Shown: one piece after another, positions 1-63,999 of the stretch
Position numbering within the stretch: the stretch's first letter is position 1
Layout of the letters: every line of letters starts with the position of its first letter
DNA from: a virus
Taxonomy: Duplodnaviria; Caudoviricetes
Virus record (IMG/VR): IMGVR_UViG_3300030101_003107
Coordinates: 1-63,999 of that record
DNA length: 63,999 bases
Reading direction: 5' to 3' (one strand)
The notes under the pieces: generated by a model
Databases searched by the model: none
Told to the model about the DNA's origin: nothing
Seen by the model: only the letters and a program-made list of their open reading frames with translations
Translations under genes and position numbers: made by a program

Positions 1-100
1 CGATGAATATATAGCCATTACACTTTATTTTTTATATGATTATACATATCTAATCCTATTTGTTCTCCAAATTTACTATCAGACTCGTAATGAGCATGAG
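1..100. repeat. Terminal overlap, copy 1 (circular assembly signature)
   Basis: 1-100 matches 63900-63999 except A99 vs G63998. Confidence 0.97.
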
Positions 101-557
101 CTACATTTCTACTATATGAAATATCTTTGCCAAGCTTTAAAAAATCTTTAGCATATTTAGGATATTTCTTAGCAAAAACTTTTGCTATTAATATACCTTG
201 AGCCGAATGACCTGACGGATAAGACGGCGTTTTCATTGAGTCTAACTCTTTGTCATCAAACTTAATATTCATTTTTTTAGCTAATACTTTTGGTCTCGGT
301 CTATTATGATGTTTCTTTATTTTCATAATAACCTTAGATGATTGATTTATTATTTTATCTATAATACTAGCGTCAATATCTATATTCTTTGATTTAGCTA
401 ATTTTATAAAGCTAGCTTTTATATCATCTTTTTCTTTAACAAAACTTTTATTAATAGGTATCTTATTAAGCTTTTTTATCTCTTGAGCTGTTTCAAAAGA
501 AGAATCGCTAGGAGGTTTTTTACTTAAATACTTTTGTATATTAAAGTCTTTAAACAT
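18..557 (-). CDS. PAP2-superfamily phosphatase (acid phosphatase / vanadium haloperoxidase fold)
   Basis: Three PAP2 motifs: K-x6-RP (IKKHHNRPRP), PSYPSGH, SR-x5-H-x3-D (SRNVAHAHYESD). Confidence 0.85.
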   Translation of the reverse strand: MFKDFNIQKYLSKKPPSDSSFETAQEIKKLNKIPINKSFVKEKDDIKASFIKLAKSKNIDIDASIIDKIINQSSKVIMKIKKHHNRPRPKVLAKKMNIKFDDKELDSMKTPSYPSGHSAQGILIAKVFAKKYPKYAKDFLKLGKDISYSRNVAHAHYESDSKFGEQIGLDMYNHIKNKV

Positions 558-814
558 TATCGTTTTAAATATTTACTAGGATTACGCGTGCATCTTACAC
601 CCCAGCCAGAAGCATAAGCCGAAGGCCATACTTTAAACTTACGTTTTGCAGCTGTTTTACAAGCAGGACTAATTTTTCCTTTCATAGGTGTTTTCATTTT
701 ATTAACACTATTCATACGTTCCAACTTGTCTGCTTGACCAGCGTGTAGCTTGCTAGCGTTTCTAAGTTCACCTATTATTTTTTTTACTTCTTTGTTTTTT
801 AATTTAAAAGCCAT
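557..814 (-). CDS. Small basic hypothetical protein (MAFK leader, WPSAYAS motif)
   Basis: Tightly packed ORF, Lys-rich; WPSAYAS motif recalled from small marine phage proteins. Confidence 0.7.
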   Translation of the reverse strand: MAFKLKNKEVKKIIGELRNASKLHAGQADKLERMNSVNKMKTPMKGKISPACKTAAKRKFKVWPSAYASGWGVRCTRNPSKYLKR

Positions 815-817
815 AAC

Positions 818-1219
818 TTAATATTTTCCTCTAACACCTTTTGGATTAGACTTTGTTGATCCACCTTTGCCAGACCAAAGATTTTTACAAGCCCAATACG
901 AAGCTGTTAATTTACTTTTCTTTTTATCGCAACCATGCCTAGCTCTAAAACTTTTACGAGCTGCAGCTGAATAATTATGCCCATAACTAGTGTGGCCATA
1001 ATGTATTATTTTTTCTTTACCACCTTCGCAAGCTTTAACAACTTTTTTCTTTTGAGGCTTAGGTGATCTACGAGGCTTATTGCAAGCCATTTTACTTTTG
1101 TCTAATTTTCTAAAAGGCGGCACATTTCTGCTTTCATCAAATCCAGCAGCGACACCACCAGCTCTACGTCTACCGCAGCTAGTTATAGGAAAAGGATTTT
1201 TATGTTGTATGTAAGCCAT
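818..1219 (-). CDS. Small basic conserved phage protein
   Basis: KIIHYG...RKSFRARHGCD...SYWACK motif recalled from uncharacterised marine phage and giant-virus proteins. Confidence 0.7.
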   Translation of the reverse strand: MAYIQHKNPFPITSCGRRRAGGVAAGFDESRNVPPFRKLDKSKMACNKPRRSPKPQKKKVVKACEGGKEKIIHYGHTSYGHNYSAAARKSFRARHGCDKKKSKLTASYWACKNLWSGKGGSTKSNPKGVRGKY

Positions 1220-1686
1220 TATTTACTTATTATTACATTAACAGAATCATTAGCATCGTCTAGTGAGGCAAAAAAAACTAAATCTCTTCTTGTTAATGCT
1301 GCTTTCTTTTTAGAGCTTAATGTAGGTGAATCTTCAGTTGTTCTTCTTTGAACTTTTCTTCTACCGTCATCAACAAGGCTTGTTTTAGTTTGTCTTAGTA
1401 TTATACTATCACATTTAAGTGAATCTATTTCTAAAGTTACACCAACTGGTATATTTATTGATTTAAAAAAATAAAAACCTTTATCAAGACTTGCTATAGA
1501 TGTCTCTCCTTCTAGAGTATTACCTGTTATATTTAAAAACGAATTAGCTCTTTGTTTATGTATGCCAGCGGCTAAATTAAAATCGCATGCATTAGCGCCA
1601 GTATTAGTAACTGTTAGTTTATTAAAACTGTTACAGCCTAAACTTACAAAAGCATTTGTTGATATTTGTTTTATTATTTTCGACAT
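1219..1686 (-). CDS. Hypothetical beta-rich protein, possibly virion accessory
   Basis: Operon packing; LTVTNT...IPVGVTL pattern resembles small jelly-roll proteins. Confidence 0.6.
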   Translation of the reverse strand: MSKIIKQISTNAFVSLGCNSFNKLTVTNTGANACDFNLAAGIHKQRANSFLNITGNTLEGETSIASLDKGFYFFKSINIPVGVTLEIDSLKCDSIILRQTKTSLVDDGRRKVQRRTTEDSPTLSSKKKAALTRRDLVFFASLDDANDSVNVIISK

Positions 1687-2217
1687 TTATCTTAATGTTA
1701 AATCTATTGTTTTAGTCACTGGCGATCTAGCGTTTGTAGAATCAACAACTGTTATTCTTAATATATAACTACCTCTATTGTTTATTACATCAAACTGCAT
1801 AGTATGGTTTGCGGTTTTTAAATTCTGACTTACTTTAGCTGTATTAGCATTTATAGCGCTAGCTTGACTAGTTGATATACCTGTTTTAGCGGTGTTAGCT
1901 ACTATAGCATCAGCCTGCGATGTAGATATACCTGTTTTAGCAGTATTAGCTGTTATAGCATTAGCTTGAGACGTGCTTATACTAGTTATTTCGCTGCCAA
2001 CAAATCTTCTTAACTCATCTATATCTTCACTTAATTTTTGAATAGCGTATAAAGCTGGTGCTATGGTATTAAACATACCGTCGTCTGCAATATGAACTCC
2101 TGCATCATATTCAGCTTTTATTTCAAGTTCTTTTGTATCTGTAATAGATCTTGCATCTTTACTTCCTCCTGTTTTTTTATTAAAAATTTCTGGTATTTTT
2201 CTACTTGCTAATGCCAT
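1687..2217 (-). CDS. Fibre-like protein with 17-aa repeats
   Basis: Coiled coil (LYAIQKLSEDIDELRR), three xISTSQAxAIxANTAKx repeats, beta-rich C-terminus. Confidence 0.65.
   Translation of the reverse strand: MALASRKIPEIFNKKTGGSKDARSITDTKELEIKAEYDAGVHIADDGMFNTIAPALYAIQKLSEDIDELRRFVGSEITSISTSQANAITANTAKTGISTSQADAIVANTAKTGISTSQASAINANTAKVSQNLKTANHTMQFDVINNRGSYILRITVVDSTNARSPVTKTIDLTLR
1831..1983 (-). repeat. 3 x 51-nt coding tandem repeat
   Basis: SISTSQANAITANTAKT / GISTSQADAIVANTAKT / GISTSQASAINANTAKV. Confidence 0.9.
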
Positions 2218-2220
2218 AAT

Positions 2221-3261
2221 TTATACTGTATATTCGTAAACTATTGTTACTGTTAAATCTACGTTTGTTGCAGTTGTATTTTTAACTAATGAAAAACCTA
2301 ACATATCACCTTCATCAAAAACCCAGTTAGCAGCATTAGTACCACCAACTCCGCAAGGTACTATTACAGTAGACTTTGTTGATCCGTCAAATGTTTCTGA
2401 AGCTTGAAAACTACTAGTTTGATGTGAGACAGATGTTCCATCATGATCTCTCCTAGACATGTTTATTGTACAACTACTACCCATAACTTCAGAGCCTCTA
2501 AATAACATCTTAACTATTTTACCGCCATAAGCAGCTACAACTCTAGTATAATATAAACTAGAGCTACTACCATCTGCTAATGAGTTAATAGGAAAATAAT
2601 AGTCTACAGTAGAGCTACCACCATCTAAAGACATGTTGTGATGCGTGCAGCATATCTGCTTTACAACATTAGAGTTTTGTCCCGTTGACAAGCTTACAGC
2701 TCCTGATGATACGCTAAAATTACTAGAACTAAAACTAGCTATACCTTTATTTGAAGTTGTAGCATCTTCTCCAGCTATAGTAATAGTAGTACCACTACTA
2801 CCGCTAGTGTCTATGCCCTCTCCTCCACTAACAAGAAGACTAAGCGCTCCGGAGCTACCTCCAACGTTATTTCCATCGTCTGTTCTAAAATTTACATCTG
2901 TTATATCTCCTGTGTTAGCTGTAAATCCAGAGTCATTATTTAAAGAACTTATGTCTATGCTACCTAACGAAGTAACACCAGTACCACCGTTACCTACAGG
3001 TAAAGTACCGGTAACATCTGCCGCTAAATCAATTTGATTTCTAGTTATTTCTTGTCCTGACAGTGTTATATAATCAGGCGTACCAGCTAAAGTAACAGCA
3101 TCATGTGATGTTGGTACGTTTGCTTTTACTATTTTATTATTTGAATCAAGGCCAAGATTACCACCACTAGCTATTGTGCCAGAGCTTACGTCTTCAAGAA
3201 AAACATCAGACCTAAAGCGAGCTATTAGGTCAACTATATGCTGACCTATAAATTTAAGCAT
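2221..3261 (-). CDS. Putative tail fibre / receptor-binding protein
   Basis: Gly/Ser/Thr-rich; VTGTLPVGNGGTG and ATTSNKGIASF fibre motifs. Start moved to ATG 3261 because 3321 overlaps the upstream gene by 68 nt. Confidence 0.65.
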   Translation of the reverse strand: MLKFIGQHIVDLIARFRSDVFLEDVSSGTIASGGNLGLDSNNKIVKANVPTSHDAVTLAGTPDYITLSGQEITRNQIDLAADVTGTLPVGNGGTGVTSLGSIDISSLNNDSGFTANTGDITDVNFRTDDGNNVGGSSGALSLLVSGGEGIDTSGSSGTTITIAGEDATTSNKGIASFSSSNFSVSSGAVSLSTGQNSNVVKQICCTHHNMSLDGGSSTVDYYFPINSLADGSSSSLYYTRVVAAYGGKIVKMLFRGSEVMGSSCTINMSRRDHDGTSVSHQTSSFQASETFDGSTKSTVIVPCGVGGTNAANWVFDEGDMLGFSLVKNTTATNVDLTVTIVYEYTV

Positions 3262-3739
3262 AAGCCACGAATATACTACACGAGCATTCAGCAGTATCAG
3301 CTTGAAGTAAAACTTCTTCAATTTTACCTGAAACTGTTGTAGCTGATTTAACAGTACCTAACGTTACACCAGCGTCTATACAGAAAAAATTAAAAGTATC
3401 AAAATACATGCTTTGTCCAGCTAGTAGTTTATAGTTAACTGATAAGTTATTAGTTGCGTCTTGAATAGTTAAAATAACAAAGTTACTAGAGTCATTATTA
3501 GTTATACGCATATACTTAAAATCAGTATGCTTAATTTGACCAGCTGACTCTGTTGGAGAACCAGCGTGATCTATTTTAAAAACTTGAGTAGCTCCAGTAT
3601 GTAATATTCCTAACGTTTGTTGAAACACATGGTTTACACCTGTTATTTCAAGATCATCTGAAGAGCCTGTTGTGTCAAAGCTAAAAGTTGTACCGTCTAT
3701 TGTTACACTTTCTTTTATACCTAATGTTAATGTTGCCAT
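3254..3739 (-). CDS. Small beta-rich structural protein (distant paralog of 4211 and 4636 ORFs)
   Basis: MATLT start; KYMRITN...KLLAGQSMYF pattern. Confidence 0.65.
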   Translation of the reverse strand: MATLTLGIKESVTIDGTTFSFDTTGSSDDLEITGVNHVFQQTLGILHTGATQVFKIDHAGSPTESAGQIKHTDFKYMRITNNDSSNFVILTIQDATNNLSVNYKLLAGQSMYFDTFNFFCIDAGVTLGTVKSATTVSGKIEEVLLQADTAECSCSIFVAYA

Positions 3740-3741
3740 AG

Positions 3742-4209
3742 TTAATCGTAATCTATATATGTTATTGTTACCTCTTCGCCTTGCTCAATAGCTTTTGCAA
3801 TGCTCGGGTAAATACGTTTATACGCGTTGACAGACTTTCCAACAAACCCGTCTCTAAGTATAAGGTTGTTTTCTTGACTATCCCCAACGATAAGACACCC
3901 AGCAGTATGCTCATCAGTGTTTCCAGTATGAATAAGAATATACTCAAAACCAGGAACATCGACGACATGAAGCATACCACGATGTAAACCAGGATATTTT
4001 TTATCATATCTTGCATGGAAGCCACCTTCTTTTCTTAACTCAATACGATATGTACCTGCTGGTATTCTAGTTTCACCTTTTACTTTTAAAACACGATGTT
4101 CGTCTTCTAAAGTATAACACAAAAAATGTTTTTTTATGTCTGTTACTTCAAACAAAATACCATGTGTACAATCGGCTTGAGAACTAAATCTCAATACTTC
4201 AAGTTTCAT
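3742..4209 (-). CDS. DUF5675-like protein, candidate peptidoglycan-acting enzyme / endolysin
   Basis: CYTLED, TRIPAGTY, VPGFEYILIHTGNT..HTAGCLIVG with a His/Cys pair, as in L,D-transpeptidase-like folds. Confidence 0.75.
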   Translation of the reverse strand: MKLEVLRFSSQADCTHGILFEVTDIKKHFLCYTLEDEHRVLKVKGETRIPAGTYRIELRKEGGFHARYDKKYPGLHRGMLHVVDVPGFEYILIHTGNTDEHTAGCLIVGDSQENNLILRDGFVGKSVNAYKRIYPSIAKAIEQGEEVTITYIDYD

Positions 4210-4210
4210 A

Positions 4211-4612
4211 TTAATATAAAGCCATGTATTCTAAAGTAACTGAATCAGTAGTACTAGGTGTAACTTTTAAGTCAGACGCATCTGGAGCTAGCGTAGGCAT
4301 AAAAAGCCAATCACCACCATAAAGTCTACCAACTTCAACACTACCTAGTAATACTTGAACATACTGAGTTGAAGATGTAGAAGTATTTTTAATATATACT
4401 TTTTCATGTCCAGAAGATGTAATGTCATCTGCTGAATAATCAATTAAAGTAAAAGCAGTGTTTTGCGTTAATGTTTTAGAAGCTAAACCAGTAGATCCAG
4501 TAATACCTGTTGAAATACCAGCTTGTGTTAATACTGAAGAGTTTGATATATTAATACTGTTAGAGTGTAAATCTCTACTTGATATTGATATTGCAGCTGT
4601 TACTGTTGCCAT
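4211..4612 (-). CDS. Small structural protein, paralog A
   Basis: Shares VYIxN...GRLYxGDWxFxP...ExM with 4636..5061. Confidence 0.7.
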   Translation of the reverse strand: MATVTAAISISSRDLHSNSINISNSSVLTQAGISTGITGSTGLASKTLTQNTAFTLIDYSADDITSSGHEKVYIKNTSTSSTQYVQVLLGSVEVGRLYGGDWLFMPTLAPDASDLKVTPSTTDSVTLEYMALY

Positions 4613-4635
4613 AATTTTTTATTGTTAATTAGTTA

Positions 4636-5061
4636 TTAATCTGCAGCTGTTGCTAGCGTTTCATTTTCGTGCATGCACATCCACTCTATAGTTTGAGTAC
4701 CACTACTGGCCTCTACTTCTATATCATGAGTAGCATCATCACAATTCCAAGGTATAAACATCCAATCACCAGCGTATAATCTACCAATAACTTCTGCATC
4801 TATAGTTATAGTAACATACAGTGTAACGTCTGTTTCTAAATTAGCTATATAAACCCAGTTAGATTTATCTACAGCCGCCGCAGTGGCGTCTAATAAATCA
4901 AAATTAGTACCAGATGTTATTTCATTTCTACCCATACGAACTTGATCTAAACCTATTTGAAGCCCAGCTTTATACAACACGTTTGAAGTTGCAACGTTTA
5001 AAGGGGCTGTAGATATTAGATCAGAACTGTTTAATGTAAAACTACATGTTGTTGTTGCCAT
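4636..5061 (-). CDS. Small structural protein, paralog B
   Basis: WVYIANL...IGRLYAGDWMFIPW...IEWM. Confidence 0.7.
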   Translation of the reverse strand: MATTTCSFTLNSSDLISTAPLNVATSNVLYKAGLQIGLDQVRMGRNEITSGTNFDLLDATAAAVDKSNWVYIANLETDVTLYVTITIDAEVIGRLYAGDWMFIPWNCDDATHDIEVEASSGTQTIEWMCMHENETLATAAD

Positions 5062-5064
5062 TTT

Positions 5065-6876
5065 TTATTGTTTTATAATTTTATGTTTTAATGTTCTGCT
5101 ATTTATTTCTATGTGTAAACTATATACACCAGGTGTTAGTGCAGATACATCTATTATATTCACCTGTTTTGCTTCTAACGTAACTTTACCTGTAATGTCA
5201 TATAATTTAACGTTAGCTATTTTATTTATTCTTATAGTTGATTTAACTGGATTAGGATAAACCTCAGTGTTTATTATTAGTTCGTTTAAACTTGTAGGTC
5301 CTGACCACCCGTTTTGACAGTAAGTATACAAATCATCGCAAGTATAATCCCAAGTATTATCACAACAATACGGATCAACATCTATAACCCACTCAAAACA
5401 AGCGTCAGGCACATAGTATATATCACCACTAGCACAACCAGCAGAATAATAACACGAACTATCAGCGATGTTTGCTTCAATATTATAATTAATAGCGGAC
5501 GGATCAGTGCAACCAGGCACTGGATAAATACAAGAATTATTATCAGTGTTTGCAAGAGCATTATAGTTTATAGCCGTGCTATCAGTACAACCATTTATTA
5601 TTTCAATACAGCTACCGTTGTCTGTATTACATGTGTCACAATAATTAAAAGCTGTAGGATCTATACAGCCAAATATAAGCGGTATACAACTACCGTCTTC
5701 TACGTTAGCGTTAGGATTATAGTTAAAAGCATCGTCGTCCATGCAACCTAAAACTACTTCAATACAAGATCCTTCAAGCTCTACATTTGCTTCAGGATTA
5801 TAATTAAAAGCCGTAGAGTCCATACATCCAAGAACTATTAACGTCTCACAAGAGCCATTATCAAAATCTGCTTCTTCATTATATTCAATGTAGTTTGGAT
5901 TCATGCAGCCAGCTATATAGTAGCAGCTGCCGTCATCTGTATTAACGCTGTCATTATAGTTTAAAGCTGTTTCGTCTATACAGCCGTATGTTCTGTCTAT
6001 ACAATTATTGCCACAGTCAGGATCACCAAATATATAAACAAAAGGCGGTATAGGATTTACAAACCCACCTTCTATTTCTATAGCTACATGTTCTTCAGAA
6101 TATATACTATAGCCGCACTGTACGGCTGTAAAGTCTGATTGTTGAGTTATATTAAACTGTACTCTTACAGGCTCTGATATATTTAAGTTAAAAGTAAACG
6201 CAGTATCAAAGCCTTCTTCTAAAGTAAATTGACCTATAAAATTATTGCCCTGATAAACCATTAAGTATGAGCCAGCCCAACCGTTGCCTGCTAAATCTGT
6301 TAACTCTAACGTGTGAGTACAACTATCTACAAACTCATCAATGTTTGCCATAGGATCATAATTGAAAGCTAGTGAGTCTGTACAACCAAATAGCTTTGGT
6401 GTAAAACACATACCTGTGTCTACTGTTGCTTCTGGCAAAAACTCTAAAAAGTCGTCTTGCATACATCCATACACGGGTGGAGGTGGCGCACAATCTTCTA
6501 ATGTAAACCCATGAAAAGCAGCATAACCAAAATCTGCAGAGTCTGGTTGTACTAAAGTATCACCGCAATGAACTACATAATATGACCCATCTTGACCACC
6601 CCATAAACTACCAGCCATACCATCTCCGTACTGATCAGCTATGTTAAATAAATAATCACCGTTAGGTATGCATACTTGAATTACTTGCGGTTGATAATCT
6701 ACTATATCAACATAAGGCCCACCAGTAGCAATAGTGTCTTCTAGCGGTGTAATAATAGCCCAAGAAGTTTCTTCTGGATATTGATCAGGATTAATAATTA
6801 TATTTACGTAAGTACCGTTTGGACATTGCGCAAACGCTATATTAACACATAATAATAATGTAATTAAATATTTCAT
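5065..6876 (-). CDS. Secreted Cys-repeat protein with T9SS type A C-terminal sorting domain
   Basis: Signal peptide MKYLITLLLCVNIAFA|Q; nine GCxDxxAxNY-type repeats; C-terminal VYPNPV...LYDITGK...IDVSALTPGVY...KIIKQ. Confidence 0.9.
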   Translation of the reverse strand: MKYLITLLLCVNIAFAQCPNGTYVNIIINPDQYPEETSWAIITPLEDTIATGGPYVDIVDYQPQVIQVCIPNGDYLFNIADQYGDGMAGSLWGGQDGSYYVVHCGDTLVQPDSADFGYAAFHGFTLEDCAPPPPVYGCMQDDFLEFLPEATVDTGMCFTPKLFGCTDSLAFNYDPMANIDEFVDSCTHTLELTDLAGNGWAGSYLMVYQGNNFIGQFTLEEGFDTAFTFNLNISEPVRVQFNITQQSDFTAVQCGYSIYSEEHVAIEIEGGFVNPIPPFVYIFGDPDCGNNCIDRTYGCIDETALNYNDSVNTDDGSCYYIAGCMNPNYIEYNEEADFDNGSCETLIVLGCMDSTAFNYNPEANVELEGSCIEVVLGCMDDDAFNYNPNANVEDGSCIPLIFGCIDPTAFNYCDTCNTDNGSCIEIINGCTDSTAINYNALANTDNNSCIYPVPGCTDPSAINYNIEANIADSSCYYSAGCASGDIYYVPDACFEWVIDVDPYCCDNTWDYTCDDLYTYCQNGWSGPTSLNELIINTEVYPNPVKSTIRINKIANVKLYDITGKVTLEAKQVNIIDVSALTPGVYSLHIEINSRTLKHKIIKQ

Positions 6877-6880
6877 ATTG

Positions 6881-7690
6881 TTAGCCTATTAATTCTCTGT
6901 TATTCATAATATTAAAAAGCTCTGTTACTTGACTAGAAGACAGCTCTTTCTCGTATGATCCCCACTCAAATAACTTTGCACCCATTTGCCTTTGAGGACT
7001 GCCAGAGTGATGACCTATAATTTTTATATCAAAAGCTTTATCTCCACTTAAGCTGCTTGAAGAGGCTTCATTTATTGAATCTGAATTTGTATCGTTTCCT
7101 CCAAAATAAGCTTTAACTGTACCGCCATCAGTGTCTGAACAAGTTATTACTACTAAACTCTTAGTGTCGTGCAGTGGATCAGGATTAGTAGCTACGCTAA
7201 TAGAGCTACTTGAAGATCCAGACGCAGCGCCAGAAAGCACCATTTGAAAAAAAGTATTACTTAAAGTACTTGTATTATCAAAAAAGTTTATAGTACTATC
7301 AGTAGATGATAAAGTACCACCAGCAGTAAACCCATGAAATATAAGTGTACCTGAAGTAAAGTCCTCTAGCTCTACAAGAAAATACAAAGAAAAAGCTCCT
7401 GTAAAAGATTGAAGGGAACTAAATTCTAGTCTATTAGAGTTAGCGCTAGTTTCTGCAACAGTAAAATTTATACCGCCTGTAGTAGAGTCATATAATGGTT
7501 GGCGATTAACAGTTGTTTGTACTAAATTGGCTGTACCTATTTGATCTTCCCAGTTAGTAACACGATCACTAGAAGTAGTTATACCAGTTTCATGTTGAAA
7601 AAAATGTTTCATGTCACCTAGAGAGTCAGGTAAAACTACTCCGCTTGGTGTTACTGTTTGTGATAAACTTTGGCCTAATCCTAAACCCAT
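6881..7690 (-). CDS. LamG/concanavalin-like domain protein, likely virion fibre or spike
   Basis: MGLGLGxSL leader; VTNWEDQ..QP.Y and final FEWGSYEKELSSSQV pattern typical of LamG-like phage domains. Confidence 0.6.
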   Translation of the reverse strand: MGLGLGQSLSQTVTPSGVVLPDSLGDMKHFFQHETGITTSSDRVTNWEDQIGTANLVQTTVNRQPLYDSTTGGINFTVAETSANSNRLEFSSLQSFTGAFSLYFLVELEDFTSGTLIFHGFTAGGTLSSTDSTINFFDNTSTLSNTFFQMVLSGAASGSSSSSISVATNPDPLHDTKSLVVITCSDTDGGTVKAYFGGNDTNSDSINEASSSSLSGDKAFDIKIIGHHSGSPQRQMGAKLFEWGSYEKELSSSQVTELFNIMNNRELIG

Positions 7691-7694
7691 AATA

Positions 7695-8042
7695 TTAAAA
7701 TTTACTTATAATTAATTCATCAATATATTCTTGTATCTCTTCACGGGTAGCAACCATTTTAAAACTTAAGTCTGCTTGAAACCGTTTGACTTCTTCACCA
7801 TCATCGAAAACAATGATAGTAGGTACAATAGCAATAGCATATTTTTTTTGTATTTTTGTGTCGTCTATACTTAAACTTTTTTTGCCAGCGTCTGATAATT
7901 TATCAAACCACTCAACGTCATTAGCTTCGTTCCAGCCAGCATTAAAGTGTATTACTTTTACTTGACTAAAAGCTGTTGATACTGTAAACACTAATAACAT
8001 GATTAGTATGTACAAGTAGTTTGCTATACACACTTTTTTCAT
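7695..8042 (-). CDS. Exported thioredoxin-fold protein lacking CxxC
   Basis: Signal peptide ending AFS|Q; VIHFNAGWNEAN replaces FxAxWCxxC; YAIAIVPTIIVFDDGEEVKRF is the thioredoxin C-terminal signature. Confidence 0.75.
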   Translation of the reverse strand: MKKVCIANYLYILIMLLVFTVSTAFSQVKVIHFNAGWNEANDVEWFDKLSDAGKKSLSIDDTKIQKKYAIAIVPTIIVFDDGEEVKRFQADLSFKMVATREEIQEYIDELIISKF

Positions 8043-8320
8043 CTTCTGTCTAATTTATCTTCTATACGTCTAACGCTTTCTTTAAGTTCTTTAACATCTT
8101 CTTGTGTTGTCATGATAGTGTTACGTATCATTTCATCTTTCATTTGAAACTCCATGCGTGTAACTTCTGGAGCTGGTGGCTCTGGAAGTTCTTTTGCGTC
8201 AGCAATATCTGCTTGAAGCGTAAACCACATACCAGTCATTGTTACTAGTACGATACCTAATGATATTATTGTTTCTAAACTTAATTTTACTTTTGTATCT
8301 TTACCTATTTCAGTTGCCAT
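8039..8320 (-). CDS. Single-pass membrane protein with coiled coil
   Basis: One hydrophobic helix (IISLGIVLVTMTGMWF) followed by a heptad region. Confidence 0.7.
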   Translation of the reverse strand: MATEIGKDTKVKLSLETIISLGIVLVTMTGMWFTLQADIADAKELPEPPAPEVTRMEFQMKDEMIRNTIMTTQEDVKELKESVRRIEDKLDRR

Positions 8321-8323
8321 TTT

Positions 8324-9367
8324 TTAGAATATAATGTAGTTTATACCTGCTTTAAAATCGTACCATTCACGATTCCAGTATTTATTGTACTTACCTTCAG
8401 CAAACACTCCTAAGTTTCTATTTAGTTTATAACCAAATATCAAACCACCTGAGTAGTCGTACCATTGTTCGCCGTTATTAAAGTTATGGTATGAAAATCT
8501 ACCACCATCATCATAGTGATAAGGCATAAAGTTGCCCCAGCTGTGCAGCCAAAAGCTTTTGGTATAATGGTAAAAGTCAAAACCAATAACAACACTATTT
8601 TGCCATTGATTATCTAACTCATTACGTTTTTTATCTACATAGTTTTCTAAAACTGTAGGTATTACTACTTGATTCCAAACATCAGAGCTTGTAGCTACTA
8701 TACTACCGTTTGGATCTTTGTATTCATTATTGTATACATCTATGCTATAACCTTCTTGTATTGCTAGCTGTGTGTAATGTATATCGCCTGTAGCCATAGT
8801 CCACTCTTCTAATGGATCATAACCGTATGGCTCTGCTAGTCTAGTAACGCCACCAAAGTTAAACGATAACTTTTTTTTACCGTTTAATCTAAATCTTTGC
8901 GTGGCTTCATAATATTCTATGTCTGCAAAACCATCTTTAATATATTCTACTTTTGTAAACCAAACAGGCCTAACATATCTTAACATGTGTGTTTGATCAA
9001 AGTATTCTACGCCTTCTTGTCTTTTGTAATCTACTTCAAATAAATACTCAAAAGGTGATCTACCAATATTAGCCGCATCTGAAAATGATGTTTCTGTACC
9101 ATCTTTAAAAGGTGTAGATCCTTCGTAGCCAAATCTTTGTATTTTGCGTATACCCATAGTTAATGAGTAATCGTAAGGCGTTAATATAGTATCATATAAT
9201 AGCGTGCTATTGTTAATAGAATATATTTCTCTATCAGACAATGATGTACCGCCATTAGTAGCTACATAAAACGTAGAAAACTTAAATGCTTTTTTAATTT
9301 GCGAGCAACACTCTTTAGGTGCTGCGCAAGAAATTATAAATATTAATATTAAAATTATATACTTCAT
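8324..9367 (-). CDS. Putative outer-membrane beta-barrel protein
   Basis: Signal or lipobox (IIISC); aromatic-rich amphipathic strands; C-terminal FKAGINYIIF resembles a BAM beta-signal. Confidence 0.7.
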   Translation of the reverse strand: MKYIILILIFIISCAAPKECCSQIKKAFKFSTFYVATNGGTSLSDREIYSINNSTLLYDTILTPYDYSLTMGIRKIQRFGYEGSTPFKDGTETSFSDAANIGRSPFEYLFEVDYKRQEGVEYFDQTHMLRYVRPVWFTKVEYIKDGFADIEYYEATQRFRLNGKKKLSFNFGGVTRLAEPYGYDPLEEWTMATGDIHYTQLAIQEGYSIDVYNNEYKDPNGSIVATSSDVWNQVVIPTVLENYVDKKRNELDNQWQNSVVIGFDFYHYTKSFWLHSWGNFMPYHYDDGGRFSYHNFNNGEQWYDYSGGLIFGYKLNRNLGVFAEGKYNKYWNREWYDFKAGINYIIF

Positions 9368-9373
9368 AAGTAA

Positions 9374-9382
9374 ATTATTACA
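9374..9382 (-). promoter_or_regulatory. Candidate middle/late promoter box TGTAATAAT
   Basis: aTGT(A/G)AT(A/T)A(T/C) occurs just upstream of starts at 1229-1237, 9374-9382, 19152-19160, 45151-45159 (minus) and 53908-53916 (plus). Confidence 0.45.
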
Positions 9383-9385
9383 TGT

Positions 9386-12300
9386 TTAATCGTGAGCGTA
9401 ACATCTTGTTTTAGGCTTGTTTACCATGTTTTTACATCTAGAACTATCACGCTTAATAAAGCTGCATTGATTTTTGTTTTGTTTTTTCTCTTTTTTCTTT
9501 TGCTCTTTTAGCTCATCTTTAGCTTCTTGCTGTGCTTGACGTTTTAAATCTAAGTATCTTACGTATTGATTTTCTTTACCTTTGTTTACAACTACACGCT
9601 CACCAACTTGTAAATCCCAAGCACTCCAACCTAGCGTTAAAAATGCTCTTTGCATTGCTGTGTTTTCTTGATTTAAAGCTTCTCTAATGTTGTCCGTTTT
9701 TCTAAATAACCTATCAAGCGGAACATTAGTAGCAGCTGTTGTAACTTTTGCTGTAGCATCCCAAATAGGATTATTATAATCGAACGTGTCCATGCTACCC
9801 ATTATCTCTCTATTAAATTTATAAGCATTTAATGCACTATAAACTTTTCTAGCTTTTGATCCCATAGGCGGCGAAACTTGCACAGCTTCAACTACTACTT
9901 GACCATAATCAGCCCTAGACTTTCTTTCAGACTCAGAAATAAATCTCATTATAGTGTTTTTAATAGTTGCAACTGCAGCGCCTGCTACACCAGAGCCTCT
10001 TAGTATTGTATCAAGCATACTATTTGCTATTCTTGTAGCTCTTTGGTCTAGCGCGTCGTCTTCTTCGTCGTCAAAGCTTAAAGCAAATATAGCTGATTGC
10101 AAGGCAGAGAATATAACATTTTGTATAGCGCCGTAATATAATATTCTTGACACGTTACTTCTCCAGTCTCCACGATTATTAATTAAATCTCTACTAGCTT
10201 TTTTAATTAAACGATTATATTGCATAGGTGTATTAGCGAAAGCTAATATAAGACGACCTAATGGACTAGCTTGCTGTTGTGATATACGATCAGGTCTAGC
10301 CGACTGCTGAGTTTCTTGAGCTATTTCTTGAAAATCTAAAAAAGCTTTTTCTTCTGCAGCTTTTTTATTCATACCTTGCTTCGTATATGTTTCAACTCTA
10401 TTTCTATAAAACGTAGATCCACCAGAAGCAATAGCAAAACTATCAGCTATTTGTGTAGGTAAAAAACCTTTTTTAAGCAAATACGCAAGCGCAGCTTTAG
10501 CTTTGTTCTGAGCGCCTGCTACAGCATTAGCAAGTTCAGCTTCATTTACATTTATTTGTAAACCTGCTCGTCTAGCTTTTAAAAAGTCGGAGTTAAATAA
10601 CGTTGAAAAGTCTGACCAATATTGTTTTTGATTAGCAAAAGCTTTACCAGCTTTAAATATATTGTTATCGTCAAAGTTTATAAAGTTAACTGTAGACAAA
10701 GTTTGTAGTACAGCTGATCTTGCGTTAAAGAACATTATAGCGCCAACAGATCCGTTAACCCAGTTTGTCCAAGCTTGGCCATAAGTTCTACCTGAAGATC
10801 TATTTGTACCGTTTTCCATACGATATAATGAATCTTCTAAAGCGCTTCTAAATCTAGAGCCATATATAGCTTCTATTTTATTCATATTTTCAGTAGAAAA
10901 TATAATATTTTTATTTTCTATAAACTCTGCTAAATATTGTTTTCTACCTATTTTGTTTACAATGTTTTCTAAGTCAGAAGCTATACTTTCTACACTCCAG
11001 TTTTCACTTGGCTCTATCCAACCTTTATCTCTTTTTGATACAATGCTTAAAGCATCTGCAAATGTTTTTAAGTCTTGATCTGTGTTAACAACGTTTTTTA
11101 AATAATTTAAATCTCTTTTAGATATACCTGGAACTTCAAAGCCTGCTTTATCAAATAAATAAACTCTTATAGCATTATCAAAAGTAAAACCAGTATCTTT
11201 TTCTATTAACTTACCTAATCTTTTTTTAACGTTAGGTATTTCTTTTCTAAGTAGTTTATAATCGTCTAATATACTCATACGAGCTTCACTCATTTCACGA
11301 TCAGCTCTACCAAACGGATCTAGTAAAGCTTTTTTCATAAACTCCATATCAGCATCACCTTGTTTGCCTTTGCCGTAAAAGTCATATAATAAGCCCGCAA
11401 AGTCTTCAGCTGACGGTGGTACAAAAAATCTATATCTACCTATGTTTTTACCACGCTTTTGACCAACAACTCTTGAAAATATTTTTTCAGCTGCAACACC
11501 TTTTGTTCGCTCGATCATTTTGTTAAACTCAGAGCTCATGTCTTTGCTAAAGTTTATTCTTGCTTGTACGGATTTACCTTTAACATCTAGCTGATCAAAT
11601 ACATGTTTAACAGCTTCTACATTAGGTAAAGCATCGTCTACAAAGTACATATCATTATATCCCTCTTGATATTTTTCTAAAAACCAAGCTGCTTTAGCAT
11701 CGCCTTCGCTTTTACCAAGTCCAGTTATATTTTTTAAAGGTATATTAATACCTTGGCTTTTTAACCACTTGTGTATAGGTTCAGCAGCTTCTTGCATACG
11801 AGCTGTTAAAACAAACACATTACTAGGACCATACTTTTTTATTTGGTTTTTCATCTTCTGAAGTAGTGGCCCTTCTTTACCTCCTCTTACGTTTGCAAAA
11901 TCAGAAAAGTCAAATTCATAACCATCAGCCGCTAACTTAGGTCCATCAATAGGCCATTTGTCAGAAGGTATTTTAACTGTTTCGCCATCTTTAGTTGCTG
12001 TAACAAAGTTTTCACCGTCTATAATTAACGTTTCGTCAAAGTCAAAAGTAGACATACCTTTTGAGTCTTTGCTATAAGCTAGCACAGGTCTAACGCTAGA
12101 TATGTTTTGACTAATGCTAGAGTTTTGTTTTATTTCAGCATTTGGCTTAATTTTGTTTCTAGTTTGTAAAAAAGTATCTAAGTTGTTTTTAGCTTGAGAA
12201 GCTGTAATATCTCCATTTAAAAACTGATACAAAAGATTTTGTTGAGTGCTAATAGTTGATGCATCGCTATGCAAGCTAACGTCAACGCCTAAACCAAACT

Positions 12301-15300
12301 CTTCTGCTATAGTTTCACCTCTAGCATTTATTAAGTAGTTAGGATTTATTCCACCATCGTTAGCGTTTACTAATGGATTAAAATATCTTATCCACTTAGA
12401 TTTTAATCCTAACAATATATCAAGATGATATTCTAGCGGCGGTGCTTGAACAAAATTAAACTTAACGCCATTAATTTCACCTTTAAGCTTTTTATCGTAA
12501 GATAAAGGCAAAGATCCTTGAGCATAGTTTTCAAAAGCGCCATCAATATACAACTCTAAGTTGCCTTGCAAAGCTCTATTAAATAAAAATTTAGCAAAGT
12601 CGCTAGCTGGTAAAGTGTGTTCTTCTACGTTTTTTTCATTAAGAGTATTAGTAAATTCTAATGTTGATATAACTCTAGCAAAATGACCCATGTTCTGAGA
12701 AGTAGAAGCAAACATAGTAGCAAAATAAGGTATAGTCTCAGGTTGAGCTTGCATTATCTCTTGTATTTTAAGCCATACCTTTTTAGCGCCTATTATTGAT
12801 GATTCGTGATACTCAGAGTCTTTTAGTTTTTCCGCAACCGTTTTACCAGTTGATTTGCCGTATTTACCTACCGATGAAACAGCTGCAGTTATATCTGGAT
12901 CAGAAGGGGCAAACTTAGCTCCTTCAACAGAGCTTAATAAATCTTGTTTACTTGTAAAAGCAAAGTTTCTTTTTCTACCATTAGCTCCAGCTCCAGCAAA
13001 AGTTCCTACAGTTAACATTTCTATTGGAAAGTTAGGTGCTATGGTATTTTTTACAAAGTCTCTATAATTTTGAAGATCTGCGTCGTTATTAACTATGTCT
13101 ATAGGTTGAACATCTTGAGTAGCGGCAGCAACAACGCTTTTCCAAGCTTTGTTTTCTTGTCGAAGCATTTTGTTTAAGTCTGTATCTTCTTTAGAAAACA
13201 TATAGTTTGCCATACCGTCAGATATGCTAGTTAGCTCTGGATTTTGTCTTCTTATTTCTTGATTAGTTATAACTTTACCAAGTAAATCTGCAAGTGCTAT
13301 AACTCTAGCCGATGTATTTCTATTACGTGTTGGCTTACCGTCTATAATATCTATAAGCTCTAATAACTCTGAGTCTTTAATGTTTGTTCTTTTGACCTGA
13401 GTGCGCAAACCTGCTTTAGTTTTAGCTCTAGAGTCTCTTTTATTATAAAGTGTCTCTAATACAGTCTTAGGCACTCCTGTTGCTTTACCTGATGAATCAA
13501 AGCCTTGCGGTAAAGCTTGTATTACTAAAGCGGCATTAGCTTTAAACCATCTTTGCGCTGAAGCTACTTCTGCGGCTGTAAGATTTGCTTTGCTCTTAAT
13601 TTTATCAGGTGATATACCTAACAATTTACCAATAGTATTTCTAGCGGCATTTGGCACGCTCTTAAAATTAGACAATGTAGAAAACTTAGTTTCTTGTTCG
13701 TTTACCTCTGTAGTAACTTCATTTTGTATGTTTAACCTATCAGCTAATACTATATCTTTAGTTTTTCTTTCTGGCTGTTGCTCTACAGTTTCTTCAGCCG
13801 CAACACCTCTAGCCTCTGTTACATCATCTGTAAACTCTTCGCCTAACACTCTACGTGAAGCCTCAATAGCTCTAGCAGGTAAAAACTTATTTATGTAAGC
13901 AGCTAATGGTACGCCTGACTCAGGATTATATTTTTGTATAAGATCAAATATACCTCTTTCACCAGTGTTTATTTCATCAGTTAATAATTGTCTATCAAAG
14001 TTAGGCGCTTCAGATCTTCTCTGCACAAGTCTATTTACTATAGGTGCAAACTGATCTATAATACTCATAGCACCACCTACACCTTGATCTTGGTATATTT
14101 GTTGTACTCTATCAGAGGCTTCTTTTGAAAACTGTTGAACATCACCTGGTTTTATATCAGTAGGTAGTATGTCACCTTTAATTCCTTTAGCAGCTGATTT
14201 AATTAAATCTTTGTTTATATTGCCTGACTCTACAGACTCTACATAGTCTCTAAAAAAGTTAAATACATCTTGATTAGTGTTAAACTTATATTCTAAACCA
14301 GTTGTATTTTTAGTAAATCGCTTGACAACATCTTTTAATCTACTAAATAAGTTATCGTTAAATTTAATATCACCATTTTGAACTGCTTCAGCTGCTAGTG
14401 TAAATACTTCTTCGCTTTTACCTTCAGCTTCTGTATATTGATCTAATCTTCTTTTAAAATCAGTACCTTCTATAGCTATATTGTTTTCATCAAAGCTTTC
14501 TAATAAAGCATCACCAAATGCTTTTCTTGCGGCTTGATTACCTTGCAAAGTAGCAAAAAGCAAAGCATGTCCAAACTCATGTGTAAGTGTAGTCATAACG
14601 CCGTCTCTTAGCTCAGACTCTTGATTTATAAATATTTCTAAACCACCTTTACCGTCTTGTCTTATAGCACCATATCTAGTAGACTCACCTTTTAATATTT
14701 CTTCTCTTTTTCTAAACTGTTCGCTTTGAGATCGTTTTTCTTTTCTTGCTTCTGCTATTTCTTCTTGTGTAGAACTAGGATCGTTTATTATTTCGTCCAT
14801 AGCTTGAATAGCACCTATATCAAACGAAGCTTGTTCATCGTCTCTTCTCCAGTTAACAAAGTCATTAGAATTACCTTTACGTATATCTACATTAACGCCT
14901 TGTTGTTTTAAAGCTTCGGCTTGCAGCGACACATTTTCAAATAACTTTTCTCTACGAGAGTTTTGAGCGCTTTCTATTAAGTTAAAGTTATCTTGATTAC
15001 GTTTATTTATTTTATCTAAAATTAACTCTTTGTCTTTATCAGTTTTAGCTCTTCTTAGTTTATTTTTTTGCTTGTGAATAGCATCTAAGTTTTGAGCATA
15101 AGTTTTAAGTTGAGAATTACTTAAAGAGTTAAAAGTTCTATATAAGCTTTTTTTATTAGCTACTTGCGCGTTGTTAAGATCTTTTATTTCCTCTTGTATT
15201 CCAGCTTTTTCAGACTCTTTAGCTGTTTCTAACTGTTTTACTTTAGCATCAATTTGCGTGGCTATATCAAATTGTATATTTTTAAACTGTTGTGGCGCTA

Positions 15301-16765
15301 AATAATTATATACTTGTTCTACTTCTTTTGGTTTTGTAGCAACACTAGTTACTGATGCAGCAGGACCACCTAGCAAAGCACCTATACCAGCATCATGTAT
15401 AACATTTGTAAAAAACTCTTTACCACCTATCTCGTCGTCAAATATAAACATATCTCCAAGCTGCTGCAAAGTTTTATTCGCTCCTTCTGTAGCACCTTCT
15501 GTTACAAAACCACCACCAAACTTTGAAATAGCGTTAGTAGTATAACTTCTAATATAGTCTGTAACAGCTTTTTCGCTAGCACCTACTCTTCTTAATCCTA
15601 CTACATCTCTAAATAATCTAGCTCCCAAATATTCTGTACCCCACTCAAACAAACCATCTGTACTACTAGTTAAATATAACTCTCCAATAGTAGCGTCTGG
15701 TCTTTCTTTTAAGTTTTGTTCAAAACTACTACCAGCTGCAGAAGTACCTAAAGCTATACTACCATACATTGGAAAACCAATTGCTAAAGCCAAAGAAGGT
15801 ATGTTAGATAAAGCTTGCTCAGAAGCTACTTTAGCAGCGTTAGGATAATCACCTTTTTTTATAAGATCAATATACGTCATGGTGTTGCCGTCTTCATCTC
15901 TAACGTTAGTCATGTGACTTCTTAGTTTAGCTGAAGTGTATTTTAGCTGTTCTGTAGGTATATCTGGATATGTTCTTTGTACAATCTCTAGTGGTAAACC
16001 TGTTGATTGAGCTATTAAAGGTTTTAAGCCATAATTGTTTACAAAATCAACCATACCAGCGGTTAAATCTAGTGTTACTGCTTTTACACCAGACAAATAA
16101 GGAATTAAAGCTTTAGGAATGTTTGAGTTTGCTGATAGTTTAATTTTTTCGGCTTCTGCTATAGCGTCTTGAAGATCATAACCTGTTTTTTTATAAATCT
16201 CTTTACGCTCGTTTAAATCTAGTTGTCTAGCTTCAAGATCTTTGCCAGCTTCAGCTGCTTTAAAAAAATTATCTCTAAGCGTATAATATTCGTCTAAAGT
16301 TTCTTGAGGAAAGTTTGCAGGAAGTTTTTTATTTTCATCTAATTGCAAAGCTATGTTTTGATTATAAAAACCATCAACAACATCTTTAGCATTATTTAAT
16401 TTTTCAGTGTATTCTTCTATTGTTTTGCTTAGCTCTCTTTGTTGAACTTCTAAAGGCACTATATCAACTTCAGGTAAAGTTACGCCTTTTATAGTATCGT
16501 CTTCTACTCTTGCTCCGGGCACAACGTCAAAACCTGAAGCTTGAACTTCTGCTATAGTTTCAGGATTATTTGTGTAAGTAGGAAACTCCGATAAAGATTT
16601 TGCCGAACTGGATGCCGTACTTTCTGGCTCCGCAGGGGCATCCACTTTCTGGGGAGCTTGTTCTTTTTTTGTTTCGACGTAGTTTGTAATAAAGCCTTTT
16701 ATTTCATCATCAGACTTTCCAGCATCGATTAGTTTTTGAATTTCTAATTCTAACTCTTCGTTCAT
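9386..16765 (-). CDS. Giant virion/ejection polyvalent protein (zincin + sigma70-like + HAD + helical C-terminus + CCCH finger)
   Basis: Third gene of the post-tail ejection trio; HEFGH at aa 729; sigma region-2-like GIFDLIQKYNPESGVPLAAYI; HAD FDFDETL..LTAR..FVDD; terminal C-x9-C-x10-C-x2-H. Confidence 0.85.
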   Translation of the reverse strand: MNEELELEIQKLIDAGKSDDEIKGFITNYVETKKEQAPQKVDAPAEPESTASSSAKSLSEFPTYTNNPETIAEVQASGFDVVPGARVEDDTIKGVTLPEVDIVPLEVQQRELSKTIEEYTEKLNNAKDVVDGFYNQNIALQLDENKKLPANFPQETLDEYYTLRDNFFKAAEAGKDLEARQLDLNERKEIYKKTGYDLQDAIAEAEKIKLSANSNIPKALIPYLSGVKAVTLDLTAGMVDFVNNYGLKPLIAQSTGLPLEIVQRTYPDIPTEQLKYTSAKLRSHMTNVRDEDGNTMTYIDLIKKGDYPNAAKVASEQALSNIPSLALAIGFPMYGSIALGTSAAGSSFEQNLKERPDATIGELYLTSSTDGLFEWGTEYLGARLFRDVVGLRRVGASEKAVTDYIRSYTTNAISKFGGGFVTEGATEGANKTLQQLGDMFIFDDEIGGKEFFTNVIHDAGIGALLGGPAASVTSVATKPKEVEQVYNYLAPQQFKNIQFDIATQIDAKVKQLETAKESEKAGIQEEIKDLNNAQVANKKSLYRTFNSLSNSQLKTYAQNLDAIHKQKNKLRRAKTDKDKELILDKINKRNQDNFNLIESAQNSRREKLFENVSLQAEALKQQGVNVDIRKGNSNDFVNWRRDDEQASFDIGAIQAMDEIINDPSSTQEEIAEARKEKRSQSEQFRKREEILKGESTRYGAIRQDGKGGLEIFINQESELRDGVMTTLTHEFGHALLFATLQGNQAARKAFGDALLESFDENNIAIEGTDFKRRLDQYTEAEGKSEEVFTLAAEAVQNGDIKFNDNLFSRLKDVVKRFTKNTTGLEYKFNTNQDVFNFFRDYVESVESGNINKDLIKSAAKGIKGDILPTDIKPGDVQQFSKEASDRVQQIYQDQGVGGAMSIIDQFAPIVNRLVQRRSEAPNFDRQLLTDEINTGERGIFDLIQKYNPESGVPLAAYINKFLPARAIEASRRVLGEEFTDDVTEARGVAAEETVEQQPERKTKDIVLADRLNIQNEVTTEVNEQETKFSTLSNFKSVPNAARNTIGKLLGISPDKIKSKANLTAAEVASAQRWFKANAALVIQALPQGFDSSGKATGVPKTVLETLYNKRDSRAKTKAGLRTQVKRTNIKDSELLELIDIIDGKPTRNRNTSARVIALADLLGKVITNQEIRRQNPELTSISDGMANYMFSKEDTDLNKMLRQENKAWKSVVAAATQDVQPIDIVNNDADLQNYRDFVKNTIAPNFPIEMLTVGTFAGAGANGRKRNFAFTSKQDLLSSVEGAKFAPSDPDITAAVSSVGKYGKSTGKTVAEKLKDSEYHESSIIGAKKVWLKIQEIMQAQPETIPYFATMFASTSQNMGHFARVISTLEFTNTLNEKNVEEHTLPASDFAKFLFNRALQGNLELYIDGAFENYAQGSLPLSYDKKLKGEINGVKFNFVQAPPLEYHLDILLGLKSKWIRYFNPLVNANDGGINPNYLINARGETIAEEFGLGVDVSLHSDASTISTQQNLLYQFLNGDITASQAKNNLDTFLQTRNKIKPNAEIKQNSSISQNISSVRPVLAYSKDSKGMSTFDFDETLIIDGENFVTATKDGETVKIPSDKWPIDGPKLAADGYEFDFSDFANVRGGKEGPLLQKMKNQIKKYGPSNVFVLTARMQEAAEPIHKWLKSQGINIPLKNITGLGKSEGDAKAAWFLEKYQEGYNDMYFVDDALPNVEAVKHVFDQLDVKGKSVQARINFSKDMSSEFNKMIERTKGVAAEKIFSRVVGQKRGKNIGRYRFFVPPSAEDFAGLLYDFYGKGKQGDADMEFMKKALLDPFGRADREMSEARMSILDDYKLLRKEIPNVKKRLGKLIEKDTGFTFDNAIRVYLFDKAGFEVPGISKRDLNYLKNVVNTDQDLKTFADALSIVSKRDKGWIEPSENWSVESIASDLENIVNKIGRKQYLAEFIENKNIIFSTENMNKIEAIYGSRFRSALEDSLYRMENGTNRSSGRTYGQAWTNWVNGSVGAIMFFNARSAVLQTLSTVNFINFDDNNIFKAGKAFANQKQYWSDFSTLFNSDFLKARRAGLQINVNEAELANAVAGAQNKAKAALAYLLKKGFLPTQIADSFAIASGGSTFYRNRVETYTKQGMNKKAAEEKAFLDFQEIAQETQQSARPDRISQQQASPLGRLILAFANTPMQYNRLIKKASRDLINNRGDWRSNVSRILYYGAIQNVIFSALQSAIFALSFDDEEDDALDQRATRIANSMLDTILRGSGVAGAAVATIKNTIMRFISESERKSRADYGQVVVEAVQVSPPMGSKARKVYSALNAYKFNREIMGSMDTFDYNNPIWDATAKVTTAATNVPLDRLFRKTDNIREALNQENTAMQRAFLTLGWSAWDLQVGERVVVNKGKENQYVRYLDLKRQAQQEAKDELKEQKKKEKKQNKNQCSFIKRDSSRCKNMVNKPKTRCYAHD

Positions 16766-16776
16766 AAAATTTTATT

Positions 16777-18216
16777 TTAAGTAGTAGGATTTTGTATTTC
16801 GTTTGCAAATTTTAAATAGTCTGCTAGTGTTTTTTTAGCTGCAGGCTGAGTACTTCGATCTAACAAGGCTGGAACTTTACCTGATTGTTTTTTATCAAAC
16901 TTTTTAAGTTGACTTCTAAACTCTTTTGGTATACCTTTACCCATTGTAAGCAGATCTTTTTCTTCTATTATATTTGGTTTTTGATTTGCTAAAGTAACAG
17001 GATTACCTTTCTCATATATTAAATATCTACCATCAGATTGTCTTTTAGCAGTTCGAGTAGTTCCAGGTATATTTATTTGTGCGCCTTCAGTGTTGTAAGA
17101 CTCTATAAAAGCATTTATTTCGTTCATAAAAGAATAACTTGGCTTAGTTCCGCCTTTTCCTACGTTTGGTTTTTTATCATTAGCAGCCATAGCTAGTATA
17201 GCGTTGTTGTCTATAAAATCTTTAAAATACCCTAAAAAAGCATCTGTTAAATCTTCGCCTTTCAAAACATCAAGCATTTCATCTCTCTGAGCTGGCGTTA
17301 CAAATGTTAATTTTTCGTCTGCTAGTAATTTATCTAGCCATATTGTAGCGTAAGCTGACTCAGCACCTTCTGTTTTATCTGCTGTAAAACCACCAAATAT
17401 AATAGGTCTTAGTTTTTCAGGATCTGACTTAGCTAAATTCAACATGCCGCTAATAATCTCTCTCCTTGAGTCTTCGTTCCATTTGCCTGTAGCAGCAAGC
17501 TTTCTAGCATCGTTAACAAACTCTGCCATTTGAGCTTCAAACTCTAAATCTACTTTGTTTACGGCTTTTAAATCTTCAATTTTAATAAGTTTGTCAACGT
17601 CTTTGTAATATCCTCCTAGTTGTTTTTCACCATTAATTACAGGATTCCAAACTATATTATTTTTAAAACTACCGTCCATTAATTCAGCATGTACTCTTGA
17701 TTCTAATAAAGTTGGATTTGGATCTGGATTTTTTTCAGCTTCTATAGCTTTAGAATAAAGATCGTTAATTAAATCTTTATCTTTTTTATAAACTTTAAAT
17801 CTATTTTTTATAGCAGAAAGCTCATTAGTTTCAGCTAATTTTTTCTTTTTGTTTACAAAAGGATTTTGAGATCTTTTAATTAGTCTGTAAGCTTCTTCAT
17901 TGTCTTTTTCTATTTCTTCAGTTAATGTAGCATTAACTTCTGGACTATTTGCAATGTCAAGCTTTAATGGCTTTTTAGATAAATTTTTTGTGTAATTTTG
18001 TAAATCTTTTATCTCGTTAGATACAGGTTGATTTGACTCTTTCAAGTATTTATTATAAGCAGCCTCAGTATTTTCTAATGCTTGAGAAGCAACTTCAGAT
18101 AAATCTGTTACAGCTTTATTAATATACTTTACAAACTCAGTACTTCTAGCAGTGTTGTACTTAGTTTGAGATTCGCTTAACCTTGTTAATGATTTTTGTA
18201 AAAAATTTAATGACAT
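16777..18216 (-). CDS. Putative ejection (internal virion) protein
   Basis: Helical, charged protein lying between the small Gly/Gln-rich ejection gene and the giant gene. Confidence 0.55.
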   Translation of the reverse strand: MSLNFLQKSLTRLSESQTKYNTARSTEFVKYINKAVTDLSEVASQALENTEAAYNKYLKESNQPVSNEIKDLQNYTKNLSKKPLKLDIANSPEVNATLTEEIEKDNEEAYRLIKRSQNPFVNKKKKLAETNELSAIKNRFKVYKKDKDLINDLYSKAIEAEKNPDPNPTLLESRVHAELMDGSFKNNIVWNPVINGEKQLGGYYKDVDKLIKIEDLKAVNKVDLEFEAQMAEFVNDARKLAATGKWNEDSRREIISGMLNLAKSDPEKLRPIIFGGFTADKTEGAESAYATIWLDKLLADEKLTFVTPAQRDEMLDVLKGEDLTDAFLGYFKDFIDNNAILAMAANDKKPNVGKGGTKPSYSFMNEINAFIESYNTEGAQINIPGTTRTAKRQSDGRYLIYEKGNPVTLANQKPNIIEEKDLLTMGKGIPKEFRSQLKKFDKKQSGKVPALLDRSTQPAAKKTLADYLKFANEIQNPTT

Positions 18217-18229
18217 GTTTATTATTTAA

Positions 18230-19132
18230 TTAATTCGTAGAGTCAGGATCTAGAAGGTTTGGCACGCCGTCACCATCAGAATCATTAGGATCACTACTAC
18301 CACCGCCAGTACCACTAAAAGCATCAATAATAGTTGGCGCAGCGCTTATGATATTGTTAAACAAATTAGTGTTTTCTTGTTGTTGTGCTTGAGCTGTTTC
18401 AGTTGCAGAAGCTAATTGTTGAGCTTGAAAGCCTAAAGCTAAAGACTCTCTGTCAGCTTGCATTCGTTGCACATCCATTGCGCCTTGAGCTTGAAGTTGT
18501 TGTATATTCATGCCAGCTTGAGCTTGCGCTTTATCAAGTTCTAATTGTGCTCTACCTATATTCATTTCAGCTTGTCTGGCTTGTTCAGCACCTTGAGCTT
18601 TTAATCTTTCATTTTGAGCTTCTTGAGCACCAATATCTGCGGCTATTTGTTGTCTAACTTGAGCATTTTGTCTAGCTAAAAGTCCAGCAATACTAGCAAT
18701 ACCACCAGCACCGCCCGCGCCAGCTCTAGCACTTTGCAATATAGCTGCTTGAGACTCTTCAGCCATTTGTCTTTGATAATCTGCAGATTTTAAATTTACT
18801 GTTAAATCTTCAAACTTATTTTCTGTAGATATTTTAGATAAAGGATTTTCAAGTCCAGCAAACGTATTAGTCATGCCAGCAAAAGGATTTGTTAGTTCAG
18901 CGCTTGTAAAAGCGTCTAGCTGACTTTGAAACTCACTTTGTTGGTCAGTTAAATTATCGTCAATTTTATCGTTTGCTCTACCAGTTAAAAAACCACCAAG
19001 ACCACCAATAATAGCTCCACCTATAGCTCCACCAGTACCTAACTTAGAACCTTGCGACGCTCCACTAACGGCGCCGCTAAATATATCTGTAAACGTATTT
19101 TTTAAAGGACTTTTTGATTCTTGGTAACTCAT
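18230..19132 (-). CDS. Putative ejection/pilot protein
   Basis: Glycine-zipper N-terminus (GGAIGGAIIGGLGGFL), Ala/Gln coiled coil, C-terminal DSDGDGVPNLLD Ca-binding-like repeat. Confidence 0.7.
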   Translation of the reverse strand: MSYQESKSPLKNTFTDIFSGAVSGASQGSKLGTGGAIGGAIIGGLGGFLTGRANDKIDDNLTDQQSEFQSQLDAFTSAELTNPFAGMTNTFAGLENPLSKISTENKFEDLTVNLKSADYQRQMAEESQAAILQSARAGAGGAGGIASIAGLLARQNAQVRQQIAADIGAQEAQNERLKAQGAEQARQAEMNIGRAQLELDKAQAQAGMNIQQLQAQGAMDVQRMQADRESLALGFQAQQLASATETAQAQQQENTNLFNNIISAAPTIIDAFSGTGGGSSDPNDSDGDGVPNLLDPDSTN

Positions 19133-19151
19133 TTTATTCTTTTATTATATT

Positions 19152-19160
19152 ATTATTACA
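19152..19160 (-). promoter_or_regulatory. Candidate late promoter box TGTAATAAT upstream of ejection genes
   Basis: Located in the 29-nt intergenic gap; same box as at 9374. Confidence 0.45.
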
Positions 19161-19161
19161 T

Positions 19162-22100
19162 CTATTTGCTACTTTCAACAGCGTTTAGCGCTGCAGCAAA
19201 TAACTCAGATTTATTTTCAAAATCATTATTTCTCCAAACACATCTTGCATAGTAGCCTTTAACTCCAGAGTGTTCAACAGGATTTTGTGTTAATACAAGC
19301 AATATTGAGCTTATATCAACGTTATAATCATCTACAATAGGGCCTAATGCTTCAAATAGCTCAGGTGTAGATACATTTGTTGTTATTGACGTAGAATCAA
19401 AACTTACCACGCTTCCAAGATTTACAAATTGACCTACAGTTTCTGATGGAGGAATAACAGTTGGATTATCACCTACGGTAGTACGCATTACGCGCACGTT
19501 AACACCTTCTTGAATAACAGCCATGTTTATAATTCCTAAATCAAATGATATTGTAAAACCTAGGCTACCATCACTATTTTCTACAATGCTTGTTGGTATA
19601 CCTAAAGGAGCTATATATTTTTGAAAATCTTCACTGTCTGTAGATAAAGTATCACCTTGTTTATCGTCTATATTTACATGCATTAAATTATTATGCCATT
19701 TGTTTTCTTTATTCTTAAAGTTTATTGACATACCCTGCTCAAGATCTGTTGTAATTCTACTTATCCACCATCCATCTTTGTTTAAATTAGTAGATAACAC
19801 GCCGTCGTTATTGTTAGATATAATTCTAGCTTGAGTACCTTCATAGTTAGTATAAGTAAAGTCTTTTACAGTGCCAGGCATTTCGTTATAAACTAAAGCA
19901 ATTCTTGGCTCTTGACTACTAGGCTCTGATTGAAAATAACCTTCATAAAAGCCGTATTTAGCTACTACGTTGTCATGATGATAATGCTCGCTGCTAATAC
20001 TAAAATATTGATTTTTTAAACTATATCCTTGAGCATCTTTATAGTATGTTCTAAAAGAAGTCCAAGCGTTTAAGCTTTCGTCCCAAGCAATAGTCAAATA
20101 GCCAAAAATTTCATCTTCTATATCTGTAAGATCAAAGTTTCTACAAGATAAAAGATATTCGTTTTTATCAATATCATAACTTCCAAATATATAACTATTT
20201 TGATCTCTAGCGTCTGATAGTTGGTTTTTAAAATAAGAGTCCATACCTTGATCAGATATTATAGTCATACCATCTTTTGATAATCTTATAACAACACCAC
20301 GTTTGGCATCGGTAAAGTAAGATCTAAAACCATATTGAGCAAAAGACTCAGGATTATTTGATATACCATATTCACCGTCAAAAGCAACAGATTGACCTAA
20401 AACTTTATCAGTAGCTAATAAATCAGGATTACCATCAGCTTTAAATATTGCATCTTTTTGAGAAAGAACTTTTAAAACTTTATCTTCACAAAGAACTATT
20501 AAATCATTTGCTCTAGAGTATAGTTTTTGTATAAATCCGTGATCTGGATTAAATCTTTTAGTTATACCTAATGCTTCTATAAACTGATTAGTCTCGTTAA
20601 ATCCACTATAAGAATTATATATACCTGAAAATATTAAACCTTCACCAACCTTAATTTCAGCATAATCTTCATATATACTAGATGCCTTAACACCTTTTTG
20701 TATTCTAGCTCCATTAAAAGAGTTTTTAACAGTAGATATTTCTATACCGTTTCCAAAGCAGAAACAATTATAATAAGGTAAAGCTATAGGTGTAACTACA
20801 TCGTTTACTAAACTAAAGTTTGATAAATGCGTGTGTCTTTTTACAAGAATAGTATCACTATTAACAACGCTTTCTGCTACGGTAACGTATACGTGCTCTC
20901 CAACATTTAATCTTCCGCCTCTATGCTCTTGTATTTTTAAGACTAGTTGATCTGGATTAGCAGGAACAGTTATGGTTACAGGTTGACTTAAAGTTATTGT
21001 AGTATACAAAGCATCATTAATATTATGTCTACCAACATTAGTTGATACAGATGTTACTGTAATTGGAGTAAGATCAATATCGTCAAGAATACTAACCCCA
21101 CCATCGCCATCATTATCACTTGTATATAGTAGAGGAAAAGTAGTATCACCTACTTGAACAACGCTATTTAAACCTAAAGCGCCGCCTGGGCCTGGTATTA
21201 AAGCAGTATAATAATAAGCTTCTACCATACGACCAACTTTAATAAACTGTTCGTCAGTTTCATCGTCTAATACTATAGGATATGCTTGAGAAGCTTCATA
21301 ATATAAGTCTGTATCATAATTAGGTTTTGGCAATGTTTCAAATACACCTTGTGTTTTAGCTGTGTTCGGGCCAGGTAACGGGCCTACGTCATTGTTCACT
21401 ACTAATGGTCTATCAGTTTTTACATAAACAAAAAACTTACCTTCAAAAACGTTTGGATCATCGTCTAAAGCATCAATTAAAGCTTCAGGCACTTCATTTC
21501 TTATTCTTTGAACTTCATATTCAAGATTAAGATTGTCTGACTCATAGTTGTTTGTTACATTAGACAAATCAGGATCTGGTTGTCCAGATTTTCTATGAGC
21601 TCTTTTTTGTATTAGTATATCGCCTTCTTGAACTTTGTTTCTATGATCAGAACTAAATATTAAAACACTATTAGTTTTTTCTGTTAAGCTACTTGCTTGA
21701 GCTTCAACAGAAGCGTCATCTTCACCGTCAACATTTATAAAATGTCTAATTTCTTCTAATGGTAAAACATTATAATCTAAAGAAGTATCTTTAACAAAAA
21801 ATTTATATGACTTAGCCCAAGTTGGATGTGGGTTTTTAACTATTACAGATATTCTTTGTGTTTTTTTAGAGTCTTCTGGACTTACTTTTATAATAGCTTG
21901 TCTATTAGTTAAAACAGGTGTTTCTCTACCAAACTCATCTCTATAAACAATACCAACTTGATAAGATCTATAAGATTTAATAGACTCCTGTGGTACGCCA
22001 AAGTTAGGGTTTGTTCCAGCGAAAGCTTCTTCAAAAACTTCAATAGCTCCATCGTCTGAGCTAGCACCTATAATTATTGGGTTACCATCAGGTCCAAGTA

Positions 22101-25100
22101 TTTCATTTATTTCTTGATTAACATAGGTGTAAAGTCCTACTTCAAGATTAACTTTTATATCAGAAGAAGATATAATTTCGTTATTAAAATCAAGTACTGT
22201 TTCTACTAAGTTGTAGTCTTTTAAGTAATTACCATAAACAACTCTATTAGCAGTAACTTCTTGTGCTTTAGCTGATTTTGGCACAGAGTCAAAAGGTCTT
22301 AATATTTGATTAGGATCTATTGTTAAACCTAAAGTATTAGCATTAAAAGGATGTAAGCCTGTATAAGATCCGTTTGCTGGTAAATTATATTCACCATCTC
22401 TAAAATCATATTTTTTTACAGCATATATATTATTTGCTTCTTCACTTTTAACTACCAACTCTACAGCTTTTACATCATGTGGTAAATTTTTTGGTGTCCA
22501 GTCTATTAATCTTAAATCTTTTATTTCATTAATTAAAGATATGTAATAGTTTGGCCAATCTATTTTTTGATTTAAAGTTCTCCAAATAACTGTAGTAAAA
22601 GGCGCAAAGCCAGAGTATTCGTTGTCTTCGTATTGATACCTGTAAGAAAATCTTAACATAGCTTCTCGTAAAGACTTTTCATCAGCTAATCTGCCTGCGC
22701 TGCTACCTTCATATTGAGAAGCTAAACTAACAGACCAAACTTGAGGAAGAGGTGGACCATAAAATTTTGGATTACCTTGAGAGTCAACTAGCAAACCATC
22801 GCGGCCCCAATTTTGATTAGTAGTCCAATAAGGTGATCTTCTGCCTTTGTAATCTTTAGGTAACATTGCTGCGTTTTTAGTACTGTCACCTTCTCCAATA
22901 ATAATAGGGCCTTCATCGCCTGGTCTTACATACTTATTGCTTAAATCAACTCTTAACGATGGATCTAAAGGATCTTTAGCGTTGTTTTCATCTATTTGAA
23001 TAGTAATAATATATTGGCTAATAAAATGCTCTGTAGAGAAAAAACTTGGCGGTAAGTCTACTACTGTACCGTCATCTAATACTATTTCTTCTCCACCAGG
23101 ATCAGTGCCATCAATTATAGTTTGATCAACTAACCCATCATTTAAAAATATAAATTTATCTTTTAAATCAGTATAAACATTACCAAGGTTATCAGTGAAA
23201 CCTACATTGTTAGGAACACCATTTATAACTGCACCAGCTCCTGCTGGGCCTTCAGGCCGCATGTTTACATGCTCTATTTTTGTTATTGTAGCTTTTACTA
23301 AATCAGCAAACCCGTCGTGTCTTCTGCCTGCAAACCGTGTACTATTTAAAAAATTAGCTCCTAGTGGATTTGCAGGGCTATTGAAACTAAGCTCTTGAGT
23401 ATCTCCAAAGTCTTGCCCACCTTGATTGTCTATTGTCCAAAGATCTTCATCTACAAAACCTCCTGTTTCTTCTAAAACCGAAGCAGGTGTGAAAAAGCTA
23501 TTGTCGTCTTCATCTGTATAATAAACATCAGTATATCTACCAACTGCGTTACTTCTTCTAGTATTACCTTGACCTTCTAATACAATTTTGTCACCAACAC
23601 TAAATCCATGAGGTTGAACTACAAATCTTCCAGGCCCTGTAGGTCTATATAAATTATTTTCGTTTAAATCAATTCTACCATTATGCACAAAATCAGCCAT
23701 TGGACCATCGTCAGGATCTCCACCTAAACCCCAATATTCGCTAATAGCAGCTAAATTTTGCGAAGGGCCTGATATATTAGCTTGTGAAAAAAGACCACCT
23801 AAATGATAAGCTTTAGCTATACCGTGCTGATTTGCATAAATAGGTGGGGCAACATCACCATCAAGAAGATACCCTCCAGGCATTTGATTTGTGTAGTGTA
23901 TAACATCACCTTCTGATCCAGCGTTACCACCAAAAGAACTGCCAGGACTAAAAGATACTAGCACGTTTTCATTTACAGAGTTAGCACCTACACCTCTAGT
24001 ACCACCTGCGCCTGAATAATTTTCCCAATAAAACGGCTCTAACGCTTGATTAAAGACACCATCATCTTCAGTAATTCCTGAAGCCATACGCATTGGACCA
24101 ACTGGAATAATATGTCCATCAGTTGGATCATTAAAAAAACCAAAAAGTGGTCCAAGCTCTTGGTAAGAGTCCATACCAGCGTTTAAATAATTTTTAAACA
24201 ATGGGTAAGGCGCTGATGGTTGTGAGTTTGCTTGTACATTTTCAGCTATAGCAGTTGGAAAAACTAAAGACTCTATAGTATATCCGCGTGGATCGTCTTG
24301 ATTAAAAATGTTAGCTGGAACACCAAAAAATCCATTGCCAGCTCCCATTGGATCTAGCGCGCCAGTTCCTGGGGCAGCAGTACCGTAAATACTTCCTCTA
24401 GATGCTTTTACATAAGCGCCCCAAGATAAAGTGTCAGGAATATCAAGAGTCATGCTGTTTCTAAAGTCCATAGCTTGGTTGCCATTTACATCAGCATACG
24501 GAATAAAAGATCTGAAGTTATAATAAGTATCAGGGCCTAAGCCTACTAACGGCTCACCCAGTCCATCGTTAGTAATTAATCCACCGGCTTCGTTATAAAA
24601 ACCAGCTTCGTTTAAAAATGCAACTGCAAACTGTAATGTTTTACCACTTGCGTGGTTTGGATGTATAGGAAAAGGATGCGTCATAACACCTTTAGTTGGA
24701 CCAACTGTTTTAACGTCTGAGTCGCCAACCACAGCACCCACATCAGTTAACACTTTTAAATGCTCTTCTGGATTTGGTCTTATAACAGTACAGTGAGACT
24801 CTATAGTTCCACCTAGCCCTGTATTTATAGCATTGTTTGCTATAACAGCGTTATCGTGATACCCGTTAAACTGCCAACCAGGAACACCTTGAAAGCCTAA
24901 ATTGTTATCAGAGTTTTCTCTTAATAATCTAGTATGAAAAAGTCTTCTATCTGTAAGCCAGTCTGGATATACCGACTGTTGATCAGATAAAGTACCTACT
25001 TTAGATCTATTTATTTGTATTTTTTTAGGTTCGTTTTTATTATCTGTAAAAAATATTAAACCATCAAATACATTTATACCTGTTATATATCTTGAGTAAT

Positions 25101-26709
25101 CAAAATCTAATATTCTTTTAGATACAAAAGCAAAGAAAAAATTATCCTCATCAAGAGCTATGTCATCAGGAATAACTACATTATCTGCAAATCGATTAAA
25201 ATCATCTTTTATGTATACTCTGTAGTTAACTCTATCAACATAGTCAACATAAAAAGCATCTATTAAAGTATTTATACCAGCACCTTCAGTTAAAGAATTA
25301 GAAACAGCAAAATCAGTGCCTACTATTGTGTCATACTGAAGAATACGCATGTCCTCTCTAATGTCTAAGTCACGCATATTCAAACCATCGTCAGGAAGTT
25401 GTATGTATGTTCCTAATTCATTCATGGGCTGGCCTATGAAAACAGCTGGAGTTCTTATTTCATAAACATCGTTAAAAACTAAATCCATGTCTCCATGGCC
25501 ATTGTTTTCTTCTGATATTCGCTGCATAGCTCTATTAGGCTCATACTCGTATATAGCGTCAGCTCTAACAACAATGCCTCTAGCGCCAAAAGATTCTGGA
25601 TCAAGATCTTCTATAGCATCAATACCACCGCTAAAAAATTGTCGAGTATCTTCTCTAAATTGATCTATATGAGTAAAAGGATCGTGTTCACCCGTCAAAT
25701 TATCTGTTAAGTGATTCCATGTTCCAGGAATTGCAGTAATTAAAGCTTGATCTACAGTACCTCTATTAGGACCTGTTAACTCAATAAGATTACCATCTTC
25801 TCCAGCGGTAGGTTGAATTATTGTTACAGAGCTTCCGTCTAATTCAACGTTAACTCCTATGCTACTTAGAGCATTATAAAAGTTTGTTGCTTTTCCTTCT
25901 GCTGAAGCTGCTGAAGCTACATTTATAGTTACTAGCTCTCCTGCTTCATCAAAAATATGTCCATTAGGAAATGATATGTTAGTATAACTATAAGGAAAAA
26001 GCGGATTAGCTTGTGCTTCAGTTGTAAAAGCGCCATAAACAATAGTTATTTGACTAAAACCGCTAGATGTTGCGTTGTTTAACGTAAACCTCATTTGAGG
26101 ACATCCACCAATTGTTCCTGCGTCCCAAGGTCCTGAGCCATCAATTTGATAATCTGGATTACCTATTGCGGCTTCCCACCAGTTGCTGCTAAGTTGACTA
26201 CCAAAATCACTTGGACCTACTGGTCCTTCGTTTATCCAGCCAGGTTCGTTTGATTCAATATTTTCGTTATGTAATCCATATCTACGCGCAACTGCGTAAT
26301 CATAAAGAGGGCTTATGCCTACGTAATTATTAAAATTAATTGTAAATCTTGCTCTTTCACCAAAGCCTTCACCTTCTAGTCTAAAGGCATTAACATAAGC
26401 TGAGTCTTTAACGAAATGATAAGCATAATCATTTGTTCTATCTACAGCTGTACCTACTACTCTAGGTTGAGTAAAACCTACTCTTCTAGGGCCAAAAGTG
26501 TTTAGCTCTCCATCTCCTTGATGTCTCCATCTATCTTGAGCAATAACTTTAGTATTTGCTCTAACAGTTTCTAACGAACCTTCGTTTCCTTCTGAAGAAC
26601 TACTAACCCGTATGTTTATAGCTTCACGATATAAACCTTGACCTACTAGCCTCTCATCAAGGTCAAGATTCATTCCACCTTTAATAAAAGTTCTTTTTAA
26701 TTCAGCCAT
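19162..26709 (-). CDS. Tail stabilization / nozzle (muzzle-type) protein with large insertions
   Basis: GGMNLDLDERL, FFTDNKNEPKKI, RFSYRYQYEDNEYS, NRVVYGNY, RSYQVGIVYRDEFGRETPVL, YGISNNPESFA, FKNKENKW: motifs recalled for the P22-gp10-like tail protein of Bacteroidota podoviruses and crAss-like phages. Confidence 0.8.
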   Translation of the reverse strand: MAELKRTFIKGGMNLDLDERLVGQGLYREAINIRVSSSSEGNEGSLETVRANTKVIAQDRWRHQGDGELNTFGPRRVGFTQPRVVGTAVDRTNDYAYHFVKDSAYVNAFRLEGEGFGERARFTINFNNYVGISPLYDYAVARRYGLHNENIESNEPGWINEGPVGPSDFGSQLSSNWWEAAIGNPDYQIDGSGPWDAGTIGGCPQMRFTLNNATSSGFSQITIVYGAFTTEAQANPLFPYSYTNISFPNGHIFDEAGELVTINVASAASAEGKATNFYNALSSIGVNVELDGSSVTIIQPTAGEDGNLIELTGPNRGTVDQALITAIPGTWNHLTDNLTGEHDPFTHIDQFREDTRQFFSGGIDAIEDLDPESFGARGIVVRADAIYEYEPNRAMQRISEENNGHGDMDLVFNDVYEIRTPAVFIGQPMNELGTYIQLPDDGLNMRDLDIREDMRILQYDTIVGTDFAVSNSLTEGAGINTLIDAFYVDYVDRVNYRVYIKDDFNRFADNVVIPDDIALDEDNFFFAFVSKRILDFDYSRYITGINVFDGLIFFTDNKNEPKKIQINRSKVGTLSDQQSVYPDWLTDRRLFHTRLLRENSDNNLGFQGVPGWQFNGYHDNAVIANNAINTGLGGTIESHCTVIRPNPEEHLKVLTDVGAVVGDSDVKTVGPTKGVMTHPFPIHPNHASGKTLQFAVAFLNEAGFYNEAGGLITNDGLGEPLVGLGPDTYYNFRSFIPYADVNGNQAMDFRNSMTLDIPDTLSWGAYVKASRGSIYGTAAPGTGALDPMGAGNGFFGVPANIFNQDDPRGYTIESLVFPTAIAENVQANSQPSAPYPLFKNYLNAGMDSYQELGPLFGFFNDPTDGHIIPVGPMRMASGITEDDGVFNQALEPFYWENYSGAGGTRGVGANSVNENVLVSFSPGSSFGGNAGSEGDVIHYTNQMPGGYLLDGDVAPPIYANQHGIAKAYHLGGLFSQANISGPSQNLAAISEYWGLGGDPDDGPMADFVHNGRIDLNENNLYRPTGPGRFVVQPHGFSVGDKIVLEGQGNTRRSNAVGRYTDVYYTDEDDNSFFTPASVLEETGGFVDEDLWTIDNQGGQDFGDTQELSFNSPANPLGANFLNSTRFAGRRHDGFADLVKATITKIEHVNMRPEGPAGAGAVINGVPNNVGFTDNLGNVYTDLKDKFIFLNDGLVDQTIIDGTDPGGEEIVLDDGTVVDLPPSFFSTEHFISQYIITIQIDENNAKDPLDPSLRVDLSNKYVRPGDEGPIIIGEGDSTKNAAMLPKDYKGRRSPYWTTNQNWGRDGLLVDSQGNPKFYGPPLPQVWSVSLASQYEGSSAGRLADEKSLREAMLRFSYRYQYEDNEYSGFAPFTTVIWRTLNQKIDWPNYYISLINEIKDLRLIDWTPKNLPHDVKAVELVVKSEEANNIYAVKKYDFRDGEYNLPANGSYTGLHPFNANTLGLTIDPNQILRPFDSVPKSAKAQEVTANRVVYGNYLKDYNLVETVLDFNNEIISSSDIKVNLEVGLYTYVNQEINEILGPDGNPIIIGASSDDGAIEVFEEAFAGTNPNFGVPQESIKSYRSYQVGIVYRDEFGRETPVLTNRQAIIKVSPEDSKKTQRISVIVKNPHPTWAKSYKFFVKDTSLDYNVLPLEEIRHFINVDGEDDASVEAQASSLTEKTNSVLIFSSDHRNKVQEGDILIQKRAHRKSGQPDPDLSNVTNNYESDNLNLEYEVQRIRNEVPEALIDALDDDPNVFEGKFFVYVKTDRPLVVNNDVGPLPGPNTAKTQGVFETLPKPNYDTDLYYEASQAYPIVLDDETDEQFIKVGRMVEAYYYTALIPGPGGALGLNSVVQVGDTTFPLLYTSDNDGDGGVSILDDIDLTPITVTSVSTNVGRHNINDALYTTITLSQPVTITVPANPDQLVLKIQEHRGGRLNVGEHVYVTVAESVVNSDTILVKRHTHLSNFSLVNDVVTPIALPYYNCFCFGNGIEISTVKNSFNGARIQKGVKASSIYEDYAEIKVGEGLIFSGIYNSYSGFNETNQFIEALGITKRFNPDHGFIQKLYSRANDLIVLCEDKVLKVLSQKDAIFKADGNPDLLATDKVLGQSVAFDGEYGISNNPESFAQYGFRSYFTDAKRGVVIRLSKDGMTIISDQGMDSYFKNQLSDARDQNSYIFGSYDIDKNEYLLSCRNFDLTDIEDEIFGYLTIAWDESLNAWTSFRTYYKDAQGYSLKNQYFSISSEHYHHDNVVAKYGFYEGYFQSEPSSQEPRIALVYNEMPGTVKDFTYTNYEGTQARIISNNNDGVLSTNLNKDGWWISRITTDLEQGMSINFKNKENKWHNNLMHVNIDDKQGDTLSTDSEDFQKYIAPLGIPTSIVENSDGSLGFTISFDLGIINMAVIQEGVNVRVMRTTVGDNPTVIPPSETVGQFVNLGSVVSFDSTSITTNVSTPELFEALGPIVDDYNVDISSILLVLTQNPVEHSGVKGYYARCVWRNNDFENKSELFAAALNAVESSK

Positions 26710-26711
26710 AT

Positions 26712-27965
26712 TTAGTGCTTAATAAACTTATTTTGATTTCTTAATACTTGAGCAAACTCTTCTATTTTAAAGTTAGATAATCTTAACTTAGCGTTTCTTT
26801 TAGCTGCTCTAGCTTCTTTTTTTAACATTGCTAATATATTACCTGGAATACCAGCTCTAACAGATGCTAAATTATATTGAACATACTTATATAAAGCTTC
26901 TTCAGCAAATTTATGTATAACCATTTCATATTCGTTTCCAAGCGAATCACTAATATATTCTAGTACCACTACTTGCCCTACTAAACTAGAGCCAAATCTT
27001 ATTCTACCAGTTGTATGATCTATATAATAACTTCCGTTAATTTGAGCTCTTTCAGACTCTAATCCATATCTTCTACCATAAACATCCATTAAGTCATTGT
27101 CTACGTTTGGATCGTAAGATACTGTATCGCTATTAACATTTTGGCTTGTTTTATAATTAGTTAAAGCCGTAGACTCGTGTGTTACAAAAGTAACAACTTC
27201 ATTAATATCACCACCAACAAATTTGTTAAGAAATATAAAAGGTGAAAGTGGGTTAATAATTTGAGATGGTGCTTTATTTACTCTAACTATACCAGTAGAT
27301 CCAGTTTGTAATCTATTAAACATTGGATTAGACATGTCTCTATTAGCATCAAGCATTAATCCTTTTCTAACATCAGCTATAGAGCCTAATGTAAAGTTTT
27401 CTAATATATAAACAGGATTATCAGGTGAAGTTGCTCCAAAAGATCTAATATTACAAGTTATCACGTTAGTAGCTACTTGAGTCATTCTTTGCATGTCTAC
27501 TTGACCATCAGGACCAAGACCATCATCTTGAAAATTATCTCCAGTGTCAAAGCTTGGTTGACCATATTCGTCTTGCACCATGCGAAAAGCATTACCTGTT
27601 TTTCTCTCTGGATATAAAGTTCTATATAAACCGCTACTATCTACTACAGCAACTCTAGAATAATTAACATAATCTTTAGGTAATATAAAAGATAAATTAT
27701 TAGGTACTTCAAACTCTTGAGCTTTTATAGATCGTATAGTATCATAACTTAATTCTTGCAAGCCTCTTTGTGCAAAAAAAGAAACTTCTGTTCTATTTGC
27801 TTTTCTTATTATTTTATCTTCACCAACATAAGAAACCATAAACCCATTTAAAAAAGAGTGAAAGTCAGTATGTTGATATTGTCTAGCTAAATGAAAGCCA
27901 GAATTACCAGTGTCTAACGAAGCATCTTCGTAATATTTTCTATCAAATATAAAATCTTGTGCCAT
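26712..27965 (-). CDS. Tail ring / tubular structural protein
   Basis: AQRGLQELSYD, LPKDYVNY, VVLEYISD, HKFAEEALY, AKRNAKLRLSN; located in the head-tail block. Confidence 0.7.
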   Translation of the reverse strand: MAQDFIFDRKYYEDASLDTGNSGFHLARQYQHTDFHSFLNGFMVSYVGEDKIIRKANRTEVSFFAQRGLQELSYDTIRSIKAQEFEVPNNLSFILPKDYVNYSRVAVVDSSGLYRTLYPERKTGNAFRMVQDEYGQPSFDTGDNFQDDGLGPDGQVDMQRMTQVATNVITCNIRSFGATSPDNPVYILENFTLGSIADVRKGLMLDANRDMSNPMFNRLQTGSTGIVRVNKAPSQIINPLSPFIFLNKFVGGDINEVVTFVTHESTALTNYKTSQNVNSDTVSYDPNVDNDLMDVYGRRYGLESERAQINGSYYIDHTTGRIRFGSSLVGQVVVLEYISDSLGNEYEMVIHKFAEEALYKYVQYNLASVRAGIPGNILAMLKKEARAAKRNAKLRLSNFKIEEFAQVLRNQNKFIKH

Positions 27966-27966
27966 A

Positions 27967-28992
27967 CTAACTGTTTCTTATTTGTGTTTTTTCTTGAATT
28001 TTAGCTCTACCTACTTGAGATATATCTGCTTGTTTTAATTTAACACCAGACAATTCAAGTATTTTGTTTACTAAACTAGAACTTTCAGATATATGTAGTT
28101 CAAAATTAATAGAATTATTAGGATTATATATGGGATAACTTGTTCTACCAAGATTATTTTCAGTATAACCCCATCTAGGAACACTAGGTTTTCTAATATA
28201 TGAAATAATTAAAAGCTCAGGAGAAATATTAGCAGTATCTAAAATACCGTTATGAGTGAAGCCTCTAAACCTTGGACTTCTACCGTCGCCTGGTGGTATT
28301 TCATTTTCACTTCCATTATGTCCTGCAAAAGAACTTGGATCTAAAAAGTATCGTTGAGCACTAGAATAATTATCTGGATAACCATCTTTACCAAAAACTC
28401 TAATAAAATCTAGCTTTTTACCTTCAAAAGTATAAACAGGTCTTTTCATTGTTGGTCTTGTAAGCTTATTACCCATTATATTTATAAGCTCTTTTTTACT
28501 TACATATTCAGCTTCATTAACAGCGTAAGCTTTAGGGCCACTAATTTCACCGCGATCAACTGAATATTCATAGCCAAGCGGTGGTTGTAAAATACCGTTA
28601 ATTCCAGTATCTTCGCCTGCTAAAAAAATTTCTTGATTAGATTGATTGTCAGTTGTATCTGCCACTAATACTGTTTGTAGTTTGTAAAAATCAGTAGGAG
28701 TATACATTTGATAAATTCTAAAATCATCTGGTCGAAAAGCTATTTCAGCACCGTATATTTCTTTTTCAAAAAACTCTATTTTTTCTTGAATAATATCATG
28801 TCTGTCTGAGTGCTCAGTGTCGTTAGGCCCTGTTCTACCATAACGCTCTGAGCTATAGAAGTAGCTGTCAAATATTTCCATTTGAGCTTGGTCAGCAAAG
28901 TTGTTAAACTCTTTAGGTGTTATATATCCTCTTTGCTCTTTATTAGCAATGTCTTGTACTTTTTGATATACTGTGTTAATGTTTACTGACAT
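27967..28992 (-). CDS. Head-tail adaptor / tail tubular protein
   Basis: ANKEQRGYITPKEFNNFADQAQ, YIRKPSVPRWGY, FELH..LVNKIL; position after the capsid genes. Confidence 0.7.
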   Translation of the reverse strand: MSVNINTVYQKVQDIANKEQRGYITPKEFNNFADQAQMEIFDSYFYSSERYGRTGPNDTEHSDRHDIIQEKIEFFEKEIYGAEIAFRPDDFRIYQMYTPTDFYKLQTVLVADTTDNQSNQEIFLAGEDTGINGILQPPLGYEYSVDRGEISGPKAYAVNEAEYVSKKELINIMGNKLTRPTMKRPVYTFEGKKLDFIRVFGKDGYPDNYSSAQRYFLDPSSFAGHNGSENEIPPGDGRSPRFRGFTHNGILDTANISPELLIISYIRKPSVPRWGYTENNLGRTSYPIYNPNNSINFELHISESSSLVNKILELSGVKLKQADISQVGRAKIQEKTQIRNS

Positions 28993-29011
28993 ATTGTATT
29001 TTTTATAGTTA

Positions 29012-29037
29012 AGTAACCACCCCGAAGAGTGGTTACT
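29012..29037 (-). terminator. Stable hairpin with cUUCGg loop after the 29051 gene (terminator or processing site)
   Basis: Minus strand AGTAACCACTC-TTCG-GGGTGGTTACT; weak U-tract. Confidence 0.65.
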
Positions 29038-29050
29038 CTTCTATAAATGA

Positions 29051-29887
29051 TTACGCGTTTAAGCGCTTTTCTATGTTGGAGTATATCTCCATACCTTCAT
29101 CTGTTTTAAACCAAGAGGCTAAAGCAGAATAAGGGTGTTCATCAAATGGCACGGTCATTAGTTTCCTATCATTTGATCCCCATAAAAAGTTTCGTTGATC
29201 ACTTGATAATTTTAATATACCTAGCTCTGTAGCTTTAATACCAAAGTTTCTAAGTTGAACGTTATCATCAGTAGCTAATTCTAAGAACAGTTTAGCATTT
29301 TTACGTGCAAATAGTAGTAAATCTCTTTTTAGCTCTTTAGAGCTTAAACTATTAACCTTAGATCCGATCTCTGCTCTCATAATAGCTTCAGCTAAATCAA
29401 TATCTATTGATCTTGCTAAATCTAAAGCTTCTATCTCCATTTCTAAAATGTCAAGTTGATTTTCAGCGATCTGCACAGGTTTATGTTCATAGTACAAATT
29501 TTGATGAGGGTGATATAAAGATAATAGTTTCTGTAAAACTGTTTTTTCTTTAGGAACATATAAGCTTCCGCTTGTAAAAACAATATGAGCTAATCTTTGA
29601 TCGCCTTGCATTTCATCAACAAATACTGTTCTTTGGTTTTCACAATACTTAAGCTCTCTTTCATAACCTTTTTCTTCATCAAACCAATATATGTTTGAAG
29701 ACTTTATAGATCTTGTTAAAGGCTTTTTGTTTCCTTTAAGATAATAAATTCTATCTTTTATTTCCCATTTTGGTTTTTTTGGCTCAGCTTTAATTTTAAC
29801 TTCAACCATTTCATTTGTAGCTTTAATTTGTGGTTGTGCTACTTCAACTTCTGGTGCAGACTTTGCTGCAGTTTTTTTCTTTGTCAT
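29051..29887 (-). CDS. Conserved phage protein downstream of the major capsid gene
   Basis: Long ORF in the structural operon; function not recognised. Confidence 0.7.
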   Translation of the reverse strand: MTKKKTAAKSAPEVEVAQPQIKATNEMVEVKIKAEPKKPKWEIKDRIYYLKGNKKPLTRSIKSSNIYWFDEEKGYERELKYCENQRTVFVDEMQGDQRLAHIVFTSGSLYVPKEKTVLQKLLSLYHPHQNLYYEHKPVQIAENQLDILEMEIEALDLARSIDIDLAEAIMRAEIGSKVNSLSSKELKRDLLLFARKNAKLFLELATDDNVQLRNFGIKATELGILKLSSDQRNFLWGSNDRKLMTVPFDEHPYSALASWFKTDEGMEIYSNIEKRLNA

Positions 29888-29907
29888 AATATAATATAAT
29901 AAAAATT

Positions 29908-29938
29908 AAAAAAAGCCGAGGGCCTAAGCCCTCGACTA
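29908..29938 (-). terminator. Rho-independent terminator after the major capsid gene
   Basis: AGTCGAGGGC-TTAG-GCCCTCGGCT followed by a T run on the minus strand. Confidence 0.9.
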
Positions 29939-29945
29939 AATTGAT

Positions 29946-31475
29946 TTACTTCATTAACACGAAGTTGTTAGCACCTTGTACTACCAAACATCTTTCAGTT
30001 AAGAAGTGAACTTGCATTGCATCTAATGCAGCTGTAGTAGCTCCAACAGATCCAGTAACCCATGACTTCATTCTACGGTCATCAGTTTGAGAAGCACGAT
30101 AACGAACGTGTAAGAACGGACGCTTGATGTTTCTACCTAATTGCTGATCGTAAACAGTTGAAGTACCAGCAGGGATAAATATACCTCTGATAGCGTTAGC
30201 GCCAGCAGCAGTATTAATACCTCCACGAGTAGCTTTGTCGTTCAAGTAACGGAAGTCAGACTTATAGAAGTCGTATGAACCTCTTCGGAATCCAGAGAAA
30301 CCTAAGTTTAAAGCCATATCTTCAGAGTTATCAAATACTCCGTAAGAAGTACCACCAGCATAGTAACCATTCATAGAAGCTAACATGTCATCAATTGCAA
30401 GAGATACACCTCTGTTGCAGAAAATCATGTTTTCTTCGATAGCACCTTGCTTATCAAACTCAGCTAATATAGCATCAAACTCTTGTAAATCATTAGCAGA
30501 GTTAACGCCGTCGATACCAGCAGTAATGTTACCTCTGTCTTCTAAAGCAGCAAACAAACCTTCAGTACCAACACCAGCAGCAGCAGCTACTGAGCCAGGT
30601 AAAAGGGCTGAGCCATCAAGAAAAGAGTTACCAACTGTAGCAATTTCAGCTTCTAGCATAGCCATTTCTACGTAGTCAGTGAAACGAGCTCTTGTATCAG
30701 CTTCAGCTTTTAAATACCATAAGTAACCAGAAGCACCCATTTCAGAAGCAACTTCTACCCAACCAATACGAGATGCATCAGATCCTGATACTTCGTAGTA
30801 GTCTTTCATGATAATTGGCTTGTTTGAGAAAGACGTAAAGTCTGGCTCGTTAGCACCTCTTGTGTCAGTAGCAGCACCAGTAGATCCAGTGTGGTAAGAT
30901 TGACCTTTACTAAATTCAGAACCATAAACTAATATAGTTGTGTCATCAGCAGCACCTGTAGCAGCAAGTTGACCACCAGCGTTGTCGTAAGGAGCAACGT
31001 CAATAACGTGGTCAGTAACTTCTGTTACTAAACATTTGAAAACACCGTTAGCATTAGCAACGATAATAGTATCGTTAACTCTAATACCGTGATCAGGTAA
31101 TGTACCACCGTTAGTAATAGCTAAACCATCGATATTACTTTGTATAGTAATCTCTGATACAGCACCTGTACCAATGTTAGCACCACCAGCAGCACTAGTA
31201 ACTTGACCAGTATATGATAAGTGTAATCTTCCTTGTTCAGACCAGACAACTTGATCAGATGTCATAGCCTCTTCAGCGCCTACTTGAGATAAAAATCCTG
31301 AAATAGTTCTCGGTCCGAAAACTTCAGCTTCTTTCTCCATTAGGTCTGGTAAATATTGTTGAGCCCAGTTTACTCCACCAGCGCTCGCAAAGTCCAAATA
31401 ATTTGAAGCTAATGCTTGTCTCTGAGGAGCAGGCACGCTATTTATATTTGTCCCAAATGATAATTGATTTGGCAT
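29946..31475 (-). CDS. Major capsid protein
   Basis: Follows portal and scaffold, ends at a strong terminator; WAQQYLPDL, WSEQGRLH, LNLGFSGFRRGSYDFYK motifs recalled from Bacteroidota phage capsids. Confidence 0.85.
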   Translation of the reverse strand: MPNQLSFGTNINSVPAPQRQALASNYLDFASAGGVNWAQQYLPDLMEKEAEVFGPRTISGFLSQVGAEEAMTSDQVVWSEQGRLHLSYTGQVTSAAGGANIGTGAVSEITIQSNIDGLAITNGGTLPDHGIRVNDTIIVANANGVFKCLVTEVTDHVIDVAPYDNAGGQLAATGAADDTTILVYGSEFSKGQSYHTGSTGAATDTRGANEPDFTSFSNKPIIMKDYYEVSGSDASRIGWVEVASEMGASGYLWYLKAEADTRARFTDYVEMAMLEAEIATVGNSFLDGSALLPGSVAAAAGVGTEGLFAALEDRGNITAGIDGVNSANDLQEFDAILAEFDKQGAIEENMIFCNRGVSLAIDDMLASMNGYYAGGTSYGVFDNSEDMALNLGFSGFRRGSYDFYKSDFRYLNDKATRGGINTAAGANAIRGIFIPAGTSTVYDQQLGRNIKRPFLHVRYRASQTDDRRMKSWVTGSVGATTAALDAMQVHFLTERCLVVQGANNFVLMK

Positions 31476-31498
31476 AATCGTTAAATTTTAAATGTTAT

Positions 31499-32701
31499 TT
31501 ACTTTTTTTTAATTTTAAACTTAAAATCTGAACTATCTTCTCCTAATACTCTAAACTTTATGCCATCAGCGTTAAATTCTTTTTGAACGCCTCTTGGTTC
31601 CATATCAATGTTTTTTGCTTTATTAACACTATCTTTTACAGCGTCAGCCTTACCTTGCTCATAAAAATGTTTTGCAATAGCATCAGCGTTCATAGCTGTA
31701 AATAAAGATTTGTGATAACCTGCAGCATTATCTATTGTGCCATCTTTACTTAGAAACTTTCCAAGAAAATTATTAATGTCACCTTGACTTTGCTTTACAG
31801 CACTAACATCTTTAACTTTAAATCTATATTTTTTATCACCAACATTATATTCAAAACCTTTGAAGTTGTCGTTAAAAACACTATTTGTTTTTTCGTTAAA
31901 TACAGATTTTTGTCGTTCATTTAGAGTTTTAGCCTGTTCAGACTTTTCGTTATACTCTTTGTAGAAGTTAATGGCTTGTTGTTGATCTTCTGTAAGATTA
32001 ACACCAGCTTTAACCTCTTGGTAATACTTAGACTTTTGCCCGTCTAAATAGGCTTTAGCATTGGCAACCTGCTCTTTTAATGCTAATTTCTTTCTTCGTA
32101 TATCTCTTTCTTCGTCAACTTCTTCATCATAATTAAATTGATCTTCCATTAAAAAAGATATTTCTTCTCCAGTTAAATGCGGTTTTGTTTTATTATAATA
32201 TTCTCTCAAAACCGTATCGCTGTCTAGTTCAGAATAGTCTTTATTTAATCTGACATAATCTTCTAAACTACCACCAGTTTCGTTCATAAACTCAACTAGC
32301 TTTTCTACGCTACCTGGTATTTTTATTTCTAAATTACCAGACTCACTAACACCAACATCAAGCTTTTCTGGCTCAGGCTGTTCAATAGTTTCTTCAACAG
32401 TCTCTTCGACAGGCTCGTCTATTACTTCTTCAATAACAGACTCTTCTTGTGTTTGTTCTTCCGGCTGTACTTCTTCTTGTTCTTGTACGGGCTCGGCGTC
32501 TTCATCGCTTCCAACCACTCCTGTGTTGTCAGCTTCTGCATCGTTAGTTTCCTCTGGTTGTTCATTGTTTTGCTGCTCTATAGGAGCATCTAGGTTTATT
32601 TTAATAACGCTTTCATCTTCTGCAGACTCAAACGTTGGTCCTTGTTCTTGAGCTTGTTCTACTTTTTCAACTTGCTCAACTTGTTCATTGTTTTCTTCCA
32701 T
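31499..32701 (-). CDS. Capsid scaffolding protein
   Basis: Very acidic disordered N-terminus, helical body, HFYEQGKADA; sits between portal and capsid genes. Confidence 0.75.
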   Translation of the reverse strand: MEENNEQVEQVEKVEQAQEQGPTFESAEDESVIKINLDAPIEQQNNEQPEETNDAEADNTGVVGSDEDAEPVQEQEEVQPEEQTQEESVIEEVIDEPVEETVEETIEQPEPEKLDVGVSESGNLEIKIPGSVEKLVEFMNETGGSLEDYVRLNKDYSELDSDTVLREYYNKTKPHLTGEEISFLMEDQFNYDEEVDEERDIRRKKLALKEQVANAKAYLDGQKSKYYQEVKAGVNLTEDQQQAINFYKEYNEKSEQAKTLNERQKSVFNEKTNSVFNDNFKGFEYNVGDKKYRFKVKDVSAVKQSQGDINNFLGKFLSKDGTIDNAAGYHKSLFTAMNADAIAKHFYEQGKADAVKDSVNKAKNIDMEPRGVQKEFNADGIKFRVLGEDSSDFKFKIKKK

Positions 32702-32723
32702 AATATATAATATAAGTTAATAG

Positions 32724-35141
32724 TTATTTTGGTGCAAAAGCTTCTAGACCAAATCCACTACCAAGTATATCATTACCTGATGATTCAAACTTTTTAGGTG
32801 ATCCACCTGTTTTTCTTTGATCTATAAGTTCTGACTGTTGGCTTGCTTGTATTTTTGTTCTTTCGTCTTTACGGTCTTCTTTTTCTTTTTCTCTACTTTT
32901 TAAATTGTTAGACTGCGCATTTTGAATTTGTTGATTATATTGAAACTCTAAAGCCATTAACTGCTTTTTAAGTTCAACTTCTAAATTCATTTCTTTTTCT
33001 TTAAACTGAGCTTTAGCTTGTTCTACTTGTATATCAGCTTGAGCTTTACTAGAGTGCTTTTGTTGTTCTAGTTGTGCAGCTAACTGTTGCTGTTGAGCGT
33101 TAGTTTGAGCTTGTTTATCCATATTAGCTTTTTGAGCTGCAGCAGCTGCTTCCATTTTCTTTTTTCTTCTAATCTTTAAAACTTGATTAGCTAACTTAAG
33201 ATTTTTAATTTGTCTAATATCTATAGCGTCTTCAAGATCAAGAGTTTGCTGTTGTATAGACATTTGTATATTATTTTCAAGTCTTTGTTTTTCATCTTCA
33301 TCTGGAGATACTTGTAAAAATATACCAAAGTCATATAAGTGCATTTTGCTAATTTCTTCTAAGTTAGCAACACTATGAGAACCTATAGCTTGAATAAAAG
33401 CTTCTTTAGTTGGTGAAAACTCTAATATATCTGATATTCTAAGAGACATAGACTCTAAAACATCAGCAACTAAAAACATGCCAGCTTGAAGAATATGACG
33501 TGTAGCTGTGTTTGAATTTTGAGCGGCTAGTTTTTGCAAACCTACTAAAGCGTTTTTATCAGGTGTGCTACCATCTCTAGCTTCGTTTAAACCAGTAGTA
33601 TCACGTATCATTTGTAAATAATAGTTATAGTTTCCTATTAGCGCTTGCATTTTGCTACCACCATTACTATTTCTTATTTCTTGTATAGGTACTTTACCAG
33701 GATTCATATCTCCATCTTGAGTCATTGATCTACCAATAACACTACCTGTTTGGAAAAACATGTTTAAAGCTTCTTGTGGATTATAGTTTGTACCGTTACC
33801 TAAATCTATTTCAGCTAAACCATCTGCATCTAAGTAAATACCGTCAGGTATTATCTTAGACATTACTTGTTGTATTTTTAAATGAGTAAGCTGTATCATA
33901 TCAGCAAAACCAGTTATACGACTTACTATACTTTCTATTCTGTTTTCATACATGCGAGGAGCAACAATACTATAATTCATTTTAACTTTAGTATAGTCGC
34001 TTTTAGGCCTAATCATGTTTTTACACATTTCCCACTTTAAAAGTTTTTCTGCACCTAAAACATAAGCACCTTCATATAAAACTTCAACTTGTTTTGATAT
34101 TCTTTGAAAATTTTCACTATTAGGTGGGTTAAAGCTGTCATCTTTTTCTATAGCTCTTTCTAAACCAACAGATGTTTCTTTTACTTTATAAACATTATTC
34201 ATATAAGTTTTATAATTAAAATATAAAACTTGAACTATATTGTTATCTTTATTTTGGCTGCTATATCTATTATTAGCTTTTCTATTGTAGTTTTTGTTAG
34301 TTATATCTTCTAAGTCTTGTTGACTTAAAAATGGAAACTGCTTGGCCAGCTCGTTTACAGGTATTTCTTTTACTTCGCCTACATAGTATATATCTTCAAA
34401 AAATGGAGACTCAGTATACGAATAAACCATATTAGCTGGATCTACGTAATCTACAGTTAAACCTTCAGATGTATTAAAATTAGTTTTAACCGCACCTATG
34501 CCTATTACTGCTAAATCATAAAAAAATCTTCTTTTAATTAAATCAAACTTATTGCCTTTTAATAAAACATTTAGCGCTTGCTCTTGAGCTATTTCAGCTT
34601 CTTGTTTATAGCTAAGCTGCATGTGAAGCCCTAACTCTTCTACACTGTCAGGTAAAGTTTCAGGATTATTTTCATACATGTTAACACCAAGCTCTTTAAG
34701 AGAAAAATCTTTTAACTCTTTTAACTTCATGTCTTTTAATATAGATTCCATGTACTCAGTTCTTTTACTAGCTCCATAAGGATCTTGTGAATGAGCTTTT
34801 ATAGAATAGTCTTTATCAGTCATGCCGTTTACGACTATGTCGACAAATTTAGGTATAATAGGAACAGGCTTCCAGTCTAAGTTTAAATAAGATAAATCAC
34901 CGTTTATAGACAATTCATCTTTATATTTTTGTATTGGTTGCTCGCCTCTAGCATAAAGTCTTAAACTTCTAAATGTATCTCCATTTGAAGTATATCTTCT
35001 TGAATAATAATTTTGTCCATTATTGCCATTATAAAACCATTCAGCTTCAATAGCTTTTGCTATTTTTAAACCATAGTCATAGCTTACTTTTTCTATATCG
35101 CTTACTGCTTGACTTGGAAAATAATTATTTGGTGACTTCAT
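32724..35141 (-). CDS. Portal protein
   Basis: Directly follows the terminase; LRLYARGEQ, PIIPKFVDIVVNG, IRDTTGLNEARDG; long C-terminal coiled coil. Confidence 0.88.
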   Translation of the reverse strand: MKSPNNYFPSQAVSDIEKVSYDYGLKIAKAIEAEWFYNGNNGQNYYSRRYTSNGDTFRSLRLYARGEQPIQKYKDELSINGDLSYLNLDWKPVPIIPKFVDIVVNGMTDKDYSIKAHSQDPYGASKRTEYMESILKDMKLKELKDFSLKELGVNMYENNPETLPDSVEELGLHMQLSYKQEAEIAQEQALNVLLKGNKFDLIKRRFFYDLAVIGIGAVKTNFNTSEGLTVDYVDPANMVYSYTESPFFEDIYYVGEVKEIPVNELAKQFPFLSQQDLEDITNKNYNRKANNRYSSQNKDNNIVQVLYFNYKTYMNNVYKVKETSVGLERAIEKDDSFNPPNSENFQRISKQVEVLYEGAYVLGAEKLLKWEMCKNMIRPKSDYTKVKMNYSIVAPRMYENRIESIVSRITGFADMIQLTHLKIQQVMSKIIPDGIYLDADGLAEIDLGNGTNYNPQEALNMFFQTGSVIGRSMTQDGDMNPGKVPIQEIRNSNGGSKMQALIGNYNYYLQMIRDTTGLNEARDGSTPDKNALVGLQKLAAQNSNTATRHILQAGMFLVADVLESMSLRISDILEFSPTKEAFIQAIGSHSVANLEEISKMHLYDFGIFLQVSPDEDEKQRLENNIQMSIQQQTLDLEDAIDIRQIKNLKLANQVLKIRRKKKMEAAAAAQKANMDKQAQTNAQQQQLAAQLEQQKHSSKAQADIQVEQAKAQFKEKEMNLEVELKKQLMALEFQYNQQIQNAQSNNLKSREKEKEDRKDERTKIQASQQSELIDQRKTGGSPKKFESSGNDILGSGFGLEAFAPK

Positions 35142-35143
35142 AC

Positions 35144-37354
35144 TTATTTAATTATCTTTGATGTATAGCCGTCATTACTAAATCTAGCTATATTTATATT
35201 TATTTTTGGTCTTGATTTAGTTGAAACTGGTGAATATAAATGTCTATTACAACCCATTACTGCTAAACCACTACTTATTGAAGCATCGTGCTTTGTTCTT
35301 TTATTTATATCAAACTTTGCCCAATCATTTAATGTTTCATTAAAATACATATCGCCGTGCGATCCATCTTTACGTATACCAACATGATCGTTAATATACA
35401 TTTCAATAGCTGCCGCATGAGCTTGTTTTATATCTTCACTAGAGTTTGGTATGCCACCTATTTCTTTTTCAGCTGTAGATAACTTATTCCAAACTTTGTC
35501 TGGTCTGTTCATGCTAAAACCTCTATACCCTCTTCTTTTTAAATAGTATAAAAGTCTTGGTTTATTATTTTCTGCTAGTAGCGGCATACCGTAAAACACT
35601 AAAGCCATTAGCACATCTTCAAAAAATATCTCAGCGGTTTGTGGTCTAGCTATATATTCTAAAAAAAACGTATTAGCTGGAGCGTTTTCCATACTAAACT
35701 TAGTTAATCCATGAAGAGATCCGTTGGATCCTCTACCATCAACAGTACCGCTAATATCATAACTATCGCAGCCAAAAGCGCCCATGTGTTCATTTCCAGG
35801 ATATTTAACTCCATTTTTTATTATCACTCTATTTTGAAGATTTGTATTAGGCACCCAGCTAACTTTAAATCTTCCGTTAGGGTCAGGATTAAAAACAACT
35901 TGAGTATCTTTAACCCCGCCAACCCATTGAAAACTACCCTGTGTTATAACAGCAGAGTTTCTTATTCCTTCATTATAATCTATTTGCTCATATATTTTTG
36001 ATAAATTAAATAGACTATTTTTTGTTTCATCTCTAAACGCGTGTTCTTCAGTTCTTGGAAACTGTCTGTAAAACTCATTTAACGCGTCTTGATCTCCTTT
36101 TAATCCATCAACTTCATTATTCCAATGATCTATAACTCCTACGTCTATTAGTTCGCCATCTGGTCCGAATACATCATTGCTAGGGCTATTAAATACTGGT
36201 TGTCCATATTCGTCAATAAATCCTTCAAAGTTCCATTCCATTGGCATAAACAAAGAATATAAACCAGATTTTGTCTGTCCATTTTTATTTCTACTTCCGA
36301 CGTTTGAGTCATTGTAAATTTTTTTAAAGTTTTCACCACCTTTATCTAACGAGTTACTCGTTGAGCCCATCATACACTTACCAATAATTCTACTACCTAA
36401 TCTTAGACAAGTTTTAGTTACTCTCCAGTTATTTAGTATATTATCAGGCCTTTCCCACTTACCACTTTCGTCGTGTACTAGCAGATTAAGTTTTTCACCG
36501 TCATAGCTGTTATCACCTGTGTTTTTCCAATCAATAGTAGTGTCAAGTCCAACCAGCTCTTCTTGCTTTTCGTTTGCCGTAATTTTTCTACGCGTAAACT
36601 TACTTGCAGGTACGCGATAAGCAAGTTCACTTTTAGGTCTGTCCATACCGTCTTGTATCGGTTTAAAGAAAAACGGATAGTTAACAGATATTGGTACAAC
36701 TTTATCGGTAAACATTTTTTTAGCATCAGCACCACTTTTAGATAATATTCCATATCTAGCATCACTCGATATTGTAGCTAAGTTAACAGTTTCAGCTGAG
36801 CTCATAAACGAAAAACCACTACGTCTATTTTTTAAATAACACATGCCGTAACATCTGCTATCAGCTTTACAAGCTTCCCAAAATATAAAGAACAGTCTAT
36901 TAGCTTCTCTAAAGTCAGGCGCACCTACGTCTATCTTACTCCATTGAAGATACATGTAGTGTGTTCCTGTAATATAAGTAGGTTTACCATTATTTGTAAA
37001 CCAAAACCCTTCGTCACGACGTTTAAACTCTTCGTCTATATAATCGTACCATTGCTCTTTTGCTTCTTCCGGGTACGATCTCCAATCAAATATACTTTTT
37101 AACTTACTTAACTCTTTTGGATAATCAGACTTTTTCCATTTGTTTATTTTGTTACACAGCTTCCCTGGCACTCCTGGCAGCGCAATTCGCAAACCTTGGA
37201 TCTCAAGTATTTCACTAATTCTTCCAGTTTTAGAAATAACGACAATATCATTTTCTTTATTATATCCATAATCCCATTTACGTTTTTTATTAAGTCGACT
37301 TATAGTTGTCTTCTTAACTGGTTCTACAATCTTATATAGTGTTTGCTCGTACAT
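35144..37354 (-). CDS. terL: Terminase large subunit
   Basis: Walker A-like LKNRRSGFS, Walker B LLVHDESGKW, MMGST coupling motif, RNase H-like FGCDSYD, LAENNKP, TKHD. Confidence 0.92.
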   Translation of the reverse strand: MYEQTLYKIVEPVKKTTISRLNKKRKWDYGYNKENDIVVISKTGRISEILEIQGLRIALPGVPGKLCNKINKWKKSDYPKELSKLKSIFDWRSYPEEAKEQWYDYIDEEFKRRDEGFWFTNNGKPTYITGTHYMYLQWSKIDVGAPDFREANRLFFIFWEACKADSRCYGMCYLKNRRSGFSFMSSAETVNLATISSDARYGILSKSGADAKKMFTDKVVPISVNYPFFFKPIQDGMDRPKSELAYRVPASKFTRRKITANEKQEELVGLDTTIDWKNTGDNSYDGEKLNLLVHDESGKWERPDNILNNWRVTKTCLRLGSRIIGKCMMGSTSNSLDKGGENFKKIYNDSNVGSRNKNGQTKSGLYSLFMPMEWNFEGFIDEYGQPVFNSPSNDVFGPDGELIDVGVIDHWNNEVDGLKGDQDALNEFYRQFPRTEEHAFRDETKNSLFNLSKIYEQIDYNEGIRNSAVITQGSFQWVGGVKDTQVVFNPDPNGRFKVSWVPNTNLQNRVIIKNGVKYPGNEHMGAFGCDSYDISGTVDGRGSNGSLHGLTKFSMENAPANTFFLEYIARPQTAEIFFEDVLMALVFYGMPLLAENNKPRLLYYLKRRGYRGFSMNRPDKVWNKLSTAEKEIGGIPNSSEDIKQAHAAAIEMYINDHVGIRKDGSHGDMYFNETLNDWAKFDINKRTKHDASISSGLAVMGCNRHLYSPVSTKSRPKININIARFSNDGYTSKIIK

Positions 37355-37632
37355 TACCTAGACCTTCCTTCAGCAAATCCTTTAAACACTCTTTCTTTTT
37401 TCTCTTCAGGCTCTTTACCTTCTAGTATATTTTCTTCTTCTTGTATACGGTTAAGTATTTCAAAAGCATCAAATATAGCTAACTTTTTTGTAGCCGCTGC
37501 GTTTTTTAATCTATCAGCTGAAACATCATCTTCAGTATTAGTTATAATTTGCTCTTCAGCAACTTTAATTAACTCTTTAACTGCTTTGTGCCCAGCTTGG
37601 ATTATAAACTTCTTCGTCTCCTTTATATTCAT
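37354..37632 (-). CDS. Putative terminase small subunit
   Basis: Small helical ORF translationally coupled directly upstream of terL. Confidence 0.5.
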   Translation of the reverse strand: MNIKETKKFIIQAGHKAVKELIKVAEEQIITNTEDDVSADRLKNAAATKKLAIFDAFEILNRIQEEENILEGKEPEEKKERVFKGFAEGRSR

Positions 37633-38191
37633 ATTTAATTGTAATAAATTTATTGTGTACTCTAAAAAGTCTTTTACCTTCTAAAACAAACTCATATTGA
37701 GAAAAAGGCGTATAACTAACTACATCACCTTTTTTAAAGTGTTTGTTTCCATACACTACAACTCCTTTGTTAGGATGTTCTACTTTTCTGTTCATAGATA
37801 ACTCTTCTACAAAAGGCTGTACAAAACAATATCCTTCTAAAGGTTTCCAAGTTGCTTCTTTAAATCTACTCCATTTAGCAATTCTACTATAAGCGTATAT
37901 TTGATCTTGCTGCACGAAGTATTTATTATCTTCAAAATAGCTTTTGCTATTTTTTTCTCTACCTTTAACATCATACCATCTTCTAAAAACGTTATGATGA
38001 ACTAAAATTTTATCACCAACTTCTAGTTCTGTTTCACCAAAAGCTGGTAAAGAAATTATTTCAGCAAATCTATTAACGTACTTGTGATCTTCAATACTAG
38101 AGTTTACTATTAGTTCTTTTCCATCTATATCAATAGAGTTTCTATATCTTTTACCAACAGGCTTTACTATGTAGCTATTTATAGCTTTCAC
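37577..38191 (-). CDS. Tandem GroES-like domain protein
   Basis: Two units: YIVKP...LEVGDKILV and KPLEGYCFVQP...KGVVV...KKGDVVSY...EFVLEGKRL. Confidence 0.6.
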   Translation of the reverse strand: MKAINSYIVKPVGKRYRNSIDIDGKELIVNSSIEDHKYVNRFAEIISLPAFGETELEVGDKILVHHNVFRRWYDVKGREKNSKSYFEDNKYFVQQDQIYAYSRIAKWSRFKEATWKPLEGYCFVQPFVEELSMNRKVEHPNKGVVVYGNKHFKKGDVVSYTPFSQYEFVLEGKRLFRVHNKFITIKYEYKGDEEVYNPSWAQSS

Positions 38192-38420
38192 TAGTATTCA
38201 AGATTATACTCAACAGAAACAGCCATGTTTTTATTAAAGTCTTTCCAAGGCATAACATCTTTATTTTTTCTAATATAAATGCTATATTTCTCTTGCTCTT
38301 CAATAATATCGCAAATTTTATGACCTCCGTAAACTTCTTGACCTACAGAGTAATGCATTGAGTCTATTTTGTAATCTTTACCTATCGTTATTTTTCTGAT
38401 CAGCTTTGTTGTCTCCATTT
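38191..38420 (-). CDS. Hypothetical protein
   Basis: Likely starts near M(K)METTKLIRKITIG within the tracked ORF 38191..38481; 5' boundary approximate. Confidence 0.55.
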
Positions 38421-38695
38421 TCATTATATTTAATTTCTCCGGTTTTAATATCAATATCGCATGAGCCATACTTTTTTTCAAAACCTTTTTTAGTTTCTTC
38501 TATGAATTTATTTATAGTAAGTATATCGTGGCATATTAAATGTTTTTTGTGCTCTAATACTCCTAGCTCTCTGTGAGCCATATCTAACGATTTAACTACT
38601 TGCTGCAAAGATTCTAACTCAGAGTCTTCAATTTTTGTAGCTTTAGTTAAATCTATAATTTCATCTTTTACTTTTGGTGTTTTTCTTTTTGCCAT
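38378..38695 (-). CDS. Coiled-coil hypothetical protein
   Basis: Heptad region ending KKYGSCDIDIKTGEI. Confidence 0.65.
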   Translation of the reverse strand: MAKRKTPKVKDEIIDLTKATKIEDSELESLQQVVKSLDMAHRELGVLEHKKHLICHDILTINKFIEETKKGFEKKYGSCDIDIKTGEIKYNENGDNKADQKNNDR

Positions 38696-38711
38696 TTTAT
38701 TTAATTTAATA

Positions 38712-39368
38712 TTAATAATATCTACGATAATCTCTTCTTGGATCTCGTTTTATTTCTATTTTTTCTTTTTCTACTTGTGTTTTCTTAGTAGTTTGTTTTT
38801 GTTGAATATTAATTACGTTAACTTTTATCTTATCTTGTACGTTTATTTTTTCTTCTGTTTTTTCTTCTTGCACTACACCTTCTACAGCAGAAACAGAAGC
38901 TTGTGCTTTGTCTAGCGTTTTTTCTTCTATTTCTTGTTTGTCTATTAACTCTTGCAACTCTTGTGGTGATGAACTTTGAGCTTTTTGTTTATCTAAAGAC
39001 AGTTTATCTTTTTCAGATGTTAAAAAAGTAATAGACTCTTTAATACGATCTATTTTATCTTCAATATTTTTATCTGGTTTATTTTGCGTCACTCTGTCTA
39101 AGTCATCTTTTTCACTTTCAAGTCTTTCTATTTCTTTTTCAACAATATTTATTGACTCAGTAGTTTGAGATATGTATTGTTGATAAACTGTTTGTTGAAC
39201 GTTTAAATTTGAAGTAGGGTGATTATAACCTGCCATATAGCCAATTATTCCTTCATACTCATGTGTATGATAACCTACCATTCTAGGCGAAGCTGTAGCT
39301 CCATAGCTAATAGCTTCAGCTTTAGTAGTAAATAAAGGTATATTGCTTATGTAGGTTAGTATTGGCAT
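38712..39368 (-). CDS. Hypothetical protein (His-motif N-domain plus coiled coil)
   Basis: PLFTTKAEA...GYHTH...YMAGYNH followed by a charged coiled coil. Confidence 0.65.
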   Translation of the reverse strand: MPILTYISNIPLFTTKAEAISYGATASPRMVGYHTHEYEGIIGYMAGYNHPTSNLNVQQTVYQQYISQTTESINIVEKEIERLESEKDDLDRVTQNKPDKNIEDKIDRIKESITFLTSEKDKLSLDKQKAQSSSPQELQELIDKQEIEEKTLDKAQASVSAVEGVVQEEKTEEKINVQDKIKVNVINIQQKQTTKKTQVEKEKIEIKRDPRRDYRRYY

Positions 39369-40082
39369 TTAGTAACCAAAGTAACAAATAATTCCACTAG
39401 GCTTGGCTGCAGCAACAGTAACAGCGTTAGTAGTTTGAACAGCAGTCCATCTTCCATATATAGTCATACCAGCTGGAAAAGCTAAACTAGTAGAGTTTGT
39501 TATACCACCTGCGCCGTGAGTATCATCTAAAAATATTAATGACTGAGAGTCAGGAGATATTCCGACAAAAGTGCTTCTAGTAGTGCCATGACCTTCTAGT
39601 GTAACATTTGCTCCATCTACTGATTTAACTTTAACACCTCTAGCGTTAGGCCCATTATATATAGGCGTTGGAGTTTGAGCATCAATAACAGTAGCAGGAT
39701 CACCATCTGATTCAGCTGTAGCGTTTACTAATAAAACAAATTGACCAGCTTGAACTCTGTCATTAGCACCACCAGCTAAGGCTACTGTAAATATATTACT
39801 ACCAGTATTGTCTGTTAAATCTAAAGTAACTACACCGTTTGCATTAATATCATTATCTTCAGCGTCTAAATCTAAATTATTACTTCTACTATCTACAGCA
39901 GGAAAGTTTGGGCCTCTTTCGTCTAAACTTTCTGGAGTTAATAATGTTAAAGCATTCGCTGCTAAAAATTGAATAGCAACTATAACCATATCGCGAGGAG
40001 GAACTACTACATTAGCGTTAGCGCAATATGCACTACCCATTTGTCCAAAGTTATATGCTACGTCTTGTGAATTTTGTCCCAT
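39369..40082 (-). CDS. Putative virion decoration / structural protein
   Basis: Beta-rich; VIVAIQFL...FPAGMTIYGRWT...IICYFG frame with an inserted middle domain. Confidence 0.55.
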   Translation of the reverse strand: MGQNSQDVAYNFGQMGSAYCANANVVVPPRDMVIVAIQFLAANALTLLTPESLDERGPNFPAVDSRSNNLDLDAEDNDINANGVVTLDLTDNTGSNIFTVALAGGANDRVQAGQFVLLVNATAESDGDPATVIDAQTPTPIYNGPNARGVKVKSVDGANVTLEGHGTTRSTFVGISPDSQSLIFLDDTHGAGGITNSTSLAFPAGMTIYGRWTAVQTTNAVTVAAAKPSGIICYFGY

Positions 40083-40083
40083 T

Positions 40084-40506
40084 TTATTTTTCTTTTATTT
40101 GTTCGTTTTTCTTTGAACTTCCACCGAAGAAGAAGTCTATTATTGTATTTACTTTAGCGCTCATAGCACCAAATATTGTTGATATAAAGCTAATTTCAAA
40201 TTCACCTAGCTCTATAGTTTTTGTAACGAAATAATTAAACATTACAAATGTAATACCAAAATACGCTACGGTAAACAGTGTTGCTAATACTTTTTGAATA
40301 ACAGCATCGTCTTTATATAGATCACGCGCATCTTTACGATCTTCAACTTCTTTTGCAAAAGCTTCACGCTCCGCGTCTAATAATAATTTTTTTAAAGCTA
40401 ACTTAGCTTCGTCTCTTTCTTTATCTGTAGTTATTACTTTGTCGAGTATGCCTTCAGCATTATCAACTATTTTACCAAATAAACCACCTACTAAATTGTT
40501 TATCAT
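40084..40506 (-). CDS. Putative holin (3TM / GTA-holin-like)
   Basis: Amphipathic N-helix, ILDKVITTDKER, EDRKDAR, two TM helices, FFFGGSSKK tail. Confidence 0.7.
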   Translation of the reverse strand: MINNLVGGLFGKIVDNAEGILDKVITTDKERDEAKLALKKLLLDAEREAFAKEVEDRKDARDLYKDDAVIQKVLATLFTVAYFGITFVMFNYFVTKTIELGEFEISFISTIFGAMSAKVNTIIDFFFGGSSKKNEQIKEK

Positions 40507-40844
40507 ATTTTATCGTTTTCCCAAGGCAAGCTTCTATCACCTTCTTCGTATTTTTTACCTGTATTTGGATCTGTTATATAACCATCACCTCTTGGCCAGA
40601 CTTGGCCTTGGTGATATACAGCTTGATCGTCATAGGTAGTTCTACCTATCTTCATATCTGTTTGGTGTTGCACTTCATGTACAACAACTCTTTCAACTTC
40701 TTCTTCAGGTACATTAGTGTTTACGTATATAGAGCCATCGTTATTAGCTTCACCCATAATGCCATCAGCTAGCCTCTTCCTAAATATAGGTGTATTGCTA
40801 GAGCTTCTTATTTGTCTTTTTTCGCTACCTAGTTTAAATGCCAT
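40503..40844 (-). CDS. Small zincin-like metallopeptidase with MAFK leader
   Basis: GEANNDGSIYVN...VVVHEVQH (HExxH)...LPWE. Confidence 0.7.
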   Translation of the reverse strand: MAFKLGSEKRQIRSSSNTPIFRKRLADGIMGEANNDGSIYVNTNVPEEEVERVVVHEVQHQTDMKIGRTTYDDQAVYHQGQVWPRGDGYITDPNTGKKYEEGDRSLPWENDKI

Positions 40845-40845
40845 A

Positions 40846-41097
40846 TTATTTCATTGATCCCATATCGTAAGGATTTATTGCTTTAGTTGCTTTTCCTATA
40901 GTTTTATAATCTTTGTGAAGCTTATTATGAGCTTTACCTAAATTCTTTATACTTTCAAAAATAGTTCCAATAGCTCCTGGTGCTGTACCTGCTTTTGTTT
41001 TACCTTCACCTTCTTTTAAAGGTCTCAAAGCTCCCATATCTTCGTTTTTCATAGCTGAGCTTTTAAACCCGCTAAATCCTTTCATTTTAAATGCCAT
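40846..41097 (-). CDS. Small basic protein with MAFKMKGF leader
   Basis: First 8 aa identical to those of 44221..45114. Confidence 0.7.
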   Translation of the reverse strand: MAFKMKGFSGFKSSAMKNEDMGALRPLKEGEGKTKAGTAPGAIGTIFESIKNLGKAHNKLHKDYKTIGKATKAINPYDMGSMK

Positions 41098-41102
41098 AGT
41101 TG

Positions 41103-41543
41103 TTATCTTGTTGGATCTTTAATCATATCATCAATAGCCTTATTAAAGACTTTATCTGTATATGTTTTGTTATTGTAGAATACACTACGATCTGATACTG
41201 GCATGTCTTCTTCTCCGAGTAAGATACGATATATTCTACTTATAAGTTGGCTGCATTTAAATGAGGTTTTGAAGACGCTGTATTTAATCGTAGTTCGATT
41301 TCGATGACGCCAGACCTCTATCCAGCCTTTTTTTCTTAGTTTATCCCAACGCTTCTTGTCCCAGCTCATGGTATAAGTACCATCTATAAATTCTTGTCTT
41401 GTAAACCGACCTTGACAGTCTAAAAATATTAGTAATTCAAGTTCGGCATCTGTTAACCCGTAAGTCTTACAAGCCCACTTTCTAGTGAGCCTGTAATACT
41501 TAAGGATTTTTAATTCACGTAAATCGTGACTAGTTAATCTCAT
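41103..41543 (-). CDS. Winged-helix (MarR-like) DNA-binding protein
   Basis: YGLTDAELELLIFL...KLRKKGWIEV...wing...FKTSFK pattern. Confidence 0.6.
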   Translation of the reverse strand: MRLTSHDLRELKILKYYRLTRKWACKTYGLTDAELELLIFLDCQGRFTRQEFIDGTYTMSWDKKRWDKLRKKGWIEVWRHRNRTTIKYSVFKTSFKCSQLISRIYRILLGEEDMPVSDRSVFYNNKTYTDKVFNKAIDDMIKDPTR

Positions 41544-41548
41544 TGAGA

Positions 41549-41974
41549 TTAGTCTGCAGCAGCCTGTTGTGCAACGACAGTAATACCAGTAACTCCTGGA
41601 ATACTAGTAGTTGGATCAGCAGCTGGCTTATCAGCATAGCCATCAAAAAGAGTAATAAACCCTTCATCATGAGGACCAGCGTTGATAGCATTAATCAAGT
41701 CAATCATTACTCGCTTTTGCCCATATTGCCCGCAAGCTAGTACAATTACATCTGGATCTGCATCAGCAGCGTTGTCTTCTTGAGTTTGAGTCTTTAGTAT
41801 AGGCTTTAAAAATAACGAAATTGCGTTGTCGTCATCAGTAATAGCACCATTACCATCTGAAGTACCAGAACACATGCCCATGAAGTTTTCAACTGGGTAT
41901 AAGTTAGAACCCGTAGTGTTGTCACGTTCAGTAGCAGTTACTCCACCTACTCTAAAATAAAAAAACTTTTTCAT
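41549..41974 (-). CDS. Hypothetical acidic protein
   Basis: ORF preceded by an A-rich initiation region; function unknown. Confidence 0.65.
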   Translation of the reverse strand: MKKFFYFRVGGVTATERDNTTGSNLYPVENFMGMCSGTSDGNGAITDDDNAISLFLKPILKTQTQEDNAADADPDVIVLACGQYGQKRVMIDLINAINAGPHDEGFITLFDGYADKPAADPTTSIPGVTGITVVAQQAAAD

Positions 41975-42050
41975 TTTAATTTTTTTTAAGGATTAATAAT
42001 TAATTTTGTTTTAGATTTTGTGTTTAAAGTTTTAGGATTATGGTTTATGT

Positions 42051-42308
42051 TTAATCTACTAGTACAATATCACCTGCTTTGATAACAAAATAAAGCTTAC
42101 CTTCAAATTCTACTCCGTGACCAGCGTGTTTATCATACCAGACAACATCACCATCTTTTATAAATTCTATTAAATTACCAGTTGATATAACTTTACCTTT
42201 AGAATATCTAACGTCTTCGTCAGCATCTTCTTTAATAATTAAGCCAGCAACTTTCTTTTCTGTTTGTTTTATCTTATCGATAACTACATAATAATTAACT
42301 GCCTTCAT
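42051..42308 (-). CDS. groES: Co-chaperonin GroES
   Basis: KVAGLII mobile loop, KGKVISTG, IKDGDVVWY, GDIV; adjacent to groEL. Confidence 0.9.
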   Translation of the reverse strand: MKAVNYYVVIDKIKQTEKKVAGLIIKEDADEDVRYSKGKVISTGNLIEFIKDGDVVWYDKHAGHGVEFEGKLYFVIKAGDIVLVD

Positions 42309-43863
42309 TGATACGTATATTTGAAATTACACAATCAGCAGAAATTATTGTCGATGCTACTGAAGCAGCGTTAGTAAGTGCTGTTTTAGTAACAAGCACA
42401 GGGTCTATGATACCTTCAGATACCATGTCAACAGTTTTTCCAGTTACAACGTTAATGCCTTCACCTTCTTTAGTTGGTAAGTCTGTGTCTGTGGATATAC
42501 CTGCATTATCAAGTATTGTAGCCATAGGCGATATAATAGCGTTAGCTACCACTTGTTCACCGACCGTGTCGGTCGAAATTTTTTGAGATGCGTTAAAGAG
42601 GGCGATGCCGCCTCCTGGCACTATACCTTCTTTCAAAGCAGCTTTAACTGCGTACACAGCATCTTCAACACGATCTCTTTTTTCTTTTAACTCTACTTTA
42701 GAGTTAGCACCTACTTTAACTATAGCTACACTACCAGATAATATAGCAAGCCTGTCTTCTAGCTTCTTCTTCATAAAGCCGTTTTTCTCGTCAGCCACTA
42801 GCTTTGCAACATGATCAATACGTTCTTCTATATCTGAAGTTATCTCTTCTAACGTTATAACAGTATTTTTTTCATCAGTCTTAACAAATTCAGCTTCACC
42901 TAAATGTTCTGGAGTTATAGTATCAAGATCGTCGCCTAAGTCTTCATTAAATAATGTACAGCCAGTTAGTATGGCTACATCTTCACATGTGTCTTTTTTA
43001 GTAGGACCAAAACCAGGCAAGTCAATTATGTTAACTTTAATATTGCCTTTTACTTTGTTCATCATAAGCGCAGACTTAACTTGATCGGCTACTGGCGCTA
43101 TAATTAATAAAGATCTATTATTTTTAATAACATGCTCTAATACTTTTTGTATTTTACGTATGTTAGGTATTTCTGACATACACATTAATATTAGTGGATT
43201 ATCTAAATCACAGCATTGCTTGTCGGTATTAGTTACAAAGTTAGTGGAAATTAAGCCACAATCAAACTGAACACCGTCAACAGTCTCTACGTATGTTTCT
43301 TCTGTATCTGATGTTTCCATAAGTACAACACCGTCTTTACCTACAGTCTTATAAGCTTCTGCTATAATTCTACCTAGCTCTTGATCGTTATTACAGCTAA
43401 TACTAGCTACGTGATCTAACATATCATCATTAACTTCTATTTTAATAGAGTCAAGATATTTGATAATATTAGCTACAGCAGTGTCTATACCTTGCTTAAC
43501 ATCTCTAACATTATTAGTTTGTAATACTTTGTAGACTTCTTGAAGCAAGCTTTCAGCCAAGACGGTAGCCGTTGTGGTACCGTCACCCGCTTCCTTGACT
43601 GTTTTGCTTGCAGCTTCTTTAATGAGAGTGGCGCCAATGTTCTCTACGGGATCTAATAGTGTTACAGATTGCGCGACCGTAACACCATCTTTTGTGATCA
43701 CTGGCTTTCCTCGGCTATCTTCATAGATTACGCACTTGCCAGAAGCGCCGAGAGTTGATTTTACTGCCGATGCTAACTTATTAACACCAGCGATTATTCG
43801 GTTTTTGGCATTATCGCCAAAATTAAGCTCTTTTACGAGCTCACTCGGTAAATTATATTCCAT
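42295..43863 (-). CDS. groEL: Chaperonin GroEL
   Basis: ITKDGVTVA, AGDGTTTATVLA, GVQFDCG, KDRVEDA-like KRDRVEDA, GIVPGGG, GIIDP. Confidence 0.97.
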   Translation of the reverse strand: MEYNLPSELVKELNFGDNAKNRIIAGVNKLASAVKSTLGASGKCVIYEDSRGKPVITKDGVTVAQSVTLLDPVENIGATLIKEAASKTVKEAGDGTTTATVLAESLLQEVYKVLQTNNVRDVKQGIDTAVANIIKYLDSIKIEVNDDMLDHVASISCNNDQELGRIIAEAYKTVGKDGVVLMETSDTEETYVETVDGVQFDCGLISTNFVTNTDKQCCDLDNPLILMCMSEIPNIRKIQKVLEHVIKNNRSLLIIAPVADQVKSALMMNKVKGNIKVNIIDLPGFGPTKKDTCEDVAILTGCTLFNEDLGDDLDTITPEHLGEAEFVKTDEKNTVITLEEITSDIEERIDHVAKLVADEKNGFMKKKLEDRLAILSGSVAIVKVGANSKVELKEKRDRVEDAVYAVKAALKEGIVPGGGIALFNASQKISTDTVGEQVVANAIISPMATILDNAGISTDTDLPTKEGEGINVVTGKTVDMVSEGIIDPVLVTKTALTNAASVASTIISADCVISNIRINEGS

Positions 43864-43889
43864 TATATTAAATTAAATTAGGTTTTTTA

Positions 43890-44186
43890 CTATTTTTTGA
43901 ACGATTTTACAACTTTTGGGCCTTTTGTAGCCTCTAGTTTTTTAGTAAAATGCTCAATACTACCGTCTATCGCAGATTCTGCGCCTTCTAAAGTCTCTCT
44001 ACGCGTAACATCTGACCATTTGTCAGCATCGTCAGGGTGATTTACTTCAGTTTGGTAGTAACCATTAGGTAATTGGGTTATTCGCCAGTTTTCTTTGTTG
44101 GCAAGGTGTTCCCATTGGCCCTTGGTTTTGTCATTAATTTGTGGATTTCCGGTCCACGTACTAGTTTTATAATACAAATACGTCAT
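43890..44186 (-). CDS. Conserved hypothetical phage protein
   Basis: WRITQLPNGYYQTE...DVTRRETLEGAE; A-rich initiation region. Confidence 0.7.
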   Translation of the reverse strand: MTYLYYKTSTWTGNPQINDKTKGQWEHLANKENWRITQLPNGYYQTEVNHPDDADKWSDVTRRETLEGAESAIDGSIEHFTKKLEATKGPKVVKSFKK

Positions 44187-44220
44187 TTTGGTTTTATTTA
44201 TTGGTTAATAATTAGTTTTG

Positions 44221-45114
44221 TTAAAATCTTGCTTTAGGCTTTTTAGGCGATTTAGGCGTTTTAGGCTTATTTACATTCATAGTAGGCTTTGGTGTTTTAG
44301 GAACCATACTACTGTGTGGCACTGCTGTTACAGTCTTACCGCTTAATGTAGCTTTAAGAACTTTGCCAGCTTCTTTTAAGTTTGCTAATGAAAAATATTT
44401 ATCTTTACCGTTTTTCATAGGAGTTTTCATTTTCATAGCTTCATCTTTCTTCATCTTCATAGCCTCACCTTTCTTCATTTTCATTGGCTTTTCTTTTAAC
44501 TTCATAGCCGGATCTTTTTTCATAGGCTTAGCAGATTTACCACCTTCACGACTGATAGGCGTTCTATAGTTAGTCTCAGGGTCCATCTCTACCTGATTAT
44601 ACTTTTTGCCTTCAAAAGGCTTGTAAGCCATGTCGTGACCTGGGTTTTTTCTGTTAAACTCATTTCTCTTTTTTATGTAATCTTTGTACGCAGTTGTTTT
44701 AGAGTATTTATAATGAGGCTTGCTAGTATCAAGTTCAGCAATAACCTTACTTTTTTTCTTTTTCCCTTCGTCATCTTTCATAGGAGTTTTCTCTTCTTTC
44801 ATCTTCATCGGCTCCTTCATCTTCATCGCTTTTTCTTCTTTCATCTTCATAGTAGACTTAAGCTTCATAGCTTTTTCTTTCATTTTGTCAGGAGAGCTGC
44901 CAGATTTAACAGAAGCTGTAGCAGACTTAATAGACTCTGTTGTATTGCCATCACCGTCTACATCTGGAAAGTCAGGCATAGCTTTTTTCTTCATTGCAGC
45001 TTCTTCTTTAAGCTTCATAGCTTTCTCTGCTTTCATTTTTTTAGCAGACTCAACTGCCATTTTCATAGGTTTAGTTCCGCCGATCATTGGGAACCCTTTC
45101 ATTTTAAATGCCAT
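44221..45114 (-). CDS. Lys/Met-rich repeat protein with MAFKMKGF leader
   Basis: About 13 [PA]MK units; DVDGDGNTTE loop; first gene of the late arm. Confidence 0.8.
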   Translation of the reverse strand: MAFKMKGFPMIGGTKPMKMAVESAKKMKAEKAMKLKEEAAMKKKAMPDFPDVDGDGNTTESIKSATASVKSGSSPDKMKEKAMKLKSTMKMKEEKAMKMKEPMKMKEEKTPMKDDEGKKKKSKVIAELDTSKPHYKYSKTTAYKDYIKKRNEFNRKNPGHDMAYKPFEGKKYNQVEMDPETNYRTPISREGGKSAKPMKKDPAMKLKEKPMKMKKGEAMKMKKDEAMKMKTPMKNGKDKYFSLANLKEAGKVLKATLSGKTVTAVPHSSMVPKTPKPTMNVNKPKTPKSPKKPKARF

Positions 45115-45150
45115 TGTTTATATTTTTTTTAGTTATAACGTTATAAAATA

Positions 45151-45159
45151 GTAATCACA
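45151..45159 (-). promoter_or_regulatory. Candidate late promoter box TGTGATTAC at the head of the minus arm
   Basis: Variant of the TGTAATAAT box, 36 nt upstream of ATG 45114. Confidence 0.4.
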
Positions 45160-45326
45160 TATTTTATAGTATTATAAATATTGAAGTAAAGTGTAGCCCC
45201 ACCTATATACTCGTACTTACTCTGTAGAAAATTGTTTGTAGTTTACCTAGGCCCCCTATTTTATTTTTATATGTGTAAAAGTTTTTGCGTTTTTACATTT
45301 TACATATTACTATACTATACTTTTTT

Positions 45327-45356
45327 ACAGACTAGTTACGACATGTATTGGATAAT
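45327..45356 (+). promoter_or_regulatory. Early promoter motif, copy 1
   Basis: ACAGACTAGTTACGA-catgtat-TGGATAAT. Confidence 0.8.
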
Positions 45357-45394
45357 ATATATGTAAATAAAATATAAACTTAAACTAAATTATT

Positions 45395-45625
45395 ATGTCA
45401 CAAGAAACATTAACTAAAAAAAGATTTGTAATATCAAAGTCACTAATCGGTAAAAATGTATTAATTACTTTTACAAATAAAAAAGGTGAAACATATACAT
45501 ATGACCACGACGCAGTATACAGTGCAAATCAAGAAAAGTTTGAAACAATGAATTGTTTTCAAAAGTACGGAAATTATACTAATAGTAATAATGTACCAAC
45601 ATTCGGTCGTAAGTTCACAGTGTAA
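45395..45625 (+). CDS. Early hypothetical protein
   Basis: First ORF of the plus arm, after motif copy 1. Confidence 0.75.
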   Translation: MSQETLTKKRFVISKSLIGKNVLITFTNKKGETYTYDHDAVYSANQEKFETMNCFQKYGNYTNSNNVPTFGRKFTV

Positions 45626-45627
45626 AA

Positions 45628-45678
45628 ACTGTGACACTTGCCACCTACTATACTTTACTTAACAACCTAATGTCACAC
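45628..45678. promoter_or_regulatory. Spaced inverted repeat TGTGACA-N34-TGTCACA (operator or origin-like), copy 1
   Basis: Arms at 45630-45636 and 45671-45677; similar element at 52470-52519. Confidence 0.6.
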
Positions 45679-45817
45679 TATTATGATACATGATTTAATA
45701 ATACTAATAACACTCGGAATAATTTTACAATATATTGAAAAGTTAATTGTAGAAAAAGAGAGTGAGCGGAATAACTCTTAACTAAATTTATTAACTAAAC
45801 AAAGTAACTACTTTTAT

Positions 45818-45847
45818 ACAAACTAAATACGACTCAAGTTGGATAAT
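45818..45847 (+). promoter_or_regulatory. Early promoter motif, copy 2
   Basis: ACAAACTAAATACGA-ctcaagt-TGGATAAT. Confidence 0.85.
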
Positions 45848-45875
45848 AATAATGTAAATAATAAATAATAATAAT

Positions 45876-46052
45876 ATGACTGAAAAAGAATACCTTGAAA
45901 GAGATAAACTCGCACTTGAACTAATGGAAAAGTTAGACAAAAAGTATAACATGAACAATATAATTTCACTTGATGAATATGTATATGAATACTTTAATTT
46001 ACTAACAGAAAATGAAAAAACTAAATGTTTTGAAATAATTGAAATTAACTAA
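45876..46052 (+). CDS. Small early protein (58 aa, not in ORF track)
   Basis: MTEKEYLERDKLALELMEKLDKKY... follows motif copy 2. Confidence 0.65.
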   Translation: MTEKEYLERDKLALELMEKLDKKYNMNNIISLDEYVYEYFNLLTENEKTKCFEIIEIN

Positions 46053-46066
46053 TAAAATAATATACT

Positions 46067-46291
46067 ATGTCAAACTTTAAATCAGACTCATCAACTAATA
46101 TAATTAAATTAAATAACCAAACTTATATTCCATTTCAACTTCACCAATTACCGAAGTACTATAATGAAATACCTTTATCAGAACAATTTAATTTAAAAGG
46201 TTACTGTTATATAAACTTAACTTCTTTAAAATCTCACAACAAAGATATTCATACTTTAAATAGAGACTTAGACTATACTCAAAGAAGATAA
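46067..46291 (+). CDS. Early hypothetical protein
   Basis: ORF with A-rich leader. Confidence 0.65.
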   Translation: MSNFKSDSSTNIIKLNNQTYIPFQLHQLPKYYNEIPLSEQFNLKGYCYINLTSLKSHNKDIHTLNRDLDYTQRR

Positions 46292-46320
46292 CAAAATAAA
46301 TACGACTTAAACTGGATAAT
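46291..46320 (+). promoter_or_regulatory. Early promoter motif, copy 3
   Basis: ACAAAATAAATACGA-cttaaac-TGGATAAT. Confidence 0.85.
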
Positions 46321-46347
46321 ATAGATGAACTTAATAAAATAAATAAT

Positions 46348-46542
46348 ATGTCAAAGAAAATAATTAATAAGGTAGTAGATGAAACAGTAGATACAATAAT
46401 AGATAAAATAGATGAAGTACTAGTAGACTATATGTTTGACTATGGTAACTATGAAGAAACAGATAACAAGTTCTTTGATGATAAAGAAGAAATGTTTGTA
46501 CAGGTAATAAAAGAATTAAATAATAGAATAAATAATAAGTGA
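46348..46542 (+). CDS. Small acidic early protein
   Basis: Follows motif copy 3. Confidence 0.7.
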   Translation: MSKKIINKVVDETVDTIIDKIDEVLVDYMFDYGNYEETDNKFFDDKEEMFVQVIKELNNRINNK

Positions 46543-46543
46543 T

Positions 46544-46657
46544 ATGAAAGTAACTAATAAAATAACAGGTGAAGACATAACTAAATATGTTATCGGTTTA
46601 CTAGAAGGTTTAATTACTCAAGATGAGTTTGAAGAACTAACTATGTTAACAAAATAA
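46544..46657 (+). CDS. Small early protein (37 aa, not in ORF track)
   Basis: MKVTNKITGEDITKYVIGLLEGLITQDEFEELTMLTK fills the gap. Confidence 0.6.
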   Translation: MKVTNKITGEDITKYVIGLLEGLITQDEFEELTMLTK

Positions 46658-46678
46658 ATACGATTACTAATGGATAAT
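46649..46678 (+). promoter_or_regulatory. Early promoter motif, copy 4
   Basis: ACAAAATAAATACGA-ttactaa-TGGATAAT. Confidence 0.85.
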
Positions 46679-46687
46679 AATAATGAT

Positions 46688-46879
46688 ATGAAAATTAAAT
46701 TAAAAGAACTAGAGGCACTACTAATCAGTCACGACTGGTACTATATGATGAGTGATGATAACCGTTGGTATAAACAAGGTAGAAAATCATTTGAATTAAT
46801 AACTAAACTAATGTTTGAGTTGAAAGACGGTGGTTACTATACCGAAGCAAATAACTTATACGATAAATACAGTAAATAA
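46688..46879 (+). CDS. Early protein with HDWYYxMSDD motif
   Basis: Start moved from 46670 (inside the promoter motif) to ATG 46688; HDWYY..SDD recalled from small phage proteins. Confidence 0.7.
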   Translation: MKIKLKELEALLISHDWYYMMSDDNRWYKQGRKSFELITKLMFELKDGGYYTEANNLYDKYSK

Positions 46880-46880
46880 T

Positions 46881-47165
46881 ATGAAGAGAATTAAATTAAC
46901 AGTACTAACATTACTACTAGGTGGTATATGTTACGGTCAAACTCAAGTAAAAGACGACGCGTTAACTAAAAAAATGGCGTACATTGAATCAGTGAATACT
47001 ATTCAAGATATAATAGAGTGGATGAAGTCAGATATAGACAATGAAGTAATCGACAAAGATTACGGTGAAACGTACATAGAAAACTTAGTAGGTTTATTAT
47101 CAAGACTAGAAGATATTAATGCAGGTTACGTATTCGACTGCGAAAACTGCGATGAAATAGATTAA
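46881..47165 (+). CDS. Exported early protein
   Basis: From ATG 46881: signal peptide MKRIKLTVLTLLLGGICYG|Q; C-terminal CENC. Confidence 0.7.
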   Translation: MKRIKLTVLTLLLGGICYGQTQVKDDALTKKMAYIESVNTIQDIIEWMKSDIDNEVIDKDYGETYIENLVGLLSRLEDINAGYVFDCENCDEID

Positions 47166-47166
47166 T

Positions 47167-47373
47167 ATGACAATAACTATAAAACAAATCGGCAAAACTT
47201 ACAAGGTAAGTAACGATAATACAGTAGAAGTAACTCATGACCATGACGCGGTAGTGTCTGTATGTGGTGAATACTATAAAAACAAATACACAGGCGAGTG
47301 GTTAAGTGAGTTAGAAGCTGAGCAAGCAATGATAGATAAATACGAAGAAGATGAATCAAATAAGTACTACTAA
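47167..47373 (+). CDS. Early hypothetical protein
   Basis: Operon packing. Confidence 0.65.
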   Translation: MTITIKQIGKTYKVSNDNTVEVTHDHDAVVSVCGEYYKNKYTGEWLSELEAEQAMIDKYEEDESNKYY

Positions 47374-47433
47374 TGTTTGAGTGGGCATGGGTAATATGTG
47401 CCTGTTGGTACTTAGGAAATATAATATATAGAT

Positions 47434-47913
47434 ATGATAAAAAATAAATTTATAGCGTCAGCAGTAGTAGCTACTCTTGCGCTAACATCTTGCGAAAAAA
47501 CTGACTATGATGTTCAGTTTGACAGAGATACTCATGTAAAAATCATGAGCGATAACAGTGTAAGCACTTACGCAGTGTCAACTTGTACTGGTAACGATAC
47601 TAGTTTTGTAGTTGATTTTGGTGTTGCTATGTGTATAAATGTAGCAAACCTGCCTGGTATTGACGACGTTCGCTACGATGAGTATGAGTTCTATGCTATG
47701 CTTGATGGCAGAAAAGTAAAAGGTTTTCAAAACCTAAAAGACCAAGTTAGTAATCTAGCGCAAGGTATAATTGAAGGAAATATTAACATGCAACTTTCAG
47801 GTCATGACGACTTAGCTGTGTACTTATTACACGAAAATATGTATAAAGCTCAGTTCTTTGTAGAGAACGGTGATGGTCAAATCTTTGAGTTACAACTAAA
47901 AGAAGTTTACTAA
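47434..47913 (+). CDS. Lipoprotein
   Basis: MIKNKFIASAVVATLALTS|C lipobox followed by EKTDYD. Confidence 0.8.
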   Translation: MIKNKFIASAVVATLALTSCEKTDYDVQFDRDTHVKIMSDNSVSTYAVSTCTGNDTSFVVDFGVAMCINVANLPGIDDVRYDEYEFYAMLDGRKVKGFQNLKDQVSNLAQGIIEGNINMQLSGHDDLAVYLLHENMYKAQFFVENGDGQIFELQLKEVY

Positions 47914-48290
47914 TGAAAAAAATAACACTATCAGTTGCTCTACTATTAGGTAGTTTAGCGGCTAAAGCACAGACAGAATATATAGATATTACTAGTAAAA
48001 AACCGTTTGGCAGAAGTGAGATGGTGCTTTACAATGATGACACTAATTATTACGATTTAGAATACTTTTATTTAAGTAGATTTACTAAAAACTACCACTG
48101 GGTAAAGTATACTGACGCTAATAAAATTATTTTATCACTAAATGACGACAAAGGTGATAAGCGAGAAATATGTACTAAGCAAGATACTTTTAAAGTTTAC
48201 TGTCAAGTATATGATTCTTTTGCACAGCAATTGAAAATAAATGTATCAACTAAAGTATTTCAAGTATGGATTTCAAAACCTTTAAAATAA
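47913..48290 (+). CDS. Exported protein
   Basis: Signal peptide MKKITLSVALLLGSLAAKA|Q. Confidence 0.8.
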   Translation: MKKITLSVALLLGSLAAKAQTEYIDITSKKPFGRSEMVLYNDDTNYYDLEYFYLSRFTKNYHWVKYTDANKIILSLNDDKGDKREICTKQDTFKVYCQVYDSFAQQLKINVSTKVFQVWISKPLK

Positions 48291-48295
48291 TAATT

Positions 48296-48397
48296 ATGAG
48301 AAAATTTTCACACACAGATATAGTAATAGTAGCTGTTCCGGCTATACTTATTGCTTTAATAGTATTTAACATTATTACTGTTGGTATTCAATTTTAA
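48296..48397 (+). CDS. 33-aa single-TM peptide (not in ORF track)
   Basis: MRKFSHTDIVIVAVPAILIALIVFNIITVGIQF. Confidence 0.6.
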   Translation: MRKFSHTDIVIVAVPAILIALIVFNIITVGIQF

Positions 48398-48398
48398 T

Positions 48399-48428
48399 AC
48401 AAATTAAATACGATTACTATTGGATAAT
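48399..48428 (+). promoter_or_regulatory. Early promoter motif, copy 5
   Basis: ACAAATTAAATACGA-ttactat-TGGATAAT. Confidence 0.85.
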
Positions 48429-48452
48429 ATATATGACAAAAGCTTATTAAAT

Positions 48453-48668
48453 ATGAATAAATATTGTAAATGTGGTGAGCCCGTACACCCAGTTAGACAA
48501 AAATACGGGTACAAAACATGTGTTAAATGTAGTAATGTAGAGCGTGTCGCATCGGCACCTATTACTAATCATAAAACAGGTAACACAATACAAATAGTAT
48601 CACAGGCAATGTCTGTTGCTATACACAAGGCGAGTAGGCGTAAAGGCTACGGTACTTGTCTTAGATAA
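48453..48668 (+). CDS. C4 zinc-finger protein (TraR/DksA-finger-like)
   Basis: CKCGEPVHPVRQKYGYKTCVKC; start moved to ATG 48453. Confidence 0.65.
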   Translation: MNKYCKCGEPVHPVRQKYGYKTCVKCSNVERVASAPITNHKTGNTIQIVSQAMSVAIHKASRRKGYGTCLR

Positions 48669-48671
48669 TAT

Positions 48672-48745
48672 ACGAGGAGTGAAGTTGGAAGTTAGCGCAT
48701 AAATCTGCAAGACAGTAGCCCACTAACTCAAACACTTCACCTCGT
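48672..48745 (+). ncRNA. Structured element A (long hairpin)
   Basis: ACGAG/CTCGT, GTGAAGT/ACTTCAC and AGTTAG/CTAACT nested pairings, followed by TTT. Confidence 0.6.
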
Positions 48746-48752
48746 TTTATAT

Positions 48753-48841
48753 ACGAGCGTGGCGCGTGAGACGTGTTCAGTAAAATGGAACTAACAGGTG
48801 AGGCCCCAGCCTGACTGTTCTTACTCACTTGGCCACCTCGT
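48753..48841 (+). ncRNA. Structured element B
   Basis: ACGAG/CTCGT, GTGGC/GCCAC, GTGAG/CTCAC, AACAG/CTGTT, AGGC/GCCT; same ends as element A. Confidence 0.6.
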
Positions 48842-48850
48842 TTTACAATT

Positions 48851-48921
48851 GACTGGTAGTGTTAGTCTCACGTAGCATCTATCGCGAGAAGCTAAAGACA
48901 TTGCTCGCAGGCTAGTCACCA
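48851..48921 (+). ncRNA. Structured element C with acceptor-like stem and ACCA 3' end
   Basis: GACTGGT/GCTAGTC 7-bp stem + A + CCA; internal TCTCaCG/CGcGAGA helix. Confidence 0.5.
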
Positions 48922-48923
48922 AA

Positions 48924-48973
48924 CAGCTAGGTATTGGCAATACAGGTTTGAGGTTCGATTCCTCACTAGCTAC
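48924..48973 (+). ncRNA. D-armless tRNA-like element D
   Basis: AGCTAG/CTAGCT stem, short GTATTGGCAATAC hairpin, AGGTT variable-like segment, canonical T-arm TGAGG-TTCGATT-CCTCA. Confidence 0.7.
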
Positions 48974-48988
48974 TAAAATTAAATAACT

Positions 48989-49174
48989 ATGAATATAATA
49001 ACAGTATTAGATTACGAAAGCGGTAAAGTATGGCAGTATAAAGTAGATGCAGTCGAGTATGTTCAGGTCGAAACCATTGAAGAAATACTTCAAGAACAAG
49101 GACATAAGCTAGAAGACATCGACTATATGATACACGCAGACGAAACTATTAACAAAATTAAAATTGAATTATGA
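48989..49174 (+). CDS. Hypothetical protein
   Basis: ORF with A-rich leader. Confidence 0.7.
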   Translation: MNIITVLDYESGKVWQYKVDAVEYVQVETIEEILQEQGHKLEDIDYMIHADETINKIKIEL

Positions 49175-49237
49175 GCAGATTAAAACCATTAACTAAGCCA
49201 AAAGGTATATTTTTGGTAACAAACCCAGGAAAATAAT

Positions 49238-49777
49238 ATGGAATACATGTCAACAGAAATTAGAAGTGCGCGCGAAGCAATGACTGTCTTTAAGATACTA
49301 GGTATCAAAGACGTCACTACAGATCGCCAACGTAAAAACGGTACACAAGTATTTGAGTTACCAATACAACAAATGTATCAAAGCTTAATACCAAAACCTT
49401 TACGTTTTGCTACTTACAAAGCAGGTTATGTTAGAAATGTAAGTGAGTACAACTCAAGTCCTTACCAAATTAACAAAACGAAAAAACGACCAGCAGGCAA
49501 AGGTTATCACTTTGAAACGGTTGAGCGTATACTTATTCCAAATTGGGAAGAGCGATTGATATACTTAGCTAAGTTTATTATCAAGAACTACTATAAAAAG
49601 CCTACATACTTAATTAACGACTATGTTATTAAGTGTTTGAAAGAAGCTTATTTTAGAGACTATAACAATAATCCTAACAATAGACTACCATTTGGCGATA
49701 TTGTTCACCCAGACTCTTCGCCAGTAGATGATATACAAGTAATTATTAACGGGCATAGGTATAACCTTACAAATTAA
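49238..49777 (+). CDS. Hypothetical protein
   Basis: 179-aa ORF; function not recognised. Confidence 0.7.
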   Translation: MEYMSTEIRSAREAMTVFKILGIKDVTTDRQRKNGTQVFELPIQQMYQSLIPKPLRFATYKAGYVRNVSEYNSSPYQINKTKKRPAGKGYHFETVERILIPNWEERLIYLAKFIIKNYYKKPTYLINDYVIKCLKEAYFRDYNNNPNNRLPFGDIVHPDSSPVDDIQVIINGHRYNLTN

Positions 49778-49798
49778 ATACGAATACTAACGGATAAT
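49769..49798 (+). promoter_or_regulatory. Early promoter motif, copy 6
   Basis: ACAAATTAAATACGA-atactaa-CGGATAAT. Confidence 0.85.
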
Positions 49799-49824
49799 AT
49801 TATAAACCAATTAAATAAACCATT

Positions 49825-50196
49825 ATGACAAAAACAGAATTACAAGCAAAGATAGAAGCTTTGCAAACAGCTCTTGAAACTAAAGCGCAAGAGCAAAACG
49901 CATATCAAGGTCAAATTGATACACTTAAAAAACAACTAGAAGACTTAAACAAACCAAAGCTTACTGGTCTTCAGTTCGATAAGTTACATGAAGCTATTGA
50001 AGAAGGTATTGGTAGTTACGATTTTAGTGATACTGATTGTTATAGTATTGACTACGGTATTGACTACGATGGCAGAGTACATTGCGAATCATTTGACTTT
50101 GAAAACGCTGATGACTTAGCTCATGAAATATACGAACAAGTAGCACGTTTATTTGCTGAAGCAGATGAAGATAATAACCAAGAAAACCAAGATTAA
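49825..50196 (+). CDS. Coiled-coil + acidic hypothetical protein
   Basis: N-terminal heptads, acidic C-terminal half. Confidence 0.7.
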   Translation: MTKTELQAKIEALQTALETKAQEQNAYQGQIDTLKKQLEDLNKPKLTGLQFDKLHEAIEEGIGSYDFSDTDCYSIDYGIDYDGRVHCESFDFENADDLAHEIYEQVARLFAEADEDNNQENQD

Positions 50197-50197
50197 C

Positions 50198-50431
50198 ATG
50201 AAAACATTATATAACAGTTTAAAGCCAGAGTACATAGAAGCGCTTGAATCTCATGCAGAGAAATATCCTGCGTCAGTTAGAGCTATTAAAAAAGCACTAA
50301 AAAATAACTCGCTATGGTCACGTTTAACAGTACAACAAGTTAGAGACTTTATAACTTTTTCAGACAATGTAGTGTTTGAAACTAGTTATCAAGACTGGGC
50401 TTTTGGCACTAAATTTTTACAAAATGAATAG
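50198..50431 (+). CDS. Hypothetical protein
   Basis: Likely start MKTLYNSLKPE at ATG 50198, directly after the upstream stop. Confidence 0.65.
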   Translation: MKTLYNSLKPEYIEALESHAEKYPASVRAIKKALKNNSLWSRLTVQQVRDFITFSDNVVFETSYQDWAFGTKFLQNE

Positions 50432-50541
50432 TGAGTTATGCGAAGATTAATATACGACATGTACTACGCTGAAGAGATTACTCCGGACGTAGCCGCAAGA
50501 TTATTAAATAAATTAGAAGAATTAAGAAATAAAAAAAGAAG

Positions 50542-50814
50542 ATGACAGGACAAGAAGTAGAAAATTATATTAAAAACGAGCTTGGTCATGAGCCAAGACA
50601 CGATGTATATGCTATAGCAGATGCAGCAGATGAGCTAGCATATTTATATAGTAATAGTACAACAGCTAAACAAATTGTTGAGTTTATGTTAGCAGACAAA
50701 CCAATACCAACACTTTATACTCATAGCTATGGCTTTCATACGCGTAGCGGTAGAGGTTTACGAGAATTATTTACAGAAAATTATAACAGTTACGTAAGAA
50801 ACAATGGCGACTAG
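50542..50814 (+). CDS. Hypothetical protein
   Basis: Operon packing. Confidence 0.65.
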   Translation: MTGQEVENYIKNELGHEPRHDVYAIADAADELAYLYSNSTTAKQIVEFMLADKPIPTLYTHSYGFHTRSGRGLRELFTENYNSYVRNNGD

Positions 50815-51289
50815 AGCATTAATATGTTTTGCTAAACGTGAAGATAAAGTATCGTTTAGCGATTTTAAACTATACGACGACTGTGGTAGGCAAAGAGTCA
50901 CACACCAAATATATCACCACTATGATGGCGCGCCTAGCTTTTTAGGTGTTGCGTTAGCAGAATTTATTGATAATGTCGGTGATAAACACAACGGTATACA
51001 CTGTTTTGCAGCACAGCTGTTAACACACTTAAAAATGGGTGTACATTACGGTAAATGTAGTAACGATTCACATAACGTGTACCTAGAAACACCAGGCGTT
51101 GAGCACGGTGATCTTGACTATACATATTATTTATGGTGGGGTAAAGGCGAAGTATGGATAAGTATATTTAAAGTTGGTTTTAATTATAACTTAGATCCGC
51201 TATACGATGACAGAGATAAATGTATATTCGTAGGTAAGCCAAGTAATCTTATAGATAAATACAAACTAAATACGAACTCTGATGGATAA
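50804..51289 (+). CDS. Conserved phage protein (MxTR...YxHYDGxP family)
   Basis: MATRA, IYHHYDGAPSFLG, HGDLDYTY motifs recalled from many phages; function unknown. Confidence 0.7.
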   Translation: MATRALICFAKREDKVSFSDFKLYDDCGRQRVTHQIYHHYDGAPSFLGVALAEFIDNVGDKHNGIHCFAAQLLTHLKMGVHYGKCSNDSHNVYLETPGVEHGDLDYTYYLWWGKGEVWISIFKVGFNYNLDPLYDDRDKCIFVGKPSNLIDKYKLNTNSDG

Positions 51290-51290
51290 T
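51261..51290 (+). promoter_or_regulatory. Early promoter motif, copy 7
   Basis: ACAAACTAAATACGA-actctga-TGGATAAT. Confidence 0.85.
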
Positions 51291-51548
51291 ATGAACGACA
51301 AACAAATGCAAAAGCTAGCTAAATATATAGCAGCAGATCTTACTAAAAGAATTTATGGTATCGCAAACCCTGCTACTGAAGATAATGATATGATGTGGTA
51401 TGCAGACAGAGACGATGACCACGCTGTTGGTGAGTTAGCTAGGCTAATGACACTATTAAATCTATATCAAGACAGAGAAGAATATGAAAAGTGCCATTTA
51501 ATAAACAAGCACATTAAAAAATTAGAAAAAATAATAGAAAACTTATGA
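51291..51548 (+). CDS. Small protein with UVR-like C-terminal hairpin
   Basis: YQDREEYEKCHLI resembles the UvrB/C motif; start uncertain (51291 or 51306). Confidence 0.6.
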   Translation: MNDKQMQKLAKYIAADLTKRIYGIANPATEDNDMMWYADRDDDHAVGELARLMTLLNLYQDREEYEKCHLINKHIKKLEKIIENL

Positions 51549-52417
51549 TGAGAAAAAAACCAATGCTAGCATATCCTGTTAGCGACAAACCAATTGATTA
51601 TACCAAACCTGTATTCATGCAACCAAAGCTTGACGGCGTACGTTGTCTTATACAAGCTGAGCCAGATTACTCAAGTTCTGGTTATCCTATACCTGGTGTT
51701 AGAGTAACAGCTTATTCACGTACAGGTAAAGAGTGGAAAAACATTGACCACATACTACAAAGCCTCAAGCCTTTTTTTGATGCTAACCCTGATGTTATAC
51801 TCGATGGCGAGTTATACAATCATGCGTTACGTGATGACTTTGAAAAGATTATATCTTGTGTACGTAAACAAAAGCCAACAGATGCTGACAGAGCTGAGTC
51901 GCGTAAGCTTGTACAGTTTCACTGTTACGATATTGTAGATGAAACACTTGACTTTCAATCGCGTAGTATAAGACTTAATACATTATTAAAGCCAACATAC
52001 GGTATTAAACTAGTTAAAACTATTGTAACTCCAACAGAGTCCCAAGCTAAAGTTAATCACGCTAGAAACTTAGATGCTGGCTACGAAGGCTCTATACTAC
52101 GTCTAAACGATGTCTATCAATGTAAACGTTCACATAGCTTACGTAAGTTCAAAGACTTTCACGATGCTGAAGCTGTACTAACCGACTGGGTCGAAGGTAA
52201 AGGCAAGCGTGCCGGTACTATTGGCAAGTTCATGGCTGTCGATGCTGATGGTAATGAGTTTGGCATGCCAGTCATGGATAATTTTAAAAAGTTACAAACA
52301 ATGTTTGATGAGATGAAAACTTGGGTTGGTAAAGAAGCTACGTTCACATACTTTGAGCGTACAAAAGCTAACAGCTACAGACATCCATTATTTAAAGCAA
52401 TACGTGATTATGAGTGA
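51545..52417 (+). CDS. lig: ATP-dependent DNA ligase
   Basis: QPKLDGVRC (motif I), LDGELY, FHCYD, GYEGSILR, LRKFK, C-terminal OB fold with RHPLFKAIR. Confidence 0.93.
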   Translation: MMRKKPMLAYPVSDKPIDYTKPVFMQPKLDGVRCLIQAEPDYSSSGYPIPGVRVTAYSRTGKEWKNIDHILQSLKPFFDANPDVILDGELYNHALRDDFEKIISCVRKQKPTDADRAESRKLVQFHCYDIVDETLDFQSRSIRLNTLLKPTYGIKLVKTIVTPTESQAKVNHARNLDAGYEGSILRLNDVYQCKRSHSLRKFKDFHDAEAVLTDWVEGKGKRAGTIGKFMAVDADGNEFGMPVMDNFKKLQTMFDEMKTWVGKEATFTYFERTKANSYRHPLFKAIRDYE

Positions 52418-52469
52418 TAAATTAAAACTAAAAATTCAACACATGTTGAAAACATTAAAACCAATTGAG

Positions 52470-52519
52470 ACTGTGACAACAGCCTCTAATAAATAACTAA
52501 TAACAGGCTAATGTCATAC
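52470..52519. promoter_or_regulatory. Spaced inverted repeat TGTGACA-N33-TGTCATA, copy 2, overlapping the ATG of the HTH gene
   Basis: TGACAacAGCCT...AGGCTaaTGTCA; aligns with 45628-45678. Confidence 0.6.
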
Positions 52520-53131
52520 GAGAGAAACCTAACATACCTAAATAATAAACGTTTAATATACAGGCGACATCCAGTATCAGATAAACCAGACATTGATACT
52601 AAAGAGTTTATGTATTTTGAAAACGGTACGCATCAATGCTACGAGCTATTTAGATCAACAGCAAAGATTACTACGTATCGTTCGCTTAAATGGCATTTAC
52701 TAGTACTTTGGTATTTAAACCCTAACCTCAACCAAGACGACTTTATACAACTAGCTGAATATATAGTACACAAGCCAAATGGCTTTGTAAGTTTTAACGT
52801 ATCAGAACGTTTGCTAGAAAAAGTTGTCTACGAGGTTAGCATGTCTGACCTTGATCGTCCACCTAAAAATAAATTACGTAAAGTTATATTTAAACCGTTT
52901 AGTGGCTTAACAAAAGAAATGAAATTATCTATTGTAGGCCAGCTAGTTGGTCAAAGTCCTAGAGTTTGTTCTGACGACATATATGAAGTTATGATAGATA
53001 TGCATGACATGGGCAAAAAGATTACAATAGGACGTATCGCAGGTCTGTTAGACTGTTCGTCACGTACAATATATAGACACATGTGTAACGAACTTAAAAA
53101 AGAAAAAGAATTACTTAACCAACAACTATGA
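52511..53131 (+). CDS. DNA-binding protein with C-terminal HTH (possible initiator or regulator)
   Basis: ITIGRIAGLLDCSSRTIYRHM helix-turn-helix. Confidence 0.75.
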   Translation: MSYERNLTYLNNKRLIYRRHPVSDKPDIDTKEFMYFENGTHQCYELFRSTAKITTYRSLKWHLLVLWYLNPNLNQDDFIQLAEYIVHKPNGFVSFNVSERLLEKVVYEVSMSDLDRPPKNKLRKVIFKPFSGLTKEMKLSIVGQLVGQSPRVCSDDIYEVMIDMHDMGKKITIGRIAGLLDCSSRTIYRHMCNELKKEKELLNQQL

Positions 53132-53880
53132 AACAATACGATTCAAATAATTTTAGCAGGTATAAAAAAGATGTTAAAGCATCTCAACCTAAAAATAAAG
53201 ACTGGCAACACTATAGTAGAGATGAACTTATAGTTAAATTTCTACCTCTTGTAGAAAATATAGCTAGAAAGTTTAATGATGGTGATGCTGCATCTGGCGT
53301 TATGTCGTTAAGTGATTGTATACAATTTGGTAATATTGGACTAACTAAAGCTGTTGATAAAATTATTTGGTCAACAATAACTGAGTCTAAAGATCCTGAA
53401 AGAACTATAAAATCTTATTTATCTAAAAGAATACGAGGCGCAATACGTAGAGCCACAGACGCTAATCGTAGTGGCATGCGTATACCAGAACATAAACTAA
53501 ATGATATACGTAAAAACTTTGAAAATGAAGATAATTCAAAGTTATTTTTTAACTCTATGTTTGAAAGTATAGACAAACAGTTAGACGATGAAAACTCTTA
53601 TTTATATCAAATCGAAGATACTTCAAAAGATCCAATGAGAAAAGAAAAGTTACACGCTGTAATAAGAGATATTATGCTTAAGCATTTAACTGACAAAGAA
53701 TATCATGTTATAAGACTAAGCTATGGTTTAGGTTGTGATAAAATATCTGCAAAACAAATAGCAGAAAAACTTGATATGAAAGGTAGTAGCTCTTATGTTC
53801 GTGTTTCTCAATTAAAAAAGCAAGCGATTGAAAAACTTAGAAATGTTTTAGATCACTCGCAAGTGACTGATTATCTGTAA
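53128..53880 (+). CDS. Sigma70-family RNA polymerase sigma factor (group-3-like)
   Basis: Region 2 RDELIVKFLPLVENIARKF...DCIQFGNIGLTKAVDK...RIRGAI; MRIP; region 4 LTDKEYHVIRLSYGL...IAEKL...RVSQLKKQAIEKLR. Confidence 0.92.
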   Translation: MKQYDSNNFSRYKKDVKASQPKNKDWQHYSRDELIVKFLPLVENIARKFNDGDAASGVMSLSDCIQFGNIGLTKAVDKIIWSTITESKDPERTIKSYLSKRIRGAIRRATDANRSGMRIPEHKLNDIRKNFENEDNSKLFFNSMFESIDKQLDDENSYLYQIEDTSKDPMRKEKLHAVIRDIMLKHLTDKEYHVIRLSYGLGCDKISAKQIAEKLDMKGSSSYVRVSQLKKQAIEKLRNVLDHSQVTDYL

Positions 53881-53907
53881 GTTACTCATTAAATATTAAC
53901 TGTTATA

Positions 53908-53916
53908 TGTAATTAT
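53908..53916 (+). promoter_or_regulatory. Candidate promoter box TGTAATTAT upstream of the replication operon
   Basis: In the gap after the sigma gene; variant of the late box. Confidence 0.45.
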
Positions 53917-53941
53917 ATATATACACTAAACCAATATACCG

Positions 53942-54484
53942 ATGACAGATTTAACTAAAAAACTAGCTGATGTACAGACTAAGTTAAAAGCAAAAAAGTC
54001 TTCATATAATAGCTTTGGTAAATACTATTTCCGTAAAGCTGAAGACATCCTTGAAGGTGTAAAGCCTTTTTTATTACAACATAATATTTACGTTACAGTA
54101 TCAGAAGAACTAATCGCTACAGATCCAGTTCCAATGATAAAGTCGACCGCTACAATTAGCGACGGCCAAAATGCTATACACGCCACCGCAGTAGTAGGCG
54201 TTGATATGCAACAAAAAGGTATGCAGACTGCCCAACAGTTTGGCGCAGCATCTACATACGCAAAAAAGTATGCACTTGGCAATTTATTTTTAATTGATGA
54301 CACTGAAGACGCTGACGCAACAAACAATCATGGCAAAGCAGCTCAAGTTACCACAAAGCCTAAAGCTAAAATAACTAAAGAGCAAATGACTAAAGCACTA
54401 GATTTTGTTAAAAACGGCGGATCAGTTGATGCTATTAAAAAGAAATATGAATTAACCGCAGCTCAAATCAAACAATTGGCATAA
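53942..54484 (+). CDS. erf: ERF-family single-strand annealing protein
   Basis: YNSFGKYYFRKAEDIL...QQFGAASTYAKKYALGNLFLIDD..DAD. Confidence 0.9.
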   Translation: MTDLTKKLADVQTKLKAKKSSYNSFGKYYFRKAEDILEGVKPFLLQHNIYVTVSEELIATDPVPMIKSTATISDGQNAIHATAVVGVDMQQKGMQTAQQFGAASTYAKKYALGNLFLIDDTEDADATNNHGKAAQVTTKPKAKITKEQMTKALDFVKNGGSVDAIKKKYELTAAQIKQLA

Positions 54485-55215
54485 TGAAAGAAGTTTACGA
54501 AAAACTAAGAGAAGACGAGCATTACTATGGCGACTTTGGCAAACAGTTTCTTAGCAACTCTGACATATCTGTTTTGTTAAAAAATCCTAAAGATCTGCAC
54601 AAGCCTAAGCCTAGTAGTCCGGCTCTCTTGGTTGGCGGTTATTTTCACACTGCAATACTTGAACCTGACAAGTTAAATAGGTTTAAAATAGTTGAAGCTA
54701 CAACACGTAATACAAAAGCTTATAAAGAAATATCAGAAGGTGAACTATGTTTATTACAGCATGAAGTTGACAAGATACAGCTGATGACAGAAGCTATACA
54801 AAACAATGATGTGTGTAGAGACTTAATTAAACCTATACTTGGCGAGGTTGACTATGAAGAGCCACGTGTACAAAAAATCCACGGTCAAATGTGGAAAGGC
54901 AAAGCTGATGTAATTAATCATGAAGAAAAATTAGTTATAGACCTTAAAACTACAAGTGACATAGATAAGTTTCAATGGTCAGCTAATAAGTTTAATTATG
55001 ACAGCCAAGCCTTTATTTATAGCACTCTATTTGGCTATGAGATGTTATTTATTGTTATTGATAAAGAAACACATCAAATAGGTTTGTTTGATTGTTCGCC
55101 TGACTTTTATGCTAAAGGCGAAGACAAAGTGCGTAGAGCTTGTGACGCATACGAGTTATTCTATCAAACAGATAATTTTGACCACAAGCAACATTTATTA
55201 ACTAAAACCCTTTAA
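54484..55215 (+). CDS. PD-(D/E)XK exonuclease (RecE/ExoVIII-like)
   Basis: LSNS, GGYFHTAILEP, KGKAD, VIDLKTT, YDSQAFIY. Confidence 0.88.
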   Translation: MKEVYEKLREDEHYYGDFGKQFLSNSDISVLLKNPKDLHKPKPSSPALLVGGYFHTAILEPDKLNRFKIVEATTRNTKAYKEISEGELCLLQHEVDKIQLMTEAIQNNDVCRDLIKPILGEVDYEEPRVQKIHGQMWKGKADVINHEEKLVIDLKTTSDIDKFQWSANKFNYDSQAFIYSTLFGYEMLFIVIDKETHQIGLFDCSPDFYAKGEDKVRRACDAYELFYQTDNFDHKQHLLTKTL

Positions 55216-55219
55216 ACCA

Positions 55220-55387
55220 ATGCCTAGAACTAAATCTAGAATTTGTGATGTTTCAGGAATTAAAACATCAGAAAATAATTTTTACAAAAATCAAAGCCAC
55301 GTAAAAGCTGTAGATAATCTGCGTAGATCAAGTGGTGCTACTAAATCACAGATGCAGCGTATGTTTCACCAAATAAATAATTACTAA
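55220..55387 (+). CDS. Small basic protein (55 aa, not in ORF track)
   Basis: MPRTKSRICDVSG... fills the gap between the exonuclease and SSB genes. Confidence 0.6.
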   Translation: MPRTKSRICDVSGIKTSENNFYKNQSHVKAVDNLRRSSGATKSQMQRMFHQINNY

Positions 55388-55696
55388 ATGGCAAGTATTA
55401 TTAAAACGAGTATCAACCTCAACGATATACCTAAAGACAAGATCTATGTCGGTAAAAAAGGTAAGTATTTACCAATAACAATTACGCTCAACGACGAGCC
55501 TGATCAGTTTGGTAATCAAGGCCCAGTTGTTGTTGAACAAACAAAAGAAGAGCGTGATGCTAAGGCGCCGAAGACATACCTTGGCAATGTTAAAGTTGTG
55601 TGGACAAACGGTACAAACGTTGATACTGCGCCACGTGATAACCAACCAGCTGCACCAGCTCCGGCACCTGTGGCTGATGAAGATTTACCGTTTTAA
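55388..55696 (+). CDS. ssb: Single-stranded DNA-binding protein (phage type)
   Basis: SINLNDI..GKKGKYL..DQFGN..YLGN and acidic DEDLPF tail. Confidence 0.85.
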   Translation: MASIIKTSINLNDIPKDKIYVGKKGKYLPITITLNDEPDQFGNQGPVVVEQTKEERDAKAPKTYLGNVKVVWTNGTNVDTAPRDNQPAAPAPAPVADEDLPF

Positions 55697-55699
55697 TAA

Positions 55700-57415
55700 A
55701 TGAACGTACAGGAAAGAGAGATCAATGGATTTACGATTGACCAGTTCAATCAGTATGGCCTAGAAGTTGGGAAGACACAGGGTATATGCCCTACGTGTTC
55801 TCACACTAGGAAACCTGAAAATAGGAAAGCTAAATGTGCTTCTTATGATTGGGAACGTGGTCTTGGTACCTGTCATAACTGTAACACTAGTTTTCAACTT
55901 CACACTTATAAGCGTAAAGGAAACAGCGAGAAGGTTTATATTAGACCTAAGCAAAGTCTTGCACCGAATATGAGTGAGAAAGTTGAAGGCTGGTTTAAAG
56001 ATCGCGGTATATCATCAGCTTCCCTTCGTGACTTAAACGTTACCACAGGTGAAGAATATATGCCGCAGACAGGTAAGTCTGAGAATACCATTCAATTTAA
56101 CTATTACATGGGCGATCAACTCATAAACGTTAAATACCGTGATGGCCGTAAGAATTTTAAACTGTACAAAGGTGCAGAGAAAATATTTTACAACATTAAC
56201 AGTATTGTCGGTTATGACGCTTGTGTCATAGTTGAAGGTGAAATGGACGTGCTTGCAATGCACGAAGCGGGAGTTAAAAACGTTATATCAGTACCTAACG
56301 GTGCTACGTTAAACTCAAACAATCTCGATTATTTAGATAATTGCATAGACTATTTTGATGACAAAGAAAAGATTATATTAGCAGTTGATGCTGATGAGCC
56401 TGGCCAAGCTCTAAGACAAGAATTTATTCGTCGTCTTGGTGCTGAAGTTTGTTATCTAGTCGATTTCGAGGACTGTAAAGACGCAAACGATTATTTAGTT
56501 AAGTATGGAGCTAAAAAGCTCAGAGATGTAATTGATAACGTTAGGCCTGTACCTCTTGAGGGCGTGTCTACATTAAGAGATATTGAAGATGAACTTAAAG
56601 ACTTTGTTAAAAACGGGTTTAAGCCCGGCTTTCAAATCGGACTTAAAAACTTTGATAATGTTTTCTCTACTTACACCGGTCAGTTTATTACTGTTACTGG
56701 CGTACCCAGTAGCGGCAAGTCTGACTTTGTTGACCAAATGGTTGTGGGCTATAATCAACTATACGGTTGGAAAACTGCGTATGCTAGTCCAGAAAACCAA
56801 CCAGTGTATTTACACGCGCACAAACTAATGCGTAAACATTGGCAAGACATGCCAGCTGTAGGCGATATTGGCGGTGATAAATGGCATCAAGTTACTGAAC
56901 ATGTTAATGACAACTACTTCTTTATTGATATGGATAAATATAATTTAGAAGCTGTATTACGTAAAGGCGCTGAGCTTGTTAAACGTAAAGGTATTAAATG
57001 TTTAGTTCTCGATCCATTTAATAAGATCAGAGATGTTAATGCACACTCAGATGACGTCAACCGTTATACAATGGATTATCTAGCTAAGATCGAGGCTTTT
57101 TGTAAGAAGTATGATGTACTAACATTTATTGTAGCGCATCCTACTAAAATGTACAAAGGCCAAGACGGTAAAATGGAAGAGCCAACGATGTATAACATTA
57201 AAGGCGGTGGTGAGTGGTACGATGCTAGTTATCATGGCTTGCTAGTTCATAGAGATTATGAAGCTAAAACAACTAAAGTTAAAGTGCTTAAAGTTAAGTT
57301 TCAAAACCTTGGTGAAAACGGCGCTGAGTCTTTCTTTACATGGGAGCCACGATCTGGTAGCTTTGTACCTCACGTTACATCTGAAGCAGAAGCTGAGCCA
57401 ATGCCTTGGGAATAA
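55700..57415 (+). CDS. T7 gp4 / Twinkle-like primase-helicase
   Basis: Zn finger CPTC...CHNC, TOPRIM VEGEMD...DAD..G, KDAND, Walker A TGVPSSGKS, VLDP, IVAHP. Confidence 0.93.
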   Translation: MNVQEREINGFTIDQFNQYGLEVGKTQGICPTCSHTRKPENRKAKCASYDWERGLGTCHNCNTSFQLHTYKRKGNSEKVYIRPKQSLAPNMSEKVEGWFKDRGISSASLRDLNVTTGEEYMPQTGKSENTIQFNYYMGDQLINVKYRDGRKNFKLYKGAEKIFYNINSIVGYDACVIVEGEMDVLAMHEAGVKNVISVPNGATLNSNNLDYLDNCIDYFDDKEKIILAVDADEPGQALRQEFIRRLGAEVCYLVDFEDCKDANDYLVKYGAKKLRDVIDNVRPVPLEGVSTLRDIEDELKDFVKNGFKPGFQIGLKNFDNVFSTYTGQFITVTGVPSSGKSDFVDQMVVGYNQLYGWKTAYASPENQPVYLHAHKLMRKHWQDMPAVGDIGGDKWHQVTEHVNDNYFFIDMDKYNLEAVLRKGAELVKRKGIKCLVLDPFNKIRDVNAHSDDVNRYTMDYLAKIEAFCKKYDVLTFIVAHPTKMYKGQDGKMEEPTMYNIKGGGEWYDASYHGLLVHRDYEAKTTKVKVLKVKFQNLGENGAESFFTWEPRSGSFVPHVTSEAEAEPMPWE

Positions 57416-57678
57416 TGGCTAAGAGTAAGCCTTTTAAACCTGGACTTCGACCTCTTTCAAAATTAGAATCTAAAATGATACAATGGTGTTTAGACAACAG
57501 CATAGCTTGTTGTGTTATACCTGCTCCAAAATATACAAATTGGGGCGAAGATTACTGTGTTGAAATAGTAATTAATGGTAAGTCAAACTTTAGTCCTAAT
57601 TTTAAAAAGCAAGAAGTATTAGAAAAACAAATTGAATATTATAAATACTATTATGACAAATACAATAAAACAACTTGA
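57406..57678 (+). CDS. Hypothetical protein
   Basis: Operon packing; start may be ATG 57415. Confidence 0.6.
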   Translation: MGIMAKSKPFKPGLRPLSKLESKMIQWCLDNSIACCVIPAPKYTNWGEDYCVEIVINGKSNFSPNFKKQEVLEKQIEYYKYYYDKYNKTT

Positions 57679-57782
57679 TTATAAAACAATAGCAATGAGC
57701 CGCAATGGCAAAACTAAAATACTTACTAAGCGTATTAGTACTTTAGGTTTAAAATCATGGTATAATATTAAAGGCGAAATTT

Positions 57783-58460
57783 ATGCATAATAATTTCAAA
57801 ACAGCTAATGAAGCTTTTCATGATTTATACTGGCGTATTGTTCGCGATGGCGTAGACTTTGCTGGAACTAAAGCATTATTTAACGCTGGGTTTTATATTG
57901 AAAATCCTGCATTAAACGATATTAAAGATAGTAAAGTTAAACGTAACTGGTCTATAGATTATGCTGAGGCTGAGTGGCAGTGGTATTTATCTGGCGATCG
58001 TAACATAGCTAAGCTTGGCGAGTTATACGGTAAAGTACCAGCTATATGGAAACGTATGGCTGATGAGTATGATGAAGTAAACTCTAATTACGGTTGGCAA
58101 TGGAAAAGACTACATCAACTAGATAAAGTAATTACTATGCTACGTAGTAATCCTGAAACTAGACAAGCTGCAATATCAATATATGACGGTAAAGAAATAA
58201 GCCAGTACAAGTATGATACACCATGTACATACGCTGTACAGTTTACAGTACTAGATAATAAGCTTAATATGTCTGTTGTAATGCGATCTAATGATCTCTG
58301 GTATGGTTTTTGTAATGATCAGTATCAGTTTTCAAACTTGCAGCTATTAGTTGCTCAGAAGACAGGATATGACGTTGGTACATATTATCATTTTGCGCAT
58401 AACTTACACTTGTATAATGATAAATTACCAGAAGATAAAACTAGAAACTTTCACAAATGA
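57783..58460 (+). CDS. Thymidylate-synthase-superfamily enzyme, predicted dCMP hydroxymethylase/methylase
   Basis: PC catalytic motif, MRSNDLWYGFCND with Asp at the ThyA Asn177 position, NLHLY. Confidence 0.8.
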   Translation: MHNNFKTANEAFHDLYWRIVRDGVDFAGTKALFNAGFYIENPALNDIKDSKVKRNWSIDYAEAEWQWYLSGDRNIAKLGELYGKVPAIWKRMADEYDEVNSNYGWQWKRLHQLDKVITMLRSNPETRQAAISIYDGKEISQYKYDTPCTYAVQFTVLDNKLNMSVVMRSNDLWYGFCNDQYQFSNLQLLVAQKTGYDVGTYYHFAHNLHLYNDKLPEDKTRNFHK

Positions 58461-59260
58461 CGTATGCAATATACCATATACCGGGTGTAAAAATAGGTGT
58501 AACAAACAACATTAAAAGTAGAGTTGAAGAGCAACAAGGCTATAAGCCTAGCGAGTATGAAATACTAGAAATGTCTGACGATATAAATTATATATCTAGA
58601 CGTGAGTTGTATTTACAAGAGCGTTACGGCTATAGAGTTGACAGACAACTATACAAAGAATTATTTAATAACAATTTTATAAAATTAAACAATATGGATA
58701 TAAATGTAACTGAAATGACTACAACATTTCCGTGTCCAGTTAACAAGTTAAAAGGCAGGCTTATGGACAACTTAGGTATGACCTGGGAAACAGATGCTGG
58801 TAAAGTAATGATTACAAAAGAATCTATTAAATGGGTAATGAACAATGTTAAATCATCACAATATACTAACGATAGATGCTATGTATATAACAAGGCTTTT
58901 GCTAGATGGTTTGATAACAATAACCCGTTTGAAGAAACTTGCGATACATACTGCGATGATTGTGGCGATAATATATTTGAGTGTATCAGAATGTGGGCAG
59001 ATGAACGCGGCTTATACGATAAAGGCGATCCAAAAACACAATACATTAAGCTAATGGAAGAGACTGGCGAGATCGGTAGAGCTATATTAAAAGATGACAC
59101 AGCTGAAATAATCGATGGTATTGGCGATGCTGTAGTTGTATTAACTAATCTAGCTGAACTATGCGGCGTACCTATTGAAGAGTGTATACAAGAAGCTTAT
59201 AATGTTATTAGTAAGCGTAAAGGTAAAATGATTAACGGAACATTTGTAAAATATGAGTAG
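58457..59260 (+). CDS. GIY-YIG-like N-domain fused to MazG-like NTP pyrophosphohydrolase
   Basis: AIYHI..VKIGVTNNIKSRVEE...RELYL; C-terminal WADERGL..KLMEETGEI..EIIDGIGD. Confidence 0.8.
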   Translation: MTYAIYHIPGVKIGVTNNIKSRVEEQQGYKPSEYEILEMSDDINYISRRELYLQERYGYRVDRQLYKELFNNNFIKLNNMDINVTEMTTTFPCPVNKLKGRLMDNLGMTWETDAGKVMITKESIKWVMNNVKSSQYTNDRCYVYNKAFARWFDNNNPFEETCDTYCDDCGDNIFECIRMWADERGLYDKGDPKTQYIKLMEETGEIGRAILKDDTAEIIDGIGDAVVVLTNLAELCGVPIEECIQEAYNVISKRKGKMINGTFVKYE

Positions 59261-59564
59261 TAGAGAAATATATGACGGTATGGACGGCGTAACAACACGC
59301 ACGTTTAAATTTAGAGATCCTGTAGTTGATAATGTGTGTAGAGAGTTTGTAAAACGATCTGATGCTGGCTACAAAAAATACGGTTCGACACTTGATGATG
59401 AACGTAGACTTGGTATGAAAAACCTACAAGGCTATTTAAAAGATGTACAAGAAGAGCTAATGGATGCTATATTGTATATACAAGCTGCACGTGAAGAACT
59501 TCAAGACTTATCTGAGGAAGCTTTGATTAATAAGTTTGATGATGATGAGAAAGAAGCGTACTAA
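59253..59564 (+). CDS. All-alpha NTP-pyrophosphatase-like small protein
   Basis: RSDAGYKKYGSTLD...QEELMDAILY. Confidence 0.65.
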   Translation: MSSREIYDGMDGVTTRTFKFRDPVVDNVCREFVKRSDAGYKKYGSTLDDERRLGMKNLQGYLKDVQEELMDAILYIQAAREELQDLSEEALINKFDDDEKEAY

Positions 59565-59988
59565 AAAAAGAGGTCCAGTTAGAGCTAAACGCGTAAGACA
59601 AGACGGTATTAACTTTGCTTCAGGGCTAGAGCGCTATATGTATCTAGCTCTGAAAAAAGCAAAGATCAAAGCTGTATACGAAGGTGAAACTTACATTGTA
59701 CAAGAAGGCTTTGAGTTTATGCAATCAGCTTACGAAAAACAAGCTAATGGTAAGGGCGAATATAAAAACAGAGGAAATAAAAAAATACTACCAGTTAAAT
59801 ATACTCCAGACTTTGTTGGTAAGGACTTTATAATAGAGTGTAAAGGTCGAGCAAACGAAAGTTTTCCAATGCGATGGAAAATGTTTAAAAAGTACGTAAA
59901 AGAAAATTTACCACATGTAACTTTATATAAACCTCAAAATCAAAAAGACTGCGACGAAACAATTAAACTTATTCAAAATGAAAAATGA
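59542..59988 (+). CDS. T7 endonuclease I-like Holliday junction resolvase
   Basis: FASGLE, YEGE, YTPDF, IIECKG; exact start Met uncertain (59536-59545). Confidence 0.8.
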   Translation: MMRKKRTKKRGPVRAKRVRQDGINFASGLERYMYLALKKAKIKAVYEGETYIVQEGFEFMQSAYEKQANGKGEYKNRGNKKILPVKYTPDFVGKDFIIECKGRANESFPMRWKMFKKYVKENLPHVTLYKPQNQKDCDETIKLIQNEK

Positions 59989-60115
59989 TTGGGAGTTAAG
60001 CTTTGGAACTTTTCCAGGCATATTGTTTGGCGTGAGAACATATAAAGAAAATTTAAGAGACAATCACGTGTTATACCTAGGTTTCTTAGACGTTTGTTTA
60101 ACAATATATAAATAA
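59978..60115 (+). CDS. Small hypothetical protein (45 aa, not in ORF track)
   Basis: MKNDWELSFGTFPGILFGVRTY... fills the gap before nrdJ. Confidence 0.55.
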   Translation: MKNDWELSFGTFPGILFGVRTYKENLRDNHVLYLGFLDVCLTIYK

Positions 60116-60122
60116 AAATAAT

Positions 60123-61976
60123 ATGAATAACATACTATCAGACATTACTGTTCACATGAAGTATGCTAAGTATATTCCAGAGCTTAATCGCCGGGAAACT
60201 TGGACTGAGCTTGTTGATCGTAATGTAGCAATGCATAAAAAGAAATACCCTAACCTAATAGACCAAATAGATGAAGCATATAAGTTTGTATATGATAAAA
60301 AAGTTTTACCAAGCATGCGATCATTACAGTTTGCAGGTAAGCCTATTGAAATATCCCCTAATCGCTTATACAACTGTAGTTATTTGCCTGCTGATAGTGT
60401 CGACGCTTTTAATGAAATAATGTTTTTACTTCTATCTGGTTGTGGCGTAGGCTACTCAGTACAACAGCATCATATTAAAAAGCTACCAGCTATTATTAAG
60501 CCGTTTGACAAACGTAGTAGACGTTTTGTTATTGGCGACAGTATTGAAGGCTGGTCTGACGCTGTTAAAGTATTAATAAAATCTTATTTAGGTAACAAAC
60601 GTACGTCTAAAATAGTATTTGATTATACAGACATAAGACCTAAAGGCGCAAGACTTGTAACGTCAGGTGGTAAAGCACCTGGTCCACAACCATTAAAAGA
60701 GTGTTTAACTAAAATAGAAGGAATATTAAATGATAAAAAAGATAGCACAATACTTACCTCACTTGAGGTCCATGATATTATATGCCATATTGCTGACGCT
60801 GTTCTTGCTGGTGGCATACGCCGCGCAGCTTTAATTGCTTTGTTTTCAGCTTACGATGAAGACATGATAGCTTGTAAGTCTGGTAGTTGGTGGGAGTTAA
60901 ATCCACAACGCGGTAGAGCTAATAACTCAGCTGTACTTATGAGACATAAAATAACTAAAGACTTTTTTATAGACCTATGGAAACGTGTTGAGTTATCTGG
61001 CGCAGGTGAACCTGGTATATATTTAAATAACGATAAAGACTGGGGTACAAATCCATGCTGCGAAATAGCTTTACGTCCGTTTCAGTTTTGTAACTTGTGT
61101 GAAGTAAACGTATCTGATCTTGAAAGTCAAAATGATTTAAACGAAAGAGTTAAAGCCGCAGCGTTTATAGGTACGTTACAAGCTAGTTACACTGACTTTC
61201 ATTATTTAAGAGAAATATGGAAAGAGACAACAGAAAAAGACGCGCTTATAGGTGTGTCAATGACAGGGATAGGGAGTGCCGCTGTGCTCCAGCTGGATAT
61301 GAAGGCAGCTGCAAGTATCGTAAAAAGAGAGAACACGAGAGTAGCAAAGCTATTGGGCATAAACAAAAGCGCTAGATGTACAACTGTAAAACCTGCAGGG
61401 ACGACTTCTCTGGTGCTAGGAACATCATCTGGTATTCACGCGTGGCATAATGATTATTATGTCCGTAGGATGCGCGTAGGAAAGAACGAGGCTATATATA
61501 CATATCTTAATATTAATCACCCTGAACTAATTGAAGATGAGTACTTCAGACCTCATGATACGGCCGTTATATCTGTACCGCAAAAAGCACCTGATAATTC
61601 TATACTTAGAACTGAGTCGCCGTTTGATACACTTGACCGTGTTAAGCGTGTAGCTACTGAGTGGGTTAAGCCAGGTCACAGAGCTGGTAGTAATACACAT
61701 AATGTATCTGCAACAATATCGTTAAAAGATAATGAGTGGGAGGCTGCTGGCGAGTGGATGTGGTTAAATAAAGATTATTATAACGGTTTATCTGTATTGC
61801 CTTACAATGGCGGTACGTACACTCAAGCTCCGTTTGAGGACATTAGCGAAGCTGAGTTTAATAAAATGTCCAAAGTATTATCTGAAGTTGACTTAACAAA
61901 AGTTATTGAAACTGATGATAACACAGATCTATCAGGCGAGCTTGCTTGTGCTGGTGGCAACTGTGAAATTGTTTAA
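60123..61976 (+). CDS. nrdJ: Class II (adenosylcobalamin-dependent) ribonucleotide reductase
   Basis: LPSMRSLQFAG, YNC, GCGVG, IRRAALI, TNPCCEI, CNLCE, TVKPAGT, C-terminal CAGGNC; no beta subunit gene seen. Confidence 0.9.
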   Translation: MNNILSDITVHMKYAKYIPELNRRETWTELVDRNVAMHKKKYPNLIDQIDEAYKFVYDKKVLPSMRSLQFAGKPIEISPNRLYNCSYLPADSVDAFNEIMFLLLSGCGVGYSVQQHHIKKLPAIIKPFDKRSRRFVIGDSIEGWSDAVKVLIKSYLGNKRTSKIVFDYTDIRPKGARLVTSGGKAPGPQPLKECLTKIEGILNDKKDSTILTSLEVHDIICHIADAVLAGGIRRAALIALFSAYDEDMIACKSGSWWELNPQRGRANNSAVLMRHKITKDFFIDLWKRVELSGAGEPGIYLNNDKDWGTNPCCEIALRPFQFCNLCEVNVSDLESQNDLNERVKAAAFIGTLQASYTDFHYLREIWKETTEKDALIGVSMTGIGSAAVLQLDMKAAASIVKRENTRVAKLLGINKSARCTTVKPAGTTSLVLGTSSGIHAWHNDYYVRRMRVGKNEAIYTYLNINHPELIEDEYFRPHDTAVISVPQKAPDNSILRTESPFDTLDRVKRVATEWVKPGHRAGSNTHNVSATISLKDNEWEAAGEWMWLNKDYYNGLSVLPYNGGTYTQAPFEDISEAEFNKMSKVLSEVDLTKVIETDDNTDLSGELACAGGNCEIV

Positions 61977-61992
61977 TTAAATTTTATTTACT

Positions 61993-62184
61993 ATGACTGA
62001 ATTACAAAGAATGTATAATGAGATGTTAGTTACCTTAGAAAAAGGTATTGAAGATCTTGAAAAGTTTGAAGATGGAAATATGTCTGCTGGAACTAGGGTT
62101 CGCAAGACAATGCAAACAACTAAAGAGTTAGCCCAACAAATACGGGTTACAGTTCAAGAACAAAAAAATGCTGTTGTAGCATAA
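61993..62184 (+). CDS. Histone-H1-like (Hc1-type) small protein
   Basis: EKFEDGNMSAGTRVRK...KELAQQIR matches my recollection of Bacteroidota Hc1-like proteins. Confidence 0.7.
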   Translation: MTELQRMYNEMLVTLEKGIEDLEKFEDGNMSAGTRVRKTMQTTKELAQQIRVTVQEQKNAVVA

Positions 62185-62190
62185 AATAAT

Positions 62191-62216
62191 AGAGGGCTTT
62201 TTAGCCCTCTTTTTTT
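62191..62216 (+). terminator. Terminator at the convergence of the two arms
   Basis: AGAGGGCT-TTTT-AGCCCTCT followed by T6; overlaps the stop of 62201..62434. Confidence 0.85.
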
Positions 62217-62434
62217 GTACCTTTACCATCATTACCACGATTAGCTTTTATAGATTTAAACTTACCGTCTTTATGATCGTAATCTTTTCCTTTTATATTT
62301 ACACCAGCTTTTAATGCTGCTCTACGTTTACGTTGGTTTTCTGCTTTTTTCTTTTTACGCTCTTCTGTCATTGCTGCTCGCTTATCACGAATAGCTTTCA
62401 TGCGTCTAGCTGTTGGTGTTAACTTTTGACTCAT
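62201..62434 (-). CDS. Small basic protein, possibly degenerate HNH
   Basis: GKDYDHKDG...KANRG. Confidence 0.6.
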   Translation of the reverse strand: MSQKLTPTARRMKAIRDKRAAMTEERKKKKAENQRKRRAALKAGVNIKGKDYDHKDGKFKSIKANRGNDGKGTKKEG

Positions 62435-63201
62435 GCTTCACCACATTTTTTACTTGGATTACTAACTTGCACCCAGTTTTCTTTTTGAAACCAATCACGT
62501 AGTGTAGCACCTTTTTTACGAGCACCTTTAACATTTGATTTTGAAGATCTTTTATATTTACCTTTGTTAGCTGCAGATCTTTTAGCTGAAACAACTCTTC
62601 TACGCTCTTCAGGCGACATGTTCATGACTTTAGCTTTAGGTAAACAAACTTTTTTAGTTCCTCCGCCTTTAACTTTACTTCTTCTGCCGCTTCTTCTTCT
62701 ACGTCTTGTAAAAGCAGAATTAAGTTCTGCTTCTTCAAACCTTGAATATGATCTAGGTTTAGGTGGCTCTCCAGTTTTTAAAGTTTGTAAAGCTTCTTGT
62801 TGAGTTACTAAGCCAGCAGATATACGCTTAGTATCTTTTTCTAAAGTTCTTTCTTTTGTAGCTTTATCACTGCGAGCTGTTCTTTCTAATCTTTCTTTTT
62901 CTTGTTGCTCTTTCTTTTTTCTTTCTGCTTCTTTTTTTTCTTGAAACTCTTGCTCTTTTCTTATTCTTCTTTCTTCGTTTAAAGCTAATTGGTTTTCTGC
63001 TGCTTCTGCGCCTAGTTGAGCACCAGTTTTTCTACCAATACCAAAAACATTGCTTTGACCTGGCGTAAACATCGGGCCAAACGCAGCAGTAAAAGTAGTT
63101 CCAACAGCAAGCGGATTACCACTAGTTAAACCTGCAAATGTACTTACAGCGGTACCTAAATCACTACCAGCTACGTTTTGTTTTTTAGGACTTTTTGCCA
63201 T
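62431..63201 (-). CDS. Basic modular protein
   Basis: Gly/Ala N-terminus, coiled coil, C-terminal VCLPKAK...LRDWFQKENWV module recalled from marine viral proteins. Confidence 0.7.
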   Translation of the reverse strand: MAKSPKKQNVAGSDLGTAVSTFAGLTSGNPLAVGTTFTAAFGPMFTPGQSNVFGIGRKTGAQLGAEAAENQLALNEERRIRKEQEFQEKKEAERKKKEQQEKERLERTARSDKATKERTLEKDTKRISAGLVTQQEALQTLKTGEPPKPRSYSRFEEAELNSAFTRRRRRSGRRSKVKGGGTKKVCLPKAKVMNMSPEERRRVVSAKRSAANKGKYKRSSKSNVKGARKKGATLRDWFQKENWVQVSNPSKKCGEA

Positions 63202-63643
63202 GTTGTTTTTTTAATTGTTTTTTAGCAGCTCTTGCAAGTCTTGCTTGTTCCATTTTACCCATAACCTCAGCTCTTTGTTCTAATACAGTTAGTATCTGTA
63301 TTTTTCTAGCATAAGGTTTATTTATTCTTTTAACTTTAGCTATTGTAGCTCTAGCATCAGCAACAGTAGCAAACTTAATACTTACTGTATCTTTTGGATT
63401 TTCATCTGTATACAGCCGTCTATCTGAGCCTTTAGGTTTTTTACCTGTGCCAACTACAGGATCTTTACGCTTGTTAGGTGAAGGCCTATTAGTTTGCATG
63501 TTTATAAACCAATTGCACAACTGCTTATCACGAGGTGTAGCTCCAGGTCTAGCTTTTAACTTTTTACATTTTTCAATAGTTACATCACCACCATACACTT
63601 TAGCAATACGTGCTTTTAATACGCCTCTATAAGCTTTACTCAT
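63185..63643 (-). CDS. Basic conserved viral protein
   Basis: GTGKKPKGSDRRLYTDENPKDTVSIKF...QILTVLEQRA module recalled from marine viruses. Confidence 0.7.
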   Translation of the reverse strand: MSKAYRGVLKARIAKVYGGDVTIEKCKKLKARPGATPRDKQLCNWFINMQTNRPSPNKRKDPVVGTGKKPKGSDRRLYTDENPKDTVSIKFATVADARATIAKVKRINKPYARKIQILTVLEQRAEVMGKMEQARLARAAKKQLKKQHGKKS

Positions 63644-63917
63644 CTTTCTTTTTACCTAATCGTTTTCTAACTATATTCATAACAGTCTTCATTTTACGAG
63701 CATAGCTAGGATTTTTACCTCTATTAAAAACATACTGTTGATTTAAACTACTAATAATTTTAGATAAATTACCTTTACGAGTTTTAATTAACCAGCTAGC
63801 TAATGCTTGAGTTGACAAGTTTTTAAACTTGCCTTTAGCATCAGGTGCGTCTGAGTCATGCCACTCTATAGACTTTGAAGTTTTTTTCTTTTTATTAGGC
63901 GATGAATATATAGCCAT
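63636..63917 (-). CDS. Small basic protein
   Basis: Its ATG overlaps the PAP2 gene stop across the circular junction (63917 corresponds to 18). Confidence 0.7.
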   Translation of the reverse strand: MAIYSSPNKKKKTSKSIEWHDSDAPDAKGKFKNLSTQALASWLIKTRKGNLSKIISSLNQQYVFNRGKNPSYARKMKTVMNIVRKRLGKKKDE

Positions 63918-63999
63918 TACACTTTATTTTTTATATGATTATACATATCTAATCCTATTTGTTCTCCAAATTTACTATCAGACTCGTAATGAGCATGGG
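63900..63999. repeat. Terminal overlap, copy 2
   Basis: Matches 1-100 with one mismatch. Confidence 0.97.

Follow-up and report, generated by a model that had tools for sequence, protein, structure and literature searches.

In RNA virus polyproteins, an embedded protease cuts a short site that recurs along the chain. Short motifs are also cut by the head-maturation proteases of large phages, such as T4 gp21 and phiKZ gp175, and in polymorphic toxins a conserved junction motif, such as VENN in CdiA, stands before the variable toxin domain. Giant polyvalent proteins are widespread in phages and plasmids, and Iyer, Burroughs, Anand, de Souza and Aravind predicted in 2017 that zincin-like peptidases process them (PMC5512222), an idea of cutting into working parts that has so far been without a defined site. 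The excerpts of that paper covered here also draw the analogy with RNA virus polyproteins (PMC5512222), and in the main texts of the literature that we covered no site definition for the cutting of polyvalent proteins was found. According to the same excerpts, DdrB of phage P1 and the virion RNA polymerase of phage N4 both bear a zincin, but DdrB is processed before packaging, and the N4 enzyme is packaged without being cut (PMC5512222); therefore, an embedded zincin need not process its carrier. In phage SPN3US, as excerpts of a further paper describe, the head-maturation protease gp245 cuts packaged and ejected proteins at a short motif, and the cut sites were mapped by semi-tryptic peptides in mass spectrometry (PMC10052503).

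Here, we describe a giant ORF, P0001, in a viral record of 63,999 nucleotides (hereafter the window, meaning the whole stretch of DNA that was analysed), in which a short motif, [FY]SK[ED], stands at module junctions. As in RNA virus polyproteins, one protease domain would be present in the chain and the same short, partly degenerate site is found at each junction, with a site grammar that differs between lineages and is uniform within a genome; unlike them, P0001 belongs to a dsDNA tailed phage, carries a putative zincin and not a cysteine or serine protease, and is only predicted to be cut. The resemblance to substrates of head-maturation proteases is that a short sequence motif would mark the place of the cut in a putative capsid-interior protein. 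Those proteases, however, act in trans on many head proteins and for the most part remove N-terminal propeptides, whereas in this phage a single protein, with a putative peptidase of its own, has the motif, and Pfam and/or PHROGs scans of 25 window ORFs revealed no head protease. As with VENN, a short conserved motif lies precisely on the border between a conserved part and a variable or exchangeable one; in contrast to the single VENN junction before the C-terminal cassette, four to seven copies are present per protein, and they co-vary. P0001 also resembles the described polyvalent proteins in being a giant multi-domain protein with unrelated enzymatic modules and one embedded peptidase of the putative HExxH...E type, while the covered excerpts name no cleavage sites (PMC5512222), and a specific junction motif with its lineage variants can be defined here. 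DdrB and the N4 virion RNA polymerase are likewise zincin-bearing giants, both delivered with the phage DNA, among which cut and uncut forms both occur (PMC5512222, excerpts), but neither shows sequence similarity to P0001 by tblastn.

A giant polyvalent protein of a tailed phage

The record is estimated to be a 99% complete virus and holds P0001 as an ORF of 2459 aa. Synteny in related viral contigs places the P0001 gene downstream of a muzzle-like giant gene, and the neighbouring giant gene in the window matches the muzzle family (Table 1), as in a Crassvirales-like virion module. The nearest relatives of the phage by TerL are podophages of Flavobacterium, Cellulophaga and Tenacibaculum, and a GroEL is encoded as well (Pfam/PHROGs). 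P0001 is a polyvalent protein, that is, several unrelated domains in one very large phage polypeptide, as judged from the length of the ORF, its distinct conserved blocks, a module with HAD motifs and a module with HExxH; it is probably packaged in the capsid. The proposed order of modules would be an N-terminal region, a zincin, a conserved module, a variable module, a HAD phosphatase and a C-terminal module.

Table 1. Coordinates of P0001, its modules and junction motifs, and the neighbouring giant gene in the window.
Feature	Residues (aa)	Position (nt)	Strand	Remarks
Giant ORF P0001	2459 in total	9386..16765	(-)	Basis: ORF call
N-terminal region	1-689	14699..16765	(-)	Length and sequence vary among homologs; no junction motif
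Zincin-like module	690-878	14132..14698	(-)	HEFGH at aa 729-733 (14567-14581); ends in a variable Lys/Gly-rich linker
Junction motif 1, FSKE	879-882	14120..14131	(-)	Conservation change point, +0.33
Conserved module	880-1192	13190..14128	(-)	Conserved block between sites 1 and 2
Junction motif 2, FSKE	1190-1193	13187..13198	(-)	Sharpest conservation break of P0001, -0.44
Variable module	1193-1563	12077..13189	(-)	Conserved motifs EEH..PA, W.RYFN, GINPN
Junction motif 3, YSKD	1564-1567	12065..12076	(-)	11 residues before DFDET (aa 1575)
HAD-type phosphatase module	1565-1741	11543..12073	(-)	Motifs DxDxT, TAR, K, DD
Junction motif 4, FSKD	1739-1742	11540..11551	(-)	Conserved in homologs; no conservation break
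C-terminal module	1742-2459	9389..11542	(-)	Most conserved part of P0001
Neighbouring giant gene, muzzle family		19162-26709		PF25731 crAss_MUZ, 37.7 bits (cut-off 27)

With Pfam, nothing on P0001 reached E <=0.1 apart from two sub-threshold, chance-like matches, and no LPD was detected; in the relative P0039, LPD14 scored 18.7 bits, below its 27-bit cut-off. PHROGs gave no match to P0001, PDB sequences searched with profiles of five modules and of the whole family gave nothing significant, and tblastn of P0001 against 50,697 phage records found nothing. The family is very large, with 2588 matches among 8000 scored candidates, and the HAD module alone is represented by 1947 cluster representatives. 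In the homolog sets examined, the order of modules from the zincin to the C-terminus is mostly fixed. Genes split at the motifs were sought in 24 related viral loci, and in all 24 the giants were unsplit; the 120 shorter homologs resemble contig-end fragments and begin at internal Met residues. The freshwater relative MW202828 encodes a 3859-aa giant with two HEFGH motifs, which shows neither similarity to P0001 nor recurrence of the junction motif.

Four copies of a short motif at module junctions

The original prediction held that four [FY]SK[ED] motifs mark the domain boundaries of P0001. A pattern scan of the protein found all four at the predicted residues, with coordinates and contexts in agreement (Table 1), and the accompanying claim that no further FSK or YSK exists proved correct, as neither [FYW]SK nor SK[ED] occurs elsewhere in the protein. 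None of the other six-frame ORFs of at least 80 aa in the window contains the motif, and in relatives the neighbouring giants are essentially free of it.

From composition, 0.14 copies of [FY]SK[ED] would be expected in P0001 against the four observed, and 2 of 5000 shuffles reach four. When corrected for the post-hoc choice of the pattern, however, the recurrence in P0001 alone is not beyond chance, because 64% of 200 shuffles hold some degenerate 4-mer that is equally improbable; conserved tripeptides that recur three times are also common in the homolog alignment. It is the position of the motif at conservation change points that lifts it above chance. The three top change points of P0001, at residues 1192, 1555 and 879, coincide with sites 2, 3 and 1, respectively, which, together with the conserved blocks, bears out that the motifs mark module boundaries. 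Among the degenerate 3- and 4-mers with 3-8 occurrences in P0001 (n=2857), 12 touch every one of the three change points, each being a variant of [FY]SK[ED], as against 0 of the 2845 unrelated patterns. Site 4 shows no conservation break (|delta| 0.14, a score reached by 17% of positions).

The motif is conserved as a peptide

Alignment of homologs, the check that had been proposed for the motif, showed that it is conserved, with F-S-K kept in most sequences. Across 121 homologs, site 1 has F in 49 and M in 23, S in 106 and K in 91; site 2 has F in 114, S in 113 and K in 91; site 3 has Y in 49, S in 72 and K in 80; and site 4 has F in 115, S in 117 and K in 113. At site 2, Ser1191 is the sole invariant column in 51 aa among 15 divergent viral loci, and F is present in at least 90% of them. 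Of 136 representatives, 77 have the site 3 motif at a distance of 3-30 aa from the HAD Gly, compared with 6.8% of background windows; in relatives the motif slides 3-30 residues upstream of the HAD module, within the linker, or is doubled, and it turns over between clades, an FSK..FSR doublet being present in one and YSK in another. By the strict pattern, 59 of the 136 representatives lack a motif before the HAD module, and 30 have it at neither site 3 nor site 4. More broadly, [FY]S[KR] was seen 532 times across 137 representatives, where 214 were expected, with flanks enriched in V/I at -2, K/M/Q at -1 and S after K/R. On the aligned sequences, the consensus of the family is [VIL]-x-[FYM]-S-[KR]-[DES], in which Ser is the fixed anchor.

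The motif is selected at the amino-acid level. The Ser codons at the four sites of P0001 are TCA, TCT, AGC and AGC, and from site to site and locus to locus the codons change between the TCN and AGY families, which rules out a nucleotide-level signal such as a frameshift site, a repeat or a recombination word. Internal translation starts, or scars of fused gene starts, are ruled out as a general cause by the scarcity of Met at -1: Met precedes the motif at site 2 only (105 of 121 homologs) and is found at -1 in 46 of the 532 instances in representatives. For comparison, 2 of 53 window ORFs start with MSK and 0 of 53 with M[FY]SK.

Relatives bound their inserts with the motif and change all junctions together

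In the relative P0294, [VI]KFS[KR]S occurs seven times against 0.001 expected (0 of 2000 shuffles reach seven), and all seven copies lie downstream of its HExxH; P0256 has four copies. The motif accompanies inserted and relocated modules. It stands on both sides of the insert in 9 of the 11 homologs that have an insert of at least 40 aa after the HAD module, and one module, which precedes the HAD in P0256 and P0294 but follows it in P0104, starts each time directly after IKFS[KR]. A kinase nested inside the HAD, with which it forms one functional unit, has no motif around it. Tandem copies of the motif 7-30 aa apart are also found in relatives, including P0256. The suggestion that cargo domains are swapped at these junctions thus holds for new and relocated modules, which are bounded by the motif, but wholesale swapping between the sites is rare in the sets examined.

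In divergent lineages, the motifs change together. Reading the full sequences by eye, we found FSET at all four junctions of P0282, ASEG/FSEG/FSEG/FSEG in P0346, TLKS/TLFS/TLKS/TLKS in P0349 and SQNP/SENP/SENP/SENP in P0377, while P0299, P0334 and L020 carry [LFM][AG]S. at all four. A concerted change at sites 3 and 4 was also found by script, and the presence of the motif at site 3 is associated with its presence at site 4 (odds ratio 3.4, Fisher p 0.0018, not corrected for phylogeny). Like self-processing viral polyproteins, the family has the same short site at each junction, co-varying between lineages. Since divergent lineages rewrite all their junctions together, one common reader is suggested.

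A zincin-like module as the candidate reader

Upstream of site 1, with no motif between it and the N-terminal 689 residues, lies the module with HEFGH. In 16 divergent sequences, the H, E and H of HExxH are invariant, and a Glu follows about 55 residues downstream in at least 90%; this position is E in 112 of 121 homologs. The module hence combines HExxH with a downstream Glu, the pattern that a zincin with its third zinc ligand on a downstream helix would show, and on this basis we assign it putatively as a zincin-like metallopeptidase. Among 16 members, no significant Pfam match to a peptidase was found, which leaves the module outside the curated families; the best matches, DUF5700 (E 0.0049) and Peptidase_M78 (E 0.021), were each obtained in 2 of 16 and are far below the cut-offs.

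Exactly one HExxH is present in 102 of 106 representatives whose HAD module is preceded by at least 1100 aa. Among the four that deviate is P0325, in which HExxH is missing; L020, a relative of P0325 with 86% identity, has HEVLGH, an HEXXXH form. When loss of the zincin was sought as a natural experiment, every full-length member proved to retain one HExxH or a near variant. The zincin is linked to the sites indirectly, in that full-length members nearly all carry a single HExxH upstream and the junction motifs co-vary from lineage to lineage. From these sequence patterns it is plausible that the zincin cuts the sites in cis. No simple rule emerged by which the two variable positions of HExxH would predict the variant of the motif. 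No other peptidase was found among the 25 scanned window ORFs, and a Prp-type protease, considered in view of what we take to be a resemblance of the junction motif to the L27 cleavage motif, was ruled out, as the phage has no PF04327 match.

The reading that we favour, with a probability of roughly 0.55, is that P0001 is polyprotein-like and that its junction motifs are read by a common factor, probably its own zincin, which would cut there. The copies of [FY]SK[ED] would represent one short linear motif, one at each junction downstream of the zincin, all read by that factor, for which the embedded HExxH zincin-like metallopeptidase is the most likely candidate. The zincin would cut at the Ser or adjacent to it, either inside the capsid or, following ejection, in the host, and cutting would free the modules as separate proteins. 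In a stronger form, which we put forward tentatively and at somewhat less than even odds, this dsDNA phage would make a true polyprotein, with its own zincin cutting a Ser-anchored motif at every junction and with protease and sites co-evolving by lineage (FSK, FSET, FSEG, LASK, TLKS, SENP); any module placed between two sites would become a releasable, injected effector, and the protein a plug-in delivery scaffold. The motifs may, on the other hand, act as an unfolding or translocation signal. If cutting by the zincin is true, the family would provide a cleavage-site code that can be read, the first for a phage polyvalent protein; this would indicate how one gene lets a marine phage of Bacteroidota deliver several enzymes, and it would yield a rule to delimit cargo modules in thousands of unannotated metagenomic proteins. 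The family offers named residues, natural variant sets of the motif and clear predictions for mass spectrometry.

Other readings of the junction motif

Concerted change requires a common reader, yet the reader is not necessarily a protease. The motif could be a docking peptide that forms a beta-strand and is bound by a single partner other than a protease (for example, the capsid interior, the portal or muzzle, the phage GroEL or a host factor), and so organises packaging, unfolding or ejection of a chain that stays intact. The alternation of hydrophobic and polar residues in [VI]-x-[FY]-S-[KR] is strand-like, the phage does have a GroEL, and the zincin-bearing giant of N4 is packaged uncut, as the covered excerpts state (PMC5512222). 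We nevertheless consider docking unlikely: the sites lie exactly at module ends, inserts have a copy at both ends and copies occur in tandem, all of which fits the release of units better, and nothing but the zincin of the same chain accompanies the motif universally.

A different protease, of the host or of the phage, might instead cut the sites, and the embedded zincin would then be directed at something else, for example the cell wall or proteins of the host. The cleavage-type evidence would be identical to that for cutting by the zincin, whose link to the sites consists of co-occurrence only, and a role of the peptidase as an effector against host proteins was also considered by Iyer et al. 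in the excerpts covered (PMC5512222). This appears quite unlikely, given that neither the ORF scan nor the Prp search yielded another peptidase, that a host enzyme would leave the lineage-specific variants unexplained unless hosts differ in step with their phages, and that, unlike with substrates of head-maturation proteases, no other virion protein has the motif.

We also considered that the motifs may be recombination scars or handles, left by the insertion or shuffling of modules and not needed by the protein. With post-HAD inserts, 27-30 aa of the HAD tail, the motif included, are indeed duplicated, and P0256 has its tandem copies. Against this, the Ser is kept while its codons switch and the sites share no common nucleotide word, inserted modules carry the motif outside the duplicated flank as well (for example SPRFSKSS), and orthologous sites, which should diverge independently after one ancient event, change in concert; we regard scars as very unlikely.

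Chance, or structural capping in which four unrelated domain ends share a helix-cap-like [FY]-S-K-[DE], is in line with the shuffles, with the recurring tripeptides and with the location of site 4 inside a continuously conserved stretch, but it is disfavoured, to the point of being scarcely credible, by the position at change points, by the seven copies in P0294 and by the concerted rewriting of junctions in at least five lineages, which fold constraints of unrelated domains would not lead one to expect.

The modules between the sites

The region that follows site 1 (aa 880-1190) had been called sigma-like, a label that is not upheld: no Pfam sigma family matched at E <=1 in 16 members. In the phage, PF04542 matches only another gene (53227-53454), and hhalign of the region against that gene gave a probability of 0.3%. 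Weak sigma leads for the region are an Atlas cosine of 0.93 to the Sigma70_r2 cluster and a PDB match to 8b3z at E 0.19.

As predicted, sites 3 and 4 bracket a HAD unit. It has all four HAD motifs, and the spacing between the two sites is 175-199 aa in 103 of 121 homologs, with a median of 175. Motifs I (DxDxT), II (T/S), III (K) and IV (DD) follow one another in this order, and D11, D13, T15, T90, K127, D146 and D147 are invariant in the alignment of 16 sequences (A3). No significant match to a HAD profile was obtained, with no Pfam match and only a weak PDB profile match, at E ~1, to the phosphatase domain of polynucleotide kinase-phosphatase (PNKP). The SVQARINF stretch before site 4 may be, by analogy, the last beta-strand of the HAD domain. 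The C-terminal module ends in a Cys-rich tail, which in relatives matches DUF5763.

A recurrent motif whose significance lies in relatives

A pattern scan of P0001, the giant protein of the window (2459 aa), reproduced the four [FY]SK[ED] motifs of the original prediction at residues 879, 1190, 1564 and 1739 (sites 1 to 4) and the lack of any further FSK or YSK; neither [FYW]SK nor SK[ED] occurs anywhere else in the protein, and [FY]SK[ED] is absent from all other six-frame ORFs of at least 80 aa in the window. Four occurrences stand against 0.14 expected by composition, and 2 of 5000 shuffles reach four, figures that flatter the finding because the pattern was picked after looking. If every degenerate 4-mer may count, a pattern at least as improbable turns up in 64% of 200 shuffles, and the family alignment contains many conserved tripeptides with three occurrences, so that the sequence of P0001 alone proves nothing. 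The motif is a confirmed observation whose significance rests on the relatives.

Features of the window, with coordinates and supporting matches
Feature	Coordinates	Strand	Evidence
155-aa protein	3742-4209	-	DUF5675 match, E 5.6e-28
603-aa protein with C-terminal type IX secretion sorting domain	5065-6876	-	PF18962, E 2.1e-11
P0001, 2459 aa	9386-16765	-	
Cys-rich tail C..RC..C..HD, C-terminal end of P0001	9386-9480	-	DUF5763 in relatives; weak primase zinc finger match in P0001
Fifth related site, IIFSTEN, aa 1956-1959	10889-10900	-	I, F and S kept in all of 15 divergent sequences
Site 4, aa 1739	11540-11551	-	
Site 3, aa 1564	12065-12076	-	
Site 2, aa 1190	13187-13198	-	
Site 1, aa 879	14120-14131	-	
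Second giant, 2515 aa	19162-26709	-	PF25731 Crassvirus muzzle, 37.7 bits; phrog_14478
Cpn60/GroEL chaperonin	42295-43863	-	PF00118, E 4.9e-59; phrog_5725
250-aa gene, Sigma70_r2	53128-53880	+	PF04542, E 2.6e-5; 24.3 bits with neighbours in frame

The motif is conserved in homologs

The metagenomic family of P0001 is very large, with 2588 proteins at E <=0.001 among 8000 scored candidates. We aligned P0001 with its 120 best matches of these 2588 and found the motif conserved, with the fourth position (D/E) less conserved than the first three.

Residues at the four sites in the alignment of 121 proteins
Site	Aromatic position	Ser	Lys
1	F 49, M 23	106	91
2	F 114	113	91
3	Y 49	72	80
4	F 115	117	113

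Across 51 residues around site 2 in 15 far more divergent viral loci, Ser is the sole invariant residue and Phe is kept in at least 90%; at site 1, which comes after a variable linker, S, K and a single Val are all that stands out. The Ser codons at sites 1 to 4 are TCA, TCT, AGC and AGC, and at site 2 some loci use TCN and others AGY, Ser being retained, so that selection acts on the residue and not on the nucleotide word.

Searching 1.84 billion cluster representatives with a profile built on the module bounded by sites 3 and 4 gave 1947 proteins at E <=0.001, and the 150 matches listed are giants or giant fragments. Site 4 is FSK in 80 of 137 new representatives, FSE in 11, FSR in 10, FSN in 6, FSQ in 4, FSL in 3 and FSA in 1 (other, 22). 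Site 3 is less constant: [FYMW]S[KRQ] occurs no more than 30 residues before the conserved Gly of the HAD unit in 77 of 136 (background windows, 6.8%), at a distance that ranges from 3 to 30 residues, and the strict motif before HAD is missing in 59/136. Distant clades carry a doublet here (FSK, about 18 residues, FSR), while the clade of the window has lost both copies and has YSK a few residues further on. Such sliding and turnover inside a linker is the usual behaviour of short linear motifs and not that of fold elements. Overall, the 137 representatives hold 532 occurrences of [FY]S[KR] where 214 are expected, flanked by V/I at -2, K/M/Q at -1 and an S that follows the K or R.

The sites coincide with module junctions

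In the 121-protein alignment, which is biased towards aa 700-1800 because its members were selected on that region, residues 700-1200 are conserved, 1200-1550 variable and 1551-2400 conserved. We compared the conservation of the 25 residues before each position with that of the 25 after it, and the three largest change points of the whole of P0001 fell at 1192 (-0.44), 1555 (+0.40) and 879 (+0.33), that is, at sites 2, 3 and 1; site 4 shows no break, since both of its flanks are conserved. As a control, all degenerate 3- and 4-residue patterns occurring 3-8 times in P0001 were scored, and the 12 of 2857 that hit all three change points are all versions of the [FY]SK[ED] motif. It is well supported that the motifs mark module junctions. 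The IIFSTEN site, which reads FSKE in some homologs and lies near a moderate conservation step at 1945 (+0.20), may be a further junction within the C-terminal module or an ordinary fold element.

Sites 3 and 4 do bracket a HAD unit, as had been proposed: all four of its motifs (DxDxT, Thr, Lys, DD) are invariant in 16 sequences, and the spacing is 175-199 residues in 103 of the 121 homologs (median 175). The unit has no match to a curated HAD model, and its best PDB profile match, to the phosphatase domain of polynucleotide kinase-phosphatase, is weak (E ~1). In four relatives (P0039, P0041, P0043 and P0191) a P-loop kinase of AAA_33/Zeta_toxin type is nested in the HAD unit right after DxDxT, with no junction motif around it. 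This kinase-phosphatase arrangement recalls polynucleotide kinase-phosphatase and is a hint that the cargo may serve to repair RNA or DNA ends.

The description of the region after site 1 as sigma-like was not confirmed: Pfam gave no sigma match there in 16 members, PF04542 found only a separate gene, and hhalign of the region against that Sigma70_r2 gene returned a probability of 0.3%. Leads towards sigma come from the Atlas, where a Sigma70_r2 cluster has a cosine of 0.93, and from a PDB match at E 0.19. With the separate gene, the phage has a sigma-family factor of the ordinary kind outside the giant protein.

The motif accompanies modules

The gap between HAD and the C-terminal module is 0-24 residues in 336 of the 366 proteins holding HAD and the start of that module, and 11 have an insert of at least 40 residues. 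Nine of these 11 inserts carry the motif on both sides; of the other two, P0196 has partial copies and P0212 none. After the common insert, about 165 residues long, come its own ..K[FSK]S, a 27-30-residue duplicate of the HAD tail and a third motif copy, in that order. A second module (SHREAYE...) precedes HAD in P0256 and P0294 and follows it in P0104, and in all three relatives starts immediately after IKFS[KR]. P0294 contains seven [VI]KFS[KR]S (0.001 expected; 0 of 2000 shuffles reach seven), all downstream of its own HExxH, and P0256 contains four, including a tandem pair seven residues apart.

The four sites change in concert between lineages

In 30 of 136 representatives the strict motif is missing from site 3 and from site 4 alike, and in many of these one and the same other peptide stands at the two sites. 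Lineage variants were read by eye from whole sequences, sites 1 and 2 being placed from HExxH and conserved flanks with no script check.

Peptides at the four sites in seven variant relatives of P0001
Protein	Site 1	Site 2	Site 3	Site 4
P0282	LKFSETE	VRFSETI	VSFSETP	VKFSETM
P0346	VKASEGV	AAFSEGL	QNFSEGV	INFSEGL
P0299	ILASQDL	ALASKVL	TMASKSL	ALASKDL
P0334	SFGSVDL	ALASIDL	SMASKNL	ALASKDL
L020 (86% identical to P0325)	ALGSKDL	ALASKLI	GFASKDL	ALASKNL
P0349	STLKSSR	VTLFSKR	TTLKSAR	ITLKSER
P0377	TRSQNPT	KLSENPE	RSSENPT	KLSENPS

Ser alone is common to all seven proteins, and within a lineage the same new peptide appears at four positions that are not homologous and that terminate unrelated modules. 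Statistics of lesser weight, computed with phylogeny ignored, point the same way: proteins with the motif at site 3 tend to have it at site 4 as well (odds ratio 3.4, p 0.0018), and the K/R states of the two sites are correlated (p 0.044). This concerted change, the strongest result of the analysis, would be expected from a single reader with drifting specificity, and not from fold constraints or from one ancient duplication. At the level of sequence, we have shown a Ser-anchored linear motif that sits at junctions, is under residue-level selection, accompanies modules and co-varies.

A zincin in the same chain as candidate reader

The original prediction took the sites as cleavage sites of the zincin located upstream of site 1 in P0001 (HEFGH, aa 729) or as unfolding or translocation signals. 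HExxH occupies the aligned column in 102 of 121 proteins of the first set. Of the 19 others, 17 were examined: 15 have one HExxH nearby, and two, both short fragments, have none. The two left out of this check, P0011 and P0012, are 2300-aa homologs with scores near-identical to that of P0010 and the same four site motifs. Exactly one HExxH is present in 102 of 106 representatives with enough upstream sequence, the exceptions being two with HDxxH, one fragment and P0325, which has no HExxH. Its close relative L020 carries HEVLGH, an HEXXXH form that Iyer et al. 2017 (PMC5512222) describe for some polyvalent-protein peptidases. A Glu about 55 residues downstream of HExxH is conserved, and the zincin module has no family match.

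Cleavage of the junctions by another protease seems improbable; no other peptidase was found among 25 window ORFs scanned with Pfam and/or PHROGs, nor in a Prp search, and the zincin motif of the same chain is, judging from the relatives, the only candidate partner always present. We consider cleavage at the junctions by this cis zincin the best mechanism, with a probability of roughly 0.55. The zincin would bind each junction as an extended peptide and cut next to Ser, either inside the capsid or following ejection, releasing the N-terminal part with the zincin, a conserved module of 311 residues, the variable module, the phosphatase of 175 residues and the C-terminal module. Zincins often favour a hydrophobic residue just after the cut, and the cut would therefore fall before F/Y/M; the conservation pattern would also fit a cut after F/Y/M. 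The residues before site 4 may form the last strand of the HAD fold, which counts against the cleavage case, as do the representatives that lack the strict motif before HAD and the absence of a family match for the zincin. Iyer et al. 2017 (PMC5512222) give the peptidases of polyvalent proteins as predicted to process them, P1 DdrB as cut and the N4 virion polymerase as packaged uncut. Within this polyvalent-protein theme, the motif supplies a definite site code that can be put to the test.

Genome setting

The window record is 99% complete (CheckV), and its nearest relatives by large terminase are podophages of Flavobacterium, Cellulophaga and Tenacibaculum (87 records). On the minus strand, terminase, portal, several virion proteins, the muzzle-like giant and two smaller genes precede P0001, and the gene order around P0001 is the same in seven related viral contigs. 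The junction motif is absent from the muzzle-like giant, whose counterparts in seven related loci have at most two loose [FYM]SK matches. Neither Pfam nor PHROGs gives a significant match for P0001 itself, sequence searches of the PDB show no relative, and tblastn against 50,697 phage records found nothing. Of the deposited relatives, the one nearest by terminase, MW202828.1, encodes a 3859-aa giant (741-12320) annotated 'reticulocyte binding/rhoptry protein', which has two HEFGH motifs, no similarity to P0001 and no recurrence of the junction motif. The type IX secretion sorting domain of the 603-aa protein is unusual in a phage and fits a Bacteroidota host. The window encodes a Cpn60/GroEL chaperonin, and groEL and a 10-kDa co-chaperonin are annotated in the freshwater relative MW202828.

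Follow-up and report, generated by a model that had tools for sequence, protein, structure and literature searches.

The 2459-aa protein encoded at positions 9386..16765 on the minus strand of the window, i.e., the whole 63,999-nucleotide stretch of DNA analysed here, is, with a probability of about 0.5, a polyvalent cargo protein of modular build, processed at x-S-K motifs and delivering an RNA polymerase (RNAP)-binding effector. The source of the DNA is a marine flavobacterial podophage with crass-type tail parts. According to this model, the protein would be packed in the virion and ejected together with the DNA. It would then be cut at hydrophobic-Ser-Lys motifs in flexible linkers; the simplest candidate protease is the zincin of the protein itself, for which Phe/Tyr would occupy P1′. 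Cleavage would yield some five products, among them a fragment of ~35 kDa (aa 879–1189) that would consist of a sigma domain-2-like fold and a novel domain. This fragment most likely would dock on the β′ clamp helices of host RNAP; since such docking is predicted, we read it as a candidate injected transcription-takeover effector.

Translation of the window gave the 2459-aa open reading frame at 9386–16765 (minus strand) that an earlier note on this DNA had described. The protein has 1566 homologues of near-full length. Clustering of its family at 50% identity gave at least 1671 representatives, which come from the marine data of Tara, JGI, and ENA. By these sequence comparisons, it appears to be a member of a huge metagenomic family confined to phages. 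When it was compared with 50,697 phage records by blastn and tblastn, no homologue was found in any cultured phage, and the giant genes at the syntenic position in cultured relatives show no detectable similarity to it. Comparison of the whole protein with Pfam and PHROGs returned only noise, with no LPD (polyvalent-protein) domain or other Pfam family, and a phmmer search of the PDB yielded no match, 6vr4 included.

The coverage of the protein by its homologues is strongly modular. Among the 120 best homologues, the HAD module and the C-terminal domain are covered in 120/120, the zincin/S region in ~96–105, module U in 66–98, and the N-terminus in 10–55. Modules occur in many different combinations across the family, and other members carry Zeta_toxin/AAA_33, SLT, or DUF5763 domains. 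The family chassis thus seems to be formed by the zincin, the HAD module, and a C-terminal domain of ~660 aa, with variable modules before and between them. With many unrelated domains and an architecture that varies among homologues, the family displays a characteristic property of polyvalent proteins. The modular, polyprotein-like molecule that had been proposed earlier is borne out in silico by the near-universal zincin and the conserved junction motifs.

The variable N-terminal region (aa 1–695; 14681..16765, minus strand) contains Gly/Ala-rich hydrophobic stretches at about aa 320–350 (nt 15716–15808), with a hydrophobic window at ~aa 322, in agreement with the hydrophobic Gly/Ala segment of the earlier note. 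It is followed by a zincin-like metallopeptidase module (aa 696–878; 14132..14680, minus strand), recognized by an HExxH motif and a later Glu. The HEFGH noted earlier at aa 729 is indeed present (aa 729–733, nt 14567–14581), and a nearly invariant Glu (E91) lies 57 residues past the first His. HExxH is kept in 97/97 aligned homologues. Some form of it was found in 183/185 and 43/52 giants, several of the exceptions being truncated proteins. In a predicted model that includes this module, a β-hairpin precedes helices, in the secondary-structure order of a zincin-like MPTase. Weak Pfam matches were obtained with single members: ATLF (0.0023), Peptidase_M78 (0.02), and DUF5700 (0.069).

Module U (aa 1194–1563; 12077..13186, minus strand) is present in only part of the family, and its profile found no match in the PDB. 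The next module (aa 1568–1738; 11552..12064, minus strand) is HAD-type phosphatase-like. HAD motifs I (DxDxT), II (T), III (K), and IV (DD) occur in order, motif I being DFDET at aa 1575, and D12, D14, T16, T91, K128, D147, and D148 do not vary among 58 sequences; the earlier claim of a HAD phosphatase is supported by all four motifs at the level of sequence. No profile match above the curated threshold and no PDB profile match were obtained for this module. At E ≤ 1, sub-threshold Pfam matches were DUF2608 in 58/58 (best E 3.9e-6), NIF in 12, HAD in 11, and Hydrolase in 1, and DUF2608 scored 20.6 bits against the HAD module of the 2459-aa protein, under its cut-off of 22.6. The universal C-terminal core (aa 1743–2400; 9566..11539, minus strand) has a hydrophobic helix near aa 2213. 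Its profile gave no match in the PDB, and an Atlas search with it retrieved its own family alone, with DUF5763 in 11–27% of members. The protein ends in a Lys-rich tail with a Cys/His cluster (aa 2401–2459 plus the stop codon; 9386..9565, minus strand), for which a weak zf-primase match (E 0.045) was obtained.

The modules are separated by a short motif, [FY]SK[ED]. Its four copies, all on the minus strand, are FSKE at aa 879–882 (14120..14131), at a breakpoint and in a linker; FSKE at aa 1190–1193 (13187..13198), with a conserved GMSxVM just before it; YSKD at aa 1564–1567 (12065..12076); and FSKD at aa 1739–1742 (11540..11551). Exactly four copies compare with 0.14 expected from composition, i.e., a Poisson P(≥4) of 1.5e-5 for a motif that was defined after being seen. 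The earlier note had placed the motif at each internal boundary. This holds for three of the four sites (879, 1190, and 1564), which lie at homology breakpoints: 35 HSP ends fall in the query bins 861–900, 44 ends in bin 1181–1200, and 71 starts in bins 1541–1580. The site at 1739 has no breakpoint, because the HAD and C domains always move as one. Past the second motif, the homologue sequences diverge completely.

Among 261 homologues, [FY]SK is conserved in 53/180 at site 879, 101/153 at 1190, 87/215 at 1564, and 189/250 at 1739. At site 879, a looser form, any residue followed by SK, is kept in 111/180 aligned homologues, and some subfamilies contain only 0–1 copies of the motif. The motifs sit in low-pLDDT linkers of the predicted models; for the first, pLDDT is <50 at model residues 178–184, directly before the motif. 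Over 256 sites from 94 giants, AGY as well as TCN codons are used for the Ser of the motif, and selection has therefore acted on the protein and not on a DNA junction. Taken together, motifs that lie at breakpoints and in linkers and that are conserved at the protein level fit the pattern of putative cleavage sites.

These observations also bear on an unlikely alternative, in which the protein remains uncleaved and acts as one tethered multi-domain ejection protein, the x-S-K elements serving in linkers or docking, e.g., in packaging or for a partner protein. N4 vRNAP, which contains zincin-like domains and is described as being full-length in the virion, provides a precedent. Conservation of the junction motif is incomplete, and none occurs N-terminal of the zincin in the 2459-aa protein. 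No free-standing S genes were found either: there were 50 short matches, most of them on contigs no longer than a few kb and therefore probably fragments. Moreover, several roles are considered for the MPTase in the parts of Iyer et al. (PMC5512222) covered here, an attack on host proteins among them. However, a single tripeptide recurs at four non-homologous junctions, is conserved at the protein level, lies in disordered linkers at the points of module exchange, and accompanies a near-universal in-cis peptidase, all of which argues for processing.

The segment directly past the first junction motif resembles a sigma factor in its predicted structure. In the AF2 model, aa 884–977 (13835..14116, minus strand) adopt the sigma domain 2 fold, a helical bundle equivalent to regions 1.2–2.4, as identified by a fold search. 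The earlier note had made its proposal depend on a sigma-2 fold at aa ~895–975, and such a fold is present in the model, with Z values of 8.8–9.2 to sigma chains. In a VIA-wide search of 48,161 chains with model residues 184–282 (aa 879–977), the top match was SigB (8x6g_H; Z 8.8, RMSD 2.8 Å, 86 residues). Each of rows 1–25 was a sigma chain or part of a sigma-dependent transcription complex; among them were pro-sigma-K (8vjl_B, Z 7.3) and a chain of the T4 late-transcription complex (7d7d_F, Z 7.4), and the first unrelated chain appeared at rank 26 (Z 5.7). With pdb_via, sigma70 (6ca0_F) was matched with a Z of 9.2 and an RMSD of 2.8 over 90 residues, and the best 50 rows were all sigma. On the tool's own scale, VIA Z values of 8–9 are "middling", i.e., in a grey zone for helical domains.

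The resemblance could alternatively reflect a common helical arrangement, in which case the domain would be accessory to the adjacent zincin or act as a structural spacer, and would have no function at RNAP; we regard this as improbable. In addition to the grey-zone Z values, HMMER-level searches found no sigma: a Pfam scan of 66 members at E ≤ 0.1 gave no Sigma70 family among the matches listed (25 of 34 families), and a PDB profile search with the sigma-2-like segment retrieved none. The domain is located at a fixed spacing past HExxH (median 159 aa in 300 proteins), and could therefore be an accessory helical part of the peptidase. It also diverges fast, while its supposed target, the β′ clamp helices, is conserved. 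On the other hand, sigma chains or sigma-dependent complexes filled the first 25 rows of an unbiased search, and the alignment spans the whole domain. Alignment of the module with the free-sigma family by hhalign, although weak (P 0.013 and 0.004, probability 3–8%), falls in the correct register of regions 2.1–2.2. The domain is set apart from the zincin by a junction motif and a disordered linker, where homology also breaks off. The predicted interface described below, formed by region 2.2-equivalent residues and the β′ coiled-coil, likewise argues against a purely architectural resemblance.

The remainder of the putative fragment is quite different. The AF2 model of aa 1000–1192 by themselves is confident (pLDDT 89.3, pTM 0.87) and contains a compact α/β domain, SC (aa 1000–1189; 13199..13768, minus strand). 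The best VIA-wide Z is 3.0, and no sigma chain (sigma-3/sigma-4) is present in the 50 best rows; Foldseek found no PDB match at E ≤ 0.001, and the lone BFVD match is a family member. A very diverged relative may nevertheless be missed in such listings. In the model, aa 1000–1192 thus form a separate compact domain without a known structural match. Of the sigma70-like segment that had been assigned to aa 879–1189, the part at aa ~884–977 is sigma-like, whereas aa 1000–1192 have a separate fold with no sigma match. The idea that the released fragment would be a complete sigma factor is accordingly not supported, as the fold modelled with confidence for its last 190 aa has a best Z of 3.0 and no sigma-3/sigma-4 match.

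Docking of S was predicted against β′ residues 1–400 of Flavobacterium johnsoniae. The score was 0.64, while the best of three controls reached 0.17. The pass mark is reached by 58/80 solved complexes and 2/110 mismatched pairs, counts that apply only roughly, since a custom alignment was supplied for the docking. The runs share at least 36% of contacts, with a partner pLDDT of at least 69. The predicted interface is formed by β′ residues 281–319 and S residues 43–66 and 94–99, and these S residues are those that hhalign matches to sigma regions 2.1–2.2. To our knowledge, the β′ clamp helices are the RNAP site of every sigma factor. Because sigma–β′ complexes have already been solved, the docking pass may mirror likeness rather than binding.

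The genomic context of the gene is consistent with an ejected cargo protein. The genes for TerL, the portal, a capsid-type protein, and a muzzle-like protein are on the same strand and precede the giant gene. The muzzle-like virion protein (2515 aa; 19162..26709, minus strand), encoded two genes upstream, matches Pfam crAss_MUZ at its N-terminus only (9.5e-10, 37.7 bits; cut-off 27) and phrog_14478 (1e-93). A non-homologous syntenic gene in Elemovirus is annotated "structural protein". In PhiCrAss001, as described in a section of PMC10172136, genes past the muzzle gene encode cargo proteins detected by MS. The ejection-protein position that had been assigned to the gene fits this synteny, the gene lying two genes past a crass-type muzzle gene.

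In line with the claim that this phage has no RNAP, no polymerase motif or PF00623 match was found in the genome, whose CheckV completeness is 99%. The giant open reading frame contains neither D.D[GA]D nor the DFDxD/DxDGD catalytic loop of virion RNAPs of the phi14:2 gp66 type, and DxD[GA]D is absent from the large open reading frames of the genome except for Ca-site-like occurrences. A PF00940 search gave no match, but its control was also silent, so this search is uninformative. The T7-class likeness of the promoter motif described below had raised the idea that the conserved core is a hidden polymerase; no polymerase motif or profile match was found, and the idea was rejected.

The earlier note had further linked the giant protein to promoter-like sites and a free sigma gene elsewhere in the genome, and both features are real. 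TACGA-N7-YGGATAAT occurs seven times in exact form, all on the plus strand at 45337..51290 (starts 45337, 45828, 46301, 46659, 48409, 49779, and 51271), against 0.11 expected from shuffles. The open reading frame at 53128..53880 (plus strand) is a sigma-70-family gene, as shown by matches to Pfam Sigma70_r4 (2.2e-7) and r2 (3.2e-4) and to PHROG 351 (2.6e-26). It is conserved with 56–74% identity in 4/5 records examined and with 72–98% identity in the best 120 database matches.

According to the proposal of that note, aa 879–1189 would be a true injected sigma factor that directs host core RNAP to the seven early promoters, and the sigma factor of ORF 53128 would then drive later genes. Several observations are in line with it: the sigma-2 fold of the model, the predicted docking on the β′ clamp helices (0.64 against a best control of 0.17), the absence of a detectable RNAP from the 99%-complete genome, and the strong over-representation of the motif and its confinement to the early plus-strand region. 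The free sigma gene is located downstream of the last motif copy, and may therefore itself depend on these promoters. The Bacteroidota-type promoter consensus is TTTG-N17–23-TAnnTTTG, and a crude scan upstream of the early genes found no convincing full copy of it. T4 gp55, which we take to be chain F of 7d7d, is a precedent, since it functions as a sigma factor with a sigma-2-like domain only.

The proposed link to the promoters nevertheless fails when relatives are compared, because the promoter motif does not track the module. One relative (G003) has six exact copies of the motif, but its sigma-2-like part is of a different sequence type. In another (G007), with nine exact copies, the part is diverged and seen only by hhalign (97.1%) or jackhmmer (2.6e-6). 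In a third (G006), with six exact copies, it is detected neither by jackhmmer or hhalign (0.8%) nor when all six frames of the entire record are searched with an HMM. It was also undetected in G011 (one exact and three near-exact copies) and G014 (one exact and two near-exact copies). The co-variation of module and motif that the injected-sigma idea predicts is thus not observed, the motif being kept where the module is swapped, diverged, or undetectable. Moreover, the sigma-2-like domain is undetectable in 74/376 giants, structure searches with the second half of the fragment found neither sigma-3 nor sigma-4, and the free sigma gene, being conserved, is an alternative candidate across relatives. 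Middle promoters of Phi14:2 with −35/−10-like blocks are used by the primary-sigma holoenzyme, according to a portion of 10.1101/2020.03.07.982082; it is therefore realistic that host RNAP suffices here as well.

Judged from these sequence comparisons, the promoter sites are more probably served by a conserved factor, e.g., the host holoenzyme or the sigma factor that ORF 53128 encodes. A true injected sigma is correspondingly the least credible of the readings considered here, and it is just as doubtful that a zincin-cut virion sigma-like factor, with aa 1000–1189 as a DNA-reading substitute for sigma-4, programs the first transcripts of host core RNAP. The effector that we prefer is more likely to compete with the host holoenzyme, or to modify it, than to confer promoter specificity for TACGA-N7-YGGATAAT. 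If the injected sigma-like factor were true after all, it would constitute the first case of a sigma being injected and would add a third route of starting infection to virion RNAPs and host-sigma promoters, and its variable sigma-2-like sequences would reflect adaptation to hosts and not to promoters.

The cargo protein proposed here shares features with several known systems. It resembles the polyvalent proteins, for which processing by zincin MPTases was predicted by Iyer, Burroughs, Anand, de Souza, and Aravind (Iyer et al. 2017, PMC5512222). As far as their account is considered here, those proteins are likewise giant, multi-domain, and encoded by mobile elements, with a zincin-like HExxH hub and a varying domain set; delivery with the DNA and processing by the peptidase are predicted for both, and "jump-starting transcription" is among the themes of that paper. 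In contrast to them, the 2459-aa protein has no detectable LPD or other Pfam domain, and its HAD module and C-terminal core are specific to its family. The word "sigma" has 0 occurrences in the main text of that paper, and the parts of it considered here describe no defined recurring junction tripeptide.

The cargo proteins of crassviruses (PhiCrAss001 gp45–gp50 and phi14:2 gp66) are also encoded in the structural operon, soon after a muzzle-type gene, and have products of >250 kDa. These cargo proteins and virion RNAP-associated giants were detected by MS in virions, are thought to be ejected, and start early transcription, as stated in sections of PMC10172136 and 10.1101/2020.03.07.982082. 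Unlike them, the 2459-aa protein lacks DFDxD/DxDGD and has no sequence match to 6vr4 or the phage records; it has a predicted sigma-like RNAP-binding domain in place of a polymerase. Crassvirus genomes are ~100 kb, whereas that of the present phage is 64 kb.

With sigma-70 factors, such as T4 gp55 and pro-sigma-K, the module appears to share the sigma-2 fold and, as predicted, the contact with the β′ clamp helices. Pro-sigma-K is cut by the metalloprotease SpoIVFB, and the proposed metalloprotease release of aa 879–1189 from its precursor would be a parallel by analogy. Yet no Sigma70_r2/r3/r4 Pfam match is among the matches listed, no sigma-4 match was found for aa 1000–1192, and promoter specificity is unsupported by the comparison of relatives. 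The domain is also fused inside a 2459-aa protein of the structural operon and followed by a 190-aa domain without a known structural match. In concept, the proposed effector may be likened to T4 Alt, an ADP-ribosyltransferase that travels in the phage head, is processed by the prohead protease, and modifies the RNAP α subunit on entry. Both would be virion-borne, proteolytically matured, and directed at host RNAP before phage gene expression; the difference is ADP-ribosylation by T4 Alt versus the non-enzymatic sigma mimicry and in-cis protease proposed here. Within the portion of the literature on injected or virion sigma factors and of the Aravind-group papers that was covered, no sigma-2-like RNAP-docking cargo module of an ejected phage protein is described.

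Flavobacteriia are major degraders of algal carbon. The giant family belongs to their phages, yet it is without an annotated domain or a cultured representative among the phage records searched. Cleavage of polyvalent proteins had already been predicted, but without a site, in the parts of Iyer et al. 2017 (PMC5512222) considered here, and the hydrophobic-Ser-Lys sequence at the module junctions provides a concrete candidate for their processing code. If the fragment binds core RNAP, it would represent a new class of immediate-early host-takeover effector and, together with its new partner domain, a naturally occurring minimal mimic of sigma. Since one module resembles the part of sigma that grips RNAP, the phage may seize host transcription at the moment of entry.

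The giant ORF (positions 9386–16765, − strand) encodes a 2459-aa protein, and the observation of it in the earlier note was confirmed. HEFGH is present at aa 729 as claimed, DFDET lies at aa 1575, and hydrophobic windows occur near aa 322 and aa 2213. The [FY]SK[ED] motif, described as marking internal boundaries, is found at aa 879, 1190, 1564, and 1739, i.e., four copies against 0.14 expected from composition (Poisson P = 1.5 × 10−5, for a motif picked post hoc, after being noticed). The full-length protein had no match in Pfam, PHROGs, or PDB, nor among 50,697 phage records, a set from which close relatives may be missing. Its tail (aa 2401–2459; window 9386–9565, −) is Lys-rich, ends in a C-x10-C-x11-C-x2-H cluster, and weakly matches zf-primase (E = 0.045); in some family members, DUF5763 is found at related C-termini.

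CheckV estimates the window to be 99% complete. Since its first ~50–60 nt recur near its end (63940–63999; the first 50 nt repeat, the first 100 nt do not), it is probably a complete genome of ~63.9 kb, with either circular assembly or terminal redundancy. The structural genes (−) run in the order terminase (phrog_6681), portal (phrog_6547), virion protein (phrog_13704), two more ‘virion structural’ PHROGs, a 2515-aa muzzle-like protein (19162–26709), two small ORFs, and the giant gene. The N-terminus of the muzzle-like protein matches Pfam crAss_MUZ above the cut-off (9.5 × 10−10); this crassvirus muzzle match is confined to the first ~136 aa, the remainder matching phrog_14478 and containing a Ca-site-like DNDGDG. 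In PhiCrAss001, as outlined in PMC10172136, genes following the muzzle gene encode proteins that were detected in virions by MS and are thought to be ejected, namely the cargo proteins gp45 and gp46 and the RNAP-associated giants gp47, gp49, and gp50. The position of the giant gene thus fits an ejected cargo protein, with packaging suggested by synteny alone.

Hosts of the closest cultured phages by portal (40–49% identity) are Flavobacterium, Cellulophaga, Maribacter, and Tenacibaculum. The structural region includes a 603-aa ORF (5065–6876, −) with a C-terminal T9SS sorting domain (Por_Secre_tail, 2.1 × 10−11), a Bacteroidota-specific signal that is odd for a phage; together with the hosts of the portal relatives, it points to a Bacteroidota host. 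Among these cultured or freshwater relatives, Elemovirus (NC_055854.1, 48851–59935) has a giant gene at the same position, encoding 3694 aa, annotated ‘structural protein’ and containing HExxH; MW202828.1 (741–12320) has one encoding 3859 aa with two HExxH. Neither giant shows detectable similarity to the protein studied here, so the slot is kept while its sequence has been replaced. The window also encodes a GroEL-like chaperonin (42295–43863, −; phrog_5725, 2.6 × 10−135), and the Elemovirus relative is annotated with GroES.

The homologue search returned 1566 near-length homologues, and an exhaustive HMMER search with aa 720–1760 returned 1671 cluster representatives, every source of homologues being metagenomic. 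Among the best 120 matches, aa 1561–2400 (HAD and C core) are covered in all 120, the zincin/S region in ~96–105, module U in 66–98, and the N-terminus in 10–55. The modules appear in many different combinations, and other members carry Zeta_toxin/AAA_33, SLT, or DUF5763 domains. The zincin HExxH is conserved in 97/97 aligned homologues; where BLAST detects a zincin, at least one HExxH occurs in 183 of 185 giants, and where it does not, in 43 of 52, several of those lacking the motif being truncated sequences. The family shares the architecture of the polyvalent proteins named by Iyer et al. (PMC5512222), for which processing by zincin-like peptidases is predicted there. The HAD phosphatase claimed for this protein is supported at the level of motifs I–IV, invariant in 58 sequences; sub-threshold matches were to the HAD-type family DUF2608 (58/58), NIF (12/58), and HAD (11/58). 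PDB profile searches with U (aa 1194–1563) and the C core (aa 1743–2400) gave no meaningful match.

HSP ends and starts cluster at query aa 861–900, 1181–1200, and 1541–1580, placing three of the four [FY]SK[ED] copies at module-exchange points; the fourth lies outside the pile-ups, and the proposed association with module boundaries holds to that extent. Homologue sequences diverge entirely after ...GMSxVMFSK. [FY]SK is present at site 879 in 53/180 homologues (any residue followed by SK in 111/180, mainly F, M, or L), at site 1190 in 101/153, at site 1564 in 87/215, and at site 1739 in 189/250. Its Ser is encoded by AGY and TCN codons alike (256 sites, 94 distinct giants), which indicates that the constraint acts on the peptide and not on a DNA recombination joint. 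In the models, pLDDT is low both directly ahead of aa 879 and in the vicinity of aa 1190, so these stretches behave as linkers. The junction motif is a putative cleavage site, for which the simplest protease would be the near-universal zincin acting in cis with a hydrophobic P1′ residue; many gluzincins take a hydrophobic residue at P1′. The same motifs and linkers could sit in a giant protein that stays uncleaved and tethered, a reading we regard as unlikely.

Segment S (aa ~879–1189), which follows the zincin, had been proposed to be sigma70-like, the absence of a sigma-2 fold at aa ~895–975 being named as a refuting outcome. Such a fold was found in the AF2 model of aa 696–1192 (66 sequences, mean pLDDT 79.5), with Z scores of 8.8–9.2. 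In an unbiased structural search of 48,161 chains, the top match was SigB of Staphylococcus aureus, taken from an open-complex structure (Z = 8.8; RMSD of 2.8 Å over 86 residues, model residues 189–282). Each of rows 1–25 was a sigma factor or belonged to a sigma-dependent transcription complex; among them were ECF sigmas, sigma-70, sigma-S, sigma-28, pro-sigma-K, and a T4 late-transcription complex chain. The first unrelated chain ranked 26th (Z = 5.7). When Foldseek candidates were re-compared, Escherichia coli sigma-70 scored Z = 9.2, and sigma occurred in 50/50 matches listed; Foldseek alone gave nothing at E ≤ 0.001, with a weak list of mainly sigma chains. Support from sequence comparison is weak: the matches listed for S homologues included no Sigma70 Pfam family, the PDB profile search with S gave no match, and hhalign of S against the free-sigma alignment yielded P values of 0.013 and 0.004 with the correct register for regions 2.1–2.2.

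The second half of S does not follow the proposal, as structural searches found no sigma-3 or sigma-4 in aa 1000–1192. Modelled separately (77 sequences, pLDDT 89.3, pTM 0.87), this part is a compact α/β domain; its best Z in a VIA-wide search was just 3.0, Foldseek gave nothing at E ≤ 0.001, and its sole match in BFVD was a family member. No free-standing version of S was found among 50 short matches, the majority of which lie on contigs of a few kb at most. The sigma-2-like domain was detected in 281 of 376 giants by jackhmmer and in 21 more by hhalign (≥50% probability), and went undetected by both in 74. A second sequence type (conserved NRGL..LL..YNP.RN...MGYLN; columns ~1080–1290 of homologue alignment A2) occupies the sigma-2-like part at loci L001, L002, L004, L019–L021, and L043. 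Beside it, the equivalent of aa 1000–1189 stays similar (e.g., 75% identity in L001), and the two halves therefore evolve or are exchanged separately.

Co-folding of S (homologue alignment A3) with residues 1–400 of Flavobacterium johnsoniae β′ scored 0.64, against 0.17 for the best of three controls. The pass mark is reached by 58/80 solved complexes and 2/110 mismatched pairs, counts that are approximate for S, for which a self-made alignment was used. Contact agreement between runs was at least 36%, and partner pLDDT at least 69. The predicted interface joins β′ 281–319, which we take to be approximately the clamp coiled-coil, to S residues 43–66 and 94–99, the residues aligned by hhalign to sigma regions 2.1–2.2. 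Because sigma–β′ complexes have already been solved, the pass shows likeness to the sigma–core contact and is not proof that this copy of S binds. A resemblance to sigma-2 with no role at RNAP would be compatible with such likeness and with the weak sequence signal; set beside the predicted interface, it seems improbable.

The seven TACGA-N7-YGGATAAT sites of the earlier note were all recovered as exact copies (+, 45337–51290, vs. 0.11 expected), with an extended consensus of (A/T)TACAAAnTAAATACGA-N7-YGGATAATA. Four copies ~360–490 nt apart span 45337–46678 (+), where only tiny ORFs of 32–76 aa occur; the arrangement resembles a series of strong early promoters for very small genes or non-coding RNAs. 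At sites 46659 and 51271, an ATG overlaps or immediately follows the GGATAAT block. The conserved left half (TAAATACGA) plus 7 nt and Y-GG resembles the layout of promoters of T7-class single-subunit RNAPs. No T7-like RNAP was detectable in the window, and the claim that the phage has no RNAP agrees with scans for D.D[GA]D (in large ORFs, only Ca-site-like loops), PF00623 (no match), and PF00940 (no match, its positive control being silent too).

The motif was supposed to be read by S, and the co-variation check speaks against this. Relatives with the canonical S module have 5–6 exact copies, as does G003, in which the sigma-2-like part is of a different sequence type. G007 has nine exact copies and a highly diverged sigma-2-like part, missed by BLAST and HMMER (hhalign 97.1%, jackhmmer 2.6 × 10−6). 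G006 has six, with the domain undetected by jackhmmer, hhalign (0.8%), or a six-frame HMM search of the entire record. G011 and G014 keep variant copies with the domain undetected, and no copies were seen in G012, G013, and G015 (records 71–86% complete). Since the motif persists while the domain is swapped, diverged, or undetected, the domain is unlikely to be its reader; a factor that these phages share, or the holoenzyme of the host, is the likelier candidate. The free sigma gene (53128–53880, +) is conserved, with 56–74% identity in four of five records examined, and its best 120 database matches are 72–98% identical. In G009 (67 kb), it occurs twice near the ends (2276–3025 and 65785–66534), probably owing to terminal redundancy of the assembly, and all five motif copies read TACAA in place of TACGA. 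In phi14:2, as described in 10.1101/2020.03.07.982082, middle promoters with −35/−10-like blocks are used by the primary-sigma holoenzyme. In the relatives, the domain may have diverged beyond detection or another module may have taken its place, and the co-variation argument weakens the link between S and the promoters short of refutation. That S is an injected early sigma, a model with which its fold agrees, is left as the least probable reading.

The earlier interpretation is partly supported: the sigma-2 fold and the modular zincin protein stand, and S is unlikely to be the reader of the motif. No description of a sigma-like cargo module or an injected sigma was found in the literature outside subscription journals and supplements, PMC5512222 and PMC7824862 being searched by term. 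Collectively, we favor, with a probability of about 0.5, a giant protein that is a processed polyvalent cargo protein with a zincin/HAD/C chassis. The sigma-2-like module would be one of its swappable units, probably docking on RNAP as a takeover effector.

What the first reader, a model, noticed from the sequence alone, without database searches (positions are those of the whole stretch)
13585..14075. Sigma70 region-2 and HTH-like motifs embedded in a virion protein
Seen: IIDQFAPIVNRLVQRR...DRQLLTDEI...GIFDLIQKYNPESGVPLAAYINKFLPARAIEASRR parallels the sigma region 2.1-2.4 pattern (L..LV..IA.R...DL.QEG..GL..A..KFDP.RG..F.TYA...IR..I). Further downstream, RNTIGKLLGISPDKIKS resembles a region 3/4 helix-turn-helix. 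A sigma domain inside an ejection protein is unusual. It could act as a true sigma, or as a decoy that displaces the host sigma from core RNAP.
Basis: partly seen in the sequence, partly recalled or inferred. Interest (0 to 1): 0.82.

Follow-up and report, generated by a model that had tools for sequence, protein, structure and literature searches.

The report
Sigma-like RNAP-binding domain in giant phage protein
A giant protein in the particle-building gene block of a 64-kb marine phage carries a very conserved domain predicted to fold like the polymerase-binding part of a bacterial sigma factor, so the phage may bring its own transcription starter into the cell.

Summary
The quoted peptides are real. 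They lie on the minus strand, aa 902-1058 of a 2459-aa ORF (9386..16765), in the virion gene block of a complete 64-kb crAss-related podophage.

Region-2 claim: supported by fold, not by profiles.
- Pfam Sigma70_r2/r4 do not hit it. In this genome they hit only a separate 250-aa sigma gene (53128..53880).
- The AlphaFold model of aa 878-983 (block pLDDT 75-95) puts sigma domain 2 at ranks 1-26 of 48,161 PDB chains (Z 8.5-5.7).
- A co-fold docks its region-2.2-like helix on the Flavobacterium beta' clamp helices (ipSAE 0.67; best control 0.00).
- It is the best-conserved stretch of more than 900 giant metagenomic proteins and is absent from 50,697 GenBank phage records.

Region-3/4 HTH claim: not supported. 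aa 1005-1185 folds as one compact domain with no known relative (best Z 3.1).

Best reading (about 0.45): a polyvalent virion protein (zincin HExxH, sigma2-like, unknown domain, HAD, C-terminal domain). It would deliver a sigma2-type clamp-helix binder that captures host core RNAP on the entering DNA. A conserved promoter-like motif, 7 copies on one strand, is a candidate target. Packaging, binding and promoter use remain untested.

The parts
9386..16765 (-). Giant ORF (2459 aa, P0001), a multidomain 'polyvalent'-type protein in the virion gene block
   Evidence: It lies in a same-strand block with TerL, portal, PHROG 'virion structural proteins' and a crAss muzzle-like gene.
14366..14668 (-). 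Zincin-type metallopeptidase motif region (aa ~700-800); HEFGH at aa 729-733 plus E786
   Evidence: H729, E730, H733 and E786 are invariant in 22 full-length homologues. No Pfam peptidase family reaches significance (Peptidase_M50B, E 0.22).
13817..14134 (-). Sigma domain-2-like module (aa 878-983) with region 1.2-, 2.1-, 2.2- and 2.3/2.4-like helices
   Evidence: AF2 block pLDDT 75-95. VIA ranks 1-26 are all sigma domain 2, Z 8.5-5.7. Foldseek: 49 of 50 listed rows are sigma. Co-fold with beta' clamp helices: ipSAE 0.67 against 0.00. It is the conservation peak of the family.
13754..13816 (-). Acidic linker of variable sequence (aa 984-1004)
   Evidence: pLDDT is below 50 for model residues 100-122. 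The stretch is poorly conserved.
13211..13753 (-).
   Evidence: Model pLDDT 83, pTM 0.81. Best VIA Z is 3.1 of 48,161 chains. Best Foldseek E is 0.76. No Sigma70_r4 hit.
11546..12058 (-). HAD-type phosphatase-like region (aa ~1570-1740) with the DxDxT motif FDFDETL at aa 1574-1580
   Evidence: Motif found. Only weak hits: PHROG polynucleotide kinase E 0.07; Pfam DUF2608 E 9e-5 at 22.5 bits against a 22.6 cut-off, and NIF E 0.22. The HAD motif assignment is recalled.
9566..11548 (-). Conserved C-terminal domain (aa 1740-2400) of unknown function
   Evidence: Many invariant residues and high coverage among homologues. The Atlas gives leads to LPD38/LPD39 clusters only. No Pfam hit.
19162..26709 (-). 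2515-aa crAss muzzle-like virion protein, two genes upstream of P0001 in the same block
   Evidence: Pfam crAss_MUZ E 9.5e-10, 37.7 bits against a cut-off of 27, N-terminus only. phrog_14478 'virion structural protein' E 1e-93.
53128..53880 (+). Stand-alone phage sigma-70-family factor (250 aa)
   Evidence: Sigma70_r2 E 2.6e-5, 24.3 bits with neighbours. Sigma70_r4 E 2.5e-9, 33.2 bits. 7999 of the 8000 scored candidates reached E<=1e-3; the 120 listed are 72-98% identical.
45335..51290 (+). Seven copies of the promoter-like motif tTACAAA-n-tA-AATACGA-N8-GGATAATAt, at 45335, 45826, 46299, 46657, 48407, 49777 and 51269. Candidate target, not shown to be one.
   Evidence: Six exact copies and one with 2 mismatches, all on the + strand. 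5-8 copies sit on the dominant strand in 5 of 5 related near-complete genomes. Consensus from 34 copies.

Best explanation
The 2459-aa protein is a polyvalent, probably virion-borne protein of a marine crAss-related podophage. Its most conserved part, aa 878-983, is a diverged sigma-70-family domain 2 with region 1.2- to 2.4-like helices.

Proposed mechanism:
1. The protein enters the cell with the DNA. The adjacent zincin peptidase may cut it into pieces.
2. The region-2.2-like helix (DRQLLTDEINTGERGIF) docks on the clamp helices of the host RNA polymerase beta' subunit, the site every sigma factor uses.
3. A host core polymerase is thereby captured on the incoming genome and phage transcription is jump-started. 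This phage has no recognisable virion RNA polymerase, so the module would play the part that enzyme plays in crAss-like and N4-like phages.

The following 180-aa domain of unknown fold replaces sigma3/sigma4.

Shown here, in silico only: the fold, its conservation, and the predicted docking. Inferred: packaging and injection, real binding, and promoter-specific initiation.

My odds:
- sigma2-like fold: about 0.85.
- binds host beta': about 0.6.
- the whole statement: about 0.45.
For: Fold.
- AF2 model from a 29-row alignment: mean pLDDT 81.6; blocks of domain 1 are 75-95.
- An unbiased VIA-align search of 48,161 chains ranks sigma-factor domain 2 at 1-26. Examples: SigB 8x6g_H, Z 8.5, rmsd 3.0, 86 aa; sigma32, 8.0; sigma28, 7.6; RpoS region 1.2+2 fragment, 7.4; sigma70 1sig, 7.0. 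These cover model residues 1-~105. The first non-sigma row is rank 27 at Z 5.6.
- 49 of the 50 listed Foldseek rows are sigma entries; best E 3.4e-3.
- Internal control: the next domain of the same protein retrieves no sigma; best Z 3.1.

Docking.
- Co-fold of aa 878-983 with F. johnsoniae beta' 1-450: ipSAE 0.65/0.67/0.67 against a best control of 0.00 (3 controls). Contacts agree at 83% or more; partner pLDDT is 82 or more. The tool's calibration: the mark was reached by 58 of 80 solved complexes and 2 of 110 mismatched pairs.
- The interface is beta' 288-319 with module residues 41-67, i.e. aa 918-944.
- In a Flavobacteriaceae beta' that aligns without gaps to PDB 9n9p_D, residues 288-319 read [32 protein letters not shown], the clamp-helix hairpin. 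Its identity as the sigma docking site is recalled.

Sequence.
- All 3 NCBIfam hits of aa 881-1080 are sigma models in collinear order (E 0.0013-0.011).
- SigI hits 5 of 29 family members, best E 1.4e-4.
- JGI named 1 of 24 short fragments 'specialized sigma subunit'.

Selection.
- aa 880-992 is the conservation peak of the family.
- E931, I932 and G938 of the predicted contact helix are invariant or nearly so.

Context.
- The gene sits in the TerL-portal-muzzle block, where crAss-like phages encode their packaged RNAP (passages of bioRxiv 10.1101/2020.03.07.982082).
- No DFDxD motif occurs in any frame. The whole-protein profile finds no polymerase in the PDB.
- An HExxH+E peptidase motif lies beside the module. 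Iyer et al. describe the same arrangement for N4-type virion RNAPs, with 'jump-start transcription' as a theme (passages of PMC5512222).
- A non-host-like conserved promoter motif precedes the plus-strand early-region genes.
Against: Profiles.
- No curated profile recognises the domain. Pfam Sigma70_r2/r4 give nothing at E<=10 on the protein or in six frames.
- NCBIfam scores are 15-18 bits against cut-offs of 190-378.
- 24 of 29 members do not hit SigI, and 13 unrelated families also appear once or twice.
- The family profile finds no sigma among PDB sequences.
- hhalign probabilities are only 1.2-5%.
- None of the 120 listed long homologues carries a precomputed sigma Pfam domain.

Structure.
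- No Foldseek row reaches E<=0.001.
- VIA Z values of 5.7-8.5 are in the range the tool calls common for helical models.
- The models come from alignments of low diversity (Neff about 3).
- The co-fold may score from memory of solved sigma/beta' complexes. It used a stand-in host and my own alignment.

Function.
- No sigma4-like partner domain was found.
- The W433-equivalent wedge residue is Lys (sequence; numbering recalled).
- Virion packaging is inferred from position only; the protein has no significant PHROG.
- The phage already has a complete sigma of its own. That sigma co-occurs with the module and the motif in all genomes checked, so the motif cannot be assigned to the module.
Confidence: 0.45

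Rival explanations
1. Sigma mimic used as an inhibitor. The domain occupies the beta' clamp helices, keeps host sigma factors off core RNAP and shuts off host transcription, without initiating transcription itself.
For: - The predicted docking is at the shared sigma site.
- No sigma4-like domain was found.
- The wedge tryptophan equivalent is Lys (sequence; numbering recalled).
- The phage has a complete sigma of its own for promoter reading.
Against: - Inference: a particle can deliver only a few copies, while a cell holds thousands of polymerases, so stoichiometric blocking cannot work unless the late-expressed protein acts before packaging.
- A blocker of the clamp helices would also exclude the phage's own sigma.
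- The region 1.2-like and 2.3/2.4-like helices with invariant Y891, Y946, Y957, N959 and R965 are conserved beyond what core binding alone needs.
Confidence: 0.15
2. Polymerase tether for genome entry. The injected protein stays at the channel or the DNA end and holds a host RNAP there, so that transcription pulls the rest of the genome in. Transcription-driven internalisation is known for T7 (recalled). Promoter choice is left to the stand-alone sigma or the host sigma.
For: - The docking and conservation evidence is the same as for the main reading.
- The domain is embedded in a very large protein with hydrophobic segments.
- All motif copies point one way across a 6-kb region next to the divergent junction at 45.1-45.4 kb.
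Against: - A domain sitting on the clamp helices would exclude the sigma needed for initiation unless it hands over.
- Nothing here shows which genome end enters first.
- No data on timing.
Confidence: 0.15
3. Not an RNAP-related domain. It is a conserved helical bundle of an internal or ejection protein with a structural or other binding role. The sigma2 likeness would be convergent, or a bias of structure predictors toward a familiar pattern.
For: - All profile tests are negative or below threshold.
- Z values are middling for a helical domain.
- The co-fold can pass 'from memory'.
- The position-equivalent 3859-aa protein of the nearest GenBank relative lacks the module, so it is not essential to this virion architecture.
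Against: - 26 of the top 26 hits among 48,161 chains belong to one family and cover the whole domain, while the neighbouring domain gives none.
- The motif register D-x-I-[QN]-x-G-x-x-G-[LI]-[MF] of region 2.2, the K[FY]xPxxG turn and the region 1.2-like D-x-V...Y...G all fall in order (sequence; sigma70 patterns recalled).
- Three independent sigma HMMs hit collinearly.
- The predicted contacts use the most conserved helix.
Confidence: 0.2
4. The giant protein hides a very diverged virion RNA polymerase, and the sigma-like module is its built-in promoter-specificity part. The motif would be that enzyme's promoter. One copy shares 11 nt, AATACGACTCA, with the T7 promoter (T7 sequence recalled).
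For: - The continuous ~35-nt conserved motif resembles a single-subunit-RNAP promoter.
- The protein holds more than 1,000 residues of unknown fold.
- N4 and crAss virion RNAPs are also missed by standard profiles (passages).
Against: - No DFDxD motif.
- No PF00940 match, although that search's controls were silent too.
- The whole-protein profile finds no polymerase in PDB sequences.
- The co-fold places the module on host beta'.
Confidence: 0.05

Closest known systems
Sigma-70 family domain 2 (regions 1.2-2.4), e.g. SigB, sigma32, sigma28, RpoS
   Same: - Predicted fold over the whole ~100-aa domain.
- Order and register of the 2.1, 2.2 and 2.3/2.4-like motifs.
- Predicted docking of the 2.2-like helix on the beta' clamp helices.
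   Different: - Not detected by Pfam or curated NCBIfam thresholds.
- Embedded at aa 878-983 of a 2459-aa protein in a virion gene block.
- No recognisable sigma3 or sigma4 follows it.
- The wedge Trp equivalent is Lys.
T4 gp55-type minimal phage sigma (sigma2-like only)
   Same: A phage factor with only a sigma2-like core-binding and -10-reading part. The chain of the gp45-dependent activation complex, 7d7d_F, is among the matches (Z 7.0, rmsd 3.4, 93 aa). Its identity as gp55 is recalled.
   Different: gp55 is a small free protein made during infection for late genes and works with gp33 and the sliding clamp (recalled). Here the domain is part of a giant protein that is probably pre-made and delivered.
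Virion RNA polymerases of crAss-like phages (phi14:2 gp66) and N4 (gp50)
   Same: - Giant proteins encoded in or next to the virion block and delivered with the DNA to transcribe early genes (abstract and passages of bioRxiv 10.1101/2020.03.07.982082).
- N4-type enzymes are fused to zincin peptidase domains (passages of PMC5512222). Here an HExxH+E motif sits beside the module.
   Different: - No DFDxD motif.
- No sequence match to any PDB polymerase.
- The proposed activity is recruitment of host core RNAP, not polymerisation.
Polyvalent proteins of phages and conjugative elements (Iyer et al. 2017), and T4 Alt as an injected RNAP modifier
   Same: - Many domains in one giant phage protein.
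- A zincin HExxH motif.
- 'Jump-start transcription' as a theme (abstract and passages).
- Atlas leads to LPD38/LPD39 clusters for the C-terminal part.
   Different: - The word 'sigma' occurs 0 times in the main text of that paper. Its supplementary domain catalogue could not be read.
- No LPD Pfam model hits.
- Alt acts catalytically. This module would act by binding.

Membership tests
Sigma-70 family (Pfam Sigma70_r2, PF04542) | Profile match to region 2 at or above the curated threshold | tested here: not met
   No Sigma70_r2 hit at E<=10 on the whole protein or on aa 881-1080. The six-frame PF04542 search of the genome at E<=10 hits only 53227-53454 in another gene. NCBIfam sigma models score 15-18 bits against cut-offs of 190-378.
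Sigma-70 family | Sigma domain-2 fold | tested here: met
   Tested on a predicted model only. VIA ranks 1-26 of 48,161 chains are all sigma domain 2: Z 8.5 (rmsd 3.0, 86 aa) down to 5.7, covering model residues 1-~105. 49 of the 50 listed Foldseek rows are sigma, but none reaches E<=0.001.
Sigma-70 family | Region 2.2 binds the beta' clamp helices of core RNAP | tested here: met
   In silico only. Co-fold ipSAE 0.67 against best control 0.00 (3 controls); contacts agree at 83% or more; partner pLDDT 82 or more. The mark was reached by 58 of 80 solved complexes and 2 of 110 mismatched pairs. The interface, beta' 288-319, is the clamp-helix sequence. The pass may come from memory of solved complexes. 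Binding itself was not measured.
Sigma-70 family | -10 element recognition residues of regions 2.3/2.4 (E. coli Y430, W433, W434 and neighbours; recalled) | tested here: inconclusive
   By the hhalign register, Y957 aligns with Y430, F961 with W434 and Y946 with F419, and all are conserved. K960 stands at W433. N959 and R965 are invariant.
Sigma-70 family (Pfam Sigma70_r4, PF04545) | Profile match to the region-4 helix-turn-helix | tested here: not met
   No r4 hit on aa 881-1080 at E<=10. The six-frame PF04545 search hits only 53677-53844 in the stand-alone sigma. One weak NCBIfam sigma-28 hit covers its region-4 positions: E 0.0013, 18 bits against a cut-off of 378.
Sigma-70 family | Sigma4-like fold downstream of sigma2 | tested here: inconclusive
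   The model of aa 1005-1195 (pLDDT 83, pTM 0.81) gives a best VIA Z of 3.1 with no sigma row among the 50 listed. Best Foldseek E is 0.76. A missing match does not exclude the fold.
Sigma-70 family | Confers promoter-specific initiation on core RNAP | not testable with these tools
   Only a candidate promoter motif was found. It co-occurs with both the module and the stand-alone sigma.
crAss-like virion RNA polymerase (gp66 type) | DFDxD catalytic motif in a DPBB domain | tested here: not met
   No DFD.D or D[FY]DGD occurs in any ORF above 150 aa in six frames. There is no PDB sequence match for the protein or for its family profile.
Polyvalent proteins (Iyer et al. 2017) | Giant multidomain phage protein with a zincin-like HExxH...E peptidase domain | tested here: inconclusive
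   H729, E730, H733 and E786 are invariant in 22 homologues. No peptidase profile is significant.
Polyvalent proteins (Iyer et al. 2017) | LPD-type associated domains | tested here: not met
   Pfam gives no LPD hit on aa 1740-2459 at E<=1. There are only language-model leads to clusters in which 28% (LPD39) or 88% (LPD38) of members carry the family.
Polyvalent proteins / virion cargo | Packaged in the particle and injected | not testable with these tools
   Position only: same-strand block with TerL, portal, PHROG virion proteins and the crAss muzzle-like gene.

The most novel reading that the evidence does not exclude
In an abundant clade of marine crAss-related podophages the virion RNA polymerase has been replaced by a virion-delivered sigma factor. 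A sigma2-type domain, with a new DNA- or flap-binding domain in place of sigma3/4, rides in on a giant polyvalent protein. It loads the host core polymerase onto the conserved tripartite early promoter (TTACAAA / AAATACGA / GGATAAT) at time zero. The phage's stand-alone sigma takes over later.
Probability: 0.25. Interest if true: 0.85.

Novelty: new variant of a known kind. Interest (0 to 1): 0.68.

Why it matters
Phages are known to start their programme in three ways:
- with host sigma-dependent early promoters;
- by injecting a complete RNA polymerase (N4, crAss-like, phiKZ-like phages);
- by injecting an enzyme that modifies host polymerase (T4 Alt).

A pre-made, injected sigma-type domain that captures host core polymerase would be a fourth way. 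It would explain how a crAss-related lineage manages without the giant polymerase.

The family is large in marine metagenomes (967 long homologues; 248 IMG/VR stretches) and has no GenBank phage member.

The domain is also a very diverged sigma2 that escapes current profiles, so it is useful for widening those models. The idea is directly testable with a pull-down and an in vitro transcription assay.

Tried and rejected
Searches that found nothing:
- Pfam on the whole protein and on five segments gave only sub-threshold noise: PH_4, zf-primase, DUF2608 and others.
- PHROGs on P0001 gave nothing significant.
- phmmer and profile searches against PDB sequences found no sigma and no polymerase.
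- tblastn of P0001 and of aa 878-1115 against 50,697 GenBank phage records found no match.
- The nearest GenBank relative by TerL (MW202828.1, 64.7% identity) has a 3859-aa protein in the same position. That protein lacks the module: hmmsearch --max gave nothing and the best blastp E was 0.061.
- PF00940 (T7-type RNAP) found nothing in the genome. It also found nothing in the 14 controls, so this says little.
- No tRNA or tmRNA was found.

Profile-profile comparison:
- hhalign against the phage's own sigma family gave the right register without significance. This held even after adding 11 sequences from the genome-contig scan.
- That scan returned only phage-like sigma copies binned in MAGs, not diverse bacterial sigmas.

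Protein Atlas:
- On aa 1005-1195 the best score was 0.77 (Peptidase_M49), which is uninformative.

Domain 2:
- Its fold searches found no sigma4 or HTH relative.

Side feature:
- The GC-richer intergenic stretch 48690-48985 has a fold z-score of -0.63 and no Rfam family.

Literature (search listings only):
- 'crAss-like' + 'sigma factor' + 'cargo': 1 paper, unrelated.
- 'virion' + 'sigma factor' + 'packaged' + 'ejected' + 'phage': 5 papers held, 4 listed; by title and abstract start none describes a packaged sigma.
- 'polyvalent proteins' + 'bacteriophages' + 'sigma': 15 papers, 10 listed.
- Read in passages: PMC5512222 has 'sigma' 0 times in its main text. PMC7824862 discusses phage sigma factors and polyvalent proteins separately.
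- These searches do not prove that nothing is in print.

Steps that did not run:
- Building a domain-2 alignment from typed sub-sequences did not run. An alignment from stored ids was used instead.
- A Pfam scan of alignment A4 was over the size limit.
Full report
WHAT IS THERE

The finding's peptides are real but are encoded on the minus strand. The plus-strand frame of 13585-14075 is full of stops. They belong to ORF 9386..16765(-), 2459 aa, kept as P0001.

Positions:
- IIDQFAPIVNRLVQRR: aa 902-917.
- DRQLLTDEI: aa 924-932.
- GIFDLIQKYNPESGVPLAAYINKFLPARAIEASRR: aa 938-972.
- RNTIGKLLGISPDKIKS: aa 1042-1058.
- The same protein has HEFGH at aa 729 and a DxDxT string, FDFDETL, at aa 1574.

GENOME CONTEXT

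The window is a whole virus record: 63,999 bp, CheckV completeness 99%, 34% G+C.

P0001 lies in a long same-strand block containing:
- large terminase (35144..37354);
- portal (32724..35141);
- several PHROG 'virion structural proteins';
- a 2515-aa protein whose N-terminus matches Pfam crAss_MUZ (E 9.5e-10, 37.7 bits against a cut-off of 27).

TerL relatives are podophages of Flavobacterium, Cellulophaga, Tenacibaculum and Maribacter. Only one of 87 records exceeds 60% identity, at 64.7%. The host is therefore probably a marine member of the Flavobacteriia (inference).

In crAss-like phages this position holds the giant virion-packaged RNA polymerase with a DFDxD motif (abstract and passages of bioRxiv 10.1101/2020.03.07.982082). 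Here:
- no DFDxD-type motif occurs in any ORF above 150 aa;
- neither the protein nor a profile of 22 full-length homologues matches any polymerase among PDB sequences;
- PF00940 finds nothing, though its controls were silent too.

That P0001 is a particle or ejection protein therefore rests on position only.

CONSERVATION

- With aa 860-1110 as query, 967 proteins of 1352-4304 aa reached E<=1e-3 among 3147 candidates. The 120 listed are 52-91% identical over this stretch, and none carries a precomputed sigma Pfam domain.
- A full HMMER scan of 1.84 billion representatives found 329 at E<=1e-3 and 157 at E<=1e-30.
- IMG/VR holds 248 confirmed stretches on contigs up to 72 kb.
- GenBank phages hold none: tblastn of the whole protein at E<=1e-5 and of aa 878-1115 at E<=1 against 50,697 records found nothing.
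- The nearest GenBank relative, MW202828.1, has a 3859-aa protein in the same place without the module.

Within the family the shared core is aa ~700-1200 plus ~1550-2400. The sharpest peak is aa 880-992: SKEASD.VQ.IY..QG..GAFDII..FKPI..KIV.KR..APNFDRQLLTDEIETG.RGI.DLI.EY.PESGVPLAAYINKFLPARAIEAS.RVLGEEF.

IS IT SIGMA REGION 2?

Profile tests are negative or weak.
- Pfam finds no sigma family at E<=10 on the protein or on aa 881-1080.
- Six-frame searches of the genome with Sigma70_r2 and Sigma70_r4 hit only another gene, 53128..53880.
- NCBIfam gives three hits on aa 881-1080. All are sigma models and they are collinear: sigma-28 region-4 part, E 0.0013; SigI, E 0.0072; FliA/WhiG, E 0.011. Each scores 15-18 bits against cut-offs of 190-378.
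- Across 29 diverse family members, SigI hits 5 (best E 1.4e-4), FliA hits 2, and two further sigma models hit 1 each. Thirteen unrelated families also hit 1-2 members each.
- A family profile finds no sigma among PDB sequences.
Probabilities are only 1.2%, 2.6% and 5%.
- One of 24 short fragments of the family was named 'DNA-directed RNA polymerase specialized sigma subunit' by JGI.

The fold is clearer.
- An AlphaFold2 model of aa 878-1115 from a 29-row alignment has mean pLDDT 81.6. It shows a helical first domain (10-residue blocks 75-95), a disordered acidic linker at residues 100-122, and a second part.
- Foldseek against the PDB has no row at E<=0.001 (best 3.4e-3). Yet 49 of the 50 listed rows are sigma-factor entries.
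- VIA-align against 48,161 representative chains, independent of Foldseek, puts sigma factors at ranks 1-26, all on model residues 1-~105:
  - SigB, Z 8.5, rmsd 3.0, 86 aa;
  - sigma32, Z 8.0;
  - sigma28, Z 7.6;
  - the RpoS region 1.2+2 fragment, Z 7.4;
  - SigR, Z 7.3;
  - sigma70 1sig, Z 7.0;
  - down to sigma28/FlgM, Z 5.7.
- For three of these rows (7d7d_F, 9n9q_C, 6dxo_A) I take the chain to be the sigma from the entry title and chain length. The first unrelated row is rank 27 at Z 5.6.
- The tool warns that such Z values are common for helical models. The weight therefore lies in the uniform family, the full-domain coverage and the internal control: the next domain of the same protein retrieves no sigma.
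- The N-terminal helix (ASDRVQQIYQDQG) sits where region 1.2 sits in the RpoS and sigma70 matches. DEINTGERGIF parallels the region-2.2 pattern D-x-I-Q-x-G-x-x-G-L-M, and KYNPESG..AAY parallels KFDPxxG..TYA (sigma70 patterns recalled).

DOES IT DOCK LIKE SIGMA?

A co-fold of aa 878-983 (alignment) with residues 1-450 of F. johnsoniae beta' (Swiss-Prot RPOC_FLAJ1) gave these results:
- ipSAE 0.65, 0.67 and 0.67 in three runs, against 0.00 for the best of 3 controls;
- contacts agree at 83% or more, and partner pLDDT is 82 or more;
- in the tool's calibration the mark was reached by 58 of 80 solved complexes and 2 of 110 mismatched pairs.

The contacts join beta' 288-319 to module residues 41-67 (aa 918-944), plus 19-23 and 95-100.

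In a Flavobacteriaceae beta' that aligns without gaps over 1-450 to PDB 9n9p_D, residues 288-319 read [32 protein letters not shown]. This is the clamp-helix hairpin, known as the main sigma2 docking site (recalled). That RPOC_FLAJ1 has the same numbering is inferred.

The tool cautions that such a pass may reflect likeness to solved sigma/beta' complexes rather than binding by this copy. A stand-in host and my own alignment were used.

THE 'HTH'

RNTIGKLLGISPDKIKS is not a recognisable region 3/4.
- Sigma70_r4 does not hit it.
- Modelled alone (24-row alignment of stored ids, pLDDT 83, pTM 0.81), aa 1005-1185 forms one compact alpha/beta domain.
- Its best VIA Z is 3.1 of 48,161 chains, with no sigma row among the 50 listed. 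Its best Foldseek E is 0.76.
- A missing match does not prove a new fold, but nothing supports sigma4.

THE REST OF THE PROTEIN

- H729, E730, H733 and E786 are invariant in 22 homologues. This is the HExxH...E signature of zincin peptidases. Iyer et al. describe it as the commonest domain of injected 'polyvalent proteins' and as always fused to N4-type virion polymerases, with 'jump-start transcription' as a theme (abstract and passages of PMC5512222). No peptidase profile is significant here.
- The HAD-like part has only borderline hits.
- The C-terminal 660 aa is strongly conserved. It has only language-model leads to LPD38/LPD39 clusters.
- 'Sigma' occurs 0 times in the main text of Iyer et al.. 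Their supplementary catalogue could not be read.

OTHER TRANSCRIPTION FEATURES OF THE PHAGE

- ORF 53128..53880(+) is a bona fide sigma-70-family protein: r2 at 24.3 bits, r4 at 33.2 bits. 7999 of the 8000 scored candidates reached E<=1e-3.
- The motif AATACGA-N8-GGATAAT occurs six times exactly and once with 2 mismatches. All copies are on the plus strand between 45335 and 51290, upstream of the small plus-strand genes.
- Five of five related near-complete genomes have 5-8 copies on the dominant strand, clustered.
- 34 aligned copies give tTACAAA-n-tA-AATACGA-N8-GGATAATAt.
- Four of four related genomes tested also have the stand-alone sigma. MW202828.1 lacks the module, the sigma and the motif.
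- The three features therefore travel together, and the motif cannot be assigned to either factor.
- GATAAT keeps the A and T of a -10 hexamer, and the TTACAA block lies 20 nt upstream of it. One copy shares AATACGACTCA with the T7 promoter (T7 sequence and promoter rules recalled).

HOW IT MOST LIKELY WORKS

Shown in silico:
- a sigma2-like fold;
- extreme conservation of its 2.2-like helix;
- predicted docking on the clamp helices.

Inferred:
- The protein is packaged and injected.
- Few copies can be delivered, so a binding domain is effective only on the incoming DNA. It would capture a host core polymerase there to start early transcription, and possibly to draw the genome in.
- It would thus do by recruitment what crAss-like and N4-like phages do with a packaged polymerase.
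- The same copy-number argument makes a stoichiometric decoy less likely. A clamp-helix blocker would also exclude the phage's own sigma.

My odds:
- sigma2-like fold: 0.85.
- binds beta': 0.6.
- full mechanism: 0.45.
- decoy: 0.15.
- entry tether: 0.15.
- unrelated helical bundle: 0.2.
- hidden polymerase with a built-in specificity part: 0.05.

VERDICT

The region-2 interpretation is supported structurally but fails every curated profile threshold. The HTH interpretation is not supported.

The thing works like a sigma2 domain but cannot be filed as a member of the sigma-70 family on sequence grounds. I found no printed description of a sigma-type domain in a virion or polyvalent protein in searches and passages 55 and 96. 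These are limited searches, and supplements were closed.

I rate it a new variant of a known kind, with interest 0.68.

Noticed in passing
window 53128-53880 (+): A stand-alone phage sigma-70-family factor of 250 aa, with Pfam r2 and r4 hits. It is extremely common in metagenomes: 7999 of the 8000 scored candidates reached E<=1e-3, and the 120 listed are 72-98% identical. One relative (G001) carries two copies.
   Followed up: partly
window 45335-51290 (+); also L099-L103: A conserved ~35-nt promoter-like motif, tTACAAA-n-tA-AATACGA-N8-GGATAATAt, with 7 copies on one strand. It is conserved in 5 of 5 related genomes and absent from MW202828.1. One copy shares 11 nt with the T7 promoter (recalled). 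Which factor reads it is unknown.
   Followed up: partly
window 48690-48985 (+): A ~300-nt gene-free stretch, visibly richer in G+C than its surroundings, ending in a tRNA-like T-arm string (GGTTCGATTCC). ARAGORN finds no tRNA or tmRNA, Rfam has no family there, and the fold z-score is -0.63.
   Followed up: partly
window 42295-43863 (-) and 42051-42308 (-): A phage-encoded GroEL-type chaperonin (phrog_5725, E 2.6e-135). The small ORF next to it was not scanned. The relative MW202828.1 annotates groEL plus a 10-kDa chaperonin.
   Followed up: no
window 9386-9480 (-), aa ~2430-2459 of P0001: The C-terminal tail has the Cys/His pattern C-x9-C...C-x2-H after a lysine-rich stretch. It gives a weak zf-primase hit (E 0.01-0.045), so it may be a zinc knuckle. 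Coverage among homologues drops here.
   Followed up: no
whole window: No DNA polymerase was seen among the 29 ORFs scanned with PHROGs. Primase/helicase, ligase, RNR and MazG-like genes are present. About 50 small ORFs were not scanned.
   Followed up: no
L083 (MW202828.1 741-12320, -): The nearest GenBank relative has a 3859-aa ORF annotated 'reticulocyte binding/rhoptry protein' at the position of P0001. It has no detectable similarity to P0001, so the giant protein at this position is replaceable.
   Followed up: partly
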